A DNA stretch of 64,000 bases from Diaphorobacter sp. (GTDB lineage: Bacteria > Pseudomonadota > Gammaproteobacteria > Burkholderiales > Burkholderiaceae_C): the NCBI RefSeq assembly GCF_050176255.1, contig NZ_JBFXIE010000008.1; one strand, given 5' to 3'. This document shows positions 1 to 64,000 of this stretch, piece by piece. Numbering within the stretch: position 1 is the stretch's first letter; each line of letters begins with the position of its first letter. Below the pieces are notes generated by a model. It saw only the letters and a program-made list of their open reading frames with translations, was not told where the DNA came from and did no database searches. Position numbers and translations under genes: made by a program.

Positions 1-208
1 AGCCCTCGCTTTTGGGCTGGCCTTCGTACACACCCGCCACGTGGTGCGAGGCGTTGAGCGCGTGGCACACCAGCACGGCGTTGGTGCGGTCGGCGTTGAG
101 CTGGCCGTAGGTCTCGTAGGCCAGGGTGTAGTCGCGGATCGAGGCGCCCGACTGCAGCGGCAGGGCCTCGGCGAAATGCATGGATAGCGGTGTGGCGATG
201 AACGACAT
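1..208 (-). CDS. metX: Homoserine O-acetyl/succinyltransferase MetX, N-terminal fragment (gene runs off the window start)
   Basis: Reverse-strand translation [59 protein letters not shown] matches the conserved MetX N-terminus. Start is ATG at 208 or the in-frame ATG at 181. Partial, so absent from the ORF track. Confidence 0.75.
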
Positions 209-344
209 GAAAAAACCCGGCTTCGCTAAAAACGAGGCCGGGTGCGTTGCGTGCCGGGGGTGGCAGGCGTGTCGATCGGTCACGTCTTTAGCTGGACTTG
301 TAAAGCGCCCGCAAGCGGTGCAAATCGGCGCGTTGAGCGTGCGA
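209..344 (-). promoter_or_regulatory. metX 5' leader: terminator-like hairpin abutting the start codon plus a SAM-II-like motif (candidate SAM riboswitch/attenuator)
   Basis: Minus strand reads CCCGGCC-loop-GCCGGG followed by UUUUUUC-AUG (about 209-244). Upstream is GAUUUGCACCGCUUGCGGGCGCUUUACAAGUCCAGCUAAAG (about 286-327), which resembles the GAUUU..GCUUG..AGCUAAAG signature of SAM-II elements known upstream of metX/metA. Not verified by a covariance model. Confidence 0.4.
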
Positions 345-923
345 TTATGCCAAAGGCGTCATTTGCGGTGCAAACAGCGCCAGCAGGCCCAGCACCAGGA
401 AAATCAGGGCCGACACCAGGTGCACCACGCGGATCGGCACCTTCTTGACCAGGCGATCCCCCAGCCAGACCACCGGCGCGTTGGCCAGCATCATGCCCAG
501 CGTAGTGCCGGCCACCACCCACAGGTAGGCGCTGTACTGCGCCGCCAGCATCACCGTGGCCACCTGCGTCTTGTCGCCCATCTCGGCCAGAAAGAAAGCC
601 ACCACCGTGGTGCCGAACACGCCAAAGCGTGGCGCCGTGGCCTCGCCGTCGTCGTCCAGCTTGTCGGGAATCAGCATCCACACCGCCATGGCGATGAAAG
701 ACAGCCCCAGCACCCAGCGCAGCACCTGCGGCCCCAGTACGGTGGTCACCCATGTGCCCAGGGCACCCGCCAGCGCATGGTTGGCCAGCGTAGCCACCAG
801 AATGCCCAGCACGATGGGCCAGGGCTTGCGAAAGCGCGCTGCAAGCACCAGCGACAGCAGCTGGGTTTTGTCGCCCATTTCGGCCAGGGTGACGATGGAG
901 GTGGAGACGAGGAAGGCTTCCAT
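345..923 (-). CDS. UPF0016 (GDT1/TMEM165/MneA-like) family membrane protein, putative Mn2+/Ca2+ exporter
   Basis: 192-aa hydrophobic ORF with two copies of the family motif LAEMGDKTQ. Preceded by a Mn2+ riboswitch. Confidence 0.85.
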
Positions 924-938
924 GATGTGGTCGATCGC

Positions 939-1158
939 AAAAAATTCGGCCGGAAGGTTTCGGACAGCATTGACCGCACCCCGACTCCGGCCAGATGGAT
1001 CGGTGCGCAGTCAATGGTCTCGCCCAGCCCGCCGTTGCAGCGGGCCTCATGCACCATGGCGCCCGCGGGCCCCAAGTCTGTTGATGCATGCCTCCTCTCG
1101 CGCCCACCCGGCCTCAAGGCATCGGGCGCACGCGGGGCAGGCTACTCCCCATGGACGG
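939..1158 (-). ncRNA. yybP-ykoY (Mn2+) riboswitch with terminator-type expression platform
   Basis: Minus strand has CCAUGG-GGAGUAGC (plus coordinates 1141-1154) and a closing GCGAGA-CCAU(UG) near 1012-1022, the same P1/L1 architecture as known yybP-ykoY RNAs (AAAGGGGAGUAG...AAGACCUUU). Downstream is GGCCGGAG...CUUCCGGCC GAAUUUUUU (about 939-992). Sits directly 5' of a UPF0016 gene, a known association. Confidence 0.7.
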
Positions 1159-1419
1159 CGGCGATTCTATCCGCCGCCCGATGCGTCAGGGGCTGAGAAC
1201 GCTCCTGAAAAAATACCTCCGCAAATACCCTGAAAAGTGTTGCTGGCGCGCACCTGAGGCGGTTGCGCGCAGCAGGGATCGTTGATAATGCCCGAGCTTT
1301 TTTGTTGAACAGGAAAGCGGGTTGCGGTGTTTGGTCAGTTTCGCGTCTTTGAAGTCATCACAGGTTTGTTGATTGCGTCGGGCTCCATCGCATGTCATGT
1401 TTTTTCTAGGAGTCCGATC

Positions 1420-1794
1420 ATGGGCAACAAACTTTACGTGGGCAATCTGCCTTATTCCTTCCGCGACCAAGATCTGGAGCAGACCTTCGGCCAATTCGGC
1501 GCCGTGCAAAGCGCCAAGGTCATGATGGAGCGCGACACCGGCCGCTCCAAGGGTTTTGGTTTCGTCGAAATGGGCAGCGACGCTGAAGCCCAGGCCGCCA
1601 TCCAGGGCGTGCACGGTCAAAACTTCGGCGGCCGTGACCTGGTGGTCAACGAGGCTCGTCCCATGGAGCCCCGTCCCCCGCGCAGCGGCGGCGGTGGTTA
1701 CGGCGGCGGCGGTGGCGGCTACGGTGGTGGCCGCAGCGGTGGTGGTTATGGCGGCGGTGGCGGCGGCTACGGCGGTGGCCGTTCCAGCTACTGA
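1420..1794 (+). CDS. RRM-type RNA-binding protein with glycine-rich C-terminal tail
   Basis: RNP-2 LYVGNL and RNP-1 KGFGFVEM, with a GGYGGGGGG repeat tail. AGGAG lies upstream of the ATG at 1420; the ORF-track start at 1327 is an upstream alternative start. Confidence 0.9.
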   Translation: MGNKLYVGNLPYSFRDQDLEQTFGQFGAVQSAKVMMERDTGRSKGFGFVEMGSDAEAQAAIQGVHGQNFGGRDLVVNEARPMEPRPPRSGGGGYGGGGGGYGGGRSGGGYGGGGGGYGGGRSSY

Positions 1795-1805
1795 TCTGCA
1801 CAGTG

Positions 1806-1835
1806 AAAAAAGGGCCTTCTAGGCCCTTTTTCTTT
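1806..1835 (+). terminator. Rho-independent terminator
   Basis: AAAAAGGGCC-TTCT-AGGCCCTTTTTCTTT immediately after the stop codon. Confidence 0.8.
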
Positions 1836-2033
1836 GGACGCAAATGGTCATAAGGCCAGAGGAAATCCCTTGCATTTTCATGGGCGTTGTGGCCCATAAT
1901 GTTTTGGCGGGATTTTTCTTCCTGTCGATGTTGCGGTGATCCGTCGGTTTTCGCGCATAGGGCGTCTTTGTGATTAACTGGCTGCGGTTTCGGGACTCCG
2001 TTGCTCAATCCATTTGTTTTTAGGAGTCCCTTG

Positions 2034-2522
2034 ATGGGCAGCAAACTGTATGTCGGCAACCTGCCGTATTCGGTGCGTGACAGCGATCTCGAACAAGCCT
2101 TCAGCCAGTTTGGCGCGGTCGTCAGCGCCAAGGTGATGATGGAGCGCGAAACAGGCCGTTCCAAGGGCTTCGGTTTCGTGGAAATGGGCAGTGATGCCGA
2201 AGCACAACAAGCCATCAACGGCATGAACGGACAGTCGCTGGGCGGCCGCAGTGTCGTCGTCAACGAAGCCCGTCCCATGGAGTCGCGCCCCCCGCGTAGT
2301 GGCGGGTATGGCGGCGGCGGTGGTGGCGGCTACGGTGGTGGCGGCGGTGGTGGTTACGGGGGCGGCGGCGGTGGCTACGGTGGAGGCCGCAATGCGGGCG
2401 GTGGAGGTGGCGGTCGCGGGGAAGGCGGCTTTCGCAGCCCCTATGGCTCCGGCCCGCGCGGCGGTGGTGGTGGCGGCGGTGGTCGTGGCGGCTACGGCGG
2501 CGATCGCAACGGCGGCTATTGA
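2034..2522 (+). CDS. RRM-type RNA-binding protein with glycine-rich tail (tandem paralog)
   Basis: MGSKLYVGNLPYS...KGFGFVEM followed by a long GGGYGGG tail. TAGGAGTCC RBS is identical to the upstream paralog. Start at 2034 lies inside ORF 2001..2522. Confidence 0.9.
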   Translation: MGSKLYVGNLPYSVRDSDLEQAFSQFGAVVSAKVMMERETGRSKGFGFVEMGSDAEAQQAINGMNGQSLGGRSVVVNEARPMESRPPRSGGYGGGGGGGYGGGGGGGYGGGGGGYGGGRNAGGGGGGRGEGGFRSPYGSGPRGGGGGGGGRGGYGGDRNGGY

Positions 2523-2563
2523 TACCCTCAGCGTTGCCGCGCAGGTTCTGCCTGCCAATCCAC

Positions 2564-2594
2564 AAAAAGGCTCTTGAAAGGAGCCTTTTTTTGT
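2564..2594. terminator. Hairpin terminator between convergent genes
   Basis: AAAAAGGCTC-TTGAAA-GGAGCCTTTTTTTG; flanked by A- and T-runs, so potentially bidirectional. Confidence 0.75.
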
Positions 2595-2610
2595 TGTCCG
2601 TCCCGCCCGT

Positions 2611-3438
2611 TCAGGGCTGGCTGTCCTGCCCCTGCCGGTGCTTGCGCGGGCGGCCCTGCAGCAGGCGGTCAAACCATGCATTGGGCAGCGTCCGCAGCAG
2701 TCCGGCCGCCACGCCCATCTGCCAGGGGATCACGCGGTAGCTGGCCCCCGATGCGATGACCTGGAATGCGCGCTCGGCAAAGTCTTCGGGGCGCATCAAA
2801 AAAGGCATCGGGTAGCGGTTTTGCCGTGTGAGCGGCGTGTCCACATAGCCCGGGCAGATCGTGACCACCCGCACCCCGCTGCCGCGCAGCTCGCCGCGCA
2901 GGCTCTCGCAGTAGCTGATGACCGCAGCCTTGCTGGCGCAGTAGGCGCCATGCCCGGGCAAGCCGCGGATGCCCGCCACACTGCCCATGCCCACCAGCCG
3001 CCCGCTGCCGCGCTGCACCATGGCGTTGATGAAGGGGTGAAAGGTGGCGGCCATGCCGAGGTTGTTGGTGGCGTAGATGCGCGCCATGACGTCAAGGTCT
3101 GCGCGCTCGGCCGTGTCCACGCCGATGCTGATGCCCGCATTGGCGATCACCACGTCGGGCAGGCCCTGGCGGCTCATGCAGGCCTGGCCTGCGGCAATGA
3201 TGCTGTCGGTGTCGGCTACGTCTGCACTATATATTTGATAGCTGTCAGCGCTTATTTTGCGTGCGCTAGCCCATGATTTGACTTCATCAACCCGTCGCGC
3301 CACCAGTGCCAGCCGCCAGCCGGCGCGGTGGTAACGCCAGGCCAGCGCCTGCCCTATGCCGCTGGATGCGCCGGTGATGAAAACAAGGGGGAGGTCAAGC
3401 GGCGCCTGTGTATCCGGTGGGTGCAGGTGATTCGGCAC
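2611..3438 (-). CDS. Short-chain dehydrogenase/reductase (SDR) family oxidoreductase
   Basis: TGASSGIGQA Rossmann motif and catalytic YCASK (Y-x-x-x-K). Confidence 0.85.
   Translation of the reverse strand: MPNHLHPPDTQAPLDLPLVFITGASSGIGQALAWRYHRAGWRLALVARRVDEVKSWASARKISADSYQIYSADVADTDSIIAAGQACMSRQGLPDVVIANAGISIGVDTAERADLDVMARIYATNNLGMAATFHPFINAMVQRGSGRLVGMGSVAGIRGLPGHGAYCASKAAVISYCESLRGELRGSGVRVVTICPGYVDTPLTRQNRYPMPFLMRPEDFAERAFQVIASGASYRVIPWQMGVAAGLLRTLPNAWFDRLLQGRPRKHRQGQDSQP
3231..3290 (+). repeat. AT-rich dispersed hairpin repeat, copy A (inside the SDR CDS, antisense)
   Basis: ATTTGATAGCTGTCAGCGCTTATTTTGCGTGCGCTAGCCCATGATTTGACTTC aligns with copies B-H. It encodes KSWASARKISADSYQIY without breaking the frame. 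Confidence 0.6.
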
Positions 3439-3449
3439 GGCCTGCGACT

Positions 3450-4070
3450 TCAGCGGCGCGCCGGCGCCGGCATCAGTGTGCCGCGCACGCGACCGCGCAG
3501 GTTCATGACCTGATCCAGGTTGTCGTAATCCATCTGGTCGGCCGTGAAGGTGTCGGCGCCGCGCCTGAGCGTGACGGGCTGGCTGGAGCGCACGCGTTCT
3601 TCGTTCACCCAGGCATGCAGGAACTCGCCGCGCAACTCCAGTCGTGGCAGAGGCTGGCCTTGCGTGCGCGCCACGGGTTCGCGGATGACGACGGCATTGC
3701 CAAAAAGCTGCACTTCGGTGCCGTCGGCATTGCTGATCGCGCGGTTGGCGGTGGCAGTGGTGACGCGCCCCTGCGCATTCACCGAGCGCATGCGCGCCTG
3801 GTCGATCTCCAGGGTGTCGGTGTCGGCAAAGTGCTGCACCAGCGCGCCCCTGATCTCGCTTTGCAGGCGCCCGGTGGCGTCAAAACTTTTGACGGCAAAG
3901 TCGCGCATGAAGTAGTCGGGCTCGTGGCCGACGATGCGCTCTTGCACCGGCTGCTGGGGCTTGGGCGCATTGCGCACCAGCCACCAGGTGCCCAGCGCCA
4001 GCAAACCCATGAGCACCACGGGCAGGTAGATGGTGAGGCGCTCCCACGCCTGTTGAAGGGATCGGTTCAT
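3450..4070 (-). CDS. lptC: LPS export system protein LptC
   Basis: N-terminal membrane anchor (LTIYLPVVLMGLLALGTWWLV) followed by a soluble domain. Occupies the conserved position after kdsD-kdsC. ATG at 4070 overlaps the kdsC stop; the ORF-track start at 4130 is probably too long. Confidence 0.75.
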   Translation of the reverse strand: MNRSLQQAWERLTIYLPVVLMGLLALGTWWLVRNAPKPQQPVQERIVGHEPDYFMRDFAVKSFDATGRLQSEIRGALVQHFADTDTLEIDQARMRSVNAQGRVTTATANRAISNADGTEVQLFGNAVVIREPVARTQGQPLPRLELRGEFLHAWVNEERVRSSQPVTLRRGADTFTADQMDYDNLDQVMNLRGRVRGTLMPAPARR

Positions 4071-4639
4071 CAGGCGTGCTTTGCCAGCAGGCTGGCATAG
4101 CGCCCGCTGGCCACCAGCAGCAGGTCGCAAAACTCCCGCGCCGCACCAGCGCCGCCGGGCGCGGCGGTGACATGGTGCGCGATGGCACGGGCTTCGATAT
4201 GCCCCTGGGCGGGCGCGCAGGCCAAGGCGGCGCGCCGCATCACGGCCAGGTCGGGCCAGTCGTCGCCCATAGCGGCGGCCTGCTGCCAGTCCAGGCCCAG
4301 CTCGGCCAGGATGGCCTCGGCCGCGGGGCGTTTGTCTTCGGTGCCAAAGCGCGCATGCGCCACGCCCAGGGCCTGCAGGCGCAGGCGCAGCGCGGGCGAG
4401 TCGCGGCCGGTGATGACGGCGGGCGTGATGCCGGCCTGCTGCAGCAGTTTGATGCCGTGGCCGTCCAGGGTGTTGAAGCGCTTGAGCGTTTCGCCGTGCT
4501 CCGAGAAGTACAGGCCGCCGTCGGTCAGCACGCCGTCCACGTCGAAGAACGCCACGCGCACGTCCTGCGCGCGCAGCAGCAGTGCGGGGTCGAACTGCTG
4601 CGCGGGCTGCAGCGGGGGCAAGTCGGTATGGGCCGTCAT
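4070..4639 (-). CDS. kdsC: 3-deoxy-D-manno-octulosonate 8-phosphate phosphatase KdsC (HAD family)
   Basis: HAD motif I FFDVDGVLTDG, GDDWPD motif, operon context. Confidence 0.9.
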   Translation of the reverse strand: MTAHTDLPPLQPAQQFDPALLLRAQDVRVAFFDVDGVLTDGGLYFSEHGETLKRFNTLDGHGIKLLQQAGITPAVITGRDSPALRLRLQALGVAHARFGTEDKRPAAEAILAELGLDWQQAAAMGDDWPDLAVMRRAALACAPAQGHIEARAIAHHVTAAPGGAGAAREFCDLLLVASGRYASLLAKHA

Positions 4640-5640
4640 CAGATCACCTTGGCACGCATCAGGTCGCCGATATGCACCACGCCCACCAGCAGGCCCTGCG
4701 CGTCGGTGACCAGCACGCTGGTGATGGCATGGCGCTCCATGGCCTGGGCGGCGTCGGCGGCCAGGGCATCGGCCGCGATGGTGCGTGGCTGGGCGTGCAT
4801 CAGGTCCTGGGCGCGCATGCCGCGCAGGTCTGCGCCGGCCTCGATGCGCCGGCGCAGGTCGCCGTCGGTGAAGATGCCCACGGGCCGGCCAGCTTCGTCC
4901 ACCACGGCGGCGGCGCCCACGCCCTTGGCGCTCATCTCGCGCATCAGCGTGCTGAAGTCGGCCTGCGGCGGCACGCGCGGCACCTGGTCGCCGGTGCGCA
5001 TCACGTCGCGCACATGGGTCAGCAGCTTGCGGCCCAGCGCGCCGCCGGGGTGCGAGCGCGCAAAGTCCTCGGGCCGAAAGCCCCGCGCATCCAGCAGGGC
5101 CACGGCCAGAGCGTCGCCCATGGCCAGTTGCGTCGTGGTGCTGGTGGTGGGCGCCAGGTTCAGCGGGCAGGCTTCGCGTTGCACGCTGCAGTCCAGCACC
5201 AGATCGGCATAGCGCGCCAGCGTGGACTGCAGGCCGCCGGTCATGGCAATCAGGGGCACGCCCTGGCGCTTGAGCATGGGCAGCAGCACGGTGATTTCGC
5301 TGCTCTCGCCGCTGTTGGACAGGGCCAGCAGCAGATCGACGCCGGTCACCATGCCCAGGTCGCCGTGGCTGGCCTCGGCCGGGTGCACAAAGAAAGACGG
5401 CGTGCCGGTGGAGGCCAGCGTGGCGGCGATCTTGCGCCCCACATGGCCGCTCTTGCCCATGCCCATGACGACCACGCGGCCCGGCGTGGCCAGGATGCGC
5501 TGCACGGCCTGCACGAAACTGTCGCCCAGCCGTGCGGCCATGTGCTGCAGCGCTTCGGCCTCAATGTGGACGGTCTCGCGGCCCAGGCGCAGGGCCTGCT
5601 CGGCATCGAAAGGCGAGGTGGGAGCGAAAGCGTGGGGCAT
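4639..5640 (-). CDS. kdsD: Arabinose-5-phosphate isomerase KdsD (SIS + tandem CBS)
   Basis: GMGKSGHVGRKIAATLASTGTPSFFVHPAEASHGDLG SIS signature with C-terminal CBS pair. Confidence 0.92.
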   Translation of the reverse strand: MPHAFAPTSPFDAEQALRLGRETVHIEAEALQHMAARLGDSFVQAVQRILATPGRVVVMGMGKSGHVGRKIAATLASTGTPSFFVHPAEASHGDLGMVTGVDLLLALSNSGESSEITVLLPMLKRQGVPLIAMTGGLQSTLARYADLVLDCSVQREACPLNLAPTTSTTTQLAMGDALAVALLDARGFRPEDFARSHPGGALGRKLLTHVRDVMRTGDQVPRVPPQADFSTLMREMSAKGVGAAAVVDEAGRPVGIFTDGDLRRRIEAGADLRGMRAQDLMHAQPRTIAADALAADAAQAMERHAITSVLVTDAQGLLVGVVHIGDLMRAKVI

Positions 5641-5688
5641 CGCAAGATTCTATCGGCCGCCCCGGCTGCCGCTGGGCTACGATGAAAC

Positions 5689-7674
5689 ATGTCCTCGCTT
5701 GCATTGACTTTGCTGTATCTGCTGGCCGCGGTGCTGGGCGTGGTGGCCTGCCGCAGCCTGCGGCTGCCGCCCATGATGGGCTACCTGGCCGCGGGCATCC
5801 TCATCGGCCCGCATGCGCTGGCGCTCACGCAAAACTCCGAAGCCGTGCGCCATCTGGGCGAATTCGGCGTGGTGTTTCTCATGTTCACCATCGGGCTGGA
5901 GTTCAACCTGCCCAAGCTGCGGGCCATGCGCCGCCATGTGTTCGGGCTGGGGCTGCTGCAGGTGATGGCGTGCATGGCGGCCTTCACCGTCGGGCTGCTG
6001 GTGCTGGCGCGGCTGATGGGCGGTGTCTGGGACATGGGCTGGCAGACGGCGCTGGCACTGGGCGGCACGCTGGCCATGAGCAGCACGGCGATTGTGGTCA
6101 AGCTGATGGCCGAGCGCGGCGAGCTGGAGACCGAGCACGGCCGGCGCGTGCTGGGCATTTTGCTGTTTCAGGACCTGGCGGTGGTGCCCCTGCTGGTGCT
6201 GGTGCCCGCGCTGGGCTCGTCGCCCGACCGGCTTTTGACCGCCCTGGGCCTGGCGCTGCTCAAGGCAGCGTTGCTGGTGGGCCTGCTGCTGTCGGGCGGG
6301 CAGCGCGTGATGCGCTGGTGGCTCACCCAGGTGGCGCGGCGCAAGAGCGACGAGCTGTTCATGCTCAACCTGCTGCTGGTCACGCTGGGGCTGGCCTGGC
6401 TGACCGAGCTGGCCGGGCTGAGTCTGGCGCTGGGCGCCTTCATTGCCGGCGTGCTGGTGTCCGAGACCGAATACCGCCACCAGGTGGGCACGGACATCCG
6501 CCCGTTCCACGACGTGCTGCTGGGGCTGTTCTTCATCACCGTGGGCATGATGCTGGACTGGCACATCCTGCTGGATCACTGGGCCCTGGTGCTGGTGCTG
6601 CTGGCGGTGCCGTTGTTGGTCAAGACCGTCATCATCGTCGCACTGGCGCATGGCCTGGGGGCTACGGCCGGGGTGTCGCTGCGCACGGCGCTGTATGTGG
6701 CGCAGGCGGGCGAGTTCGGCTTCGTGCTGCTGGCGCTGATGCAGACCCACGGCCTGCTGCAGCCCGCGCTGATGAACCCGGTGCTGGTGGCCATGGTGCT
6801 GTCCATGCTGGCCACGCCGTTCTTGATTCAGTACAGCAACCGCATCGTCATGAAGCTGGTGGCCAGCGACTGGTTGCAGCAGTCGCTGCAGGTGACCAGC
6901 ATTGCGCGGCAAGCCATCAACACCAGCGGCCATGTGCTGATCTGCGGCTACGGCCGTTGCGGTCAGAACCTGGCGCGCATGCTCGAGCGCGAGGGCATCC
7001 CCTACATGGCGCTGGACCTGGACCCCGACCGGGTGCGCCAGGCCGCTGCCGCAGGAGACTCGGTGGTGTTTGGCGACGCCACGCGGGTGCAGGCGCTCAA
7101 GGCCGCGGGCCTGGTGCGGGCTGCCGCAGTGGCTGTCACCTACCTGGACACGCCGGCCGCTCTCAAGGTGCTGGCCCACGCGCGTGCGCAGGCGCCCCAT
7201 GTGCCGGTGGTGGTGCGCACGCAGGATGACCTGCACCTGGACAAGCTGCTGGCCGCCGGCGCCACCGAGGTCGTGCCCGAGGCCATCGAGGGCTCGCTGA
7301 TGCTGGCCGGCCATGCCCTGGCCCTGGTGGGCGTGCCCATGCGCCGCGTGCTGCGTCTGGTGCAAGACCAGCGCGAAGCGCGCTACGGCCTGCTGCGCGG
7401 CTACTTTCATGGTGCCGACGACGACACGGTGGCCGAGCGCGACCAGCAGCGCCTGTACTCCATCACCCTGCCCCCGGGCGCCGCCGCGGTGGGCGGCAGC
7501 CCCTCTGATCAGCCCCTGCGCGCCATGGGCGTGCGGCTGGTCAACGTGCGCCGCGCCAGCGGCCACCGGGGCGCCGCCGACGATGCCGCCGTGCTGGCAG
7601 AGGGCGACACCCTGGTGCTTTGCGGCCACCCCGCAGCGCTCAGCCTGGCCGAAGAGAAACTGCTGCGCGGCTGA
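5689..7674 (+). CDS. Monovalent cation:proton antiporter-2 (CPA2, KefB/YbaL-like) with TrkA-N/TrkA-C domains
   Basis: 661 aa. About 12 TM N-terminal Na+/H+ exchanger-like domain, then [11 protein letters not shown] Rossmann (TrkA-N) and a C-terminal TrkA-C-like domain. Confidence 0.85.
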
Positions 7675-7706
7675 TTACACTGGCTGCTCACGACAGACCA
7701 CCGCCT

Positions 7707-8252
7707 ATGCCCAGCCTCAGCGTCACCGACTATCTGCGTCAGCACATCCGCACCGTGCCCGACTGGCCGGCCCCGGGCGTGCAGTTTCGCGACATCACTC
7801 CCCTGCTGCAAAACCCGAAGGTGTTTCGCGTCCTGATCGACGCCTTCGTGCATCGCTACATGGATGGCGCCCTGCGCCCCGATGTGGTGGCGGGGCTGGA
7901 CGCGCGCGGCTTCATCATCGGCGCCGTGGTGGCGTATGAGCTCAATGTCGGCTTCGTGCCTATCCGCAAAAAGGGCAAGCTGCCCTTCACCACCATTGAG
8001 GAAACCTACGAGCTGGAATACGGCAGCGCCACGGTACAGCTGCACGCCGACGCCGTCCAGCCGGGAGACCGCGTGCTGCTCATCGACGACCTGATAGCCA
8101 CTGGCGGCACCATGATGGCGGGCAAGAAGCTGCTCGAAAAGCTGGGCGCCCGCGTTCTGGAGGGTGCCGCCATCGTTGACTTGCCCCAGCTGGGTGGCTC
8201 GGCACGCCTGCGCGCCAGCGGCCTGCAACTGTTCACGCTGATGGATTTTTGA
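7707..8252 (+). CDS. apt: Adenine phosphoribosyltransferase
   Basis: PRPP-binding motif [13 protein letters not shown] and conserved FRDITPLL. Start MPSLSV at 7707 lies within ORF 7620..8252. Confidence 0.93.
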
Positions 8253-8259
8253 CGTCCAA

Positions 8260-8295
8260 CGGCGGCGGTCTGATCGCCAGGCCAGGCCGCCGCCG
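8260..8295. terminator. GC-rich hairpin between convergent genes
   Basis: GGCGGCGG...CCGCCGCC stem between the apt stop and the stop of the 8307 gene. Confidence 0.5.
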
Positions 8296-8306
8296 ACCAT
8301 CCAGGG

Positions 8307-9188
8307 TCAGCGCAGTTCGCCGTACTGCGTGGTGCTCAGGTCGGGGGCGGGTGAGTTCTGGCCGGGGATCACCGTATCCTCGAAGCCGTGCATCAAGGGG
8401 TTTCGTGTGAGCAGCGGGCCGCTGCGCGTGGCAACCCCGGGTGCGAGTGGCGCAGCCGCTGACTGGGCTGCAGCGCCAGCCAGGGCTTCCTTGAAGGCGG
8501 CCACCTCGTCGGCCTCGATGGGCTCGAAACGTGGCGTGGGGCGCGGCGCCGGAGCCGGCGGCAGCAGGGGCGCAGGGCGCGACACCGGATCGCCCAGGCG
8601 GGCGGCCAGGGGCCGGGGTGCAGCGGCAATATGTGCCGGCGCGGTTGTAGGCGCCGAGGCTGGCGCCCGCGGTGGCTGCGTGTGCTGCGGCGCGGCCGCC
8701 GATGACATGGGACGCGCGTGCGCGGCGCTTGCAATCTGGTCGTTGGTGCGCCAGTACACGGCCTGCACCAGTATGTCGTGGCGCGACTTGGCTGCCTGGG
8801 TGATCAGGGCCTCGATCTCGGCCAGGCGCGCGATGTCGTTGGCGTATTCGGGGGCCAGATCCATCATCACCAGAAACTGCGCGCCCCGCTGATCCAGAGA
8901 AAGCACCTTGAATTTGTAGCCTGCCGACAGCACGCCGGCGCGCACCATCGCATCGCGCACCACGGTGTACAGCAGCTCGCGCCGCTCCATGCGCTCATTC
9001 TTGCGCTCGGTCTCCTGGTCGCGCGTCGTTGGCTGATGGGCAAGGGGCTTACTGTTGCGTGCCTGTGGCGCAGGCGCAGGCGCAGGCGCAGCGCTGCCTG
9101 CATGCGGGCGCGCAGGGGTACCGGGGGCCCGGCGCGGCGCCTGCGCCCGGGGTTTGAATGTGTGAGTGAACCAGCTGAACAACGACAT
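8307..9188 (-). CDS. Hypothetical protein, Pro/Ala-rich with a conserved-looking central domain
   Basis: 293-aa ORF in the strong GC3 frame. Low-complexity APAPAP/PRP flanks surround ELLYTVVRDAMVRAGVLSAGYKFKVLSLDQRGAQFLVMMDL. No recognisable family. Confidence 0.5.
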   Translation of the reverse strand: MSLFSWFTHTFKPRAQAPRRAPGTPARPHAGSAAPAPAPAPQARNSKPLAHQPTTRDQETERKNERMERRELLYTVVRDAMVRAGVLSAGYKFKVLSLDQRGAQFLVMMDLAPEYANDIARLAEIEALITQAAKSRHDILVQAVYWRTNDQIASAAHARPMSSAAAPQHTQPPRAPASAPTTAPAHIAAAPRPLAARLGDPVSRPAPLLPPAPAPRPTPRFEPIEADEVAAFKEALAGAAAQSAAAPLAPGVATRSGPLLTRNPLMHGFEDTVIPGQNSPAPDLSTTQYGELR

Positions 9189-9276
9189 GCGATGCTTTCA
9201 CGCAAGAGTGCAAAATTGACGCGCAGCTTACTGCACACGCCAGTCACCTAGGTGACACTGCCCGGCGTACTGGCGA

Positions 9277-9768
9277 TCAGGTTGCTGCGACGCGCCGGCG
9301 GCGGTTGCCCAGGCGCTTGGCCAGCACCGCGCCAGCGGCCATGGTCAGCTGCAGCGCCACCGTCGGCTGGCGGTTGGATAGCTCGGCAAAGCGCAGTGCC
9401 GGCAGCGCCCACAGCTTGCTGTGCACACCGGCCTGCACCGTGGCGCTGCGGGGACGGTGGGAAAAAAACGCACCCTCGCCCAACACCGAGCCCGGTGCCA
9501 CCATCGCCATGCGCAGCCGCTGCTTTTCGTCCTCGTAGTGCACGGTCATGCTGCCGCTTTCCAGCAGGTACAGGGTGCGGTCCACCGTGCCTTGGGCAAA
9601 CAGCACCTGCCCGGCCGCCAAATTGACGGGCAGCAGGTAGGCAGACAGCAGATCCCACTGCTGCGGCGTGAGCAGGTTGTTCATGCTGTCGTCGGCGGTG
9701 GCCTGCGTGATGGCCTGGATCAACCCCGTCAGATCGGCCTGGGCGGAAGGATTGGGAATGGCATTCAT
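9277..9768 (-). CDS. Cyclic nucleotide-binding domain protein
   Basis: cNMP-binding beta-barrel pattern (LFAQGTVDRTLYLLESG...GEGAFF...RSATV). Start MNAIPN at 9768 chosen within ORF 9277..9819. Confidence 0.7.
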   Translation of the reverse strand: MNAIPNPSAQADLTGLIQAITQATADDSMNNLLTPQQWDLLSAYLLPVNLAAGQVLFAQGTVDRTLYLLESGSMTVHYEDEKQRLRMAMVAPGSVLGEGAFFSHRPRSATVQAGVHSKLWALPALRFAELSNRQPTVALQLTMAAGAVLAKRLGNRRRRVAAT

Positions 9769-9861
9769 GGCCTGCCAAGGTAACCCGCGCCCGGGTTGCG
9801 CACAAGCGTGCATTACCACTTCTTACACCTGACCTCCCTTTCGATGGGCGGCGGCCAGGCG

Positions 9862-11262
9862 TTACTTGCCGATGCAAAAGCTTGAAAAAATCACGCCCAG
9901 CAGGTCGTCTGCACCAAACTCGCCGGTGATGGTGTTGAGCGCGTTCTGCGCCAGGCGCAGCTCCTCAGCCAGCAGATCCAGCGCGGGGCCGTCGCTGCTC
10001 AGTTGCGCAGCAGCCTGTACCAGGTGTTCGTCCACGGCGCGCAGCGCCGCGATGTGGCGGGCGCGGGCGATGTAAACCCCCTCGGCAGCGGGTTGCCAGC
10101 CCGCCAGCGTCAGCAGCCGGCGGCGCAGCGCGTCCAGCCCTTCGCCGGTGCGTGCGGACAGGCGTAGCGCGTCGGGGGCAGCGAAGGGGCCCGATCCAAC
10201 GGCCGGCGAGGCGGCGTCAGCCTTGTTCCACACATCGAGCACGGGCACGCCCTGGGGCAGCTTGTGCGCCAAAGTGCGTGCGATGTCCGCGTCCGCGGCG
10301 ATGTAGTCGAAGGCATCGGCACGCGTCAGGTCGTGCAGAAACAGCACTGCGTCGGCCCCAGCGATCTCGTCCCAGGCGCGGGTGATGCCAATGCGCTCGA
10401 CCTCGTCGCAGCTGTCGCGCAGGCCGGCGGTGTCGATCACATGCAGCGGCACGCCCTCGATCTGGATGGTCTGCTGCACCTTGTCGCGCGTGGTGCCGGC
10501 AATGGGGGTGACGATGGCCAGCTCTGCGCCCGCCAGGGCGTTGAGCAGCGAGCTCTTGCCCGCGTTGGGCTGGCCCGCGATCACCACCTTGATGCCCTCG
10601 CGCAGCAGCGCGCCCTGGCTGGCCCGCTGCATCACGCGGGTCAGCGATTGCTGCAAGTTTGATAGCTGTCCGCGCGCGTCTGCCTTGCGCAGGAAGTCGA
10701 TTTCTTCCTCAGGAAAGTCCAGCGTGGCCTCCACCAGCATGCGCAGGTGCACCAGCGCGTCGCGCAGGCTGTGCACTTCCTGCGAGAACGCGCCCGACAG
10801 CGAGCGGCCGGCGCTGCGTGCGGCCGCGGCGGTAGAGGCGTCGATCAGGTCGGCAATGGCCTCGGCCTGGGCCAGGTCGATCTTGTCGTTGAGAAAGGCG
10901 CGCCGGGTGAACTCGCCGGGCTCTGCCAGGCGCAGGCGCGGCAGCACGCCCTGCGCCGCCTCCAGGCAGCGCGCCAGCAGCAGCTGCAGCACCACGGGGC
11001 CGCCGTGGGCTTGCAGCTCCAGCACGTCTTCGCCGGTGTAGCTGTGCGGCGCAGGAAAGAACAGCGCCAAGCCCTGGTCGATGGCCTGCCCGCTGGCATC
11101 GGGAAACGGCAGGTAGTGCGCGTGGCGCGCCTGCAGATCGCGCCCCAGCAGGCTGCGCACGAAGGGCGCCAGCCCCTGGCCCGAGATGCGCACGATGCCC
11201 ACGGCCCCGCGCCCGGGGGCGGTGGCGATGGCGGCGATCGGGTCATGGTGGGCAGTGTTCAT
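9862..11262 (-). CDS. mnmE: tRNA modification GTPase MnmE (TrmE)
   Basis: G1 [10 protein letters not shown]3 DTAGLR, C-terminal FCIGK. Confidence 0.95.
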
Positions 11263-11282
11263 GGTGGGATGGCCGTGGTGGC

Positions 11283-11314
11283 AGAAAACACAACGGCCAC
11301 TTGCGTGGCCGTTG
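11283..11314 (-). terminator. Rho-independent terminator after yidC
   Basis: Minus strand reads CAACGGCCAC-GCAA-GTGGCCGTTG followed by TGTTTTCT. Confidence 0.7.
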
Positions 11315-11329
11315 CGGGGATGGGGCGCC

Positions 11330-13045
11330 TTACTTGAACTTGGGCAGATTGAACTGCGGCGGCACCCCCATGCGGGTGTTGATGATCCACTGCTGAGCGA
11401 TCGACAAAATGTTGTTCGTCAGCCAGTACAGCACCAGGCCGGCCGGGAAGAAGAAGAACATCACGCTGAACATCAGCGGCATGATCCACATCAGCTTGGC
11501 CTGCATCGGGTCGGGCGGCGCGGGGTTGAGGGCGGTCTGCAGCAGCGAGCTGGCCGTCATCAGCAGCGGCAGGATGAAGTACGGGTCGGGCGAGGACAGG
11601 TCGCGAATCCAGCCGATCCAGGGCGCGTTGCGCATCTCCACGCTCGACAGCAGCACCCAGTACAGCGCGATGAACACGGGGATCTGCACCATGATGGGCA
11701 GGCAGCCGCCCATGGGGTTGACCTTTTCTTCGCGGTAGATGCGCATCATCTCCTGCTGCATCTGCTGCGGCTTGTCCTTCAGGCGCTCGCGCAATTCCGT
11801 GATGCGCGGGTTGATGGCCTTCATCTTGGCCATGCTGGCGTAAGCCTTGGCGTTGAGCCAGTAGAACGCAAGCTTCAGCAAAAAGACCAGCGCCACGATG
11901 GACCAGCCCCAGTTGGCGATCACCTTGTGCAGTTGATCCAGCAGCCAGTACAGCGGCTTGGCCAGGATGGTGAGCCAACCGTAGTCCTTGACGAGTTCGA
12001 GGCCTGGGGCGAGTTTTTCCAGCTGCGTCTCGATCTGCGGGCCGGCAAACAGTTGTGCGTCCACGGCCTTGGACTGGCCGGGGGCGATCTCGCCCAGCGG
12101 CGTGATCATGCCCACCGAGTACAGGTTGGTGTCCACCTTGCGCATGAACAGGTCGCGCTGCGCGCCGTCGGCCAGCAGCCAGGCGCTGGCAAAGTAATGC
12201 TGCACCATGGCCACGTAGCCGTTGGTGGAGGTCTTTTCGATGTCGATCTTGCCTTTTTCGATGTCCGAGAACTCCACCTTCTGGTACTTCTTGGCGTCGG
12301 TATAGACCGCCGGGCCGGTGAAGGTGGAATAGAACATCGACTCGCCCGAGGGCTTGTTGCCGTCGCGCCCCAGCTGCAGGTACAGCTGGGGCGACAGTGG
12401 AGTCGTGCCGGTGTTGACCACCTCGTGGCGTGCGCTCAGGTCATAGGCGCCGCGCTTGAGCGTCCAGGTCTTGACCAGTTTCACGCCGCCCAGGTCGGGC
12501 GACTCGAAGCGCACCTGCAGGCTGTCCTCGCCGTCCTTGAGCTCACGCGGGCCGGGCAGCAAGCGCATGGCGGTCTTGTGTGTGGGGAAGGGGCCGCCGA
12601 TCAGGCCGGTCTGCGCCACATACACGCGGCTGACACTCTCGTCGAACAGCAGGAAGGGCTTGGACTTGTCCTCCATCTCGGGGTATTGCAGCAGCTCGCC
12701 GCGCACCAGAGAGCCGCCTTCGGTGTCGAAGACCAGGCGCAGCACATCGGTGGTTACCGTCACGCGCTCGCGGGCAACGGCGGCTGGCTGCGCAGGCACG
12801 CCCGTTGGCGGCTGGGGTGCCACACCCGGAACCCCCGCAACCGGCACGCCAGGCGCTGTGCTGACGGCTGTCGGCACACTGGACGCGCTCGCAGAAGGCG
12901 CCACGGCGGGGCTGCTGGCCGTCTGTGCGGGCGGCGTGGGGAAGAAGGTGGCCTGTTTGCCGTTGTGGATCTGCCACTTGTCCCATAGCAAAACTATGGA
13001 AAAGCCAAAAATCACCCACAGGATGGTGCGGCGGATGTCGTTCAT
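11330..13045 (-). CDS. yidC: Membrane protein insertase YidC
   Basis: 571 aa with large periplasmic P1 domain and conserved C-terminal 5-TM core. Conserved rnpA-yidD-yidC-mnmE order. Confidence 0.95.
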
Positions 13046-13338
13046 GAAGTCTTCTTAGAGGAGGAAGATGGAGGGTCGTCGGAAGGCACCAGCCGCGAGA
13101 AAAGGCGCATGCCTCGCGGCAGCTCTTGTGGCACGGGGTCGAGACCGCCGTCGCACCAGGGATGGCAACGCGCCAGGCGTCGTGCCGTCAAATAGCTGCC
13201 CGCCGCGGCGCCGTGCCGATCCAGCGCCTGCAGAGAGTACACCGAGCAGGTGGGCTCAAAACGACAGCTTGAGCCGAGCCAGGGGCTTAGCAGCAGCCGG
13301 TAGCCGCGCACCAGGCCCATGAGCAGTGTGCGCATCAT
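13042..13338 (-). CDS. yidD: Membrane protein insertion efficiency factor YidD
   Basis: CRFEPTCSVY...CHPW motif; 4-nt overlaps with both neighbours. Confidence 0.85.
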   Translation of the reverse strand: MMRTLLMGLVRGYRLLLSPWLGSSCRFEPTCSVYSLQALDRHGAAAGSYLTARRLARCHPWCDGGLDPVPQELPRGMRLFSRLVPSDDPPSSSSKKTS

Positions 13339-13847
13339 GGCGTGGCACCTCGTGGCGTGCGGGCTGCAGGACTGGCCGGGGGGCTGCGTCGTTCGGCAGC
13401 GGAAAAAAGCTGCTCCAGCTCGGCGCGCACGGCCTGTTTGAGAGCCTCGGAGGTGGCGCTCACGAAGTGCTTGCGGTCAAAGCTGGCACGCAGCCGCACC
13501 ACGTGCGCCGCGTGCGGCATCCGTGGCTCGAAGCGGCTGGCCACGGCGTAGATCTGGCGTTTGATGGTGTTGCGCGTGACGGCGCGGCGCGCCCAGCGCT
13601 TGGGCACCATGGCGCCCAGCCAGACATCAGTGCAGCCCTGCGCCACGGCAAACAGGGCAAGCGGCGTATCCGCCTGGGGCTGCAAGCCAGGCCCTGGCGG
13701 TGGGGGCAATGTGGACGCATCACCAGAGGGCAAGCCCAACCGGTGCAATGCGAAATGTGCCGTGCGGGAGACAGTGCCCCCGGCCATGGCGGCCTGGAAC
13801 TGAGAGCGGGTTTTCAGCCGATGCATGCAGACAGCTACCCGGTGCAA
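13335..13847 (-). CDS. rnpA: Ribonuclease P protein component
   Basis: Basic protein with LKTRSQFQAAM...HFALH N-terminus, located downstream of rpmH. The true start may be the second Met (13826). Confidence 0.85.
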   Translation of the reverse strand: MHRVAVCMHRLKTRSQFQAAMAGGTVSRTAHFALHRLGLPSGDASTLPPPPGPGLQPQADTPLALFAVAQGCTDVWLGAMVPKRWARRAVTRNTIKRQIYAVASRFEPRMPHAAHVVRLRASFDRKHFVSATSEALKQAVRAELEQLFSAAERRSPPASPAARTPRGATP

Positions 13848-13898
13848 ACGCTGGCGGCGCAGACCCTGTTCGGTGGCCGGGCGCCGAGCTGCACGGCC

Positions 13899-14033
13899 TT
13901 AGACGGCCAGGCGCTTGCGGCCCTTGGCGCGGCGGGCCTTGATCACGGCGCGGCCGCCGCGCGTCTTCATGCGCACCAGAAAACCGTGGGTGCGGGCGCG
14001 GCGGGTCTTGGAGGGCTGGTAAGTACGTTTCAT
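13899..14033 (-). CDS. rpmH: 50S ribosomal protein L34
   Basis: Hand translation gives [44 protein letters not shown] (44 aa). Below the ORF-track size cutoff. Confidence 0.93.
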
Positions 14034-14256
14034 GTTCTCGATCCTTGAAGGGTTCAGTTACAGGCACAGCTTCGATCGGCAGCGCCCGCCAGGTCGGCCA
14101 CCCGCAGCGCTGCATGCGCTGGGTCAATAAAGTAAGCGGCCGCCCGGGTTAGATCACCCTGAACGCATTCAGGGAAAGCCCGCGATTATTACAGGCTTGG
14201 CCCGCGCTGGCAATGACCCTGGCGTGCAAATGTCGTCGAGGAGTGCCGCGGCCGTT

Positions 14257-14315
14257 TGTGGATAACTCCTTGACAAGCTAGAATCCGCGGCCTCGCACTG
14301 TTCCTCCTATCCACA
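14257..14315. promoter_or_regulatory. Two inverted DnaA boxes in the rpmH-dnaA intergenic region (dnaA autoregulation and/or part of oriC)
   Basis: TGTGGATAA (perfect complement of TTATCCACA) near 14257-14265 and CTATCCACA (one mismatch) near 14307-14315. Possible promoter: TTGTGG, 17 nt spacer, TAGAAT, overlapping box 1. Confidence 0.6.
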
Positions 14316-14331
14316 ACTAGAACCATCCGCA

Positions 14332-15753
14332 ATGCACGAGGGACTCCCTTCTTTCAGCCACGAGGCTGACAACGCCAACGCCGGCCAGGGCTTATGGCGG
14401 GCCTGCGCCGAGCAACTGGCTCAGGATCTCCCTGAGCAGCAATTCAACACCTGGATCAAGCCCCTGGCGGCGCAGGTCGCGCCCGATTTTTCCAAGGTCA
14501 CTCTGTTGGTGGCCAACCGCTTCAAACTCGACTGGATTCGCACCCAGTATGCCGGGCGCATCTCGGCGTTGCTAGAGGCTCTTTATGGCCAGCCGGTCGC
14601 GCTCGAGTTAGCGCTCGCTCAGAGGGAATCGGTTGTCAGGACTTACGTTCGTCCCCAGCCGGCAAGCGCCCAGCCGCCTGCCGAAGCCGCTTCGCCAGCC
14701 GCCGCGGTCGAAGCTGTGCCAGCGGGCGCTTTTCGCACGCGGCTCAACCCTGCCCTGACGTTCGAGACGCTGGTGGAGGGCACGGCGAATCGCATGGCAC
14801 GCTCGGCCGCAATGCATGTGGCAGGCTCGCCCGGCCACCTGTACAACCCGCTTTTCATCTATGGGGGCGTGGGTCTGGGCAAGACCCACCTGGTGCATGC
14901 GGTGGGCAACAAGCTGCTGCAAGACCGCCCTGACGCCAAGGTTCTCTACATCCACGCCGAGCAGTTCGTCTCGGATGTGGTCAAGTCCTATCAGCGGCGC
15001 ACCTTTGACGATTTCAAGGAGCGCTATCACTCGCTCGATCTGCTGCTGATCGACGATGTGCAGTTCTTCGCCAACAAGGATCGCACGCAAGAGGAGTTCT
15101 TCAACGCCTTCGAGGCGCTGCTGGCCAAAAAAAGCCACATCGTGATGACGTCGGACACCTACCCCAAGGGTCTGGCCAACATCCACGAGCGGCTGGTGTC
15201 GCGCTTCGACTCGGGCCTGACGGTGGCGATCGAGCCGCCCGAGTTGGAGATGCGCGTGGCCATCCTGATCAACAAGGCGCGCGCCGAGGGCTCGGAGATG
15301 CCCGAAGAAGTGGCTTTCTTCGTCGCCAAGAACGTGCGCTCCAACGTGCGCGAGCTGGAGGGCGCGCTGCGCAAAATTCTGGCCTACAGCCGCTTCAACC
15401 AGAAGGAAGTCTCCATCCAGCTGGCGCGCGAGGCGCTGCGTGACCTGCTCAGCATCCAGAACCGGCAGATCAGCGTGGAAAACATCCAGAAAACCGTGGC
15501 TGACTTCTACAAGATCAAGGTCGCGGACATGTACAGCAAGAAGCGCCCGGCCAGCATTGCCCGCCCGCGCCAGATTGCCATGTACCTGGCCAAGGAGCTG
15601 ACGCAAAAGAGCCTGCCCGAGATCGGCGAGCTGTTTGGCGGGCGCGACCACACCACGGTGCTGCACGCGGTGCGCAAGATCGGCGCCGAGCGCCAGACCA
15701 ACACCGAGCTGAACCAGCAACTGCATGTGCTGGAGCAGACGCTCAAGGGGTGA
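14332..15753 (+). CDS. dnaA: Chromosomal replication initiator protein DnaA
   Basis: AAA+ Walker [11 protein letters not shown], Walker [11 protein letters not shown]-terminal DNA-binding helix DHTTVLHA. Confidence 0.97.
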
Positions 15754-15916
15754 TGGCCCGGTGAAGCTTTCATGAGTCACGCGTGGACCGAAAACCCCGC
15801 CGCCGCGCTGAAGCCCGCCCGTTCACGGGCAAAATGGCGCGTTGGACGGCCCGGGAGGGGGCATTGCCCGTGCCGCCGTCTGCGCACCCACACCACAATC
15901 ACCAAAGGTTGACGAC

Positions 15917-17023
15917 ATGATTGTCCTGAAGGCAACACAAGACAAGGTACTCGCCATTCTGCAATCCGTGTCCGGCATCGTCGAGCGCCGGCATACCCTG
16001 CCCATTTTGGCCAATGTTCTGATCCGCAAGACAGGCAATGCGCTGCAGCTGACCACCAGCGACCTGGAGATCCAGATCCGCACCACGGCCGAGCTGGGCG
16101 GCGACACGGGCGACTTCACCACCACGGTGGGCGCGCGCAAGCTCATCGACATCCTCAAGACCATGCCCGCCGACCAGACGGTGAGCCTGGAGTCCAGCCA
16201 GGCCAGGCTGATCCTCAAGGGTGGCAAGAGCCGCTTCACGCTGCAAACTCTGCCGGCTGAGGACTTTCCGCTGGTGCAAGAGGCTGCCAGCTTCGGCCCC
16301 TCCTTCAGCGTGCCGCAAAAGGTGCTCAAGGGCCTGATGGGCCAGGTGAGCTTTGCCATGGCGGTGCAGGACATCCGCTACTACCTCAACGGCATTTTGT
16401 TCGTGGCCGAGGGCAAGCAGCTGTCGCTGGTGGCCACCGACGGCCACCGCCTGGCGTTCACCAGCGCCACGCTGGATGTGGAAGTGCCCAAGCAGGAGGT
16501 GATCCTGCCGCGCAAGACCGTGCTGGAGCTGCAGCGCCTGCTGTCCGATGCCGACGGCGCCATCGAGATGCAGTTTGCCAACAACCAGGCCAGGTTCAGC
16601 TTTGGCGGCATGGAGTTCGTCACCAAGCTGGTGGAGGGCAAGTTCCCCGACTACAACCGCGTCATTCCGCGCAACCACCACAACAGCGTCACCCTGGGCC
16701 GCGCGCCGCTGCTGGCCAGCCTGCAGCGCACGGCCATCATGACCAGCGACAAGTTCAAGGGCGTGCGCCTGAACATCGAGCCCGGCACCCTGCGCGTGGC
16801 CAGCAACAACGCCGAGCAGGAAGAAGCCATGGACGAGCTGGACATCGACTACGGCGGCGACGCCATCGAGATCGGCTTCAACGTCACCTACCTCATCGAC
16901 GCGCTGGCCAACATGGGCCAGGACATGGTCAAGATCGACCTGGCCGACGGCAACAGCTCTGCGCTGCTGACCATTCCCGACAACGAATACTTCAAGTATG
17001 TCGTGATGCCCATGCGCATCTAA
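15917..17023 (+). CDS. dnaN: DNA polymerase III beta sliding clamp
   Basis: MIVLKATQDKVLAILQSVSGIVERRHTLPIL... ending VVMPMRI. Start at 15917 within ORF 15842..17023. Confidence 0.95.
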   Translation: MIVLKATQDKVLAILQSVSGIVERRHTLPILANVLIRKTGNALQLTTSDLEIQIRTTAELGGDTGDFTTTVGARKLIDILKTMPADQTVSLESSQARLILKGGKSRFTLQTLPAEDFPLVQEAASFGPSFSVPQKVLKGLMGQVSFAMAVQDIRYYLNGILFVAEGKQLSLVATDGHRLAFTSATLDVEVPKQEVILPRKTVLELQRLLSDADGAIEMQFANNQARFSFGGMEFVTKLVEGKFPDYNRVIPRNHHNSVTLGRAPLLASLQRTAIMTSDKFKGVRLNIEPGTLRVASNNAEQEEAMDELDIDYGGDAIEIGFNVTYLIDALANMGQDMVKIDLADGNSSALLTIPDNEYFKYVVMPMRI

Positions 17024-17030
17024 ATACTAT

Positions 17031-19769
<2,739 letters not shown>

Positions 19770-19782
19770 GCTTGCCCGGGCC

Positions 19783-21279
19783 ATGCCCACCCTCAGCCAG
19801 CAGCGCACGCACAAATACATTGCCGCCCGCCAGCAGCACCCCGCCTGGGTTTTGCTGGCATCGCGTCGGGCGCCGCTGGTGCTCAGTTGCCTGGATGCGC
19901 TCTTCGAGCACCAGCGCGACGGTGTGCCCTTTGATGCAGCCGTGCAGGCGCTGGCCGAGATGCTGGCGGCGCATGCCAACGAGGTGGAGTTTGAAATCGA
20001 CAGCGCCGACACCCTGAGCCAGGCGCGGCGTGATGTGCGCGAGTGGATACGCCGCGGCCTGGTGGTCGAGCGCGAAGGCCGCGTGTTCGAGACCGACGCC
20101 CTCAAGACGGCGCTGCGCTTCATCGCCCAGCTGGACGGTCGCATGATGACCTCCACCGCCTCGCGCCTGGCGGTGGTGCAGCGCGAGATCGACAACCTGG
20201 CCGCCGCGCTCGACCCCGACCCCCAAAGCCGCGCCGAGCATCTGCAGCGCCGCATCGCAGACCTGCAGCAGCAGCTGGCGGACGTGCAGGCCGGCCGCAT
20301 CACGGCGCTGACGCCGGAGCAGGCGGTCGAGGGCATTCGCGAGGTGTATGCGCTGTCGGTCAGCCTGCGGGCGGACTTTCGCCGGGTGGAGGATTCGTGG
20401 CGCGAAGCCGACCGCGCGCTGCGCAGCGCCATCATCAGCGCGCGCCACCACCGCGGCGCGGTGATGGACCAGCTGCTCGACGGCCATGCCCGGCTGCTCA
20501 ACACGCAAGAGGGCCGCGTGTTTGACAGCTTTCACCAGCAGCTGTCCAACCAGACCGAGCTGACCGAGATGCGCCAGCGCATCCGCCAGATTCTTGCCCA
20601 CCCCGCCGCCAAAAATGCCCTGGACGGTCTGCAGAGCAGCACGCTGAACCTGCTGGTGCAGCAGCTCATCAAAGAGGCCAAGGTGGTGCAGGGCGTGCGC
20701 GCGCGCAGCGAGCGCGAGGTCAGCCAGTTCATGAAAACCGGCCAGGCGGCCGAGAACCAGCGCGTGGGCCAGTTGCTCAACGAGGTGCTGGAGCAGGCCC
20801 TGCGCATCGACTGGCAGCAGCGCGCCGTGCGCCGCCAGAGCGCGCCGCTGCCGCCGCTGGGCGTGGCGCTGGGCAGCGTGCCGCTGGTGGAGCGCCTGCG
20901 CGTCAAGTCGCTGGACGGCGGCGAGCAGGTCGCGCTGCTGCTGACCACCGAATACGCCGACCTGGGCCAGATGGAGGGCGAGTTCTGGCAGGCTTTTGAA
21001 GGACTGGACCGCGAGGCCCTGGTGCAGCGCACCTTGCAAACGCTGGTGGACCGGGGCCAGCCCATGACCTTGGCGGAACTGGCTGCCGCGCTGCCGCCGG
21101 GCGAGCACGACCTGGAAACCTTTGCGCTGTGGCTGGCCATGGCGCGCGAGGCGGGTGTGCCGCTGCAGCCCGGCGACGAGCAGATCGACACACAGGACGG
21201 CTCGCAGCGCTGGCGCTTCACCGTGCCGCGCGTGGCGCTGGACGGCGCGCAGCTGGCGCAGATGGACTGGGAGCTTTGA
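19783..21279 (+). CDS. jetA: Wadjet system protein JetA (DUF3375, kleisin-like)
   Basis: 498-aa alpha-helical protein, first of four overlapping genes whose sizes and order match type I Wadjet. Family assignment rests on resemblance and context, not on a search. Confidence 0.7.
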   Translation: MPTLSQQRTHKYIAARQQHPAWVLLASRRAPLVLSCLDALFEHQRDGVPFDAAVQALAEMLAAHANEVEFEIDSADTLSQARRDVREWIRRGLVVEREGRVFETDALKTALRFIAQLDGRMMTSTASRLAVVQREIDNLAAALDPDPQSRAEHLQRRIADLQQQLADVQAGRITALTPEQAVEGIREVYALSVSLRADFRRVEDSWREADRALRSAIISARHHRGAVMDQLLDGHARLLNTQEGRVFDSFHQQLSNQTELTEMRQRIRQILAHPAAKNALDGLQSSTLNLLVQQLIKEAKVVQGVRARSEREVSQFMKTGQAAENQRVGQLLNEVLEQALRIDWQQRAVRRQSAPLPPLGVALGSVPLVERLRVKSLDGGEQVALLLTTEYADLGQMEGEFWQAFEGLDREALVQRTLQTLVDRGQPMTLAELAAALPPGEHDLETFALWLAMAREAGVPLQPGDEQIDTQDGSQRWRFTVPRVALDGAQLAQMDWEL

Positions 21280-22070
21280 TGGCGCACCAACCCGATATCT
21301 TTGACCGCATGGCCGCGCAGACACCGGTGCCGCAGGCTGCCGATGTGCTACAAAAAGAGGAGCTGGAGGCGCCTGATGATCAAGGGCTGGTGGGCAAAAA
21401 TGCTTTGACTGATGATTACGGCAGCGCACCCAGAACACCGCCGGCCCTGCGCCGGGCGCTGCAGCATGTGCTGGCGCATGGCTGGCTGGAGTCGGCCGCC
21501 AAGCCGCAGTGGTTTCGCCTGATTGCGGCGCACACGGCGCAGCTGGATGCGCTGCTCGAGCCGCTGGACTTGCGCATGGTGGTGGACGACGTGCGCGGCC
21601 TGGCCTTTCTGGCCGTGGTGCCTGACTTTGATGATGACGCCGCCGACGAAAGCGAGCAGGACGACTGGACGCACCCCCTGATGCGCCGCCAGCGCCTGAC
21701 GCTGGAGCAATCGTTGCTGCTGGCCATCTTGCGGCGCGAGTTTTTGCAGCGCGAGCAGGAAAGCGGTACCGGCGCGCCGGTGCGCATCCCCGTGGACAGC
21801 CTGCTGCCGCAACTGGAGACCTACCTGGGCAGCACCGGCAGCGACATGCAAGAGCGCAAGCGCCTGATCCAGCTGCTGGAGAACCTGCGCATGCACGGCA
21901 TGGTGTCCGACGTGGATGCGCAGGACTGCATCACCATCCGCCCCATGATCGTGCACCTGCTCAACCCCGAGAACCTGCAGGCGCTGCTGCTGCGTCTGCG
22001 CGAGGTGGCGCAAGCCGGCGCAAAAAGCGCTCAAGACAACGCCACGCATGACGCGGGAGGCCCGCCATGA
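21279..22070 (+). CDS. jetB: Wadjet system protein JetB (DUF4194, MksE-like)
   Basis: 263-aa acidic protein. ATG overlaps the jetA stop (TGATG). Start MAHQPDIF lies within ORF 21129..22070. Confidence 0.65.
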   Translation: MAHQPDIFDRMAAQTPVPQAADVLQKEELEAPDDQGLVGKNALTDDYGSAPRTPPALRRALQHVLAHGWLESAAKPQWFRLIAAHTAQLDALLEPLDLRMVVDDVRGLAFLAVVPDFDDDAADESEQDDWTHPLMRRQRLTLEQSLLLAILRREFLQREQESGTGAPVRIPVDSLLPQLETYLGSTGSDMQERKRLIQLLENLRMHGMVSDVDAQDCITIRPMIVHLLNPENLQALLLRLREVAQAGAKSAQDNATHDAGGPP

Positions 22071-25000
22071 CGGCAGAGGCGTCGTTCATCCTGCAAGAGC
22101 TGCACCTGTACAACTGGGGCGCTTTTGCCGGGCGCCACCAGGTGGGCGTTGATCCGGGCAACAGCGCCATCATCGGCCCCACGGGCAGCGGCAAGACCAC
22201 GCTGGTCGATGCGCTGATGACGCTGCTGTGCGCCAGCCCGCGCTACAACCTGGCCTCGACCGGCGGGCATGAAAGCGACCGCGACCTGGTCAGCTACGTG
22301 CGCGGCGCCGCCGGCCAGGGCAATGACAGCGGCGACCACATCGCCCGGCCGGGCCGCTGCACCACGGGTATTGCGGCGCGGCTGGTGCGCGCGGGTGGCA
22401 CGGGTGACGGTGGCGCAGGCACATCGGTCTGGCTGGGCGCGCTGCTGTGGTTTGACGGCAGCAGCCAGTCGGCGGGCGACATGCAAAAGCGCTGGTTCTT
22501 CGCGCAGGGCGAGGGCCACGGCCTGGACCTGTGGCTGGAAGAGCAGCACAGCGGCGGCGCGCGGGCGCTCACCCGGCTGGCCAAGGACAGCGACGGCCTG
22601 CAGATGTTCAGCAGCAAGGCGCCCTACCTGGCCCGGCTGCACAGCTTTTTTGAAGTGGGGCCCAACGCCTTCACGCTGCTCAACCGCGCGGCGGGGCTCA
22701 AACAGCTCAACAGCATTGACGAGATCTTTCGCGAGCTGGTGCTCGACGACCACTCGGCCTTTGACGCTGCGCAGCAAGTGGTGGCCGGCTTTGCCGAACT
22801 GGCCTCCATCCACGCCGACCTGGAGCTGGCCAATGCGCAATTCACGTCCCTACTGCCGCTGCGCGACCTGACCGCGCGCGAGCAGCAGCAGGCGCACCAG
22901 TTGGCGCATGTGCAGGCCCTGCAGCAGCAGCTGCCCGCGTGGTTTGCCGCGCAGGGCGTGCAGTGGTGGCGCCAGCGCGTGGCGCAGCTGCAGACGCAGA
23001 TGGCGCAGCGCAGCCAGGCCCTGCTCGCCGCGCAGGACACGGTACAGGCCGCGCGGCGCCACGAGCAAGACCTGCACGGCATCTACCTGCAGGCGGGCGG
23101 CGCCAGCATCGAGTCGCTGCGCGAGCACATCGCGCTGGCGCGCAAAGAGCTGGGGCGCACGCAAGCCAACCTGCTGCAGTACCAGCAACTGGCGCGTAAC
23201 CTGGGTCTGACGGCCAGCCCCGCGCAGGCAGGCAAGGTGACTGCGCAAGACCTGCCCGCGCACCAAGCGCAGGCGGCGGTCGCCATGCAGCAGCTGGACG
23301 CCGATCAGGCGCAGCTGCAGGCCGATGCCGAGGCGGCCATTGCCGACGAGCGCAACGCCCACAGGCGCTGGCAAGAGCTGGAGGCCGAGTACGACGCCGT
23401 GCGCCGGCGCCCCGGCTCCAACCTGCCGCTGGCGTACCAAAGCTTTCGCGCCGATCTGGCCGCGCACCTGGCCCTGCCCGAGGACGACCTGCCCTTTGCC
23501 GCCGAGCTGGTCGAGGTGCCGCTGCCTGAGCAAGGCTGGCGCGGCGCCATCGAGCGCGCCCTGGGCAGCCACCGGCTGCGCATCCTGGTGCCGCACGCGG
23601 CCCTGCACGCGGCGCTGCAATGGGTGAACCAGCGCCACAACCGGCTGCATGTGCGCCTGCTGGAGGTGACTGCTGCTGCGGCGCCCGCCACTTTTGTGGC
23701 CGACGGCTTTGCGCGCAAGCTCAACATCAAGCCCCGCCTGCCCGCGGCGCACCAGGGCGCGCTGCGCCAGTTGCTGGCAGAGCTCGATCGCCACTGCGTG
23801 CCCGACGTCGCCACGCTGGAGCGCACGCCCCACGCCATGACGATCGAGGGGCTGATGTCCAGCAAATCCGGCCACTTTGACAAGCAGGACCACAAGCGCC
23901 TGGATCAGGACTGGATGACCGGCTTTGACAACCGCGATCGGCTGGCGTATCTGCTACAACATAAAGAGCAGGCAGCGCTTGAATGGAAAGGGTTGGAGAC
24001 TAAAAAGACCCAAATCCTGCACGCCCAGCGCAGCGCGCAGGAGCAGCGCCGGCTGTGGGCCGCGCTGCAAACGCTGCAGCTGCAAGACCTGGACACGGCC
24101 GCAGCCGATGCGCAGTTGCAGCACAAAGAACAGCAACTGCAGGCGCTGCTGCACCCGCAATCCGACACCGCACAGGCCCAGCAGCGCTGGGACGCCGCGC
24201 AGGCGCACACCCGCGCAGCCGACGACCAGCTGCGCCAACTGCAAACCGCGCAGACGCAAGACGCCACCTTGCTGGATACCGCGCGCCAACGCCTGGGCGC
24301 CTTCGAGGCGCGCAGCGTCGGCGCACCGGCGTTGGATGCGGACTTTGCCGCGCAACTGGCCCGCCTGGGGCACAGGCTGAGCGCACTGGACGGCGACAAC
24401 CTCGACGCGCAAGAGCGCGACGCCGCCGCGGCCCTGCACGCCAAAAGCGCAGAGGCCGGCAAAAAGCTCGGGCATCTGCACCAGGAGATCGTGCGCCAGA
24501 TGGGCCGGGCCCGGGCTGAAGACCGCGGCGCTCTGGCCGAACACGCGCAGGAGGTAGATGCGCTGCCCCACTACCTGCAGCGCCTGCAGGTGCTGGAAGA
24601 AGAAGCCCTGCCGGCCAAGCGCCAGCGCTTTCAGCAATACCTCAACGACACCTCGCAGCAGGGCGTGGACAACCTGCTCAGCGGCATTGCCGCGCAGGTG
24701 GCAGACATCGAAGACCGCATCGCCCGGCTCAATGAAACGCTGCAACGCGTGGACTTTCAGCCCGGCCGCTACCTGCAGCTGGACCCGCGCTCGGTCGTGC
24801 ACCAAAGCCTGCAGGACCTGAGCCAGGCGCAAAACCAGCTGCGCACCGAGCGCCTGCGCGATGACGGCGGCCACAGCCACTACCGGGCGCTACGCGCCAT
24901 CGTGCAAATGCTGCAAACCCACGCCAGCAACCGCCGCAGCAAGGCCGCGCAGGCGCTGCTGGATGCGCGCTACCGGCTGCAGTTTGCGGTGCTGGTGATG

Positions 25001-25423
25001 GATCGCGCCAGCGGCCAGATGCTGGAGCGGCGCACTGGCTCGCAAGGCGGCAGCGGCGGCGAGAAGGAAATCATCGCCAGCTACGTCCTGACTGCATCGC
25101 TCAGCTACGCGCTGTGCCCCGACGGCGCCAGCCGCCCAGTGTTTGGCACCATCGTGCTGGATGAGGCTTTTTCCAAAAGCTCGCAGGCCGTGGCCGCGCG
25201 CATCATCCAGGCGCTGCGCGAGTTTGGCCTGCACGCATTGTTCGTCACGCCCAACAAGGAAGTGCGCCTGCTGCGCAACCACACGCGCAGCGCCGTCGTG
25301 GTGCACCGGCGCGGCGCGCAGGCCACGCTGGCATCGCTGCGCTGGGAAGAGATCGACGCCTTCCGCCAGAACGTGCAGAACGCGCACCGCACGCAGCCAG
25401 CGCCAAACCCGGCGCAAATATGA
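22067..25423 (+). CDS. jetC: Wadjet system SMC-like ATPase JetC
   Basis: 1118 aa. N-terminal Walker A GPTGSGKTT, long Q/A/L-rich coiled coils, C-terminal signature-like GSGGEKE and Walker B IVLDEAF. ATGA overlap with jetB. Confidence 0.85.
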   Translation: MTAEASFILQELHLYNWGAFAGRHQVGVDPGNSAIIGPTGSGKTTLVDALMTLLCASPRYNLASTGGHESDRDLVSYVRGAAGQGNDSGDHIARPGRCTTGIAARLVRAGGTGDGGAGTSVWLGALLWFDGSSQSAGDMQKRWFFAQGEGHGLDLWLEEQHSGGARALTRLAKDSDGLQMFSSKAPYLARLHSFFEVGPNAFTLLNRAAGLKQLNSIDEIFRELVLDDHSAFDAAQQVVAGFAELASIHADLELANAQFTSLLPLRDLTAREQQQAHQLAHVQALQQQLPAWFAAQGVQWWRQRVAQLQTQMAQRSQALLAAQDTVQAARRHEQDLHGIYLQAGGASIESLREHIALARKELGRTQANLLQYQQLARNLGLTASPAQAGKVTAQDLPAHQAQAAVAMQQLDADQAQLQADAEAAIADERNAHRRWQELEAEYDAVRRRPGSNLPLAYQSFRADLAAHLALPEDDLPFAAELVEVPLPEQGWRGAIERALGSHRLRILVPHAALHAALQWVNQRHNRLHVRLLEVTAAAAPATFVADGFARKLNIKPRLPAAHQGALRQLLAELDRHCVPDVATLERTPHAMTIEGLMSSKSGHFDKQDHKRLDQDWMTGFDNRDRLAYLLQHKEQAALEWKGLETKKTQILHAQRSAQEQRRLWAALQTLQLQDLDTAAADAQLQHKEQQLQALLHPQSDTAQAQQRWDAAQAHTRAADDQLRQLQTAQTQDATLLDTARQRLGAFEARSVGAPALDADFAAQLARLGHRLSALDGDNLDAQERDAAAALHAKSAEAGKKLGHLHQEIVRQMGRARAEDRGALAEHAQEVDALPHYLQRLQVLEEEALPAKRQRFQQYLNDTSQQGVDNLLSGIAAQVADIEDRIARLNETLQRVDFQPGRYLQLDPRSVVHQSLQDLSQAQNQLRTERLRDDGGHSHYRALRAIVQMLQTHASNRRSKAAQALLDARYRLQFAVLVMDRASGQMLERRTGSQGGSGGEKEIIASYVLTASLSYALCPDGASRPVFGTIVLDEAFSKSSQAVAARIIQALREFGLHALFVTPNKEVRLLRNHTRSAVVVHRRGAQATLASLRWEEIDAFRQNVQNAHRTQPAPNPAQI
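23955..24012 (+). repeat. AT-rich repeat-like patch, copy I (partial, inside jetC, sense)
   Basis: CAGGCAGCGCTTGAATGGAAAGGGTTGGAGACTAAAAAGACCC matches the AGCGCTTG..AAGGG(C/T)T core. Local AT-rich codons within a GC3-rich gene. Confidence 0.45.
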
Positions 25424-26595
25424 AGTCGCCCCAGGCATTGGCGGCCCGGCTGGCCCAGCAATGGCACAGCGCCGACTGGCGCGAGCGCCAGCTGCTGTGC
25501 GGCGCGGCGGCCTGGCCGCTGGTGCTGCCCATCGGCGCGCCCGGCGCGGCGGACTTTCTGGGCGATGCCAGCGTGCTGCGCGGCCATCTGCAGCATTGGC
25601 GCGACGTGCAGCAGCAGGGCCTGGGCAGCGTGCAGTGGCAAGAGCGGCGCTACCGCGGCGCCAGCGCCGCCATCGCCGTGCCCACGCACTGGCGGCTGGC
25701 CAGGCCGTCCGAATGCATTGCGGCCATCAGCCACTTCAAGGCGCCGGGCCATGCGCAGATCGCGGCCGACTACGCGCGGCTCAGCGCCATCGTCGCGGCA
25801 GTGCAGCGCAGCGGCTTTCAGCGCCTGCTGGTGCGCCGCCTGGTGCAGTGGCGCGACACGCCTGCCGAAGCCGTCATCGCCGCCGCCCGCATCGCCCTGC
25901 AACTGGAGCCCGGCTGCGCCAACGGCCGGCCGCTGCGCGCACTGGCCGTGCAAGGCAACGACAGCAAATTCTTCGAGCGCCACGCCAGCCTGCTGACGGC
26001 GCTGCTGGACGAGCGCTTTGACGGCGAAGCCAGCCGCCAGGGGCTGGCGGGCTTTTTGGACGCGCTGCCCGAGGGTGACCACTGGCTGCTGCTCGCCCCG
26101 CTGGCCCCCGGCCTGCTGCCCTTCGCGCGCCAGCGCGTGCCCGCTGCTGAGCTGCTGGCCACGCCCCTGCCGGCCAGCCACATCCTGCTGGTGGAAAACG
26201 AACGCAGCCTGCACCAGCTGCCCCAGCCGCTGGCAGGCACCATCGCCGTGCTGGGCGCCGGGCTCAACCTGGGCTGGCTGGCCGCGCCTTGGCTGCAGCA
26301 GCGGCGCGTGGCCTACTGGGGCGACATCGACACCTGGGGCCTGCACATGCTGGCCACGGCACGCGCGCATCTGCCGCATCTGCAGGCACTGCTGATGGAC
26401 CGCGCCACCCTCGACGCCCACGCCGCCCAGGCCGTGGCCGAGCCGGTGCACGCGCCTGCTTCGGAGGGCAGCGCGCTGCGCGCCGACGAGGCCGCGCTGG
26501 ATGCGCACCTGCGCCGCCTGGACCAGGGCCGGCTGGAGCAGGAGTTCATCGCCCCCGCGGCCGTGGCCCACGCGGTGCGCGGCTGGCGCGGCTGA
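25420..26595 (+). CDS. jetD: Wadjet system nuclease JetD (Toprim/topoisomerase VI-like C-terminal domain)
   Basis: 391 aa. Toprim-like Glu in LLVENERS and DxD in YWGDIDTWG. ATGA overlap with jetC. Confidence 0.8.
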   Translation: MKSPQALAARLAQQWHSADWRERQLLCGAAAWPLVLPIGAPGAADFLGDASVLRGHLQHWRDVQQQGLGSVQWQERRYRGASAAIAVPTHWRLARPSECIAAISHFKAPGHAQIAADYARLSAIVAAVQRSGFQRLLVRRLVQWRDTPAEAVIAAARIALQLEPGCANGRPLRALAVQGNDSKFFERHASLLTALLDERFDGEASRQGLAGFLDALPEGDHWLLLAPLAPGLLPFARQRVPAAELLATPLPASHILLVENERSLHQLPQPLAGTIAVLGAGLNLGWLAAPWLQQRRVAYWGDIDTWGLHMLATARAHLPHLQALLMDRATLDAHAAQAVAEPVHAPASEGSALRADEAALDAHLRRLDQGRLEQEFIAPAAVAHAVRGWRG

Positions 26596-26629
26596 ACCCA
26601 ATTTGAATTGGGAGCACAATGCGCGCCCC

Positions 26630-27040
26630 ATGAAGCCTGCCATCACCATCGTTGACGTGGACCGCCCCGACACCTGGACCCGCTACCGCGCGGGCCTGTG
26701 CGACAGCTGCGCGGCCCACTGCTGCACCATGCCGCTGGAGGTGCAGCTGCCCGACCTGGTGCGGCTGGGGCTGGTGGACGCCTTCGAGGCCGAGCACGAA
26801 GAGCCCCGGCACATCGCCCGCCGGCTGCAAAAGGCGCGGCTGATCGACCACTTCAACCACAAGAACACCCTGTTCACCCTGGCGCGGCGCGCCAGCGGCG
26901 ACTGCCAGTTTCTGGACGCCGCCACGCGCCGGTGCACGGTGTACGAGCAGCGGCCCGAAACCTGCCGTCTGCACCCGCAAAAGAAAAGCCCCCGCCCTGG
27001 CTGGTGTGCTTACGGGGCCAGGGTGCTGCAGCGCAAATAG
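26630..27040 (+). CDS. YkgJ/UPF0153-family cysteine-cluster (putative Fe-S/Zn) protein
   Basis: CDSCAAHCC ... CQFLD...RRCTVYEQRPETCR pattern. Start MKPAITIV at 26630 within ORF 26501..27040. Confidence 0.7.
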   Translation: MKPAITIVDVDRPDTWTRYRAGLCDSCAAHCCTMPLEVQLPDLVRLGLVDAFEAEHEEPRHIARRLQKARLIDHFNHKNTLFTLARRASGDCQFLDAATRRCTVYEQRPETCRLHPQKKSPRPGWCAYGARVLQRK

Positions 27041-27044
27041 CTAC

Positions 27045-27105
27045 TCATTTAATAGCTGATAGCGCTTGATCAGCAAGGGCTGCAGGCCATTTTGGCTTGA
27101 TGGGT
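27045..27105 (+). repeat. AT-rich dispersed hairpin repeat, copy C (3' of the ykgJ-like gene)
   Basis: TTTAATAGCTGATAGCGCTTGATCAGCAAGGGCTGCAGGCCATTTTGGCTTGA. Confidence 0.7.
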
Positions 27106-27111
27106 TAATCC

Positions 27112-28257
27112 TCAAACCCGCCCAAAGGCATAGCCCAGGGCGGCCTGCGTGCCCTCCAGCTCATCGACCAGTCGCAGCAGCGGCGCCAGCTCGCGGTAGC
27201 GGCCGGCCGTCTGGCGGATGTAGGCGATGAAGCGCGGTGCATCCTGCAGGTATTTGGGCTTGCCGTCGCGCAGCGTGATGCGCGCGAAGATGCCGGCCAC
27301 CTTCAGGTGGCGCTGCAGCGCCATCCAGTCCACGGCGCGGTAAAACTCGCCAAAGTCGGCGCCCCAGCCGCTGCTGCTGTGGGCGCCCACGATGCCCGCG
27401 CGCCGGGCCTTGTCCCAGTAGCGCACGGTGATGTCGATGACGAAGTCTTCTTCCCAGCTGATGAAGGCGTCGCGCATCAGGCTGGCGATGTCGTAGGTCA
27501 CGGGGCCATAGACCGCGTCCTGGAAGTCGAGCACGCCCAGGCGCCCGTCCGCGCCCGCCATCAGGTTGCGCATCATGAAGTCGCGGTGCACATACACGCT
27601 GGGCGCGGCCAGATTGTGCGCCACGATGGTGTCGAAGGTCTTGGCAAGCGTGGCTTGCTGCGCGTCGGTCAGCGTGGCCTGGCGGTGGCGGGCGATGTAC
27701 CAGTCGGGAAACAGCTGCAGCTCGCGGCGCAGCAGCGGCTCGTCGTAGGCGGGCAGCACGCCGGGGCGGCTGGCGCGCTGCCAGTCGATGAGCAGATCCA
27801 CGGCCTGCAGGTACCAGGCGTGGGCGGCCTGGGGGTTGGCCGGGTCCAGGCGTTCGATGGCCGTCTGCGCGCCCAGGTCGGACAGCAGCATGAAGCCGTG
27901 GGCTTCGTCCCAGGCCAGGATCTGCGGCACGCGCAGGCCGGCGGCCTGCATCAGCGCCTGCACCTGCACGAAGGGGCGGCAGTCTTCCTTGTCGGGCGGC
28001 GCGTCCATCACGATGTGGCTGGCGCCGCCCTGCGTGTCCAGGCGCAGGTAGCGCCTGAAGCTGGCGTCGGCCGAGGCGGGCCGCAAGGTGTCGGAGCGCA
28101 GGCCGTGCGTGTCTGCCAGCGGGGCCAGCCAGGCTTCAAAGGCGGCCCGGCGCGCCGGGTCGCTCCAGTGCACGGCGTTGTCGGGGGTGTTGCAGGATGT
28201 GGCGGCGGGGGCTGTCCCGGCAGGGCTGGCGGGAGGTGGGGGGCAGGGGTGGCTCAT
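27112..28257 (-). CDS. Aminoglycoside phosphotransferase-fold kinase (AmgK-like anomeric MurNAc/GlcNAc kinase candidate)
   Basis: Kinase motifs VHRDFMMRNLM and LDFQDA. Divergent from lptD, as amgK is in Pseudomonas. Start MSHPCPP at 28257 within ORF 27112..28353. Confidence 0.65.
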   Translation of the reverse strand: MSHPCPPPPASPAGTAPAATSCNTPDNAVHWSDPARRAAFEAWLAPLADTHGLRSDTLRPASADASFRRYLRLDTQGGASHIVMDAPPDKEDCRPFVQVQALMQAAGLRVPQILAWDEAHGFMLLSDLGAQTAIERLDPANPQAAHAWYLQAVDLLIDWQRASRPGVLPAYDEPLLRRELQLFPDWYIARHRQATLTDAQQATLAKTFDTIVAHNLAAPSVYVHRDFMMRNLMAGADGRLGVLDFQDAVYGPVTYDIASLMRDAFISWEEDFVIDITVRYWDKARRAGIVGAHSSSGWGADFGEFYRAVDWMALQRHLKVAGIFARITLRDGKPKYLQDAPRFIAYIRQTAGRYRELAPLLRLVDELEGTQAALGYAFGRV

Positions 28258-28351
28258 GGATAATCCCATTCTACAAACCCGGCCCTGCCCGGCCAGGTGG
28301 CCCGCGGCGCATCCCAGATGGGTGCCGTGCACCGTCCGACCCGCGCATTCC

Positions 28352-30820
28352 ATGGATCGCTTTTACTTGTCCCACGCCCTGCCCGCCCGCCCATCCGCCC
28401 CACCCGTACCCGGTGCCGCGCCGCTGCCAGCGCGCAGCGTGCTGGCGCGGCTGGCGGCCCTGATGCTGTGCGGCGTGCCGCTGGCGGTGCTGGCCCAGGC
28501 CGATCCAGCAGACCCGGCAGACCCCGCCGCCGAAACCCCGCCCGTGCTGCGCCCCACGGGCCGCCTGCACGATGCGCTGCCCGGCAGCGTGCGCGCGCAG
28601 TTGCCGGTGTTTGTGCGCGGCGACCGGGTGACGGGCCAGCCCGACATCCGCGCCGTCATCGAGGGCGATGCCGAACTGCGCCGCGGCGACACGGTGATCC
28701 GCGCCGACCGCATGGAGTACGACGTGGCCACCGACCGCGCCAAGGCCAGCGGCAATGTGCACATCAACCGCGCGGGCAACGTGTATGACGGCAGCCTGCT
28801 GGACATGCAGGTGGAGGCCTTCAGCGGTTTTTTCAGCGACACGCGCTACCGTTTTCTTGAGACCTCGGCCCACGGCGAGGCCTCGCGCGTGGACTTCATC
28901 GACCGCGAGCGCTCGGTGGTGCACGACGCCACCTACACCACCTGCCAGCGCACCGACGAGGCCAGCTGGCAGCCCGACTGGATCATCCGCGCCAAAAAGA
29001 TCCATCTAGACCGGGTGGAAGACGTGGGCAGGGCCGAGGACGGCGTGCTCGAATTCAAGGGCGTGCCGGTGCTGCCCGTGCCCTACCTCACCTTTCCGCT
29101 GTCGGACCGGCGCAAGTCGGGGTTTTTGCCGCCCACCATCGGCCTGGACAGCCTGAGCGGCCTGGAATACGCCCAGCCCTACTACTGGAACATCGCGCCC
29201 AACCGCGACGCGACCATCACCCCCGTGCTGCTGAGTCGGCGCGGCGTGATGCTGAGCGGTGAGTTCCGCTACCTGGAGCCGCGCTACAGCGGCGAGATCA
29301 CCGGCGAGTTCATGCCCGGCGACCGCCTGCGCGACCGCGACCGCTGGTCCTACGGCATCCAGCACCGCGGCGCGCTGGGCACGCCGCTGGGCGATGCGTC
29401 CCTGGGCATCAACGTGCGGCGCGTGAGCGACGACGACTACTGGCGCGACTTTTCCCAGCGCCTGCTGGGCCGCGGCAGCCTGCCCGACACCGTCAACAAC
29501 CAGCTGGCGCAGCGCCTGCTGCCCGGCGAGGTCTCACTCAACTGGGGGCGCAACGACCACACGCTGAGCCTGCGCACCGTCAAGTGGCAGACGCTGCAGG
29601 ATGTCAACTCGCCCATCGTGCCGCCCTACGATCGCCAGCCGCAGCTGCGCTGGCAGTACCAGCCTGCGCAACTGGCTGGCGGCTTCGATGCCAGTATCGA
29701 GGCGGACTACACCAGCTTTCATGCCGACCGCGCCTACACCGGCCAGCCCAACGCCAAGCGCAGCTACGCCCTGGCGCAGGTCAGCCGGCCCTTTCTGGCG
29801 CCGGCGGGTTTCATCACGCCGCGCGTGCAGCTGCACACCACCCACTATGAATTTGACGCGCCGCTGGTGGGCGGCCAGCGCACGGCCAGCCGCACACTGC
29901 CCACCTTCAGCCTGGACAGCGGCCTGGTGTTCGAGCGCGACGCTGCCTACTTTGGCCGCGGCTTTGTGCAGACGCTGGAGCCGCGCGCCTTCTACACCTA
30001 CACGCCGTATCGCAACCAGAGCATGCTGCCGGTGTACGACACGGCGGCCAACGACTTCAACTTTGCCTCCATCTACTCTGAAAACGCCTTTGGCGGCAAT
30101 GACCGCGTGGCCGACAACAACCTGCTCACCCTGGGCGTGACCACGCGATTGCTGGACCCCGAAACGGGCGCCGAAGCCGCGCGCTTTGGCGTGGCGCAGC
30201 GCCTGCGCTTTGCCGACCAGCAGGTCACCATGCCCGGCGCCGCGCCGGTCAGCGAGCGCCTGTCGGACGTGCTGCTGGGCGCGGGCATCAACTGGACGCC
30301 GCAGTGGGGCTTTGACTCCACCGTGCAGTACAACCCCAAGAGTGGCCGCTCGCTGCGCACCACGGTGGGCGCGCGCTACTCGCCGGGCGACTACCGCACG
30401 GTGAGTGCGGCCTATCGCATGCAGAAAGTCACCGGCCTGATCTCCGAGCCCAGCGAGCAGATCGACGTGGGCTGGCAATGGCCGCTCAATGACGTGCTGG
30501 GCTCCGGCAAGCCCGGCGCGGGCGGGCGCTGGTACAGCGTGGGCCGGCTGAACTACAGCCTGGAAGATCGCAAGCTGGTGGACACCGTGGTCGGCTTCGA
30601 GTACGAAAGCTGCTGCTGGATTGGCCGCGTGGTGCTGGAGCGGCTGCAGCGCAGCGTCAACGCGTCCAACACCCGGCTCATGTTCCAGATCGAATTCGTC
30701 GGGTTCTCGCGCCTGTCGCTGGGGGCCAATCCGCTGTCCAGCCTCAAGCAGAATGTGCCGCGCTACCAGTTCCTGCGCGAAAACCAGACTCCGCCCAGCC
30801 GCTTCTCCAACTACGATTGA
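28352..30820 (+). CDS. lptD: LPS assembly outer-membrane protein LptD
   Basis: Signal peptide, OstA-like N-terminal domain, large beta-barrel. Conserved lptD-surA-rsmA order. Start MDRFYL at 28352 within ORF 28088..30820. Confidence 0.9.
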   Translation: MDRFYLSHALPARPSAPPVPGAAPLPARSVLARLAALMLCGVPLAVLAQADPADPADPAAETPPVLRPTGRLHDALPGSVRAQLPVFVRGDRVTGQPDIRAVIEGDAELRRGDTVIRADRMEYDVATDRAKASGNVHINRAGNVYDGSLLDMQVEAFSGFFSDTRYRFLETSAHGEASRVDFIDRERSVVHDATYTTCQRTDEASWQPDWIIRAKKIHLDRVEDVGRAEDGVLEFKGVPVLPVPYLTFPLSDRRKSGFLPPTIGLDSLSGLEYAQPYYWNIAPNRDATITPVLLSRRGVMLSGEFRYLEPRYSGEITGEFMPGDRLRDRDRWSYGIQHRGALGTPLGDASLGINVRRVSDDDYWRDFSQRLLGRGSLPDTVNNQLAQRLLPGEVSLNWGRNDHTLSLRTVKWQTLQDVNSPIVPPYDRQPQLRWQYQPAQLAGGFDASIEADYTSFHADRAYTGQPNAKRSYALAQVSRPFLAPAGFITPRVQLHTTHYEFDAPLVGGQRTASRTLPTFSLDSGLVFERDAAYFGRGFVQTLEPRAFYTYTPYRNQSMLPVYDTAANDFNFASIYSENAFGGNDRVADNNLLTLGVTTRLLDPETGAEAARFGVAQRLRFADQQVTMPGAAPVSERLSDVLLGAGINWTPQWGFDSTVQYNPKSGRSLRTTVGARYSPGDYRTVSAAYRMQKVTGLISEPSEQIDVGWQWPLNDVLGSGKPGAGGRWYSVGRLNYSLEDRKLVDTVVGFEYESCCWIGRVVLERLQRSVNASNTRLMFQIEFVGFSRLSLGANPLSSLKQNVPRYQFLRENQTPPSRFSNYD

Positions 30821-30867
30821 CCGCACGGCCGCCGCCCCGCCGCGGCCATGCGCCCGCCTTGAGCACC

Positions 30868-32274
30868 ATGAATGTCCACCACGCCATGAAACACCGCGCT
30901 TTGACCCTGGGCCTGGCCGGCCTGACCGCACTTGCACCGCTGGTGCCCGCGTCCGTGCAGGCGCAGGGGCTGCGGCCGTCGGCTGCACCCGGTCTGCAGC
31001 GCCCGCCCTCCGCCGCCAGCGCGCCGGCCCCCGCGGCAGCGGCTGCAATGCCGGCCGACTACATCGTCGCCGTGGTCAATTCCGAGCCCATCACCAATAA
31101 CGAAGTGCGCCAGCGCGCCGCGCGCGTCGCGCAGCAGATCGCCGCCCAGGGCGGCACCCGGCCGCCGCAGGAGCGGCTGATCAAGGACGTGCTGGAGCGC
31201 CTGATCCTCGAAAAAATCCAGGTGCAGCTGGCCAAGGACAGCGGCATCAAGGTCGATGACTACGCCGTTGAGCAGGCCGAACAATCCGTGGCGCGGCAAA
31301 ACGACGTGAGCGTGCCAGAGATGCACCGGCGCCTGGCACTGGACGGCATCAGCAAGGAGCGCTTTCGCGAAGAGCTGCGCAACCAGCTGCTGACCCTGCG
31401 CCTGCGCGAGCGCGATGTGGAGTCGCGCGTGCGCGTGAGCGACCTGGAGGTGGATCAGTACCTGCGCGACCAGCAGGCGGGCGCGGACGCCGGCAAGCTG
31501 GAGCTGAACCTGGGCCACATCCTGGTGACCGTGCCCGAAAACGCCAGCCCACAGGCGGCCGCGCAGCGCAGCGCCCGCGCCCAGGAGGTCTTGGCCAAGC
31601 TGCAGGCCGGCGGCGATTTTGCCGCGCTGGCGCGCGAATACTCCGACGCCCCCACGGCCAGCAGCGGCGGCCTGATGGGCCTGCGCCCGGCGGATCGCTA
31701 CCCCGAGCTGTTTGTCCAGGCCACCCAGCAGGCCGCCGTGGGCAGCGTGGTCGGGCCGGTGCGTTCGCCAGCCGGCTACCACATCCTGAAGGTGGTGGAC
31801 AAAACCTACGGCAATGTGCCCACCATGGCCGTGCAAAGCCGCGCGCGCCACATCCTGCTGCGCACCAACGCGGGCTTGTCCGAGCGCCAGGCCGCCGAAC
31901 GGTTGCAAGACCTGCGCGATCGCATCACGCGCAACCAGGCCGACTTTGCCGAACTGGCGCGCCAGCACTCGCAGGACGCCAGTGCCAGCGAAGGCGGCGA
32001 CCTGGGCTGGGCATCGTCCGGGCGCTACGTGCCTGAATTTGAAGAAGTGCTCAATGCCCTGCAGCCCGGCGAGATCAGCCGCCCCGTGGTGTCGCGCTTT
32101 GGCGTGCACCTGATCCAGTTGGTGGAGCGGCGCGAACAGCGCCTGACCCAGCGCGAGCAGCGCGACATGGTGCGCGACCAGGTGCGCGAGAAAAAACTCG
32201 ATGAGGCCTTCGCGACCTGGATTCAGGAGGCGCGAGCGCGCGCCTACGTCGAATACCGCGAGCCGCCCCAGTGA
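30868..32274 (+). CDS. surA: Periplasmic chaperone / peptidyl-prolyl isomerase SurA
   Basis: Signal peptide [27 protein letters not shown] and two parvulin domains (HILV..., HILLR...GGDLGW). Start at 30868 or 30886. Confidence 0.9.
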
Positions 32275-32287
32275 GGGCCCTGCCGCG

Positions 32288-33052
32288 ATGAAGCACATCC
32301 CCCGCAAACGCTTCGGCCAGCACTTCCTGAGCGACCCCGGCATCATCGACGCCATCGTGCGCGCCATCGCCCCGCGGGCGGGCCAGCCCATGGTGGAGAT
32401 CGGCCCCGGCCTGGCCGCGCTGACCCAGCCGCTGGTCGAGCGCCTGGGGCGTCTCACCGTCATCGAGCTGGACCGCGACCTGGCTGCCCGGCTGCGTGCG
32501 CACGGGCAGCTGGATGTGGTCGAGTCTGATGTATTAAAAGTGGACTTTGCCCAAGTGGCAAAAGCGCTGGCAGCTACAAAAATAAGAGTGGTGGGCAACC
32601 TGCCCTACAACATCTCCACGCCCATCCTGTTCCACCTGCTGGAGTATGTGCAGGTCATTGAAGACCAGCACTTCATGCTGCAAAAAGAGGTCATCGACCG
32701 CATGGTGGCCGCGCCCGCCACCGGCGCCTATGGGCGTCTGTCTGTCATGCTGCAGTGGCGCTATGCCATGGAAGACGTGCTGTTCGTGCCGCCGGGCAGC
32801 TTCGACCCGCCCCCGAAGGTGGACAGCGCCGTGGTGCGCATGGTGCCCTACGCCACGCCCGCCGAGGTGGACGCGGCGCTGCTGTCCGAACTGGTGCAGG
32901 TGGCCTTCAGCCAGCGCCGCAAGCTGCTGCGCCACACCCTGGGCCGCTGGCTGGATGAGCGCGGCTACGCCGGCAGCTTTGACACCCAGCGGCGCGCAGA
33001 AGAGGTGCCTGTCGATGAATACGTGGCCCTCGCGAAATCGGCGTGCTATTAA
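32288..33052 (+). CDS. rsmA: 16S rRNA (adenine1518/1519-N6)-dimethyltransferase RsmA/KsgA
   Basis: [11 protein letters not shown] motif [21 protein letters not shown]. Collinear by eye with E. coli KsgA. Confidence 0.93.
32528..32590 (-). repeat. AT-rich dispersed repeat, copy H (inside rsmA, antisense)
   Basis: Reverse complement TTATTTTTGTAGCTGCCAGCGCTTTTGCCACTTGGGCAAAGTCCACTTTTAATAC. The first about 21 nt are nearly identical to copy B. Confidence 0.6.
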
Positions 33053-33100
33053 AAAAATAGCTACTAGCGCTTGCTTTACAAGGGTTGGGGCTTGAAACGT
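33051..33100 (+). repeat. AT-rich dispersed hairpin repeat, copy D (3' of rsmA)
   Basis: AAAAAAATAGCTACTAGCGCTTGCTTTACAAGGGTTGGGGCTTGAAAC. Confidence 0.65.
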
Positions 33101-33309
33101 CCTTGTGTGCCTTTATGCCACGCTGAGCCAGTAGCCCGCGTTGAACGGGCTGCTCATGCGCAGGGCCTGGGGCGAGACGTCCACCAGTTTGTCGGTGGGC
33201 ATTTTTTCGCCGCAGCTGTCGCTGTTGCTGTCTATCGTGATGGCCTGTGCAGCGGCGCCGTGCAGCGCCTCATCAGCCCGCTCCGCCTGGCCGGCGGTTG
33301 CAGAACGGG

Positions 33310-33735
33310 CTACAGAAAAGAATAGAAGCAGCGAAACGCAATCTTGCGGTCGCTCCAGTACTCGGCGGCGTCACGGAAGATGTCCAGCAATTGCTCGCGT
33401 GCTTCCTTGTCGAACTTGGCGGTGGTGGGGATCTGCTCCAGCACCACGATAAAGCCCGGCTGCGGCCCCGACTTGTGCAGCGGGTCGGTCATGCAGTCGT
33501 ACAGCGCATCGAAGTTCTTGCCGAAATGTGCCGGAAACGTGAACTGCGAAGCGATCAGTTCCAGCACGTCTTGCTTGGTTTGCGCATGTGCAAGGTTGGC
33601 GTAAAGAAAATGGTGGCCCATCGCCTGTGCTGCCCCTTGCAGATCGTGCACGCGGAAGGCGCGGATCGACTGCACGATATTGGGGCGCACACCGCGCAAA
33701 AGCGTTTCCTGATCTTTACGAAGTGGTGTTTCCAT
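33310..33735 (-). CDS. Barstar-family ribonuclease inhibitor
   Basis: FGKNFDALYDCMTD matches the barstar signature (FG.N.DAL.DCL). Lies immediately downstream of the RNase gene. Start METPL at 33735; the ORF-track TTG start at 33783 is possible. Confidence 0.7.
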   Translation of the reverse strand: METPLRKDQETLLRGVRPNIVQSIRAFRVHDLQGAAQAMGHHFLYANLAHAQTKQDVLELIASQFTFPAHFGKNFDALYDCMTDPLHKSGPQPGFIVVLEQIPTTAKFDKEAREQLLDIFRDAAEYWSDRKIAFRCFYSFL

Positions 33736-33868
33736 CTCCGTTGCTCTTTCTTTTAGAGGTCCACTGATTGAAAAATCCGGCAACCCGGGCGTGCGGCTGG
33801 CGGATGAAAAACCGATGGCGTGCCCCGCGCACGCCCATCAAAACATAGACAGCCCGGGGCTGCGGCAG

Positions 33869-34273
33869 TCATTGCATGATTTGTCGAAAGCTCGAGTAAT
33901 GGTCGCTGGTGTAGTAGCAGGCATCCGGCGTGCGGGGAGCACCGCCGCAAACGATGCGCCGCGCACCCCGATGCCGCACTCCCGGCGTCCGAACGGTGTA
34001 TTCGCGGTAGTAGCCGCGCTTTTTCTGCGGCAGCAAGCGCTCGCGATTGCCAAATACCGAGCCATCCTTGTCATACGGAAAAGGCCCCCCTTCGTGGATC
34101 AGCGCATAGGTGGCCCGCCCCTGGGCGGGCAGCTCGGAGAGCGCGATGGTGGGGAGGGACGTGGTGTCTGGCGTCTGCCGCGCGAACACCAGGGCCGGCG
34201 ACAGCCCGATCACAGCACCCAATGCGCACGCCACTACTGCTTTGTACGCCCGGATGGCGACAGCCTTCAACAT
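33869..34273 (-). CDS. Secreted guanyl-specific ribonuclease (RNase Sa/barnase, N1/T1 family)
   Basis: Signal peptide MLKAVAIRAYKAVVACALGAVIGLSPALVFA. GGPFPYDKDGSVFGNRERLLP...YYREYTV.TPG...RGARRIV...SDHYSSF parallels the RNase Sa catalytic E/R/H positions. Confidence 0.8.
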   Translation of the reverse strand: MLKAVAIRAYKAVVACALGAVIGLSPALVFARQTPDTTSLPTIALSELPAQGRATYALIHEGGPFPYDKDGSVFGNRERLLPQKKRGYYREYTVRTPGVRHRGARRIVCGGAPRTPDACYYTSDHYSSFRQIMQ

Positions 34274-34352
34274 TCACAACACCTTTCGGAAACTGCGGGT
34301 TAACCCCGAAATTTCGAGCCGGTAGTGTGACAAAAAGGCAATCAAAAGGCAA

Positions 34353-34379
34353 GCCATTGCCCAAATTTTGGGCAATGGC
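34353..34379 (-). terminator. Perfect hairpin 3' of maeB
   Basis: GCCATTGCCCA-AATTT-TGGGCAATGGC. A second hairpin (TGGCAGA..TCTGCCA) lies near 34395-34414. Confidence 0.6.
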
Positions 34380-34431
34380 ACAGGGTTATCGCCTTGGCAG
34401 ACAGGTATCTGCCAGGATCGGTCACATCGTC

Positions 34432-36744
34432 TCAGCGCACCGCATTGGCGTCGGCCACGGTCAGCGCGGTCATGTTGACGATGCGGCGCACCGTGGCGCT
34501 GGGGGTCAGGATGTGCACCGGCTTGGCCGCGCCCAGCAGCACCGGCCCGATGGCGATGTTGCCGCCAGCCGCCGTCTTGAGCAGGTTGTACGAGATGTTG
34601 GCGGCGTCGATGTTGGGCATGATCAGCAAGTTGGCGTCGCCGGTCAGGGTGCCGTGGGGCATGAGCGCGTTGCGCGCCTTGCCGTCCAGCGCAACGTCGC
34701 CATGCATTTCGCCGTCCACCTCCAGCCAGGGTGCCTGTGCCTGCAGCAGCGCCAGCGTTTCGCGCATCTTGATGGCGCTGGGCTGGTTGCTGGAGCCGAA
34801 GTTGGAGTGGCTGAGCAAGGCGGCCTTGGGCTTGATGCCAAAGCGCACCATCTCTTGTGCCGCCATGACGGCGATCTCGGCCAGTTGCGCGGCCGAGGGG
34901 TCGTAGTTGATGTGCGTGTCCACCACAAACACCTGGCGGCCCGGCAGCAGCAGGCCATTCATGCAGGCATAGGTGGCCACGCCCGCGCGCTTGCCAATCA
35001 CCTGGTCGATGTAGTTCAGATGCATGGGATTGGTGCCCCAGGTGCCGCAGATCAGGCCGTCCACCTCGCCCTTGTGCAGCAGCATGGCGCCGATCAGCGA
35101 CAGGCGCCGGCGCAGCTCGATCTTGGCGATGGGCACCGTCACGCCCTTGCGCTCGGTCAGGCGGTGGTAGGTCTGCCAGAAGTCGCGGTAGCGCGGATCC
35201 TGCTCCACGTTGACGATGTCGTAGTCCTGCCCCTCCTTCAGGCGCAGACCGAACTTCTCGATGCGCTGGGCAATGATGTTCGGGCGGCCGATCAGCGTGG
35301 GGCGGGCAATGTTTTCATCCACCACGATCTGCGCGGCGCGCAGCACGCGCTCTTCCTCGCCCTCGGCATAGGCCACGCGCTTTTTGGTGGCAGCCTTGGC
35401 TGCGGTGAAGATGGGCTTCATGGTGGTGCCCGACGCATACACAAAGGTCTGCAGATGGTCGCGGTAGGCGTCCATGTCGGCCACCGGGCGCTGGGCCACG
35501 CCCGAGTCAAACGCAGCCTGCGCCACGGCTGGCGCGATCTTCATCATCAGGCGCGGGTCGAACGGCTTGGGGATCAGGTAATCCGGGCCAAAAGCCAGCG
35601 GCTCGCCCACATAGGCGGCGGCCACCACTTCGCTTTGCTCGGCCTGGGCCAGCTCGGCAATGGCGTGGACGGCGGCGATCTCCATCTCGGTCGTGATGGT
35701 GGTCGCGCCGCAGTCCAGCGCGCCGCGGAAGATGTACGGAAAGCACAGGACGTTGTTGACCTGGTTGGGGTAGTCGGTGCGGCCGGTGGCGATGATGGCG
35801 TCATCGCGCACGGCTTTCACGTCCTCGGGCGAAATCTCGGGGTTGGGGTTGGCCAGCGCAAAGATCAGCGGGCGCGCGTTCATTTTTGCGACCATGTCCT
35901 GCTTGAGCACGCCGCCCGCCGACAGGCCCAGGAACACGTCGGCGCCCTCGATCACCTCGCCCAGCGTGCGGGCAGCGGTGGGTTGGGCGTAGAGCACCTT
36001 GTCTTCGTCCATCAGCTCGGTACGGCCTTCATAGACCACGCCGGCGATGTCGGTCACCCAGATGTTCTCGCGCGGAATGCCCAGCTTGACCAGCAGTCCC
36101 AGGCAGGCCAGCGCCGCGGCGCCTGCGCCGGATGTGACCAGCTTGACCTTCTTGGGGTCCTTGCCGGCCACCTTCAGGCCGTTGAGGATGGCCGCGCCCA
36201 CCACGATGGCCGTGCCGTGCTGGTCGTCGTGAAAGACCGGGATCTTCATGCGCTCGCGCAGTTTGCGCTCCACATAAAAGCAGTCGGGCGCCTTGATGTC
36301 TTCGAGGTTGATGCCGCCGAAGGTGGGCTCCAGCGCGGCAATGATCTCGACCAGCTTTTCCGGGTCTTTCTCGTTGATCTCGATGTCGAACACGTCGATG
36401 CCCGAGAACTTCTTGAACAGCACCGCCTTGCCTTCCATCACCGGCTTGCCGGCCAGCGGGCCGATGTCACCCAGGCCCAGCACGGCGGTGCCGTTGGTCA
36501 CCACGCCCACCAGGTTGCCGCGGCTGGTGTACTTGAAGGCGGCAGCCGGATCCTTGACGATTTCCTCGCAGGGCGAGGCCACGCCGGGCGAATAGGCCAG
36601 GGCCAGATCGTGCTGATTGACCATCTGCTTGGTGGCGGCGATCGCAATCTTGCCGGGCTGGGGAAACTCGTGGTATTGCAGCGCTTCGCGGCGCAGCAGC
36701 GCACGTTTGTCGGACGGGGTTTGGGCCGCGGGGGTGTCGGGCAT
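34432..36744 (-). CDS. maeB: NADP-dependent malic enzyme (malic enzyme + phosphotransacetylase-like C-terminal domain)
   Basis: 770 aa with [24 protein letters not shown] motifs and a PTA-like C-terminal half. Confidence 0.93.
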
Positions 36745-37000
36745 CAGGGCGTCTCCAGCTCAATGAAGGTGGGGCCGACGCCCTGACCGGATCGCCGGGC
36801 GGGGAGTCGGCTGTATGCGAGCCTGCCGGCGCCCTGGGCCGGCCTTGCATGCCATGCTGCACAAGGGGCGCAAACAGGCTCTGGGGGGGTGGCAATTGTA
36901 GGTGAGCACTGCGCGCAAGCCCGGGTGGGCGGACATGCGCAAGGGGCATCACCCGCGTGACATGAAGGGCGGTCAGGGCGTGCCGCCACGGCGCGTTGCT

Positions 37001-37486
37001 TCAGCGCGGCGGCTGCAGCACGCTGGCGTCGGTATGGATCAGCTCCAGCGGGGCGCGCCGCCCGGCAAGATAGTCCTCGATGGACTGCAGCACCAGCGGG
37101 CTGCGGTGCTGCGTGGTGCAACTGCGCAGCTCATCGGGCGTGAGCCACACGGCGCGCACGATGCCCTCGTCCAGCCTGCGCCCCGGGTGGTGCGCGCCCA
37201 CGGTGCCGGCAAAGGCAAAGCGCAGGTAGGTGATGTCGTGGCCCGTTCGCGTGCGCGTGAAGCGGTTCAGGTACACGCCCACCAGGGCCGTGGGCTGAAA
37301 GTCATAGGCCGTCTCCTCCAGCACCTCGCGCACGCAGGCCTGTATGGGCGACTCGCCCGGGTCCAGGTGGCCTGCCGGGTTGTTCAGCCGCAGGCCGTCG
37401 GCCGTGTCTTCCTCGATGAACAGAAATCGGCCTTCGTGCTCGACGATGGCGGCCACGGTGACGTTGGGTTTCCAGCGGTTTGGCAT
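37001..37486 (-). CDS. NUDIX hydrolase
   Basis: Nudix box GHLDPGESPIQACVREVLEETA. Start MPNRWKP at 37486; the 434-aa ORF-track version is an implausible 5' extension. Confidence 0.85.
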   Translation of the reverse strand: MPNRWKPNVTVAAIVEHEGRFLFIEEDTADGLRLNNPAGHLDPGESPIQACVREVLEETAYDFQPTALVGVYLNRFTRTRTGHDITYLRFAFAGTVGAHHPGRRLDEGIVRAVWLTPDELRSCTTQHRSPLVLQSIEDYLAGRRAPLELIHTDASVLQPPR

Positions 37487-37597
37487 GGCGGCGATTATCG
37501 CCAGCGCACATGCCAGCATTCTGACTTGCGCCAGGTCAAGCCCTGGCACGCAGCCAAGGTCTTGGCTGCGCCGTGCGCTCGGCATAATGCCCAACCC

Positions 37598-37984
37598 ATG
37601 CTGCAACGCATTCGTCACCATCGACAGCTGGGCTCCGTGGTCTTCACGGTGTTCGTGTTCGCGTGGGTGGTGGCGCTGTGGGCCAACGTGCAGGTGCGCC
37701 AGGCCTTGCCCGGTACAGACCTGGCATACCTGGACATCTGTTTCTCCGGCCCCGGGGGCGCGCCAACGCCGGATGCCGCCCCCGCAGCGCACGACAGCCA
37801 CCATGCCGACCCCGGCTGCCTGCTGTGCATTGCTCTGGCCACGCCGCCTGCGCTGACGCTGGCTGCCCTGCGCCCACCCGCCCCGCGCGTACACCCGACC
37901 TCCCTCAGCCGCGCACCGGCGGTGGCGGCCTGGCGGGCGCAGGCGCCGCTGCCCGCGCGCGGCCCCCCGCCCTTGCCCGCCTGA
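37598..37984 (+). CDS. DUF2946-like small membrane/periplasmic protein (copper-uptake associated)
   Basis: N-terminal TM segment, His- and Cys-containing segment HHADPGCLLC, located upstream of a TonB-dependent copper receptor. Start MLQRIRH at 37598. Confidence 0.55.
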   Translation: MLQRIRHHRQLGSVVFTVFVFAWVVALWANVQVRQALPGTDLAYLDICFSGPGGAPTPDAAPAAHDSHHADPGCLLCIALATPPALTLAALRPPAPRVHPTSLSRAPAVAAWRAQAPLPARGPPPLPA

Positions 37985-38087
37985 CTGCAACCACCCGCTG
38001 GCCCGCACGCGCGGCCCGGCGCCCCTTGTTGTTGGCCTGCGTGCGGCCCGCCCCATGCGGCCGGGCCGCCGCGGGCATGGATTTTTC

Positions 38088-40208
38088 ATGACTGCACTTT
38101 CTCTTCCCGCGCGCGCCTTGGGTTGCGCGCCCCTGTCCTCGCACCTCACCCCCGGCGCGCTGGCCTGCGCCTTGCTGCTGACCGGCCCGGCGCTGGCCGC
38201 GGGCGATGCACCCACCGCCCCCACCGCCCCAGTGCCCACGCTGCGCGACGTGGTCGTCACCGCCGTGCACGACCACTCGCCCGTGCAGGTGGTGGCCAAC
38301 CCCAAGCAGCCGCGCCAGCCCGTGCCTGCCAGCGACGCGGCCGACTACCTCAAGACCATTCCTGGCTTCTCGGCCATCCGCAGCGGCGGCTCCAACAGCG
38401 ACCCGGTGTTTCGCGGCCAGTTCGGCTCGCGCCTGCCGCTGCTGACCAACGGCACGCAGCTGCTGGGCGCCTGCCCGGGGCGCATGGATGCGCCCAGCTC
38501 TTACATATCGCCAGAAACCTTTGACGCGCTCACCGTGGTCAAGGGGCCGCAGACCGTCATCTGGGGCCCGGGCGCGTCGGCGGGCGTGGTGCGCTTTGAC
38601 CGCGAGCGCCCCGACTTCACCGAACCCGGCGTGCGCTTCAGCGCCAGCCTGCAGGGTGGCAGCGCCGACCGCAACGACCAGAACGTGGACTTGCAGGCCG
38701 GCAACGCGCAGATGTACGTGCGCGTCACCGCCAACCAGTCCCACGGCCAGGACTACCAGGACGGCAACGGCCGGCGCGTGCCATCGGCCTGGGACAAATG
38801 GAACGCCGACGTGGCGTTGGGCTTCACGCCCGATGCCGACACGCTGCTGGAGCTGAGCGCTGGCGCGGGCGACGGCGAGGCCCGCTATGGCGGCCGCGGC
38901 ATGGACGGCACGCAGTTCCAGCGCGACAGCTGGGGCCTGCGCTTTGAGAAAACCCACCTCACCCCCTGGCTGACCAAGCTGGAGGCGCAGCTGTACCGCA
39001 ACCGCGCCGACCATGTCATGGACAACTTCTCGCTGCGCACCTTTGCGCCCGGCGGCAGCATGGCCATGCCCATGGCCAGCAACGTGCGCCGCGACACCAG
39101 CGGCGCCCGCCTGGCTGCCACGCTGCAGTGGCAGCCCGACTGGCAACTGGTGACGGGGCTGGATGCCATGCACAGCCCCCACGAAAAACGCGCAGGCTCG
39201 CCTAGCCAGCACTACAGCGCCAAGCCCTGGCAGCGCGATGCCAAGTTTGAAGGCCTGGGCGCCTTCGCCGAGCTGAGCTGGCAAGCCCAGGCCGACACGC
39301 GCTGGGTGGGCGGCCTGCGCCTGGACCGTGCCAAGGCCTGGCGCTACACCACCGCCAGCACCACGACGGGCATGGGCGCCATGCCTGCCATGCCTACCAT
39401 GCCTACCACGACGGGCACCGACCAACGCTCACGCACGGCCCTGCCCAGCGGCTTTGTGCGCTGGGAGCACACGCTGGCGCCCCAGAGCGCGCTGGTCTAT
39501 GTGGGGCTGGGTCATGTGCAGCGCTTTCCTGATTACTGGGAGCTGATCTCCCCCGGCAACAGCGCCGCCAATGCCGGCAACGCCTTTGCCACGCTGCGCC
39601 CCGAAAAGACCACCCAGCTGGATCTGGGCGCGCAGTGGAAGGGCGCCGACTGGCAGCTGTGGACATCGGCCTATGTGGGCGTGGTGCGCGACTACATCCT
39701 GTTCGACTACGCTGCCATGAAGTCGGCCGTGCGCAATGTGGATGCGCGCACCGCCGGCTTTGAGCTGGGCGCCAGCCAGCGCCTGAGCACCGCCTGGACG
39801 GCACAGGGCACGCTGGCCTACAGCTGGGGCCGCAACAGCAGCGACGACCGCCCGCTGCCGCAAATGCCGCCGCTGGAGGCGCGCCTGGGCCTGGACTACG
39901 CCCAGGGCCCCTGGAGCGCCGGCGGCCTGTGGCGCCTGGTGGCCGCGCAGCACCGCCATGCCAACGGCCAGGGCAACGTGGTGGGCCGCGACCTGGGCGC
40001 CAGCGCCGGCTTTGGCGTGCTGTCGCTGCACGCGGGCTACCGCATCAACAACCACCTGAAGCTCGCCGCCGGCGTGGACAACCTGCTGGATAAAAACTAC
40101 GCCGAGCACCTGAACCTGGCGGGTAATGCAGGCTTCGGCTACCCCGGTGGTGTGCGCATCAACGAGCCCGGCCGCACGCTGTGGCTGCGCGCGGACATGC
40201 AGTTCTGA
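38088..40208 (+). CDS. TonB-dependent copper receptor (OprC/NosA-like)
   Basis: TonB box/plug (LRDVVVTA), Met-rich insert GMGAMPAMPTMPTT, C-terminal aromatic residue (...LRADMQF). Start at 38088 or 38055. Confidence 0.85.
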   Translation: MTALSLPARALGCAPLSSHLTPGALACALLLTGPALAAGDAPTAPTAPVPTLRDVVVTAVHDHSPVQVVANPKQPRQPVPASDAADYLKTIPGFSAIRSGGSNSDPVFRGQFGSRLPLLTNGTQLLGACPGRMDAPSSYISPETFDALTVVKGPQTVIWGPGASAGVVRFDRERPDFTEPGVRFSASLQGGSADRNDQNVDLQAGNAQMYVRVTANQSHGQDYQDGNGRRVPSAWDKWNADVALGFTPDADTLLELSAGAGDGEARYGGRGMDGTQFQRDSWGLRFEKTHLTPWLTKLEAQLYRNRADHVMDNFSLRTFAPGGSMAMPMASNVRRDTSGARLAATLQWQPDWQLVTGLDAMHSPHEKRAGSPSQHYSAKPWQRDAKFEGLGAFAELSWQAQADTRWVGGLRLDRAKAWRYTTASTTTGMGAMPAMPTMPTTTGTDQRSRTALPSGFVRWEHTLAPQSALVYVGLGHVQRFPDYWELISPGNSAANAGNAFATLRPEKTTQLDLGAQWKGADWQLWTSAYVGVVRDYILFDYAAMKSAVRNVDARTAGFELGASQRLSTAWTAQGTLAYSWGRNSSDDRPLPQMPPLEARLGLDYAQGPWSAGGLWRLVAAQHRHANGQGNVVGRDLGASAGFGVLSLHAGYRINNHLKLAAGVDNLLDKNYAEHLNLAGNAGFGYPGGVRINEPGRTLWLRADMQF

Positions 40209-40215
40209 TGACTTC

Positions 40216-40275
40216 AAAAAAGAGAGCTATCCGCGCTTGATTAGAAAGGGCTAGAGGCATAAAACACCTGATAAA
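40216..40275 (+). repeat. AT-rich dispersed hairpin repeat, copy E (3' of the TonB receptor)
   Basis: AAAAAAGAGAGCTATCCGCGCTTGATTAGAAAGGGCTAGAGGCATAAAACACC. Confidence 0.6.
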
Positions 40276-40340
40276 AGCCGCTCTGGGGCCCGGTACAGAA
40301 GGCTGCAACGCCCGTATCGGGCGCATCACAGCCCAGGGTA

Positions 40341-40402
40341 GGTCAAAATCAGGGTCAAAATGCCGTTAAACCCTTATGCAGCAAGCGCTGTCAGCTATCA
40401 TT
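40341..40402 (-). repeat. AT-rich dispersed hairpin repeat, copy F (3' of ribE, overlaps its stop codon)
   Basis: Reverse complement GAATGATAGCTGACAGCGCTTGCTGCATAAGGGTTTAACGGCATTTTGACCC. Inverted relative to copy E. Confidence 0.7.
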
Positions 40403-41099
40403 CTGAAACGGGTTGCGGCAGGTAGTCGTCCAGCGACAACCCCTTTTCTTTCAGCAGCGCTTCCAGCACCGGCGCCAGGCGGCCCAGGCTTTCCTGCACG
40501 GCCTCGCGCACGGTGTCCACCATCACCTGGGTGCTGCGCTCGATCTCGATGTTCAGGCGGTCGCCCACCTGCACGTCTTCAAACACCGTGGCGCGGCGCG
40601 TCTCGGGAATCAGCCAGACCTCGAACCAGCCCTCGGCGCGGTTCACCTCGGCCACCGTCAGGCTGGCGCCGTGGATGGCGATGTAGCCCTTGGCAAAGAC
40701 ATAGCGGCGAAAAGCCTCGGGCACGGCCACGCGCCACACCAGGTTGTTGTCCAGCACGCGGCGCTGCACCAGTTGCCCGGTGAAGTCGATATGCCCCGAA
40801 AGGGGGTGGCCGCCGATTTCGGCGCCATCCTTGGCGGCGCGCTCCACATTCACGCGGTCGCCCACGCCGTAGCCGCCCAGCGTGGTGATGTTCAGGCTTT
40901 GCAGCATCACGTCGAACGTGGCGCGCGTGGGCGAGAGGATCTCGGTCACCGTCAGGCACACACCATCCGTCGCCACGCTGGCGCCAATGGCGAGGTCCTG
41001 GCAAAAGCCGGTGGGAAATTCGAGGGTGAAGGTGCGCAGGCCTGCGCGGTCTTCAATGGCGGCGATGCGGGCGGTGGCCTGGACGATGCCTGTGAACAT
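40398..41099 (-). CDS. ribE: Riboflavin synthase (alpha chain)
   Basis: MFTGIVQATARI N-terminus and two lumazine-binding repeats (DGVCLTV / HGASLTV). The upstream part of ORF 40398..41294 is CRISPR-repeat read-through. Confidence 0.9.
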   Translation of the reverse strand: MFTGIVQATARIAAIEDRAGLRTFTLEFPTGFCQDLAIGASVATDGVCLTVTEILSPTRATFDVMLQSLNITTLGGYGVGDRVNVERAAKDGAEIGGHPLSGHIDFTGQLVQRRVLDNNLVWRVAVPEAFRRYVFAKGYIAIHGASLTVAEVNRAEGWFEVWLIPETRRATVFEDVQVGDRLNIEIERSTQVMVDTVREAVQESLGRLAPVLEALLKEKGLSLDDYLPQPVSE

Positions 41100-41180
41100 G
41101 GTGGGGAGGGTTTCCGGGCGCGTTGGTGGTAAGCAAGAGAATTTTGCCACCTGCAATGTTTCATGGGCAGCGGGGCCGGG

Positions 41181-44100
41181 GCTTTTGCCTTCGCCCGCCA
41201 TTTCTGGCGGGCGAATCAGCCGGAGCCGCCCTGGTGCCCCTGGCAGTGGTGTTTCAATCCGCGCCCGCCATTTCTGGCGGGCGAATTTCAGCACTTCGCC
41301 GTTCTGCCTGTGACTGCATCACTGTTTCAATCCGCGCCCGCCATTTCTGGCGGGCGAATTACTTCCGTCCCCTTCAGCGGATCGGTTTCCGCGACGTTTC
41401 AATCCGCGCCCGCCATTTCTGGCGGGCGAATTGACCGAGCCGCGTCTGCCTCTGGAAACCTTGCAGGCCGTTTCAATCCGCGCCCGCCATTTCTGGCGGG
41501 CGAATTCAGGTGCGGAAGATCGAGTCCACTACCGACATGCCGTTTCAATCCGCGCCCGCCATTTCTGGCGGGCGAATTGGCTTGGATTGTGGTGCTTTGC
41601 GCGATGCTCATAAGTTTCAATCCGCGCCCGCCATTTCTGGCGGGCGAATTGGTGCATTTGGCAAAGTCTTGTCGCCTTCGCGCGGTTTCAATCCACGCCC
41701 GCCATTTCTGGCGGGCGAATTCCCCTACTGCGCTCGGCTGCTCGGGTTCCCACAGGTTTCAATCCGCGCCCGCCATTTCTGGCGGGCGAATTTCGCCTCC
41801 AAAGCCTTGATATGGCCCGGTGTCATGGTTTCAATCCGCGCCCGCCATTTCTGGCGGGCGAATTGCCGCGAAGTCGTGGACATGCCCGGCAAGATCGTTG
41901 TTTCAATCCGCGCCCGCCATTTCTGGCGGGCGAATTGGTTTCCACGCGGTAGCCGCGCACGTAGGCGGTCGTTTCAATCCGCGCCCGCCATTTCTGGCGG
42001 GCGAATTGCAAGTCCTTGCCGTAGCCGCCGATCAGGTCGCCGTTTCAATCCGCGCCCGCCATTTCTGGCGGGCGAATTGTCGAAGTCCCCGACGCGCTGG
42101 TCAAGTCGTTCAAGGTTTCAATCCGCGCCCGCCATTTCTGGCGGGCGAATTTCCCACGCGGTCGTCGCTCTGCCCGGGCCGAAGTGGTTTCAATCCGCGC
42201 CCGCCATTTCTGGCGGGCGAATTGCGGCACCGGCCACAGATGCCGTGTCGGCACGGAAGTTTCAATCCGCGCCCGCCATTTCTGGCGGGCGAATTAACAC
42301 TGTGACCGTTTCCGGCGCTTCCCAGACTGGTTTCAATCCGCGCCCGCCATTTCTGGCGGGCGAATTCGTATGCCACCAGCGACATTTTTGTGTCGTAGGT
42401 CGTTTCAATCCGCGCCCGCCATTTCTGGCGGGCGAATTTCCAGCGTGCCGGGGAAGGCTTCGATGCCGCCCCGGTTTCAATCCGCGCCCGCCATTTCTGG
42501 CGGGCGAATTCATCAACGTGCGCGTGATGACCGGCGGCGACTTCGTGTTTCAATCCGCGCCCGCCATTTCTGGCGGGCGAATTAATTGCAGCCCACAGCA
42601 GCCCATGATCGTTGATGTTTCAATCCGCGCCCGCCATTTCTGGCGGGCGAATTTTGCGACGGAGCGCGGCGCCGTGGCTATCGGCGCGTTTCAATCCGCG
42701 CCCGCCATTTCTGGCGGGCGAATTGCGGCTGGCCCTGCGCCTCGTAGTAATCCAGCACCCGTTTCAATCCGCGCCCGCCATTTCTGGCGGGCGAATTGCC
42801 CAGGCGGGGCCGCCAGGGGCAAGTGGCGGCTTGTTTCAATCCGCGCCCGCCATTTCTGGCGGGCGAATTCGCGCTATTTGCCGCGCCACTCTCGCCAAAT
42901 GGCGAGTTTCAATCCGCGCCCGCCATTTCTGGCGGGCGAATTCGACTACAGGGACGATGCCGTTTTGGCGGTCAGGGTTTCAATCCGCGCCCGCCATTTC
43001 TGGCGGGCGAATTGACGCTTGAAAGCACAGGCGCCGAGGTGCTGATTGTTTCAATCCGCGCCCGCCATTTCTGGCGGGCGAATTAGCGCGCAAACCCGAT
43101 GCTTCGCCGACCACGATAGTTTCAATCCGCGCCCGCCATTTCTGGCGGGCGAATTTGTGCTGATTAACGGCCTGCGCAAGCATGCCACCGTTTCAATCCG
43201 CGCCCGCCATTTCTGGCGGGCGAATTTCACAGCCGCGATGCTTGCCGCGTGCGATGAGCCGTTTCAATCCGCGCCCGCCATTTCTGGCGGGCGAATTTGC
43301 CGCGAATCAGCGCGCAACTGCTGCTGCAACGAGTTTCAATCCGCGCCCGCCATTTCTGGCGGGCGAATTTTGCGGTTTGGCGCCAGAGACGGGTCGGGCC
43401 ATGGTTTCAATCCGCGCCCGCCATTTCTGGCGGGCGAATTGGCATCGTCGTTGCTGAGTATTACTGGATCGACCTGTTTCAATCCGCGCCCGCCATTTCT
43501 GGCGGGCGAATTTATGCTCGGTTTTCAACAGTTTTATTGGGGCACGACGTTTCAATCCGCGCCCGCCATTTCTGGCGGGCGAATTTGCGCGGCGTGCCCG
43601 GGCCTTCACAGGTTCCCGGCGGTTTCAATCCGCGCCCGCCATTTCTGGCGGGCGAATTTCCATCCTTGTGTGGGTTGGCCACCAGTGTGGGCTGTTTCAA
43701 TCCGCGCCCGCCATTTCTGGCGGGCGAATTTGCGGCACGGGTTGCGGCGTTGTCGTTCGACAGGCTGTTTCAATCCGCGCCCGCCATTTCTGGCGGGCGA
43801 ATTTCGGCGATCTGCTCGCGCAATGACTGGTTGTAGTCGTTTCAATCCGCGCCCGCCATTTCTGGCGGGCGAATTTGCAGGCGCTTGCGGTCTTCTTCGT
43901 AGGTGCGCTTGTTTCAATCCGCGCCCGCCATTTCTGGCGGGCGAATTTGATGCCTGACGGCCCGCCGCGCTTGAGTTCGCAGTTTCAATCCGCGCCCGCC
44001 ATTTCTGGCGGGCGAATTTGGGCGTCTTCCGCAACCTGCTGGCCGGCGTGATCGTTTCAATCCGCGCCCGCCATTTCTGGCGGGCGAATTTGCCGGCGTA

Positions 44101-44881
44101 GTTGACCGTGCCCATGGTGCCGATGTTTCAATCCGCGCCCGCCATTTCTGGCGGGCGAATTTCGGCATCGCCGTGTGTCTTTCGCAGCCCGCCAAGGTTT
44201 CAATCCGCGCCCGCCATTTCTGGCGGGCGAATTTTTTCGATGCGCTTGGCTATGTCTGCGCGCGTGGCGTTTCAATCCGCGCCCGCCATTTCTGGCGGGC
44301 GAATTTTTCCAACATGGCGCGGATGTCACGATGGACATGAGTTTCAATCCGCGCCCGCCATTTCTGGCGGGCGAATTTAAGCGAGCGCGCAGGTAGGCGT
44401 ATTTGTTCTGGTAGTTTCAATCCGCGCCCGCCATTTCTGGCGGGCGAATTTGTCCGGCATTGCGGCAAGCATCGCCACGGCGCTGTTTCAATCCGCGCCC
44501 GCCATTTCTGGCGGGCGAATTTTCGGGCAGTACATGCAAGAGTTCGCCGGCTTGTCCGTTTCAATCCGCGCCCGCCATTTCTGGCGGGCGAATTTGATGG
44601 CACGGTCATCATCACCAGCCCTGACCTGGTTTCAATCCGCGCCCGCCATTTCTGGCGGGCGAATTTGCGATGCGCGGGCGCTGCTCCAGCTGGTTTTGCT
44701 GTTTCAATCCGCGCCCGCCATTTCTGGCGGGCGAATTTACCGCCGCACCCTGCCGCGTGCCGACGTGCGGCTGTTTCAATCCGCGCCCGCCATTTCTGGC
44801 GGGCGAATTTGGCGCACGCTGGCCGGGTTGCCGCGATCCCACTTGTTTCAATCCGCGCCCGCCATTTCTGGCGGGCGAATT
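41181..44881 (-). CRISPR. Type I-C CRISPR array: 51 full repeats + 1 degenerate trailer repeat, about 51 spacers (33-37 nt)
   Basis: Repeat (plus strand) GTTTCAATCCGCGCCCGCCATTTCTGGCGGGCGAATT. Its reverse complement ends ...GGATTGAAAC, as type I-C repeats do, with stem CGCCCGCC/GGCGGGCG. Period is 70-74 nt, with first full repeat at 41251 and last at 44845 (counted by eye). Degenerate repeat at the cas-distal end; one variant repeat (G to A) near 41685. Confidence 0.97.
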
Positions 44882-45096
44882 TCCTTCGCATGTAACGCTT
44901 TGTTGGGCAACGGTTTTTACTGGCACTTGCGCGAACTGCGCCATGCGAAGCTGTTTTTGTACACCCAACCACCACCAAGCCATAAAAAACCAAATGAAAA
45001 CAAGGCGTTGCGAAGTGCGCGAACCTCCCAGGGAAAATCAGTCCACTGGAGGATCGCGCTACGCGTCATGGTACGACACAGCATGTGCTGCGCCGG
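44882..45096 (-). promoter_or_regulatory. CRISPR leader
   Basis: About 215-bp comparatively AT-rich non-coding stretch between the cas2 stop and the first repeat. Confidence 0.7.
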
Positions 45097-45387
45097 TCAC
45101 AGCACCAGCGGGCCGTCAAAATCCGTCGCTTTGAACGTGCCGTGCTCGATCACCTCGAAGCCGCGCGTGCCGGGCATCCGGTAGAGCCTAAGGCAGTCTG
45201 CAGACGGGTCTATTTCTGCCAGCAAACGGCGTTCCAGCGCTTCGTACTGGGCCATGTCCAGCTGGCATTCGAACACCGATCTTTGTACCCGCTGCCCGGT
45301 GCTTTCGCACACCCGCGCCACGCGGCGCAAGCGGCGCCGGCCCGCTTTGGTTTCGGTGTTGACGTCGTAGCAAACCAGCACCAGCAT
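45097..45387 (-). CDS. cas2: CRISPR-associated endoribonuclease Cas2
   Basis: 96 aa, MLVLVCYDV... ferredoxin-like Cas2 N-terminus. Confidence 0.93.
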
Positions 45388-45396
45388 GGCTGGCCC

Positions 45397-46425
45397 CTAC
45401 TTGGCCAAAAAGGGCACATAAGGCGCCCCGTCTTCGCGCACGGCGCGCGCCAGCAGACGGGCTTGCACCAATGGCACCAAACCCAGCGGCACGGATTGCG
45501 CCAGCAGTGGGTGGTTGATTTCGTCCTTCTTGCGCTCTTGGTGGGCTACCACCACGGCTTTGCGGGCATCTGGCTGCAAGACAACCGCGCCGCCTTCGCG
45601 CAGCACAAAGTCGTGTGTGCCCAACTGGCCTCTGTTGATCAGCGTCAGTGCCAGCCGGTCTGCCCAGGGGCGAAACTCTTCCATCAAGTCCAGGGCCAGG
45701 GCAGCGCGGCCCGGGCGCAAGGCGTGCAAGAAGCCCACTTGGGGATCAAGCCCGGCTGCCTCTAGGGCGCTGCGGCAATCGTTCATCCACATGGCATACA
45801 AAAATGACAGCAGGGCGTTGAGACGGTCGCGCGGCGGGCGGCGTGTGCGCCCGTCCATGGCAAAGGCGGCGCGCTGGTCGGGGCGCACCAGTAGGCCCAG
45901 GCCGCTGAAGTATTGGCGTGCGGCTTCGCCTTCCACACCGCGCAGGCTATCTAGGTTGGTGGTGCCGGGCAGGGCGCGCAGGCTGGCGGCCAGGTCATCT
46001 GCCAGGCGGGCCAAGGCTTTGGCTTCGTCTTCTGACTTGGCTTCTCGGGCGCCGCGCTGCAAAACTTGCCGGGTGTTTTTGATCTTGCCGGCCACGCTGG
46101 ATCGGGCCATGTCCAGCGTGAATGCCGGATCGGCCACGCGTTGAAACTGCGCTTGGCGCAGCAGCACATTACCGCTGACAGCCCCTTCCAGCCGCGCTTT
46201 GAAGCGGCCGTTGTCGTCCAGCAGCACCAGCGCAATACCCCGGTCGGCCAGCAGGTGCATCAAGGGTGCAGACAGGTGGATATGGCCAAAACACACCACG
46301 GCGCTCAGGTGGTGCAGAGGCACGCGCAGCCGGGTTTCGTGATTGACCTCGACACGAAGGGTTTCGTTGTCCAGCCGCAGGTAGGTTTCGGGCGTTGTGA
46401 CGTAGAGGGTGTTGAGCAGTTGCAT
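45397..46425 (-). CDS. cas1: CRISPR-associated integrase Cas1 (type I-C)
   Basis: 342 aa, MQLLNTLYVTTPETYLRLDNETL... typical Cas1c. Adjacent to cas4 and cas2. Confidence 0.95.
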   Translation of the reverse strand: MQLLNTLYVTTPETYLRLDNETLRVEVNHETRLRVPLHHLSAVVCFGHIHLSAPLMHLLADRGIALVLLDDNGRFKARLEGAVSGNVLLRQAQFQRVADPAFTLDMARSSVAGKIKNTRQVLQRGAREAKSEDEAKALARLADDLAASLRALPGTTNLDSLRGVEGEAARQYFSGLGLLVRPDQRAAFAMDGRTRRPPRDRLNALLSFLYAMWMNDCRSALEAAGLDPQVGFLHALRPGRAALALDLMEEFRPWADRLALTLINRGQLGTHDFVLREGGAVVLQPDARKAVVVAHQERKKDEINHPLLAQSVPLGLVPLVQARLLARAVREDGAPYVPFLAK

Positions 46426-46449
46426 GATCTGGAGGCTGGTGCGGTGCTG

Positions 46450-47106
46450 TCACGCGTCGGGGTCGAACAAGGTGTGCCGGGCCGATTCCAGGTTTGCTTG
46501 TGTGACCTTGGGCTGGCAGCGCTCTTGCAGCGAGCAGCCTTTGCAGCGCTGTTGTGCTTGCGGGCCAGCCAGAGGCGACGGCAGTTGCCTGCTGGCCAGC
46601 ATCTGCCGTACGGCTTGTGCCGTACGTGCCACATCGTCCCGTAATTGCGCCGTGATGGGCACGGTGCGGCGGCGCCTGGAACTGGCGTAATACAGCGCGC
46701 CCTCCGGCACGGGTTTGCCGGTCATGGTCTCCAGGCACAGAGCTTGCGCGGCCAGCTGAAGGTCGTCACAGGCGGCAATGTCGGCGGCCTTGTGGCGGCT
46801 GCCGTGTTTGTATTCGACGGGGTAGGGCACGCCTCCGGCCAGAAACTCCACCACGTCGGCCTTGCCTATCAGACCCAGCGTGTCGTGCCACAGCGGCAGG
46901 GCGCGCTCCACGCGCACGCCTTTGGCCGTTTCGACGCCAGGCAGGTCGGCCTTGGCATGCACTGCCTGGCCGCGCAGGGTGTGGAGGTTGTCGTCAAACA
47001 CCTGCTCCAGGTGGATCAGGCCACACTGGCGCGGGCAGTATTGCCAGTGCTGCAAGGCCGACAGGGCAATGGGATCGGGTTCTGGCGCGGGGGTGGCGGT
47101 GGGCAT
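46450..47106 (-). CDS. cas4: CRISPR-associated exonuclease Cas4
   Basis: RecB-like nuclease motifs, N-terminal Cys (YCPRQC) plus C-terminal CKGCSLQERC cluster. Confidence 0.92.
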   Translation of the reverse strand: MPTATPAPEPDPIALSALQHWQYCPRQCGLIHLEQVFDDNLHTLRGQAVHAKADLPGVETAKGVRVERALPLWHDTLGLIGKADVVEFLAGGVPYPVEYKHGSRHKAADIAACDDLQLAAQALCLETMTGKPVPEGALYYASSRRRRTVPITAQLRDDVARTAQAVRQMLASRQLPSPLAGPQAQQRCKGCSLQERCQPKVTQANLESARHTLFDPDA

Positions 47107-47111
47107 GGGCG

Positions 47112-47990
47112 CTACGGTTTTTTGGGCGCCTTCCTGGCTTTGGCTGGCGGTATGGCCTTGATCGCTTCGGCTGCCTTGGGCGTGGCCGGTGGCAGGTAGT
47201 TGTCACTGGTCACTACCGATTTACCGGTTTGGCCCTCCAGCTGCGTACGTGCCTGATGGGCGATGCGGCCACCGGTTTGGGCTGCGGCCTTGTTTTCTGC
47301 CATGCCGGTGGCATCCACACTTTCTGCAATCTGGCGAGTCGATAGCTCGGCCAGAGCGGTAAAAATCAGCTCAGCCTCGCTCATGTGGTCGCGCAGGTTG
47401 TGGCTTTTCAGGCCCTTTTTTGCTTTGTGCTGCGCCACGCTCAGGCCCGACCATTCTTGGTGAATGATGTTGGTCAGGATGGCGAACTCGCTGCCCGCTT
47501 TGATGTCGTGCCCGCTCCAGTAGTCGGTGAGCTTATTGCGGGTTTCCTGTCCAGTCATGCGCTGCTGGATCCACTTGTCGCTGCGGCCATGCTGCTGCCA
47601 GGTTTGGCGCGCGCGGTCCAGCGCCTGGGCTGGGTCGGCCATTTCTTGCATGCGTTCGTAGCCCACCTTGGCCAGCCACAGTTTGATGGGTTCTGCCTTG
47701 GGGCTGGGGATGGATTGCACGATGCGAAGCAGGCCTTGGGCGGTGGCGCAATCGGTCAGGCGCTGCTTGCCATCCGCAGCGGTCAATTTCAACCGTCGAC
47801 AAAATGTCGACAGTTCAGCGCCGTCTTCCGCCTTGACGCGCTGCTTCATCTTGAACCAGTAGTCGCGGGCGTTTTCGCTGTCGGTCAGCACCTGCACGAT
47901 GTCAATGACCGAAAACCACCAGGTTTCGGTGGCCTCGTCGTACACGCGGCGGATGCCCTGGCTGTCGAATTGAGTGGGCAGGGTTTTCAT
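47112..47990 (-). CDS. Bro-N / DinD-like (DNA-damage-inducible protein D family) protein embedded in the cas operon
   Basis: 292 aa. N-terminal FDSQGIRRVYDEATETWWFSVIDIVQVL (Bro-N-like). Central GYERMQE...WIQQRMTGQETRNKLTDYW...KKGLKSHNLRDHMSEAELIF resembles E. coli DinD (KGLKKNQKILDHMGSTELAANLF). K/P/A-rich tail. Gaps of 11 nt to cas7 and 5 nt to cas4. Confidence 0.65.
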   Translation of the reverse strand: MKTLPTQFDSQGIRRVYDEATETWWFSVIDIVQVLTDSENARDYWFKMKQRVKAEDGAELSTFCRRLKLTAADGKQRLTDCATAQGLLRIVQSIPSPKAEPIKLWLAKVGYERMQEMADPAQALDRARQTWQQHGRSDKWIQQRMTGQETRNKLTDYWSGHDIKAGSEFAILTNIIHQEWSGLSVAQHKAKKGLKSHNLRDHMSEAELIFTALAELSTRQIAESVDATGMAENKAAAQTGGRIAHQARTQLEGQTGKSVVTSDNYLPPATPKAAEAIKAIPPAKARKAPKKP

Positions 47991-48001
47991 GTGCCCCCGG
48001 G

Positions 48002-49000
48002 TCAGAAAAGCCGGGTCAAGGTCACGCCCGCTGCGGGCTGCAGCGATTGCCCCACAGCCAGACTTTGCCCATCAAAGGCAACCGCATACGCATCAAAACT
48101 GCGCGCCACGGCACCGGCTTCTTTGGGCTGAACTTGCAGGCGCTCAAACAAGGCGTGCGCCGGGGCGTTACCCAGTTCGCTGTCGTGTTGGAACACGTAC
48201 AGCCCGCGCGTGGACATTTCGCCGCGTGCCGCGGAGCGGTCGTGCTCGAACATCTGGCCCAGCGCTTGCCACAGCAACTCCAAGTCGTCCTGCCCAAAGC
48301 CGGTTTGCTTGGCCAGAAAGGACGAGACAAAGCCATGCGCCACATACACGCCATAGGGCACGGTGTGCTTGCGGCCCATGGTGCGGTTGTCACCCTGCTG
48401 CTTTTCTGCCTCAGCCTCGGTGGCCACCGCCATGCGGGTGATGGAGTGCTCCAGCGCCACGATGGGTTCGACCGAACGCGCAAACGTCAGCTGCACTGGG
48501 CCACGCACCTGGCCACAGTTCACTCCAGTGGACATGACGGCGCCAAAGGTGCGCACATCAAAAAAGTTCTGGCACATCCACTGGCGCGCCAGGGCCACCT
48601 CGTCGGCGCTGCCTTTGCGCTTGTCTTTGCCGGGCTTTTTCTTTTTGGTGTCAGCTGCTTCGTTTTCTGTAGCTGCTTGCGCTTGCTCCTCGGGCGTTTC
48701 AGCCAGATTTAATGCGGAATAGGCACGCTGGTTTTGGTGGTTCAGGATGGCTTTTTCGCGCACGTAAATCTCAAAACGCTTTTCGCCATCCACCGGGGTG
48801 CGCTCGTCTTGCTCTTTCACCAGCCCGACAAAGTTGCGCACTTTGCGCTTGAGCGACACATCGGTGACCAGGCCATGGCCGGATTCGGCATCCAGGCGCG
48901 GCATATTGCCCGCGTCGGGGTCACCGTTGGGATTGCCGTCTTTGACATCAAAAATCAGCACAAAGTCATAGCGGTGGGCGAGGGGTTGGGCGGGGCTCAT
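48002..49000 (-). CDS. cas7: Type I-C Cascade backbone subunit Cas7c (Csd2)
   Basis: [25 protein letters not shown] hallmark of Csd2/Cas7c. Confidence 0.95.
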
Positions 49001-49383
49001 GCGGTTTCTCCTTCAGGGGTGCCGTGGTCGGTGTCTTGGGATTTGCGAGTGAAAAAGTCCTGGCGCTGGTGGTAGTAGCCCAGCGCGAAACGGCCCTGGT
49101 CGGGCAACGGCAGATGTTTGGGAAAGTCGTCGACAGGGCCCAGCACTTCGCCCAGCAGCTTTTCAAACACTGTCACACGCCCGGGCATCAGCTTCTTGAG
49201 GTGTGCGTTCTTCAGGCGCAGCAAGGTGGTGAACACCGCCACCGGTGTGCTGGAAGCGGCGCCGTAATAGCGGTCGCGGATGGTGGCGTTCAGCCCAGGG
49301 CTGGCTTCTTCCTGGATTTTTTCCAGCACCGCAAAGAGCCGCCCCAGGCGGTAGGCCGGGTGCGTGTTGCTGAGGTCGAGCAT
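48997..49383 (-). CDS. cas11c: Candidate internally translated small subunit Cas11c (in-frame 3' part of cas8c)
   Basis: In-frame ATG at 49383 preceded by GAAGGAG and 8 nt (CAGAGAAGGAGTTTTTGCCATG). It gives a 128-aa helical product [24 protein letters not shown]..., consistent with the published internal Cas11 of type I-C. Confidence 0.55.
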
Positions 49384-50748
49384 GGGCAAAAACTCCTTCT
49401 CTGTACTTTGGCGAAAGCGGATTTGGCGGTTGAGGCAGGCCTTGATGGCTGCGGCGCGCGGGTAATTGATGTTTTGCTCGGCTCGGCAACGCCCCACGGC
49501 AGCGTTGAGCCACAGGCTGGGGTACGGCGCATCCGGCCCTGCCAGCAGGGCATCCACGATGGCGCCGCCCAGGTTGGGCGGAATGTTGTCGGCCTTGTTT
49601 TGCAGCGCCACGGCGGTCAGCAGGCGGAACAGCGAGGGGTACTGCGGGTCATGCGGCCCCCGCGCAAGCGACAGGTCTTCAAAGTGCTGCGCGATGCGCT
49701 GACCCAGTTCGCACAGGGTGATGCAGTGGTAAAAGCGGATGCTGATGCGCGCAGCATTGGGCGCGAGGCCCAGCACGTGGTAGCGCAGGTTTTCATCTGA
49801 TTCGCCCCACTGCCCGCTGTGCACGGCATCCAGCAGCGCGCGCACGGCGGTGGTACCGCCGTCGGGGTTGTCCTGGAAGATGTCGCCAAAGATGGTCTCG
49901 AACGGGTCTTGCCGCTCAGCCCAGAACACCGTGGAGGCGTCGCCCACCTGCATGCGCTGGGGCGAATCCTTGCGCAGCAGGTGGTTCAGCGCGGTGGTGT
50001 AAGCGAAGGCGGCAGCGCGGCTGACGGGGGCGTTTTCGCCCTGGCGCTCAGTCTTGCCGTAGGACTCAAAAGCGCGCGCGTTGAACGAGACGATGTTGGC
50101 ACCTGAGGTCTGCGCGCCCCACACCCCTTTGATCGACGCATGCAGGCGTTCGACCGGCGCCCGCTCGCCCGTCACCAGGCACATGGCCTGCGGCGCATCG
50201 TCAGCGCCAGCGGTGCTGAGCGCCGCTTGCACCACGGCGGGGCGCTGGCACACCAGATCCAGGTCGCCGTGCAGGCGGAAGCTCATCACGGCGTTACCCT
50301 CCAGCGCCTCGTTCCAGGCGGGCTGGCGCTCCAGTTGTGCCACATCCCGCCGGTGCAGAAACCGCAACACAGCCTGGATGCCTGCATCCTCCCTGACCAC
50401 TTCTGGCAGCGCCTCGATACGCGCACGAAACGCCGCATGCTGCTCGGCCACGCGCTCGGGCTTGCCCTTGGTGTCCACGCCCAGCACATATTCCAGTGTG
50501 TCCCACAGCAGGTTGGCCGCCACCCCCGAGGTTTTCTTGACGCCCTGGGGCACGCGAAAGACGCGCGCCACCTTCTTTTTGCCCTGCAGCTCGCGGGTGT
50601 CGCGCAGTTGCAGCAGTTCGCCGTCGGTACTGATCTCCAGGATGAACGGAATCTCCTTCTGCTCTAGTCCGAAGGCGGGCAGGTGCTGTGCCGGGTCGGG
50701 GTCATCGCATTTGCGGCGGTAGTAGTCGCTCAGGGCTTGCAAGATCAT
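48997..50748 (-). CDS. cas8c: Type I-C large subunit Cas8c (Csd1)
   Basis: 583 aa, [13 protein letters not shown]... typical Csd1 N-terminus. 4-nt overlaps with cas5 and cas7. Confidence 0.93.
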
Positions 50749-51401
50749 CCGCGTGCCTCCTCGAAGGCTGGCACCTGCACCACGCCACGCTCCATACGCG
50801 CATTGAAAAAGCGCGGCTGCGGGTCGGCGGGGTTCGAAAAATCCAGGTCGTGCAGCATCCAGCCCAGCTCGCGCGTGTCCTCAATGGGTGGGGCTGGGGG
50901 CGTGTCGGCGGTGACCAAGCAGAAGTCGGCAGCGAACTCGCGGCAGCCCAGGTAGGGCTGGTTCACACACTGGCCTTTGCGGGTGCGGCGGGTGAACATC
51001 TCGGTGTATTTCATCAAGGGCTCGGTGCAGCCGGGCGCCAGCGACAGATCGGCGTGGATGCGGTAGGCCACGTCGCGCAAAAAGTAGCCCGCACGCTGCT
51101 GGCGATCGTCTTCGATATACAGGCCCAGCGTGCCGCTGCCCGCCGCCATCGTCTGCTGCACGTTGCGCGTTGACACCACAGCGCTGACCTCATTGCGCCG
51201 CAGGTTGATAAAGCGGATGGGCTTGAGTACTTCGATACGCTGCACTTGCCAGCGAATGGCGGGCTTCCACAAAATGGACTCGAATACGGCGCGGGCGGCA
51301 GACGGCGTCATCACATCGTAGGACACGCGTTCCACCTTCATCTCCGGGCGGGTAAAGCAGGCAAAGGGGCCTGCAACTTCGAGGCAAAAGTGGGACGACA
51401 T
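50745..51401 (-). CDS. cas5: Type I-C pre-crRNA endoribonuclease Cas5c (Cas5d)
   Basis: CLEVAGPFACFTRPEMKVERVSYDVMTPSAARAVFESI typical Cas5d. Confidence 0.95.
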   Translation of the reverse strand: MSSHFCLEVAGPFACFTRPEMKVERVSYDVMTPSAARAVFESILWKPAIRWQVQRIEVLKPIRFINLRRNEVSAVVSTRNVQQTMAAGSGTLGLYIEDDRQQRAGYFLRDVAYRIHADLSLAPGCTEPLMKYTEMFTRRTRKGQCVNQPYLGCREFAADFCLVTADTPPAPPIEDTRELGWMLHDLDFSNPADPQPRFFNARMERGVVQVPAFEEARG

Positions 51402-51410
51402 GGGGCTCCT

Positions 51411-53681
51411 TCACAAAACAAAACCGCCGGGTTGGTAAAGGTCGGCATCGCCTGCAAGGCCCAGAATGCTGCTGTATAGATTATCAGCATCTGCCAGCAC
51501 GTACAGGCCCGGCACGGGCAGCAAGAGATCGCCTTGCTGCAGCATCTTGTCAGCCTTCCATTTCGGGATACTTACGGTGTAGCGCTGCAATTTGCGCGTC
51601 AGCCAGCGCTGCGGGCCTTCTGCCGCCAGGATATTGAGCAGTTTGTCGATCGTGTTGCGCTGTGGTGCGTAGCGCACCACTACGGGGACACTGTCTTGAT
51701 CGTCAATCAGTCGGAAGGCTTGTGCGGCGGTCCGAAACTGCACGGCCAGCGTGCGTGGCTCCACCTTGAGCAGGCCAACGATGCCGTGCTTGTCCAAATC
51801 CACCGAGTGGTAGAACTCGGTGAAGTAGTGAGTAAAAAGGCCACGCGCCAACGGGTTGTGCGCCTGCCCCTGCAGGGTGGCGATGCACGCATCGGCGCCT
51901 TTACGCAAATGTCCGAGCGGGGGTTTCTCGGGCGGCACAAACACCACCACGCGCCCCATGCCGGGCAGCCGCCCTTCACGGTTGCAGCGACCCGCAGCCT
52001 GGACGATGGAGTCAAGCCCTGCCAGCGCGCGGTACACCACGGGAAAGTCGATGTCCACGCCCGCCTCTACCAGTTGGGTGCTGACCACGCGCAATGGCCG
52101 CAGGTCGCGCCCTTCGCGTTTGGCTTGTAGGCGTTGTTTGATTTCGGCAATGACATCCTTGCGATGCGCACCGCACATCAGAGCCGACAGGTGCAAGGTG
52201 CCCTCGGGCATCAGGCGCTGCAACTCGCGCGCGGCTTTGCGGGTGTTGACAATGGCCAGCACGCAATCCTCGGCGCCGAGCTGCGCGGCCAGGTCGGCCC
52301 AAGGGGTGGGTGTTGTCCAGTCGGCAGGAAGCTCTACCTGCACGCGCTGGAGGGCGTCGAACAGGGCATCGGGGTGATCGATGATTTCGCGTACGTTTTC
52401 CAGTCCGCGCAGGTTTTTATGGGCATCAAAGTACGTGGTGCTGGCCAGCGCTGGCTGGGTGGCGGTGCACAGCACCACCGTCACACCGTAGTGCGCCACC
52501 AGCAGCCTGAGCACATCCAGAATCGGTTGAAGAAAGTCGGGCGGTAGCTGCTGCGCCTCGTCCAGCACGATGACGCTGCCCACCAGGTTGTGCAGCTTGC
52601 GACAGCGTGAAGTTTTGGCGGCAAACAGTGATTCGAACAACTGCACGTTGGTGGTGACGACGAGGGGCGCATCCCAGTTTTCGCAGGCCAGGCGGCTGCG
52701 GGCGGTTTCGTCTTTCTCGGCGGCATCAAACTGACTGTGGTGCTCCACCAGCACCTCGTCGCCCAAGCCATGGAACACGTTGCGGAACACGTCCGCCGTC
52801 TGCTCGATGATGCTGATGTAGGGGATGGCGTAGATGATGCGGCGCTGGCCGTGGGCCTGCGCATGCTCCAGCGCAAACGCCAGGCTGGAGAGCGTTTTGC
52901 CGCCGCCCGTGGGTACGGTGAGCGAGAAAAACCCCTTGGGCAACGCAGCCTGGGCGCGACACTGGCGCAAGACATCCGCACGCAAGCGGTTGACCAGCGT
53001 GTTGGCGGCGGGCAGCGCCGCCATGTGGGCGTCAAATGCAGCGCGCATTTGCCCCAGCGTGGCAAAGCCTGTGCGGTGCGCGGGCTTGCCCGCATCAAAG
53101 TGCGCTTCGGTGTCCAGAAAGTCGGCATCCACAAGGCAAGAAAACAGCATGCGCACCCAGAGGGCAAAGCCTTCTGCGCCGCCCGGAATCACTCGTAAAT
53201 CAGGAGTGAAGCTACCTGGGCTCAATACCTCAGCGGGCGGGTTGGCTGCCAGCGTTTCTTTGAGCTCTTGCGCGCTGTCAGGGTGACGCAGCCGTAGCTG
53301 TAGGCCTTGGTGCCAGTCGTCCAGGCCTACGTGGTGCCCTGCAATCAGGTAGGCCAGTACGTGCGCGGCCAACTTGCCTTGGGCGCCATGGGTTGTTCCC
53401 AGTTGCTGCAAAGCCCACAGCGCGCCAGCAGCGGAATGGGTTTTTTCGCGCCCCCCCACTTTGCCTTCGATGTGCGCGTTTTCGCCATCGGCCAGACGCA
53501 CATAGCGTTGAAACCCGGGTCGGTATTTACCCAGGTCGTGCCACAGGCCAGCCAGATAGGCCCAGCGCAGCGTGGGCTCTGTGGCGTCAAAGGGCTGGGA
53601 AAAATCGGCCGCTAGCGCAGCCACCTGGTTCAGATGTTCAGCCAGCAAATGCCCGCCCGAATGGGCCCAGGGTGTTGACAT
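51411..53681 (-). CDS. cas3: CRISPR-associated helicase/nuclease Cas3 (HD + SF2 helicase)
   Basis: HD motif LAGLWHDLGK, Walker A VPTGGGKT, DEAQ box VIVLDEAQ. Confidence 0.95.
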   Translation of the reverse strand: MSTPWAHSGGHLLAEHLNQVAALAADFSQPFDATEPTLRWAYLAGLWHDLGKYRPGFQRYVRLADGENAHIEGKVGGREKTHSAAGALWALQQLGTTHGAQGKLAAHVLAYLIAGHHVGLDDWHQGLQLRLRHPDSAQELKETLAANPPAEVLSPGSFTPDLRVIPGGAEGFALWVRMLFSCLVDADFLDTEAHFDAGKPAHRTGFATLGQMRAAFDAHMAALPAANTLVNRLRADVLRQCRAQAALPKGFFSLTVPTGGGKTLSSLAFALEHAQAHGQRRIIYAIPYISIIEQTADVFRNVFHGLGDEVLVEHHSQFDAAEKDETARSRLACENWDAPLVVTTNVQLFESLFAAKTSRCRKLHNLVGSVIVLDEAQQLPPDFLQPILDVLRLLVAHYGVTVVLCTATQPALASTTYFDAHKNLRGLENVREIIDHPDALFDALQRVQVELPADWTTPTPWADLAAQLGAEDCVLAIVNTRKAARELQRLMPEGTLHLSALMCGAHRKDVIAEIKQRLQAKREGRDLRPLRVVSTQLVEAGVDIDFPVVYRALAGLDSIVQAAGRCNREGRLPGMGRVVVFVPPEKPPLGHLRKGADACIATLQGQAHNPLARGLFTHYFTEFYHSVDLDKHGIVGLLKVEPRTLAVQFRTAAQAFRLIDDQDSVPVVVRYAPQRNTIDKLLNILAAEGPQRWLTRKLQRYTVSIPKWKADKMLQQGDLLLPVPGLYVLADADNLYSSILGLAGDADLYQPGGFVL

Positions 53682-53772
53682 AGAGCCTCCCGCTCATGCT
53701 GTTGTATGCCGTGAATACGCACGCCGAGGAGGTGTCATGGCGCCCTCCTTTGCGGCCATGATAGGCAGGCTC

Positions 53773-55152
53773 TTACTGCGCCGCCGGCAGGCACAGCCGC
53801 AGCCGCGCGCCGCCCAGCGGCGAGGCCAGGGCCTGTACGCTGCCGCCGTAGGTCTGGGCCAGCGTGCGCACGATGTCCAGGCCCAGGCCCGCGCCGGGGC
53901 GCTGCTCGTCCAGCTGCACGCCGCGCTCGAACATGCGCTCGCGCAGCGCCTCGGCAATGCCGGGGCCGTCGTCATCGATGGTGAAGCACAGCTGGCTGCC
54001 CTCGCGCTGCACGTCCACCACCACGCGTGTGCGCGCCCATTTGCCGGCGTTGTCGATCAGGTTGCCCAGCAGTTCGTACAGGTCTTGTTCCTCGCCGCGA
54101 AAGGCGGCGTCTCGGGCGCCGTCTTGCGCCTGCGGCGCCAGCTCGAACGTCAGCTGGCGGTCGGCATGCAGGCGCTGCATGGTGCGCAGCAGCGCCTGCA
54201 GCGGCGCCAGCACCGGCGTGCGCAGCCCGGTGGCGCGCACGGCGGCGGCCGCGCGGGCGCGGGCCAGGTGGTAGTCCACCTGGCGGCGTGCGCTGGCCAC
54301 CTGCTCGGTCACCAGTTGCGCCAGCGGCGTGCCCTCTTGCGCCGCGGCGTTGGCCAGGATGGACAGCGGCGTGTGCACCGCGTGCGCCAGGTTGCCCGCC
54401 TGGGTGCGGGCGCGCTGCACCATGTCGGCGTTTTCAAGCAGCACGTGGTTGAACTCGCTCACCAGTGGCTGCAGCTCTTGCGGAAAGCATCCCTGCAGCC
54501 GCGTGGACTGGCCGCCGCGCACGGTGGCCAGCTGCTCGCGCAGCCGCTGCAGGGGGCGCAGGGCCAGGTGCAGCTGCACCGCAACTGCCACGGCCAGGCC
54601 CAGCGTCAGCAGGCCCAGCGCGGTCAGCAGCAGGCGGGTGAAGCGCTGCAGCGGCTCGGCCAGCAGCGCGGTGTCGCCCGCCACGGCCAGGCGCAGCGGC
54701 GGGGCGCCGTCTTCGGGCAATTGCAGGGTGCGCGCCACGGTCAGCAGTGCGTGGCCCTGGCTGTCGTGCAGCTGCAGCACGCGAAAGCCGCGCGCGGGGT
54801 AGTCGCCCGCCACGGGCGGCAGCGCCAGCACCTGGTCCCAAAGCGAGCGCGAACGTGCCACCGCCTCTTGCGGCGCGGCGCCCAGCTGATCCACTTGCCA
54901 GTACAGGCCCGACAGCGGCTGTGCCAGGCGCGGGTCGAAGGCCACGGGCGCCACGCGGGTGCCGCCCTGGGGTGTCCAGTCCACGGCGGCGCTCAGCTGG
55001 TCCAGTTGCACCACCAGCTGCGCCTGCAGCTGCTGGGTGATGTGGTCCTGGAACAGCGCGCGCAGCGCCCAGCCTGCCAGCGCGACGCTGAGCAGCATCC
55101 AGGCCAGCGTGCCCGCCAGCAGGCGCAGGCGCAGCGAGCCGCCCGCCGTCAT
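53773..55152 (-). CDS. Two-component sensor histidine kinase (PhoQ/QseC-like)
   Basis: Two TM segments, H-box HAVHTPLSIL, N/G boxes (LIDNAGKW, DDGPGI, GAGLGL). Start MTAGGS at 55152 overlaps the RR stop (ATGA). Confidence 0.87.
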   Translation of the reverse strand: MTAGGSLRLRLLAGTLAWMLLSVALAGWALRALFQDHITQQLQAQLVVQLDQLSAAVDWTPQGGTRVAPVAFDPRLAQPLSGLYWQVDQLGAAPQEAVARSRSLWDQVLALPPVAGDYPARGFRVLQLHDSQGHALLTVARTLQLPEDGAPPLRLAVAGDTALLAEPLQRFTRLLLTALGLLTLGLAVAVAVQLHLALRPLQRLREQLATVRGGQSTRLQGCFPQELQPLVSEFNHVLLENADMVQRARTQAGNLAHAVHTPLSILANAAAQEGTPLAQLVTEQVASARRQVDYHLARARAAAAVRATGLRTPVLAPLQALLRTMQRLHADRQLTFELAPQAQDGARDAAFRGEEQDLYELLGNLIDNAGKWARTRVVVDVQREGSQLCFTIDDDGPGIAEALRERMFERGVQLDEQRPGAGLGLDIVRTLAQTYGGSVQALASPLGGARLRLCLPAAQ

Positions 55153-55820
55153 GGCGCAGCGCCGGCGTCCACCAGCCGGTAGCCCAGGCCGCGCACGGTC
55201 TCGATGCTGCCCGGCGGCAGCTTCTTGCGCAGGCGGCCGACAAAGACCTCGATGGTGTTGGAGTCGCGGTCGCTGTCGTGCGGGTAGATGTGCTCGGACA
55301 GCAGGGTGCGGGGCAGCACCTGGCCCTTGCGCTGCATCAACAGCGACAGCAGCTTGAACTCGTGGCTGGTCAGCGTGAGCGGCTGGCCGTCCACCAGCAC
55401 GCGCGCCTGGCGCGTGTCCAGCCAGATCGGGCCGCACTGCCACTGCGCGCTGGCGTGCTCGCCCAGGCGGCGCAGCAGGGCGCGCAGGCGCGCCAGCAGC
55501 TCTTCCATGTGAAAGGGTTTGGCCAGGTAGTCATCGGCCCCCGCGTCCATGCCGGCCACCTTCTCGTGCCAGACGCTGCGCGCGGTGAGGATCAGCACCG
55601 GCATGTTGCGCCCCGCCGCGCGCCAGCGGCGCAGCACCGACAAGCCGTCCAGCACGGGCAGGCCCAGGTCCAGCACCACGGCGTCAAAGTCTTCCACCTC
55701 GCCCAGGTAATGCGCCTGGGCGCCGTCGCTGGCGTGTTCCACCGTGTGGCCCGCCGCGGCAATGGCCTGCACCAGCTGGGCGCAGAGGGTGGGTTCGTCT
55801 TCCACGACGAGGATGCGCAT
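55149..55820 (-). CDS. OmpR-family response regulator
   Basis: MRILVVEDE...DAVVLDLGLP receiver domain and winged-helix C-terminus (TVRGLGYRL). AAGGAG lies 8 nt upstream of the ATG at 55820. Confidence 0.92.
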   Translation of the reverse strand: MRILVVEDEPTLCAQLVQAIAAAGHTVEHASDGAQAHYLGEVEDFDAVVLDLGLPVLDGLSVLRRWRAAGRNMPVLILTARSVWHEKVAGMDAGADDYLAKPFHMEELLARLRALLRRLGEHASAQWQCGPIWLDTRQARVLVDGQPLTLTSHEFKLLSLLMQRKGQVLPRTLLSEHIYPHDSDRDSNTIEVFVGRLRKKLPPGSIETVRGLGYRLVDAGAAP

Positions 55821-56137
55821 CAAGGCTCCTTGCGTTTGATCTTCAGCACCTGGCCGTTGACCGCGTCCACTATCAGTTTGGCCACGCGGCCGTCGCTTTG
55901 CAGCAGGCGGATCTCGTAGAGATAGCGGCCGTCATCATGCTCGAACTCCACCTTCAGCACCTGGCCCTGGTGGTCGCGCTCGACCTTGTCGATCACCGTG
56001 CGCAGCGGCAGCACCTGGCCCTGCTGCAGCGCCTTGCGGGCCAGCTCATGGTCACGCTCATCGGCATGCAACGCGCCGCCTGTGGCGCCGGCGCCCACAA
56101 GCAGCAGCATGGCAAAGAGGCGGCGCAAGGTGTTCAT
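55820..56137 (-). CDS. PepSY domain-containing periplasmic protein
   Basis: Signal peptide followed by GQVLKVEFEHDDGRYLYEIRLLQSDGRVAKLIVDAVNGQVL, a PepSY-like beta pattern. Confidence 0.7.
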   Translation of the reverse strand: MNTLRRLFAMLLLVGAGATGGALHADERDHELARKALQQGQVLPLRTVIDKVERDHQGQVLKVEFEHDDGRYLYEIRLLQSDGRVAKLIVDAVNGQVLKIKRKEP

Positions 56138-56251
56138 GGGCTGTGGTTATACGGGCGCGGCGATGAACGACGGATGAACGTGGCCTTCAGCACCGGTTCA
56201 GACTGGTTTTTCAACAATCACGGCAAGCCTTGACGAACCAAAGGAGCCCCC

Positions 56252-56626
56252 ATGAAACACCCCGCCCCCATGCTGGCCCTGTGCCTTGCCCTCGGCGCCG
56301 CCCCGGCGCTGGCGGACGACGACTGCGACGCCCCCGCGCAGAACTGGCAATCGCGTGACGCGGTACTGCGCCACGCCACTGCCCAGGGCTGGCAGGTGCA
56401 GCGCATCAAGATCGACGACGGTTGCTACGAGGTGCGCGGCCGCGACGCCCAGGGCCGCAGCTTCAAGGCCAAGCTGGACCCCCAGACGCTGCGCGTGTTG
56501 AAGATGAAGCTGCGTGGCGGCGATGACGACGGGCACGACCGCGACCGCTACCGCGGCGCCGCACCGGCCCCGGCCCACAGCCCCGTGCTGACCCCCGGCA
56601 CCACGCCGCGCGGCCAGATCGAATAA
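56252..56626 (+). CDS. PepSY-like secreted protein
   Basis: Signal peptide followed by GWQVQRIKIDDGCYEVRGRDAQGRSFKAKLDPQTLRVL. Confidence 0.6.
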   Translation: MKHPAPMLALCLALGAAPALADDDCDAPAQNWQSRDAVLRHATAQGWQVQRIKIDDGCYEVRGRDAQGRSFKAKLDPQTLRVLKMKLRGGDDDGHDRDRYRGAAPAPAHSPVLTPGTTPRGQIE

Positions 56627-56653
56627 CCCCCCCCTTTTTTCTGGAGACTTTCC

Positions 56654-57136
56654 ATGTCCCACACCAAACCCCTGCTGACCACCCTGGCTGCCGCCTGTGC
56701 GCTGGCCGTGCCTGCCCTGGCGCAAGCCCGGCAGGTCACGCTGACCACCCAGCTCAAGAACTATGGCGGTGACGGCGCCTACCTGGCCGTGTACCTCACC
56801 GACCCCAAGGGCGCCTACGCCGGCACGCTGTGGGTGGCGGGCGGTAAGGCCAAGTACTACAAGCACCTGGCGGACTGGAACCGCCTGTCCGCCAGCGACA
56901 GCCGGCGCCTGCAGGGCGTGACCGGCGCCAGCGTGGGCGCGGGCCGCACGCTGAAGGTGACGGCCGACCTGGCCGATGCGCTGCTGGATGCGGGCTACGA
57001 GATCCGCATCGACGCCGCCGCCGAGGACATGCGCGACAGCCCCTCGGAAATCCGCGTGCCGCTGTCCAACGCCCAGGCCGGCAAGCCGCAGGCGGGCAAG
57101 CAGTACATCCAGTCGTTCAGCTACCAACTCAAGTAA
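56654..57136 (+). CDS. DUF2271-like secreted protein
   Basis: Signal peptide. YLAVYLTDPKGAYAGTLWVAGGKAKYYKHLADW pattern and conserved context with a PepSY-TM reductase and ApbE. Confidence 0.6.
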   Translation: MSHTKPLLTTLAAACALAVPALAQARQVTLTTQLKNYGGDGAYLAVYLTDPKGAYAGTLWVAGGKAKYYKHLADWNRLSASDSRRLQGVTGASVGAGRTLKVTADLADALLDAGYEIRIDAAAEDMRDSPSEIRVPLSNAQAGKPQAGKQYIQSFSYQLK

Positions 57137-57151
57137 GCAAAGGGGGCAACC

Positions 57152-59326
57152 ATGGTTTGGCGGCAACTCCACCGCTGGCTGGGTTTGGTGGCGGGCACGA
57201 TCGCGCTGGTGCTGGGCATCACTGGCACGCTGCTGGCGCTCGACCCGCTGCGCAACGCCTGGCAGGCGGCACCCGCGGCGCAGGATGTGCCGGTGGCCAC
57301 GCTGGTGCAGCGCGTGCAGGCCAGCGTGCCGGGCGCGGAGGAAATCCGCCGCCTGCCCTCGGGCGGCATCGTGGTCCATGCGTTCGACAACGGCCAGGCC
57401 CAGGCCCTGCGCGTGGACCCGGCAGACGGGCGCGTGCTGGGCGGCTACCAGCCCTCGCTGCTGCCGCGCTGGGTCAAGAACCTGCACCGCGCATTGTTGA
57501 TGGGCGATGGCGGGCGCATGGCCGCCGCCGTGGTGGCGCTGGCCATGCTGGGGCTGTCGGTCACCGGCCTGGTGCTGCTGCAGCGCCGCATGGGCGGCTG
57601 GCGCCACTTGGCCGGGCCGGTGCGCGGCACGCTGGCGCAGCGCCTGCACGTGCTGGCTGGGCGGGTGGCGCTGCCGGTGCTGGCAGTGTCGGCCGCTGCG
57701 GCGCTGGTGATGAGCGCGGCTACCTTTGGTTTGATGCCGCTGGACGCCGGGGCAGAGCCCGACGTGGCGTCCGTGCAAGGCAGCCAGCTCGCCCTGCCGG
57801 CCGGGCAGCTGCCTCTGCTGCAGAGCCTGCGCGTGCAAGACCTGCGCAAGCTCAACCTGCCCGCCGCCGACGACCCGCAGGACATCTGGCGCGTGACCAC
57901 CGCCCAGGGCCAGGGCTGGGTGGACCGCTACAGCGGCCAGACGCTGGCCTGGCAGGACGCCACGGCCGCGCAGCGCGTGCACGACTGGGCGCTGCTGCTG
58001 CACACCGGCGAGGGCGCCTGGGTCTGGGCGTTGCTGTTGGGCGCCATGGGGGCCAGCATCCCGCTGTTCTGGACCACGGGCGCGCTGCTGTGGTGGCAGG
58101 CGCGCCGCAGCCGCCCGCGCATTGCCGACAACAGTCCGCTGGCGCAGGCCGACAGCCTGATCTTTGTGGCCAGCGAAGGCGGCAGCACCTGGGGCTTTGC
58201 CCAGGCCCTGCATGCCGCGCTGGTGGCCGCGGGCCAGCGCGTGCACACCGCGGCGCTGGAGCACTGGCGCGTGCCGCCCGCCGCGCGCTACGTCTATGTG
58301 CTGGCCGCTACCTATGGCGACGGCCAGGCGCCCGCCCATGCGGCGCGCGCACTGGACGCCATCGCGCGCCAACCCGCAACCACCGCGCAGGTCGCGGTGC
58401 TGGGTTTTGGCGACCGGCAGTTCCCTGCCTTCTGCGCCTTTGCCGAGGCGCTGGAGCAGGCGCTGCGCCGCCAGGGCTGGCCCGCGCTGCTGCCGCTGGA
58501 GCGCATCCACCAGCAATCTGCCCAGGAGTTTGCGCGCTGGGGCCAGGCCCTGGCGCAGGCCCTGGGCCAGCCCTTGCCCATCGACTACCGGCCGCGCCTG
58601 CCGCGCACCGTGGCGCTCACGCTCATGTCGCGGCAGGACTTTGCGGGCGGGGCGGGCCAGCCCGCGGCCATCCTGCGCTTTGCCCTGCCCGGTCGGGGGC
58701 TGCCCCGCTTTGCCGCGGGCGACCTGATCGGCATCGTGCCGCCCGGCCAGGCCGTGCCGCGCTACTACTCGCTGGCCTCGGGCAGCGGTGATGGTTTTGT
58801 TGAAATCTGCGTGCGCCGCATGCCCGGCGGTGTGTGCTCGGGCCACCTGCATGCCCTGCAACCGGGCGACAGCGTGCAGGCCTTCATCCGCCCCAACCCT
58901 GGCTTCGCGCTGCCCGCCGGCCGCGCGCCCGTGCTGCTGATTGGCGCGGGCACCGGCGTGGCGCCGCTGGCGGGCTTCATCCGCGGCAACACGCGCCACC
59001 GGCCCATGCACCTGTACTACGGCGCACGCGGCCCGGCGCGGGACTTTTACTTCGGCACCGAACTGCAGGACTGGCAGGCCGACGGCCGACTGGCGGGGCT
59101 GCACACCACGTTCTCGCGCCTGCCGGACGGCGGCGGCTACGTGCAGCAGGCCCTGCAGCGTGATGCCGCGCAGCTGCGCGACCTGCTGGCGCAGGGCGCC
59201 CTGGTGCGCGTGTGCGGCAGCCGCCCCATGGCACAGGGCGTGGCGCAGGTGCTGCAATCGCTGCTGAGCCCGCCGGGACTGGCACAACTGAAGGCACAAG
59301 GACGCTATGCCGAAGACCTTTTTTAA
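57152..59326 (+). CDS. PepSY-associated TM protein fused to flavodoxin and FAD/NAD(P)-binding reductase domains (sulfite reductase flavoprotein-like)
   Basis: 724 aa. N-terminal TM/PepSY_TM region, flavodoxin-like LIFVASEGGSTWGFA, FNR-like RYYSLAS and GAGTGVAP motifs. Confidence 0.75.
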   Translation: MVWRQLHRWLGLVAGTIALVLGITGTLLALDPLRNAWQAAPAAQDVPVATLVQRVQASVPGAEEIRRLPSGGIVVHAFDNGQAQALRVDPADGRVLGGYQPSLLPRWVKNLHRALLMGDGGRMAAAVVALAMLGLSVTGLVLLQRRMGGWRHLAGPVRGTLAQRLHVLAGRVALPVLAVSAAAALVMSAATFGLMPLDAGAEPDVASVQGSQLALPAGQLPLLQSLRVQDLRKLNLPAADDPQDIWRVTTAQGQGWVDRYSGQTLAWQDATAAQRVHDWALLLHTGEGAWVWALLLGAMGASIPLFWTTGALLWWQARRSRPRIADNSPLAQADSLIFVASEGGSTWGFAQALHAALVAAGQRVHTAALEHWRVPPAARYVYVLAATYGDGQAPAHAARALDAIARQPATTAQVAVLGFGDRQFPAFCAFAEALEQALRRQGWPALLPLERIHQQSAQEFARWGQALAQALGQPLPIDYRPRLPRTVALTLMSRQDFAGGAGQPAAILRFALPGRGLPRFAAGDLIGIVPPGQAVPRYYSLASGSGDGFVEICVRRMPGGVCSGHLHALQPGDSVQAFIRPNPGFALPAGRAPVLLIGAGTGVAPLAGFIRGNTRHRPMHLYYGARGPARDFYFGTELQDWQADGRLAGLHTTFSRLPDGGGYVQQALQRDAAQLRDLLAQGALVRVCGSRPMAQGVAQVLQSLLSPPGLAQLKAQGRYAEDLF

Positions 59327-60284
59327 GCCGCAACGGCTGACCCTGCACGGCCCCACCATGGGCACGCGCTGGTCCGTCACCTGCGATGTGCCGCCCGGCA
59401 CCGATGCGCACGCGCTGGAGCAGGCCCTGGCCGCGGCCGTGCAGCAGGTGGACGCGCAAATGTCGCCCTGGCTGGCGGGTAGCGACCTCAACCGCCTGAA
59501 CCACGCGGCGCCGGGCGCCTGGGTGACCCTGCCGCCCGAAATTCTGGAGGTACTGGCCTGCGCGCTGGACATTTGCCGCCTGAGCGGCGGCGCTTTCGAC
59601 CCCGCCGTGGGCGCGCTGGTTGACGCCTGGGGCTTTGGCGCCGCGCGCGACGCGCCCGACGCCGCGGCCATCCGCGCCGCTGCCGCAGTTGCAGGCGCGC
59701 CCCGCCCGCCCACCCATCAGGCGCTGGAAATCGACCGCGCCGCAGGCCGTGCCCGCAAGCACGCGCCGCTGCAGCTGGATCTGTGCGGCATTGCCAAGGG
59801 CTACGGGGTAGATCGCATGGCCGACGTGCTGCGCCAGCACGCCGTAGAACATGCGCTGGTGGCGCTGGACGGCGAGCTGCGTGCCGTGGGCGCCCAGGCC
59901 AGCGGACAGCCCTGGGCGGTGGCCGTGGAAAGCCCCCAGGCCGGGCGCCGCGCGGTGCATGGCGTGGTCGATCTGCAAGACCTGGCCGTCGCCACATCGG
60001 GCGACTACCGGCGCTACCTGCAGGTGGGCAGCGAGCGCCTGGCGCACACCATGGACGCGCGCCGCACCGCGCCCGTGCGCAACGAGGTGGCCAGCGTCAC
60101 GGTGCTGGCGCGTCAGTGCATGCATGCCGACGCCTGGGCCACGGCCCTGCTGGTTGCAGGCCCCGGCGAGGGGCTGGCCCTGGCCCAGCGCATGGGGCTG
60201 GAGGCGCTGTGGCTGCTGCGCCGTGGCGGCGGGCTGGTCACGCTGGGGCTGGGGCGGTTTGGCGCGGGCGGGGCTACCCCATGA
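59307..60284 (+). CDS. apbE: FAD:protein FMN transferase ApbE
   Basis: LHGPTMGTRWSV N-terminus, CGIAKGYGVD, ATSGDYRRY motifs. Confidence 0.85.
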   Translation: MPKTFFKPQRLTLHGPTMGTRWSVTCDVPPGTDAHALEQALAAAVQQVDAQMSPWLAGSDLNRLNHAAPGAWVTLPPEILEVLACALDICRLSGGAFDPAVGALVDAWGFGAARDAPDAAAIRAAAAVAGAPRPPTHQALEIDRAAGRARKHAPLQLDLCGIAKGYGVDRMADVLRQHAVEHALVALDGELRAVGAQASGQPWAVAVESPQAGRRAVHGVVDLQDLAVATSGDYRRYLQVGSERLAHTMDARRTAPVRNEVASVTVLARQCMHADAWATALLVAGPGEGLALAQRMGLEALWLLRRGGGLVTLGLGRFGAGGATP

Positions 60285-60393
60285 ACCGCGGGTGAATCCC
60301 GCATTCAGCAATGATTCACCGTGCCCCGTGCACACTGTCGGCTCAGCCTCTCGGCCAATGCTGGCTGCACCCCCCTGGCACAAGGAGTTCATC

Positions 60394-60708
60394 ATGCGCA
60401 CCCACATCACTCTTACCGCGATCGCAATGCTGGTAGCCGCCTTGGGCGCCCCGGCTCTCGCAGGCGACCGTGATCATCGACAGGAACGCAACCACGCGCG
60501 CGAGCGCGCCATGCGCTGCGCGGACAACGCCGGTCAGGGCATGCAGGTCGTTCCCAACGATGCGGGCGCCCAGGAGCGCGCCCATGGGTGGCAATACTTC
60601 TCGGACCCCGCAGCCTGCCGCGCCGTCGTCATCAGCCCGCAGGGGGACTATTACTTCAGCCAGGGCCGGGGCTTGCGCTGGGTGGCTGCCGCCCAGCCCG
60701 ACGCCTGA
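60394..60708 (+). CDS. Small secreted hypothetical protein
   Basis: AAGGAG RBS and signal peptide MRTHITLTAIAMLVAALGAPALA. 104 aa, in frame with the tail of ORF 59851..60708. Confidence 0.45.
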   Translation: MRTHITLTAIAMLVAALGAPALAGDRDHRQERNHARERAMRCADNAGQGMQVVPNDAGAQERAHGWQYFSDPAACRAVVISPQGDYYFSQGRGLRWVAAAQPDA

Positions 60709-60754
60709 GAGCGTGTTTACGATCTGACGGGTGGACGGCGCGGCACGCGCGCCG

Positions 60755-61231
60755 TCAGCGTGCCGCGCCGCCCGGCTCCGTGCCCGCCCACGCCGCGGCC
60801 TGCAATGCCGCCGGCAGTTCATGGGCCAGCGCCTGTTCCTCGCGCGCGTGGTGGTGCTCCAGCACATGGCGCAGCGCATGTGCCGCATCCAGCAGCATCA
60901 GCACCGCGGCGCGGCGGTCCTGCTCGTCCTGCGGCGGCTGATCGGCCACGGCTTGCACCTTCAGCGCATATTCATCGGCCAGCAGCGCGATGCGGTCATG
61001 TTCCAGCCGGTACACCCGCGCCGCCCAGCGGGCGCCTGCGGGCACGTGGGGCAGCAGGCGGGTGTTTTCGACCTCGATGTGTTGCGCCAGGTTGGCGCGC
61101 CAGCGCTGCAGGTGCTGCAACGCGCTGGCAAAGTCGGCGCCCGCCACGTCCAGCAGATGGGCGTGCAACTGCGCGTCCAGCAGTGTGTGCTGGTGCCCAA
61201 AAAAAGCGGCGGGTGCGCTCATGGTCTGCAA
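60755..61231 (-). CDS. Hypothetical His-rich helical protein (possibly hemerythrin/HHE-like)
   Basis: 158-aa ORF in the GC3-rich frame. Spaced H/E residues (HQH..., EHD..., LEHHHAREE). Function not established. Confidence 0.45.
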   Translation of the reverse strand: MQTMSAPAAFFGHQHTLLDAQLHAHLLDVAGADFASALQHLQRWRANLAQHIEVENTRLLPHVPAGARWAARVYRLEHDRIALLADEYALKVQAVADQPPQDEQDRRAAVLMLLDAAHALRHVLEHHHAREEQALAHELPAALQAAAWAGTEPGGAAR

Positions 61232-61237
61232 CCTGCC

Positions 61238-62977
61238 TTACCAGCGCGTCGCCAGCCCGGCCGCGTGCCCGCGGGTGAAGGCTTCTTCAAACACCGAGTA
61301 GCCCGACCAGTCCGCATGCGCAAACAGCAGGCGCTGCGTGCCGGGCGTGGGCGGCACGGGCACGCGCTCTCCATTTGATAGCTGATAGCGCTTGCCAGAC
61401 AAGCGCGACAGGCCAATTTGACTCAAAAAAGCCTGCGTGCCCGGCACCGGGATGGACATGGCGTGGCCGTAGCGTGTGATTTCCATGCGCGTGGCGCGCC
61501 CGGGCAGGTCGGGGTGGGGCACGGCCAGCGCCGCCACGATGGCGCTGCGCCAGTGCGTCCAGGGTTGCCCGGCCAGTTGCTGGCGCGCGCCCTCCACGTC
61601 GCCCAGCGCCTGGTAGTAGGTGATGACCGTGGGGCTGGCGGCGGCGCTGCGCGCGTCCAGGCGCTGATGGCCGGCATGCACATAGCCCAGGCCGCCGGGC
61701 ACGGGGTCGGCATACAGCACGTTGTCCCACGCCGGGGCGGCGCCCTCGCGGTCGGCCAGCGGGGCGCTCAGGTGGATGTTGGCCACCAGCCAGGGCGCCC
61801 ACTGCAGGCGGCGCGCAGCCTGCGCCAGAAAGTCGGGCGCGGGCTGCACCACGCGCGCGGCCACGTACACCGGCAGCGCCACGATGCAGCGGCGCGCCTG
61901 CCAGCGCTCGATGCTGTCGCTGGCGTGCAGGTACACGTCCACTTCCACGCCGCGGCGCGTCTCGGCAATGCGCAGCACGCTGGCGCCGGTGCGCAGCTGG
62001 CCGCCTTGCACCAGGGGCTCGGCCAGGCGCCGGGTCAGCCAGCCGTTGCCCTCGGGCCAGGTGAGCACGCCCTCGCGCTCATCGCCAGCGTCGGCCTCCA
62101 GGCCCGGCGCATGGAAGCCGTGGCGGCTGGCAAAGTAGTGGATGCCCGCCCAGGCCGACACGCGCGCCGTGCCCGCGCCATAGTCGTCGCGGCAGCAGTA
62201 GTCCAGGTACCAGCGCAGGTGGGCGTCGTCCAGGCCTTGCTGCGCCAGCCATGCGTCAAAAGTGATAGCGTCCAGCGCTTGTTGCGCGGGCGCCAAAGGC
62301 CTGCCGGGCGTCCAGCTTTTGACTACCGGCATGGTAAAGCGCGCCGCGCGCGACAGCGCGGCCACCTGCTCGGCAAAGCGCCGGTACTGCGCCAGCGTGG
62401 ATGCATCCACGCCCGCCACGGGCAGCAGGCCGTCTTGCCACTGGCCCTGCCAGAACAGGCGCTCTTGCGGGCTGTGGGCCAGGTGGCGCCCGCCGTCGCC
62501 GCCGTAGCGCCAGCGCCCGGCCTCGCGCTGGCGCAGGCCCAGCTCTTCGAGCAGGTCCTGCACCTCGCGCGCGTGCTCGCCGGGCACGGGCAGGTAGTGC
62601 GCGCCCAGCGGGCAGGCCAGGCCGTTCACGCTGCCCGCGCGGCTGTTGCCGCCGGGCTGGTCTTCCATCTCCAGGCACTGAAAATCATCCACGCCCGACA
62701 GGCGCAGCGCGCGCGCGGCCGCCAGCCCCGCCACGCCGCCGCCGGCAATCACCACCTGGGTGCGGCGCACGATGTCGGGCGTGTAGGGCGCGCCCTCGGC
62801 CAGCCGGTCGCGCAGCGCATGGCCGCGCGCCATGTCGATGCCGGTGTAGCCGCCCAGCACGTCGGCGGGCGCGGGCTTGTCGCAGCCGGGCAGGGCCACG
62901 CCCGCGGCCAGGGCGGCGCCGGCCTGCAGCATCTGGCGGCGGCGCGGAGAGGTGGGAGGGCGGATGGGCTGGAACAT
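61238..62977 (-). CDS. Tat-signal FAD-dependent oxidoreductase (amine-oxidase-like)
   Basis: Twin-arginine SPRRRQMLQAG and dinucleotide fold VIAGGGVAGLAAA. Start MFQPIRP at 62977. Confidence 0.75.
   Translation of the reverse strand: MFQPIRPPTSPRRRQMLQAGAALAAGVALPGCDKPAPADVLGGYTGIDMARGHALRDRLAEGAPYTPDIVRRTQVVIAGGGVAGLAAARALRLSGVDDFQCLEMEDQPGGNSRAGSVNGLACPLGAHYLPVPGEHAREVQDLLEELGLRQREAGRWRYGGDGGRHLAHSPQERLFWQGQWQDGLLPVAGVDASTLAQYRRFAEQVAALSRAARFTMPVVKSWTPGRPLAPAQQALDAITFDAWLAQQGLDDAHLRWYLDYCCRDDYGAGTARVSAWAGIHYFASRHGFHAPGLEADAGDEREGVLTWPEGNGWLTRRLAEPLVQGGQLRTGASVLRIAETRRGVEVDVYLHASDSIERWQARRCIVALPVYVAARVVQPAPDFLAQAARRLQWAPWLVANIHLSAPLADREGAAPAWDNVLYADPVPGGLGYVHAGHQRLDARSAAASPTVITYYQALGDVEGARQQLAGQPWTHWRSAIVAALAVPHPDLPGRATRMEITRYGHAMSIPVPGTQAFLSQIGLSRLSGKRYQLSNGERVPVPPTPGTQRLLFAHADWSGYSVFEEAFTRGHAAGLATRW
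61371..61432 (+). repeat. AT-rich dispersed hairpin repeat, copy G (inside the oxidoreductase CDS, antisense)
   Basis: ATTTGATAGCTGATAGCGCTTGCCAGACAAGCGCGACAGGCCAATTTGACTCAAAAAA, with a perfect AGCGCTTG/CAAGCGC stem. Encodes ...LSGKRYQLSNGE... in frame. Confidence 0.65.
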
Positions 62978-63050
62978 GGGCCACCCACTGTACGGCATCA
63001 GCCCCGGCCGGGCCGGCCAGACACCCCCTGCGGCGCGTGGGTTCAGCCGA

Positions 63051-64000
63051 TCACGGGCCGACCCGGCCCCACTCCTGCTCGTAGGTGTGCACCAGCACCT
63101 GGTTGGACAGGCGGTTGACCTCGGCGCCTACGCGCGCCATGTCCAGCGGAAAGTCGAACAGCAGCGGCAGGGACGCCGCATCCAGAAAGCGCAGCCCTGC
63201 GGGTAGTTCGGCCGGCGGGCGCCAGGGCCGGCGGCTGGCGATGACGAAGCCCCATTCGCCAAAGCTGGGCACGTGCGCGTGGTAGGGCCGCGCCTGCAGG
63301 CCCACCGATTCGATGGTGTGCACCACCGTCCAGAAGCTGCTGCGCGCCACCAGGGGCGATGTGGTCTGCACCACCGCATAGCCGCTGGCCGCCAGGCGCT
63401 GGTCCAGCAGGGCGTAAAAGCTGTTGGTGTAGAGCTTGCCGATGGCAAAGTTGGTGGGGTCGGGGAAGTCCACCACGATCACGTCGAACATGTCCGTGCC
63501 TTGCTGCAGCCAGCCGAAGGCATCCTGGTTGACGACCGCCACCTTGGGGTTTTGCAGCGCCGCGCCGTTGAGCCGGGCCAGCGTGGGGTTGTCCCGGAAG
63601 ATGCGCGTCATCTCCGGGTCCAGCTCCACCAGCGTGACCGACTCCACCGACGGGTACTTGAGCATCTCGCGCACGGCCATGCCGTCGCCGCCGCCCAGCA
63701 CCGCCACGCGCTTGGGGGCGCCATGCGCGGCCATCACCGGGTGCACCAGGGCCTCATGGTAGCGGTACTCGTCCTGCTGCGCGAACTGCAGGTTGCCGTT
63801 CAGGTACAGGCGGTGCCCGGCGCGCCCGCGCGTCACCACGATGCGCTGGTAGGGCGATGCGCTGCTGAACACGATGCGGTCCTGGTAGAACTTGTCTTCG
63901 GCAAAGCGGGTGATGTGCTCCGCCCCCAAAAGCCCCGCCAGCAGCGCCGCCAGCACCGCCGCGCAGGCCAGCGCGTGCGCGCCAAAGCGCCGCAGCTCAT
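63051..64000 (-). CDS. Spermidine synthase-like (polyamine aminopropyltransferase family) protein; 5' end beyond the window
   Basis: VLGGGDGMAVRE, LVELDP, DFPDP motifs. The frame stays open upstream of the listed GVG-start at 63956 out to nt 64000. Confidence 0.75.
   Translation of the reverse strand, partial: ELRRFGAHALACAAVLAALLAGLLGAEHITRFAEDKFYQDRIVFSSASPYQRIVVTRGRAGHRLYLNGNLQFAQQDEYRYHEALVHPVMAAHGAPKRVAVLGGGDGMAVREMLKYPSVESVTLVELDPEMTRIFRDNPTLARLNGAALQNPKVAVVNQDAFGWLQQGTDMFDVIVVDFPDPTNFAIGKLYTNSFYALLDQRLAASGYAVVQTTSPLVARSSFWTVVHTIESVGLQARPYHAHVPSFGEWGFVIASRRPWRPPAELPAGLRFLDAASLPLLFDFPLDMARVGAEVNRLSNQVLVHTYEQEWGRVGP

What the first reader, a model, noticed from the sequence alone, without database searches (positions are those of the whole stretch)
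43119..44882. Abrupt switch at the repeat/spacer junction halfway through the CRISPR array
I read the nucleotide after the 37-nt repeat (plus strand ...GCGAATT|N) for all 51 repeats. In the 26 trailer-side units it is mixed: T 5, A 4, G 11, C 6. In the 25 leader-side units (from about 43119 to the leader) it is T in 24 of 25; the exception is at about 43441. On the transcribed strand the junction therefore changes from N|AATTCGCC to A|AATTCGCC. One explanation is that the duplicated repeat grew from 37 to 38 nt, for example through a 1-nt shift of the leader-side integration nick into the leader A-run. The G preference seen just after the repeat does move one position outward in the newer half, which fits this. 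However, the mean unit length is essentially unchanged (about 71.9 nt in both halves by my count), which argues against a longer repeat with spacers of unchanged length. That instead suggests a change in PAM-distal prespacer trimming or ruler behaviour. Either reading implies a dated change in adaptation-machinery behaviour recorded in the array.
Basis: seen in the sequence. Interest (0 to 1): 0.62.

Follow-up and report, generated by a model that had tools for sequence, protein, structure and literature searches.

The report
CRISPR repeat grew by one base
Halfway through this bacterium's type I-C CRISPR array the repeat lengthened from 37 to 38 bases after one extra A appeared where the leader meets the first repeat; this natural event behaves like laboratory repeat-insertion mutants, and it coincides with an unexplained one-base shortening of the newer spacers.

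Summary
After the 37-nt repeat, T follows in 5 of 26 trailer-side units and in 24 of 25 leader-side units (Fisher p = 1.3e-8).

The extra base (A on the transcribed minus strand) is not copied from the target. In Variovorax phage V45v66, 8 of 8 old spacers match through their last base. Of 3 new spacers, 2 mismatch at the terminal A; for sp33 it is the only mismatch.

The leader is 214/214 nt identical in 14 sister contigs and always ends ...GCGAAGG. Only the first repeat base varies:
- GATTCG in 9 contigs
- AAATTCG in the window and its twin L152
- ATTCG in 1 contig

The window's own array records G (trailer repeat), then A (26 repeats), then AA (24 of 25 repeats).

So a 1-nt insertion arose at the leader/first-repeat junction, the leader-side cut stayed next to the leader, and every later repeat inherited 38 nt. 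This matches engineered insertions upstream of the first inverted repeat in E. coli I-E and H. hispanica I-B.

Still unexplained: templated spacers are about 0.9 nt shorter after the switch (p ≈ 0.001), so unit length stays about 72. A Cas1 V340L change unique to this strain is an untested candidate. Overall this is an ordinary mechanism in a neat natural record.

The parts
41181..44881 (-). Type I-C CRISPR array: 51 intact repeats, one degenerate trailer repeat and 51 spacers. It is transcribed from the leader at the high-coordinate end.
   Evidence: The repeat ends ATTGAAAC on the minus strand and folds into a 9-bp hairpin. Rfam CRISPR-DR9 matches on the minus strand at 38-39 bits, below the 45-bit gathering score. 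A TTC PAM lies 5' of 11/11 protospacers in this orientation.
41181..41217 (-). Degenerate trailer repeat. On the transcribed strand it starts GATTCG, the state seen in sister strains and in the family consensus.
   Evidence: Sequence read. Compared with family repeats and sister junctions.
41251..43118 (-). Older block: repeats 1-26, 37 nt each (AATTCG...GAAAC), with spacers sp01-sp26. The base before each repeat is variable and copied from the protospacer.
   Evidence: For 8 of 8 old spacers with a V45v66 protospacer the last base is templated.
43119..44882 (-). Newer block: repeats 27-51, effectively 38 nt (AAATTCG...GAAAC), with spacers sp27-sp50. The extra A is the + strand T just after each 37-nt repeat.
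   Evidence: 24 of 25. In V45v66 sp33's terminal A faces G (its only mismatch) and sp35's faces C, while sp32's A faces A, which is uninformative.
43404..43441 (-). The one exception in the newer block: a repeat of regular 37-nt size. The spacer sp31 that abuts it (43441-43475) is 35 nt and ends in C (+ strand G at 43441).
   Evidence: Read as an occasional cut at the repeat-defined position; compare the minority of regular-sized repeats in Goren 2016.
44882..44882 (-). The inserted base at the leader/first-repeat junction (A on the transcribed strand). It is absent from 10 sister contigs and from the family architecture.
   Evidence: Ungapped leader alignment. The distance from leader motif GTTCGCG to repeat core TCGCC is 58 nt here and 57 nt in 58 of 73 loci, the window included. 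Sister junctions.
44883..45096 (-). Leader of 214 nt, ending ...ACATGCGAAGG. It contains the family-conserved GTTCGCG motif, an A-tract and TT[GA]N6AAGN.
   Evidence: Identical over 214/214 nt in L144-L157. Conserved across about 70 Comamonadaceae I-C loci. No sigma-70 consensus promoter was found.
45097..45387 (-). cas2
   Evidence: TIGR01573, 62.7 bits against a cut-off of 24.5.
45397..46425 (-). cas1 (type I-C). Codon 340 (45406-45408) encodes L, against V in every sister contig except L152.
   Evidence: TIGR03640, 495 bits against a cut-off of 385. V340L.
46450..47106 (-). cas4
   Evidence: TIGR00372, 109.5 bits against a cut-off of 65.
47112..47990 (-). Bro-N-domain gene between cas7 and cas4. 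It is conserved at this position in the sister contigs. No role in the switch is shown.
Evidence: No NCBIfam hit. Precomputed Pfam PF02498 for the same gene in L144-L152 and L154-L155.
48002..53681 (-). Interference genes: cas7 (48002-49000), cas8c (48997-50748), cas5c (50745-51401), cas3 (51411-53681).
   Evidence: TIGR02589, TIGR01863 and TIGR01876 above their cut-offs; the Cas3 HD domain (TIGR01596) above its cut-off and the helicase core (TIGR01587) just below.

Best explanation
This is an active type I-C array in which the leader-proximal repeat acquired a 1-nt insertion at its very first position.

Shown:
- The leader ends ...GCGAAGG in this strain and in every close relative.
- The base(s) after it differ: G in most sisters, AA here.
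- The array records the order G (trailer repeat), then A (26 repeats), then AA (24 of the 25 newest).
- The extra A is not copied from protospacers.
- The other repeat end (GAAAC) and the PAM-side end of the spacers are unchanged.

Inferred:
- During each acquisition Cas1-Cas2 cuts the transcribed strand immediately after the leader, and cuts the other strand at a site anchored inside the repeat.
- A base inserted between the leader and the first inverted repeat therefore lies inside the duplicated segment and is inherited by every later repeat. This gives an abrupt, permanent 37-to-38 switch.
- One acquisition (sp31) used the repeat-defined position and produced a regular 37-nt copy.
- The insertion probably arose by slippage or misincorporation at the first base laid down when the gap is filled from the leader 3'-OH. 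Within this species that base exists as G, A, AA or absent, while the surrounding 214-nt leader and the rest of the repeat are invariant.

Not explained: templated spacers are about 0.9 nt shorter after the switch.
For: 1. Recount: T follows the repeat in 5/26 versus 24/25 units, p = 1.3e-8.
2. Protospacers in phage V45v66 all carry a TTC PAM flush with the spacer's 5' end (11/11). The last base is templated in 8/8 old spacers. In new spacers the terminal A faces G (sp33, the only mismatch in 36) and C (sp35), and faces A once (sp32).
3. Diverged homologues also mismatch at that base: sp37 with a TTC PAM, sp34 and sp45.
4. The leader aligns without gaps to relatives up to ...GCGAAGG and is followed here by one extra base. 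The distance from leader motif to repeat core is 57 nt in 58 of 73 loci, 55-56 in the 36-nt-repeat arrays, and 58 in the window.
5. Fourteen sister contigs share the identical 214-nt leader. The junction is GATTCG in 9, AAATTCG in L152, ATTCG in L153, and 2 contigs break exactly at AAGG.
6. The trailer repeat starts GATTCG.
7. Laboratory precedent: single-base insertions upstream of IR1 in E. coli gave more than 76% elongated duplicated repeats (PMC5039180). In H. hispanica duplication always starts at the leader junction and ends at a fixed distance from a mid-repeat motif (PMC4872114). In type I-C the non-PAM end is joined at the leader site (10.1101/2022.05.30.494039).
Against: - Only three new-half spacers have a high-identity protospacer, and one of them is uninformative.
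- A pure DNA insertion predicts unchanged spacer length and a 73-nt unit. The observed unit stays about 72 because templated spacers shorten from 34.85 to 33.96 nt.
- The strain also carries a unique Cas1 V340L, so a protein contribution cannot be excluded.
- Three family loci (L022, L024, L047) have 1-2 extra leader bases with ordinary 37-nt repeats, so a leader-distance rule is not universal.
- No sister with an AATTCG (37-nt, A-type) leader-proximal repeat was found.
Confidence: 0.8

Rival explanations
1. The A is spacer-derived. The adaptation machinery began to select or trim prespacers so that their PAM-distal 3' end is an A (a downstream motif, as with the second Cas4 of P. furiosus), and the repeat stayed 37 nt.
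For: Unit length and spacer length including the A are unchanged (34.85 versus 34.92). The terminal A of sp32 is matched by the phage.
Against: sp33 mismatches the phage only at that A, and sp35 also mismatches there. By contrast 8/8 old spacers match at their last base, giving a likelihood ratio of roughly 50 against templating. This reading does not explain why the leader junction itself carries one extra A relative to 10 sister contigs with an identical leader.
Confidence: 0.03
2. A protein change (for example Cas1 V340L) shifted the leader-side cut by one base, or changed the non-PAM-end ruler, and this produced the switch.
For: L340 occurs only in the window and L152, the two AA-type junctions. 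It is V in the other 12 sister contigs whose cas1 was compared and V (74) or I (5) in 79 family loci, inside a conserved C-terminal PYVPFV(A/P)K motif. It could account for the roughly 1-nt shorter spacers.
Against: A cut shifted one base into the leader would duplicate a G (the leader ends AAGG in every strain), not an A. The extra A is physically present at the junction, so a DNA change is required in any case. The solved A. halodurans I-C Cas1 has L at the aligned position, so the substitution is conservative. When V340L arose relative to the switch is unknown.
Confidence: 0.05
3. The array is a chimera. Its leader-side half (with the 38-nt repeat) and its trailer-side half come from two co-existing strains, joined by recombination between repeats or by metagenomic or draft misassembly.
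For: The genome is a 69-contig draft. Junction variants co-exist in nature, and two sister contigs break exactly at the junction, as expected for within-sample polymorphism. Effector modules have been exchanged between sister strains.
Against: Both halves use the same otherwise unique repeat (AATTCG...AGAAAT...). Both target the same 33-kb part of phage V45v66. The origin of the 38-nt repeat in the donor would still be the same insertion, so this changes the history and not the mechanism.
Confidence: 0.07
4. A non-templated A is added to the 3' end of prespacers (polymerase-like A-tailing) before integration, and the Cas1-Cas2 ruler counts it.
For: This would explain both the non-templated A and the constant unit length.
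Against: No such activity is known for Cas1-Cas2-Cas4. It leaves the extra A at the leader junction, where no prespacer end is joined, as a coincidence. It does not explain why the onset is abrupt.
Confidence: 0.03

Closest known systems
Engineered 'elongated repeat' mutants of the E. coli type I-E array (Goren et al. 2016, PMC5039180)
   Same: A single base inserted upstream of the leader-proximal inverted repeat is retained and duplicated, so most new repeats are one base longer (>76%) and a minority are regular-sized. Here the figures are 23 of 24 and 1 of 24. The leader-distal cut stays anchored inside the repeat.
   Different: This case is natural, not engineered. It is type I-C with Cas4, a 37-nt repeat and a TTC PAM. 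The event is fixed and recorded over 24 successive acquisitions. Spacer length was not found discussed in that paper in a term search, whereas here it drops by about 1 nt.
H. hispanica type I-B repeat-duplication rules (Wang et al. 2016, PMC4872114)
   Same: Duplication starts at the leader-repeat junction and ends at a fixed distance from a mid-repeat motif. Changing the spacing gives aberrant duplication sizes of 29-33 bp.
   Different: In that system 2-nt changes close to the leader end abolished adaptation. Here a 1-nt insertion at position 1 is fully tolerated.
Type I-C Cas4-Cas1-Cas2 adaptation (A. halodurans; Lee et al. 2019 PMC6519985; Dhingra et al. 2022 preprint 10.1101/2022.05.30.494039)
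   Same: The same gene set and the same TTC PAM. The non-PAM end is trimmed by host exonucleases and joined at the leader site, which is the junction that changed here.
   Different: That system has a 32-nt repeat. The parts of that preprint read here do not report how the leader-side site is chosen when leader and repeat cues disagree, which this array records.
PAM-derived last repeat base in E. coli I-E (from my own knowledge, not checked here)
   Same: A base at a repeat/spacer boundary whose origin (repeat or spacer) has to be settled by protospacer comparison.
   Different: There the ambiguous base is protospacer-derived and on the PAM side. Here it is repeat-derived and on the PAM-distal side.

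Membership tests
Type I-C CRISPR-Cas | Gene set cas3, cas5c, cas8c, cas7(Csd2), cas4, cas1c, cas2 | tested here: met
   NCBIfam type I-C models above curated cut-offs: Cas1c 495/385, Cas8c 579/219, Cas7 402/182, Cas5c 187/85, with cas4 and cas2 also above their cut-offs. For Cas3 the HD domain is above its cut-off and the helicase core just below (95/102).
Type I-C CRISPR-Cas | 5'-TTC PAM next to the protospacer end that abuts the repeat 3' end (…ATTGAAAC) | tested here: met
   11 of 11 V45v66 protospacers are preceded by TTC.
Type I-C CRISPR-Cas | Repeat belongs to a curated CRISPR repeat family | tested here: inconclusive
   Rfam CRISPR-DR9 matches at 38-39 bits, below its 45-bit gathering score, on the minus strand. 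The repeat is 37 nt, against 32 nt in the model I-C systems.
Elongated-repeat outcome of a leader-proximal repeat insertion (Goren 2016; Wang 2016) | The extra base lies between the leader and the first inverted repeat of the leader-proximal repeat | tested here: met
   Leader ...GCGAAGG, then A, then AATT-CGCCCGCC. Compared with 14 sister contigs and about 70 family loci.
Elongated-repeat outcome of a leader-proximal repeat insertion (Goren 2016; Wang 2016) | The extra base is duplicated with the repeat and is not protospacer-derived | tested here: met
   23 of 24 new spacers are followed by A+repeat. The A is not templated in 2 of 3 strong protospacers, while 8/8 old ends are templated. The sample is small.
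Elongated-repeat outcome of a leader-proximal repeat insertion (Goren 2016; Wang 2016) | The leader-distal cut is unchanged | tested here: met
   All 51 repeats end GAAAC, and new-half protospacers start immediately after TTC.
Elongated-repeat outcome of a leader-proximal repeat insertion (Goren 2016; Wang 2016) | Direct demonstration that the insertion causes the longer duplication | not testable with these tools
   Needs an adaptation assay with defined leader-repeat constructs.
PAM-distal end motif selection (two-Cas4 type, P. furiosus) | The conserved terminal base is present in the protospacer | tested here: not met
   The phage has G opposite the terminal A of sp33 and C opposite that of sp35.

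The most novel reading that the evidence does not exclude
Unit length (repeat plus spacer, about 72 nt) may be held constant because the length of the non-PAM 3' overhang is fixed in the target-bound complex. In that model a fixed number of nucleotides fits between the prespacer duplex end and the repeat's internal anchor, so one extra base on the repeat side selects prespacers one base shorter. Alternatively, the strain-specific Cas1 V340L in the conserved C-terminal tail reset that ruler. Either reading would make this array a natural read-out of how the PAM-distal spacer end is measured in Cas4-containing systems.
Probability: 0.15. Interest if true: 0.65.

Novelty: new member of a known kind. 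Interest (0 to 1): 0.4.

Why it matters
The array acts as a natural experiment. When the leader cue and the repeat cue for the first integration cut were put one base out of register, the type I-C integrase followed the leader in 23 of 24 acquisitions. This extends to a Cas4-containing system, in the wild, the rules derived from engineered E. coli and Haloarcula arrays.

Near-identical strains carry G, AA or no base at repeat position 1, between an invariant leader and an invariant repeat. This points to the first base laid down during gap repair as a mutational hotspot. That matters when repeat variants are used as lineage markers, and for CRISPR-calling software that assumes a single repeat length.

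The roughly 1-nt compensating drop in spacer length, if causal, would bear on the open question of how the non-PAM end is measured.

Tried and rejected
- Self-targets and a second array in the genome: none. There is one array only, and only chance-level spacer matches apart from a PAM-less 27/35 match of sp14.
- Plasmid collection: only Thermus repeat-like hits.
- Metagenome scan for the exact repeat: 0 contigs.
- IMG/VR scans with cores of sp27, sp31, sp36 and sp44, and degenerate patterns for sp34 and sp45: 0 hits. The sp37 pattern found only the same 6-mismatch homologue.
- Relatives of the V45v66 1903-aa protein in IMG/VR are only 36-50% identical and carry no useful protospacers.
- Whole-genome searches of 825 genomes (family, relatives, two other genera) gave only weak, diverged hits.
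- An exhaustive scan of V45v66 allowing up to 11 mismatches added no protospacers.
- Search for other mid-array repeat-length switches in about 40 family arrays: none. The G-runs in L020 and L015 are compatible with chance and G-richness.
- A general 1:1 compensation between repeat and spacer length is rejected. Arrays with 36-nt repeats have 34.7-nt spacers against 34.4 nt for 37-nt repeats (p = 0.06).
- Exact look-ups of array ORFs and ribE, and a protein search with an array ORF, found no further arrays of the window type.
- The genome behind L144 is not held.
Full report
**Observation.** I extracted the array by script. On the + strand there are 51 copies of GTTTCAATCCGCGCCCGCCATTTCTGGCGGGCGAATT between 41251 and 44881 (one has a single mismatch). 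A degenerate copy lies at 41181-41217. The base after the repeat is T5 A4 G11 C6 in units 1-26. In units 27-51 it is T in 24 of 25. The exception is G at 43441, and the last T (44882) is the leader junction.

**System and orientation.** Downstream on the minus strand lie, in 5'-to-3' order:
- cas3 (51411-53681)
- cas5c, cas8c and cas7
- a Bro-N-domain gene (47112-47990)
- cas4 (46450-47106)
- cas1 (45397-46425)
- cas2 (45097-45387)

The type I-C NCBIfam models score above their curated cut-offs. The repeat ends ATTGAAAC on the minus strand, folds into a 9-bp hairpin in both the 37- and 38-nt forms, and resembles Rfam CRISPR-DR9 on that strand, although below the gathering score. The array is therefore transcribed leader (44883-45096) to trailer on the minus strand. 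The variable base is the last (PAM-distal) base of each spacer, or an extra first base of the following repeat. The genome (2.97 Mb, 69 contigs, 65.7% GC) has no other array.

**Is the A copied from the target?** A blastn of the whole array against the phage collection hit one phage many times: Variovorax phage V45v66 (PV558790.1). Local alignment of all spacers to that record gave 11 protospacers with 0-3 mismatches.
- All 11 are preceded by TTC, flush with the spacer's 5' end.
- For the 8 old-half spacers (sp02, 09, 10, 11, 12, 13, 16, 26) the last spacer base matches the phage every time.
- For the new half, sp33 matches at 35 of 36 positions, and the only mismatch is the terminal A (the phage has G).
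- sp35 has its terminal A opposite C.
- sp32 has A opposite A, which is uninformative.

If the A were templated, placing these mismatches at that one position by chance has a probability of about 0.002. If it were not templated, the pattern is the expected one. Diverged homologues found in other genomes and metagenomes agree weakly: sp37 with a TTC PAM (A against T), sp34 (A against C), sp45 (A against G), sp39 (A against A). The A is therefore repeat-associated. The newer repeats are effectively 38 nt (AAATTCG...GAAAC).

**Where the A comes from: the family.** A search with Cas1 fetched 80 Comamonadaceae type I-C loci.
- Their arrays use 37-nt repeats of the same family (G[GA][TA]TCGCCCG...GGATTGAAAC) with a variable base before the repeat.
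- Their leaders are conserved: GTTCGCG motif, A-tract, TT[GA]N6AAGN, then the repeat.
- The distance from the GTTCGCG motif to the repeat core TCGCC is 57 nt in 58 of 73 loci (the window included). It is 55-56 nt in the arrays whose repeat is only 36 nt (L018, L043, L045, L058, L075), and 58 nt in the window.
- An ungapped alignment with the closest locus (L005) runs to ...ATGCGAAGG. L005 then continues GATTCG, whereas the window continues A-AATTCG.

In the 36-, 37- and 38-nt classes the junction therefore sits at the same place relative to the proximal leader, and the repeat's 5' end varies. L022, L024 and L047 are exceptions, with 1-2 extra leader bases and ordinary repeats.

**Where the A comes from: sister strains.** Exact-protein look-ups with Cas2, and with the V340 form of Cas1, returned 14 contigs from other assemblies (L144-L158). 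Their leader is identical to the window's over all 214 nt. After ...GCGAAGG they read:
- GATTCG in nine contigs (L145-L151, L156, L157)
- AAATTCG in one contig (L152), which has 0 nucleotide differences from the window across Bro-N to cas2
- ATTCG in one contig (L153, one G fewer)
- nothing further in two contigs (L144=L154, L155), which stop exactly at AAGG. That is where an assembly graph would branch if position 1 were polymorphic in the sample; this last point is my inference.

The window's own trailer repeat starts GATTCG. The array thus records G, then A (26 repeats), then AA (24 of 25 repeats), at a position that varies between otherwise identical strains. The leader is invariant, so the cut did not move into the leader. 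Instead the repeat side gained a base.

- In H. hispanica I-B, duplication always starts at the leader junction and ends at a fixed distance from a mid-repeat motif, so changed spacing gives 29-33-bp duplications (PMC4872114).
- In E. coli I-E, single-base insertions upstream of the first inverted repeat gave more than 76% elongated, duplicated repeats and a minority of regular size (PMC5039180).

The window shows the same behaviour in nature. The extra A lies between the leader and the CGCCCGCC stem. It is duplicated in 23 of 24 acquisitions, one acquisition (sp31) gave a regular repeat, and the GAAAC end and the PAM-side spacer end are untouched.

The origin of the insertion is inferred. Repeat position 1 is the first base synthesised when the gap is filled from the leader 3'-OH, next to GG|G or GG|AA runs. 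Misincorporation (G to A), slippage (+A) and primer misalignment (-G, as in L153) would give exactly the states observed.

**What remains unexplained.** If the A belongs to the repeat, templated spacers are 33.96 nt after the switch against 34.85 nt before (Mann-Whitney p = 0.0013, t-test p = 0.0005). The step is visible locally: 34, 34, 34 before and 33, 33, 34, 33 after. A bare insertion does not predict this.

For context:
- Family array means are 34.42 ± 0.37 nt.
- Arrays with 36-nt repeats average 34.72 nt. This is the direction expected for partial compensation (p = 0.06) but far from 1:1.
- Adjacent 24-spacer windows in other long arrays differ by up to 0.75-0.79 nt in 3 of 8 cases.

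Candidate explanations, none testable here:
1. A fixed path length between the prespacer duplex end and the repeat anchor, which would favour shorter overhangs on the longer target.
2. Slower integration at the altered junction, which would allow more exonuclease nibbling.
3. Cas1 V340L.
4. Drift.

On candidate 3: L340 is found only in the window and L152. The residue is V in the other 12 sister contigs whose cas1 was compared and V or I in 79 family loci, within a conserved PYVPFV(A/P)K tail. However, the solved A. halodurans I-C Cas1 has L at the aligned position, so the change is conservative.

**Rivals.**
- A templated PAM-distal A preference is contradicted by the protospacers, and it does not explain the junction base.
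- A protein-driven shift of the cut into the leader would duplicate G, not A.
- A-tailing of prespacers leaves the junction A as a coincidence.
- A chimeric array (recombination or misassembly between co-existing strains) cannot be excluded without reads. It changes only the history, not the mechanism.

**Novelty and verdict.** The literature searches turned up the engineered precedents but no description of a natural mid-array repeat-length switch. A 2026 survey of repeat mutations (PMC12839519) contains neither 'indel' nor 'insertion' in a term search. I classify this as a new natural member of a known kind of event. Interest is moderate.

**Limits.**
- Only three high-identity new-half protospacers are available.
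- No sister strain was found with the intermediate AATTCG leader-proximal repeat.
- No further arrays of the window type were found.

Noticed in passing
45406-45408 (cas1 codon 340): Cas1 has L340 in the window and in L152 only. All 12 other sister contigs whose cas1 was compared have V, and 79 family loci have V (74) or I (5), within a conserved C-terminal PYVPFV(A/P)K motif. The solved A. halodurans I-C Cas1 has L at the aligned position.
   Followed up: partly
L145, L148, L150, L153 (downstream of cas2): Sister strains with the identical leader have tiny arrays: two spacers plus the same degenerate trailer repeat, then ribE. The window has 51 spacers and shares none with them. Their trailer repeat is preceded by A (AATTCG...), whereas the window's starts with G.
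   Followed up: partly
L145, L148, L150 versus window 47112-53681: The effector module has been exchanged within the species. Some sister contigs carry cas3, cas5, cas8c and cas7 of 804, 241, 641 and 280 aa (against 756, 218, 583 and 332 here) and a 298-aa Bro-N gene. Meanwhile cas4-cas1-cas2 and the leader stay nearly identical.
   Followed up: no
47112-47990: A Bro-N-domain gene sits between cas7 and cas4 here and in every sister contig that reaches that position. It has no NCBIfam hit.
   Followed up: partly
L001-L004 (phage PV558790.1), record positions 100263-132760: All 11 protospacers lie within a 33-kb stretch of the 159.6-kb phage V45v66, on both strands. The phage was isolated on Variovorax SCN45, which lacks CRISPR-Cas according to its paper. 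The window's genome is a 2.97-Mb organism that is the only species of its GTDB genus. This suggests either a shared phage module or a wider host range.
   Followed up: partly
L018, L043, L045, L058, L075: These related arrays have 36-nt repeats: the first base of the 37-nt parse is variable. The leader junction is at the usual place and spacers are about 34.6 nt. The 5' end of this repeat family therefore varies in length (36, 37, 38 nt) across lineages.
   Followed up: yes
L144/L154 and L155, contig ends: Two assemblies break exactly after the leader's ...GCGAAGG, rather than about 30 nt into the repeat as the other short contigs do. That is the expected pattern if repeat position 1 is polymorphic within those samples.
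   Followed up: no
L015 spacers 10-17 and 18-25; L015 spacers 8 and 9; L018 spacers 7 and 8: L015 has a segmental duplication of eight spacers. In L015 and L018, adjacent spacers come from the same protospacer and differ by one base at the PAM-distal end, a direct sign of ±1-nt trimming heterogeneity at that end.
   Followed up: no
L006 repeats 16-20; L020 repeats 3-10: L006 has a block of five consecutive repeats with A instead of G at position 2, flanked by G-type repeats on both sides. L020 has eight consecutive spacers ending in G before a repeat that starts with G. Either may be chance or a transient repeat variant.
   Followed up: no
Genome contig C8:7110-7144 (outside the window) versus sp14 (42224-42258): Spacer sp14 matches the host chromosome at 27 of 35 positions with no TTC PAM. 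This is probably a gene shared between host and phage, not self-targeting.
   Followed up: partly

Follow-up and report, generated by a model that had tools for sequence, protein, structure and literature searches.

Results

Organization of the type I-C locus and position of gene X

The window analyzed here, a stretch of 64,000 nucleotides from a Diaphorobacter sp. contig (NZ_JBFXIE010000008.1), carries on its minus strand a complete type I-C CRISPR-cas locus, in which all seven cas genes were recognized by Pfam, no cas6 is present, and the array repeats end in ATTGAAAC. The genes for the effector and interference proteins, namely cas3 (51411-53681; 756 aa; HD and helicase, with Pfam Cas3_HD, DEAD, and Cas3-like_C_2), cas5d (50745-51401; 218 aa; Cas_Cas5d), cas8c/csd1 (48997-50748; 583 aa; Cas_Csd1, E 8e-180) and cas7 (48002-49000; 332 aa; Cas_Cas7, E 2.6e-104), are separated by one additional gene from cas4 (46450-47106; 218 aa; Cas_Cas4 and PDDEXK_1), cas1 (45397-46425; 342 aa; Cas_Cas1, E 1.6e-98) and cas2 (45097-45387; 96 aa; CRISPR_Cas2). 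These are followed by an array of 51 repeats, on the same strand and delimited with TRF and a repeat count (about 41192-44881), whose repeat (...TCGCCCGCCAGAAATGGCGGGCGCGGATTGAAAC) is of the I-C type.

The additional gene, here called X (47112-47990, minus strand), encodes a DinD/DdrC-like Bro-N protein of the PADLOC PDC-S13 family, with an ATG start, a TAG stop, and a length of 292 aa. ORF calls, Pfam and the sequence itself all agree with the initial annotation, which had described a same-strand ORF between cas7 and cas4 with gaps of 11 and 5 nt. The cas7-X junction (47991-48001, minus strand; 11 nt) reads TGA-CCCGGGGGCAC-ATG and is G-rich and Shine-Dalgarno-like, while the X-cas4 junction (47107-47111, minus strand; 5 nt) reads TAG-CGCCC-ATG. 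GC3 is 0.75 in X and 0.72-0.81 in the cas genes, and the RSCU of X correlates with that of the other cas genes (r=0.94); its codon usage is host-like, as previously described. Based on the spacing of these genes, X is probably co-transcribed with the cas genes; a scan for promoters and terminators around X returned nothing above the shuffle background. The initial annotation had called the DinD-like families phage or SOS associated, but no LexA box was found: with the host motif assumed to be E. coli-like, the exact CTGT-N8-ACAG sequence is absent between 40 and 58 kb, and none of the four one-mismatch sites in this interval precedes X or the operon. No phage genes were found near the locus.

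Domain architecture and selection

The N-terminal part of X is a Bro-N domain (aa 15-108; 47667-47948, minus strand), a beta/alpha module of the DNA-binding type that matches Pfam PF02498 with 38.0 bits (gathering threshold, 25.6 bits) and E 2.6e-9 over profile positions 3-92 of 96, as the initial annotation had anticipated. In the AF2 model, residues 6-92 form strands and helices with a pLDDT of 84-90. It is followed by a helical C-terminal domain (aa about 113-265; 47196-47654, minus strand) that has homologues at the C-termini of both DinD and DdrC and that carries the conserved motif K192-G-L-K195...N-L-R200-D201...E207 and an invariant R144. The last residues (aa 266-292; 47115-47195, minus strand) make up a basic, disordered tail rich in Pro, Ala, and Lys (pLDDT <50) that is variable or missing in homologues. 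Selection differs along the protein, with a dN/dS of 0.21 for the Bro-N domain, 0.10 for the C-terminal domain, and a nearly neutral 0.88 for the tail.

X is a genuine gene and not a chance ORF of GC-rich DNA, because in addition to Bro-N it matches the PADLOC PDC-S13 model PDLC04920 (E 4.4e-121, aa 6-273, profile positions 8-274 of 286) and PHROG 15286 (E 6e-91), its homologues number in the thousands, and its dN/dS is 0.14-0.18 (about 0.15), compared to 0.12-0.14 for Cas4. X is, in fact, under purifying selection. A scan against NCBIfam gave no match at E<=1, and there is therefore no curated orthologue name for this protein; searches for nuclease or NTPase motifs or Pfam matches were likewise negative. 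X is best read as a non-enzymatic DNA-binding protein with two domains, belonging to a DinD/DdrC superfamily.

Relationship to DinD, DdrC, and phage Bro-N proteins

The initial annotation had likened the remainder of X to E. coli DinD, and at the superfamily level this likeness holds. Like X, E. coli DinD combines a Bro-N domain (DinD aa 10-105) with a helical C-terminal domain; its residues 122-250 match the same PDC-S13 model that X does (E 2e-16), it aligns to X residues 113-208 with 27% identity (E 4e-4), and the C-terminal motif KGLK...RD...EL is common to both proteins. Overall identity, however, is only about 21%, and X lacks a LexA box and resides in a cas operon, whereas dinD is a solo SOS gene. 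X is thus placed on a distant paralogous branch and is no orthologue of DinD. E. coli DinD is SOS-induced and is reported to inhibit or remove post-synaptic RecA filaments (Uranga 2011, as cited in PMC4849656).

A second relative is DdrC of Deinococcus radiodurans, a damage-induced, DNA-compacting dimer. It recognizes nicks and double-strand ends and forms a bridge between two breaks (PMC11347143), and it has been described as having no homologues outside Deinococcus. When an X-family profile was run against PDB sequences, DdrC was the only significant match, with E 3.1e-5 for 7UDI and E 1.6e-4 for 8U0G and 7QVB, with profile positions 139-255 matching chain residues 114-224; a profile restricted to the N-terminal domain found neither DdrC nor any other significant match in the same sequences. 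In a Foldseek search of X against the PDB, the only significant matches were six DdrC chains (E 3e-6 to 2.5e-4), with a probability of 1.0, about 250-260 aligned columns, an rmsd of 10-14 A, and a TM of 0.3-0.45 that is low because the domain orientation differs. Although identity between X and DdrC is only 13-19%, DdrC residues R120, R167, K170, R173-D174, and E180 align with X R144, K192, K195, R200-D201, and E207, all of which are invariant or nearly invariant columns of the X family. Residues of the DNA-contacting region of DdrC (R167, K170, R173-D174), in which K170 is predicted to enter the duplex (PMC11347143), coincide in the alignment with the most conserved motif of X and DinD. Based on these profile and structure matches, homology between the X family and DdrC, though distant, is supported at the level of the C-terminal domain. 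Unlike X, DdrC has no link to defence systems.

The Bro-N fold of X is also common to phage Bro, KilA-N and anti-repressor proteins, and a fold search of BFVD with X returned only generic Bro-N/KilA-N phage proteins. X, however, has no Pfam match to the KilAC or ANT C-terminal domains of phage anti-repressors. We rejected an identity as a phage anti-repressor on this ground, together with the lack of nearby phage genes and the fact that the two-domain family occurs in just 4 of 50,697 phage records, all of them weak matches with less than 50% identity. The family is mostly chromosomal, and rare on plasmids as well, which runs against the phage association previously attributed to it. The earlier suggestion of a domesticated phage gene is consequently a weak one, and was set aside given that the full-length family is almost missing from phage and plasmid collections.

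Conservation of X across cas loci

Among 73 informative, species-level Comamonadaceae loci with a close Cas1, full-length X lies upstream of cas4 in 56 (about 80%) and is absent from 13, while decayed copies are present in two more (L011 and L064). The block X-cas4-cas1-cas2 is 78-93% identical where the effector genes are only about 24-33% identical, and X is kept down to 81% Cas1 identity and across four effector classes. Distances between X proteins correlate with those of Cas4 (Mantel r=0.41) and Cas1 (r=0.33; p<=0.001), and less so with those of Cas7. No insertion scars, transposase, or repeats were found flanking X, and two other loci (L006 and L012) align with it across the X junctions without interruption. 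A recent neutral insertion was rejected in light of this conservation, of the selection described above and of the missing scars; the proposal that X is a long-standing resident of the operon and is co-transcribed with it fits its presence in most loci, the purifying selection and the codon usage, with co-transcription drawn from the spacing. Neither a lack of family support nor an absence from related loci, which would have told against the initial annotation, was seen.

Cas-embedded members of the family are not limited to these loci. A distant I-C clade carries another X-family lineage in the arrangement cas4|X|cas1, and type I-B operons of the Campylobacterota Sulfurospirillum, Sulfurimonas, Aliarcobacter, and Arcobacter show either cas3|X|cas4, with the stop codon of X overlapping the start of cas4 (ATGA), or cas4|X|cas1. 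The arrangements cas7|X|cas4 and cas3|X|cas4 occur in I-C and in a variant of it whose loci carry a WYL regulator upstream, and all the cas-embedded X genes found adjoin cas4. Judging from a neighbour-joining tree and a matrix of identities, X was recruited next to cas4 independently in two phyla: the Cas1 proteins are 23% identical but the X proteins 47%, and every cas-linked X clade has its nearest relatives among X genes that are not cas-linked.

Arrays in loci without X were not shorter than the others (13-67 repeats without X vs 2-87 with X, complete arrays), a comparison of low power because only four complete arrays lack X. In sister loci, the same junctions host toxin-antitoxin guests (HicA/HicB-like, RelE with Xre, ParE with an antitoxin, and HigB), so X could sit where it does because these sites tolerate insertions, and not because of what it does. 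Such guests, however, are sporadic pairs, whereas X is a single, partnerless gene in most of the loci, follows the adaptation module when effectors are exchanged, and is met again in another phylum.

Members of the family outside cas loci

The X family is not exclusive to CRISPR-cas loci. At least 15 of 80 metagenome relatives, at 67-75% identity, lie in hsdM-hsdS-X-hsdR operons whose flanking Hsd genes were recognized by Pfam, and of the 45 metagenome relatives with a determinable context, 13 belong to cas loci, 15 belong to hsd operons, and the other 17 have neither setting. Solo X genes were also seen at the exact chromosomal sites where relatives hold the whole cas locus (L098, L100, and L126), and these copies, left after loss of the cas genes, are under purifying selection, with a dN/dS of 0.06-0.09. 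More distant solo members are located between polA and uvrB (L186), near a uvrD-like gene (L176), and near recQ (L177); many members, including E. coli dinD, in fact reside in housekeeping or DNA-repair neighbourhoods and not in defence islands. Ten long family representatives contained fusions to EAD11, HTH_3, LMWPc, DUF4316, and an acyltransferase fragment, and no fusion of X to Cas4.

Discussion

The PADLOC family to which X belongs, PDC-S13, is a single-gene phage defence candidate, one of 145 candidates reported by Payne et al. (preprint, 10.1101/2024.01.29.577857), who searched within Hma, BREX, DISARM, and type I restriction systems in a text that does not mention CRISPR, and found that 96.7% of the embedded genes are co-oriented with their host system. 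Such candidates were defined by being embedded in, for example, type I restriction loci, and relatives of X at about 70% identity do lie between hsdS and hsdR. Unlike the setting from which PDC-S13 was derived, the host of X is an I-C or I-B CRISPR adaptation module, and X is embedded there throughout a lineage and not just sporadically. PDC-S13, DinD, and Bro-N had no match in the supplements of that preprint; literature searches on PDC-S13, on Bro-N with cas4, on DdrC with DinD, and on DinD with CRISPR yielded nothing relevant; and the family is not mentioned in the text of the Shmakov 2018 preprint or in the Cas4 phylogenomics paper. Because X is conserved upstream of cas4, and was recruited there separately in two phyla, it may be an unrecognized helper of CRISPR immunity.

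How X might provide such help is a matter on which analogy with its relatives offers some clues. We tentatively favour the possibility that X is a non-enzymatic binder of broken DNA that serves type I nuclease-translocase defences. X would be made from the same cas operon transcript as Cas4, Cas1, and Cas2, and, by analogy with DinD and DdrC, it would bind DNA discontinuities or recombination intermediates such as nicks, ends, and RecA-coated duplex. Breaks of this kind would be the products of type I nuclease-translocases, for instance Cas3 for CRISPR and HsdR for restriction, and by holding or capping them X might reduce the RecA/RecBCD-dependent repair or processing of the DNA under attack and in this way support immunity. 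In cas operons, X may also keep Cas3-derived fragments on hand for Cas4-Cas1-Cas2. Since the same subfamily is found in type I restriction operons and as solo genes, X should be able to act without Cas proteins. Both break binding and any effect of X on repair, interference, or adaptation are suggested by what is known of its relatives.

Alternatively, X could be a dedicated adaptation accessory that physically works with Cas4-Cas1-Cas2, for example by recognizing ends or nicks and passing fragments to Cas4, which would trim them in a PAM-dependent way, or by masking breaks in the host chromosome against the acquisition of self spacers. This is a possibility that we consider real and yet rather doubtful. 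It would explain why each cas-embedded X sits at a cas4 junction and why X travels with the adaptation genes rather than with the effectors, and it is in line with the overlap of the X stop and cas4 start in I-B, with X distances tracking Cas4 and Cas1 better than Cas7, with at least three independent recruitments, and with the binding of ends and nicks by the homologue DdrC. Equally close relatives, however, are found in hsd operons or alone, and are still under selection after cas loss; array sizes did not visibly vary with X, Cas4-X fusions are missing from the 10 long representatives, and toxin-antitoxin guests use cas4 junctions too. Three cas4-adjacent cases are, moreover, not statistically compelling (rough p about 0.03-0.13), because there are only 2-4 permissive junctions per operon. 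In its boldest form, such a reading would make DinD/DdrC-like Bro-N proteins an unrecognized and convergently recruited fourth component of the Cas4-containing adaptation modules of I-B and I-C, with X as a break sensor that either links prespacer capture by Cas4-Cas1-Cas2 to the nicks and ends that Cas3 makes or that arise on the host chromosome, or shields host breaks from self-acquisition; its corollary would be that DdrC is a branch of a widespread DinD superfamily and not unique to Deinococcus. We would not expect this proposal to hold as a whole, even if it deserves consideration. The same persistence of X outside cas loci speaks for yet another option, which to us seems unlikely, in that X might be an autonomous single-gene defence, embedded merely for co-regulation and co-transfer and mechanistically unconnected to Cas or Hsd activity. 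The match to PDC-S13 and the guilt-by-embedding rationale, with its predominantly shared orientation, agree with such a role, as do the embedding of X in hsd and cas operons alike, the fusion of one family member to the conflict-system adaptor domain EAD11, and the retention of solo X after cas loss. On the other hand, X has no detectable enzymatic or toxic effector domain, many members, E. coli dinD among them, live in housekeeping or repair neighbourhoods, and both host systems belong to the type I translocase-nucleases, a hint that they have a substrate in common.

The remaining explanations seem to us far less probable. That X tunes the expression of cas or hsd genes as a transcriptional regulator or anti-repressor, perhaps upon infection, is improbable, despite the occurrence of Bro-N and KilA-N modules in phage regulators and anti-repressors (the kind of protein found in BFVD), a weak match of residues 122-210 to PHROG 2657, a "transcriptional regulator" (E 1e-4), and the HTH_3 fusion in one relative. 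X lies, in fact, in the middle of the operon and has no intergenic region to itself; the same protein (70-85% identity) is found in unrelated operons and solo sites, where different operators would be needed; the variant I-C loci already have their WYL regulator upstream; and the closest structural relative of X is a lesion binder and not a repressor. Most improbable of all is a neutral or selfish role for X, as a hitchhiker (the remnant of a mobile element, for example) that came by chance into a permissive junction and persists by linkage. Although these junctions do gather other guests, such as toxin-antitoxin pairs, and X has been lost or has decayed in some lineages (the 13 loci without it, and L011 and L064), purifying selection on X is comparable to that on Cas4, and X has been kept in about four-fifths of the loci through Cas1 divergence and four effector classes, recruited independently in another phylum, and retained where the cas genes were deleted. 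The absence of flanking scars, transposase, and repeats, the continuous alignment with L006 and L012, and the rarity of X on phages and plasmids further argue against a hitchhiker.

How type I systems choose DNA fragments and deliver them to spacer acquisition, while avoiding the cell's own broken DNA, is only partly understood, and a conserved relative of the break sensor DdrC and of the RecA modulator DinD, whose gene adjoins cas4 in two subtypes and in two phyla, offers a concrete candidate for such a link. Genetics may be feasible in Sulfurospirillum multivorans, a cultivated organism whose complete genome is available (CP042966.1). Even if X proved to be independent of Cas, guilt by embedding would reach CRISPR adaptation modules, E. 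coli DinD would gain a structural and functional framework, and DdrC would, contrary to the current view, have relatives beyond Deinococcus. Two minor observations on the surveyed loci are also reported here: in one of them (L046), an X-like ORF with 54% identity adjoins a chimeric cas5-cas1 ORF, and several loci show gaps of roughly 400 bp between cas3 and cas5.

Results

On the minus strand of the window lies a complete type I-C CRISPR-Cas locus, in which Pfam confirmed cas3 (51411-53681), cas5d (50745-51401), cas8c/csd1 (48997-50748), cas7 (48002-49000), the 292-aa ORF here called X (47112-47990), cas4 (46450-47106), cas1 (45397-46425) and cas2 (45097-45387), followed after cas2 by an array of 51 I-C-type repeats (~41192-44881). 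ORF positions and Pfam gene order bear out the initial annotation in placing X between cas7 and cas4, with 11 nt from the cas7 stop to the X start (TGA-CCCGGGGGCAC-ATG) and 5 nt from the X end to the cas4 start. The host-like composition noted there was also recovered, as the GC3 of X (0.75) lies within the range of the cas genes (0.72-0.81) and the correlation of codon usage between X and these genes is r=0.94. Because promoter- or terminator-like sites do not exceed shuffle expectation at either the cas7-X or the X-cas4 junction, X is likely co-transcribed with the cas genes.

Bro-N was found at aa 15-108 of X (Pfam, 38 bits against a threshold of 25.6), as had been proposed from the sequence; a scan against NCBIfam gave no match. 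The entire protein matches PHROG 15286, whose function is unassigned (E 6e-91), and PDC-S13, a PADLOC single-gene phage defence candidate (E 4e-121). The further claim that the rest of X resembles the SOS-induced protein DinD holds at the superfamily level. In the E. coli K-12 protein (NC_000913) Bro-N is likewise N-terminal, residues 122-250 match the same PDC-S13 model (E 2e-16), and BLASTP aligned X 113-208 to DinD 114-203 (27% identity, E 4e-4), but global identity is only ~21%. X therefore belongs to the DinD superfamily as a distant relative that has the same two-domain architecture, and it was rejected as a DinD orthologue.

The family comprises 9005 clusters (50% identity) at E<=1e-3 and 655 at E<=1e-30, and its conservation extends over the full length, with R144 invariant and R14, D30, Y44, R89, P95-S96, E100, W105, K192, R200-D201, E207, E215 and R248 near-invariant. 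Catalytic signatures, whether of nucleases, NTPases or other enzymes, are not apparent. Whole-gene dN/dS is 0.14-0.18, compared with 0.12-0.14 for Cas4 and 0.07 for Cas1; within X it is 0.21 for the Bro-N domain, 0.10 for the C-terminal domain and 0.88 for the tail (aa 266-292). Fusions occur among family representatives: P0254 has an effector-associated EAD11 domain at its N terminus, which suggests that conflict systems built on NTPases can use the module as an effector, and P0137 has a C-terminal HTH_3 domain.

When a profile made from 48 diverse members of the family was compared with every PDB sequence, the only match was DdrC, a damage-response protein of Deinococcus radiodurans (7UDI, E 3.1e-5; 8U0G and 7QVB, 1.6e-4), with profile positions 139-255 aligned to chain residues 114-224. 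An alignment of 121 sequences yielded an AlphaFold2 model of X (mean pLDDT 79.7) with a beta/alpha N-terminal domain, long helices at aa 99-255 and a disordered tail at aa 266-292. The six DdrC chains were its only Foldseek matches in the PDB at E<=1e-3 (E 3e-6 to 2.5e-4, probability 1.0, 250-260 columns aligned); a difference in the orientation of the two domains keeps the TM-scores low (0.3-0.45). Since DdrC was not found among PDB sequences when the profile covered only the N-terminal domain, homology at the sequence level rests on the C-terminal domain, where the HMM alignment pairs W116, R120, R167, K170, R173-D174 and E180 of DdrC with W140, R144, K192, K195, R200-D201 and E207 of X, the most conserved columns of the family. 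By sequence profile, and by a fold match of low TM-score, DdrC is detectably homologous to the widespread DinD/PDC-S13 family, E. coli DinD included.

Taking the window's Cas1 as query and one genome per species, we collected 80 loci (Cas1 81-93% identical), all in Comamonadaceae or Burkholderiales (Rhodoferax, Polaromonas, Acidovorax, Comamonas, Giesbergeria, Variovorax, Simplicispira, Alicycliphilus, Hylemonella and Ca. Aalborgicola). When the 73 loci with enough upstream DNA were examined for X, in line with the survey suggested in the initial annotation, full-length X lay immediately upstream of cas4 in 56, partial copies were present in 4 (among them L011, where X has a ~425-bp internal deletion, and L064, where it is a 119-aa N-terminal fragment), and 13 had no X; cas7 abuts cas4 in X-less L053, L063, L071 and L078. 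Between the window and loci with divergent effectors, proteins of the X-cas4-cas1-cas2 block are 78-93% identical, whereas cas3, cas5, cas8 and cas7 are only ~24-33% identical; one such locus has the order WYL-cas5-cas8-cas7-cas3-X-cas4-cas1-cas2. At least four effector classes are combined with the same X-adaptation block and repeat family, so it is the adaptation module that X moves with. In Mantel tests the pairwise distance matrix of X is correlated with the matrices of Cas4 (r=0.41) and Cas1 (r=0.33; both p<=0.001) and only weakly with that of Cas7 (0.17), against 0.74 for Cas4 with Cas1; this indicates co-inheritance with some recombination.

Several further features of these loci were recorded. 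The adaptation and interference halves are modularly shuffled: relative to window 45097-53681, effector modules joined to the conserved adaptation block are ~25-50% identical (class B in L009/L027/L082/L090, class D in L042/L099), a WYL regulator followed by cas5-cas8-cas7-cas3 occurs in L001-L004/L016/L021, and the loci with swapped effector modules have the repeat family ...GGATTGAAAC in common. A ~400-bp cas3-cas5 gap in several class-A loci (L017:4520-4935, L019:4602-5019, L056:4566-4977; similar in L051, L052, L063, L067 and L078) lacks any convincing ORF (low GC3); it could be a decayed insert or some non-coding element. A 148-aa ORF lies between cas7 and X at L052:7942-8388, with no Pfam match. 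At L046:8276-11005, an X-like ORF (334 aa, 54% identity, Bro-N) precedes a 545-aa ORF that starts Cas5-like and continues as Cas1, cas4 being absent; this locus is probably rearranged or degenerate.

One plasmid match to X was pACLO of Arcobacter cloacae (NZ_CP053834.1), whose type I-B operon reads cas7-cas5b-cas3'-ATPase-cas4-(Bro-N protein)-cas1b-cas2 in the RefSeq annotation. With that Bro-N protein as query, a homologue was found inside a type I-B operon in all 4 context look-ups: cas6-cas8b-cas7-cas5-cas3-X-cas4-cas1-cas2 in Sulfurospirillum multivorans (CP042966.1), cas3-X-cas4-cas1-cas2 on shorter contig stretches of Sulfurimonas and Aliarcobacter, and cas4-X-cas1 in the Arcobacter cloacae group. 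Where X lies between cas3 and cas4, its stop codon and the start codon of cas4 overlap (ATGA), suggestive of translational coupling. When the window is compared with Sulfurospirillum, Cas1 and Cas2 are 23% and 25% identical and Cas4 is barely alignable, against 47% for X; the cas-linked X of Campylobacterota is closest to a solo Bacteroidota gene (71-74%), and that of Comamonadaceae to an X embedded in an hsd operon (71-72%). X was therefore recruited independently, in each case to a comparable site beside cas4, where interference genes meet adaptation genes. Arcobacter-type operons also hold a second guest between cas3' and cas4, an AAA_14/DUF4143 ATPase of ~420 aa (L171:4218-5477; L180:5227-6495).

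A metagenome scan gave 80 loci with X 67-85% identical, of which 13 were cas loci, at least 15 type I restriction operons and 17 neither, while 35 had flanks too short for assigning context. The restriction operons usually read hsdM-hsdS-X-hsdR on a single strand (Methylase_S, N6_Mtase, ResIII and EcoEI_R_C by Pfam). In L122, L136 and L139, X is flanked by the cas4 and cas1 genes of a distant I-C system (Cas1 45%, Cas4 38% identical to the window's) and forms its own small clade among non-cas X in a neighbour-joining tree. Solo copies also occur inside the large cas-linked clade (L005, L094, L098, L100, L126), some at the very chromosomal sites where relatives hold a whole CRISPR-Cas locus (L098:8001-8855, L100:8001-8867, L126:8001-8867): L126 and L100 have their left flank (yjdM and a DinG-like helicase) in common with cas-bearing L006, and L098 (DUF1275 and metG) with L001. 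Here the cas genes and the array seem to have disappeared from either side of an X that stayed intact and under purifying selection (dN/dS 0.06-0.09 against the nearest cas-linked relative). The more distant members from Bacteroidota stand alone: one sits between polA and uvrB, and others have uvrD-like or recQ genes nearby. The initial view of these families as normally phage or SOS associated was not upheld as regards phages, full-length members occurring in 4 of 50,697 phage records and, also rarely, in 25 of 72,556 plasmids, all at <=50% identity.

Discussion

DdrC binds single-strand nicks and double-strand ends, and its dimer bridges two breaks and compacts or circularises DNA, with K170 predicted to intrude into the duplex (PMC11347143). 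That paper reports no identifiable homologues outside Deinococcus and mentions neither DinD nor Bro-N, and no paper in the literature searched ties DdrC to DinD. DinD removes or inhibits RecA filaments, according to Uranga 2011 as cited in PMC4849656. Architecture, homology, linkage, conservation and selection are what the analysis shows for X, and every functional step is inferred. In the best-supported reading, held at somewhat less than even confidence, X would be a DNA-binding member of the DinD/DdrC superfamily without enzymatic activity, and would act on DNA discontinuities or recombination intermediates. Type I nuclease-translocases would make these substrates, Cas3 here and HsdR in restriction operons. 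X would be produced from the operon of whichever system it assists, yet would not depend on Cas proteins.

Co-inheritance with cas4 and cas1 would also suit a dedicated Cas4-Cas1-Cas2 adaptation factor, which we regard as unlikely: the four complete arrays of X-less loci are no shorter, no Cas4-X fusions were found among 10 long family representatives, and X stands in hsd operons as well. Slightly less likely again is that X is an autonomous defence gene, embedded in its host system yet mechanistically unconnected to it. PDC-S13 is already catalogued as a candidate, predicted only, from its occurrence inside Hma, BREX, DISARM and type I restriction systems (10.1101/2024.01.29.577857), in a preprint that leaves CRISPR unmentioned, and solo copies are retained. 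That X is a regulator is highly improbable.

The weight of position also bears on a neutral hitchhiker. In sister Comamonadaceae I-C loci the cas7/cas4, X/cas4 and cas4/cas1 junctions are often occupied by small gene pairs of toxin-antitoxin type (HicA and a HicB-like partner, RelE and an Xre antitoxin, ParE and Unstab_antitox, HigB and HigA) or by DUF5615, guests of this type being present in L014, L015, L018, L021, L024, L029, L033, L036, L041, L042, L050, L051, L055, L065, L066, L068, L069, L073, L077, L079, L083, L086 and L087; the intra-operon junctions are hot spots for guest genes. Few junctions can take a guest, because cas5/cas8 and cas8/cas7 overlap in the window, and the chance of three cas4-adjacent landings is roughly p ~0.03-0.13, varying with the junctions counted as permissive. 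Three independent landings beside cas4 are suggestive, not decisive; with X also under purifying selection, a neutral passenger is the least probable reading, and a very improbable one.

Compared with the literature searched, what appears new is the lineage-wide embedding of X in, and its co-travel with, I-C adaptation modules, its convergent recruitment to type I-B systems of another phylum, and the homology of the DinD family to DdrC.

The window holds a further defence system, Wadjet, at 19783-26595 on the plus strand (JetA DUF3375, JetB DUF4194, JetC an SbcC-like ATPase, and JetD), right after dnaA-dnaN-gyrB-sized ORFs (~14332-19769, identified only from their size and gene order), with ~15 kb separating it from the CRISPR array, so that the window is probably origin-proximal and rich in defence genes.
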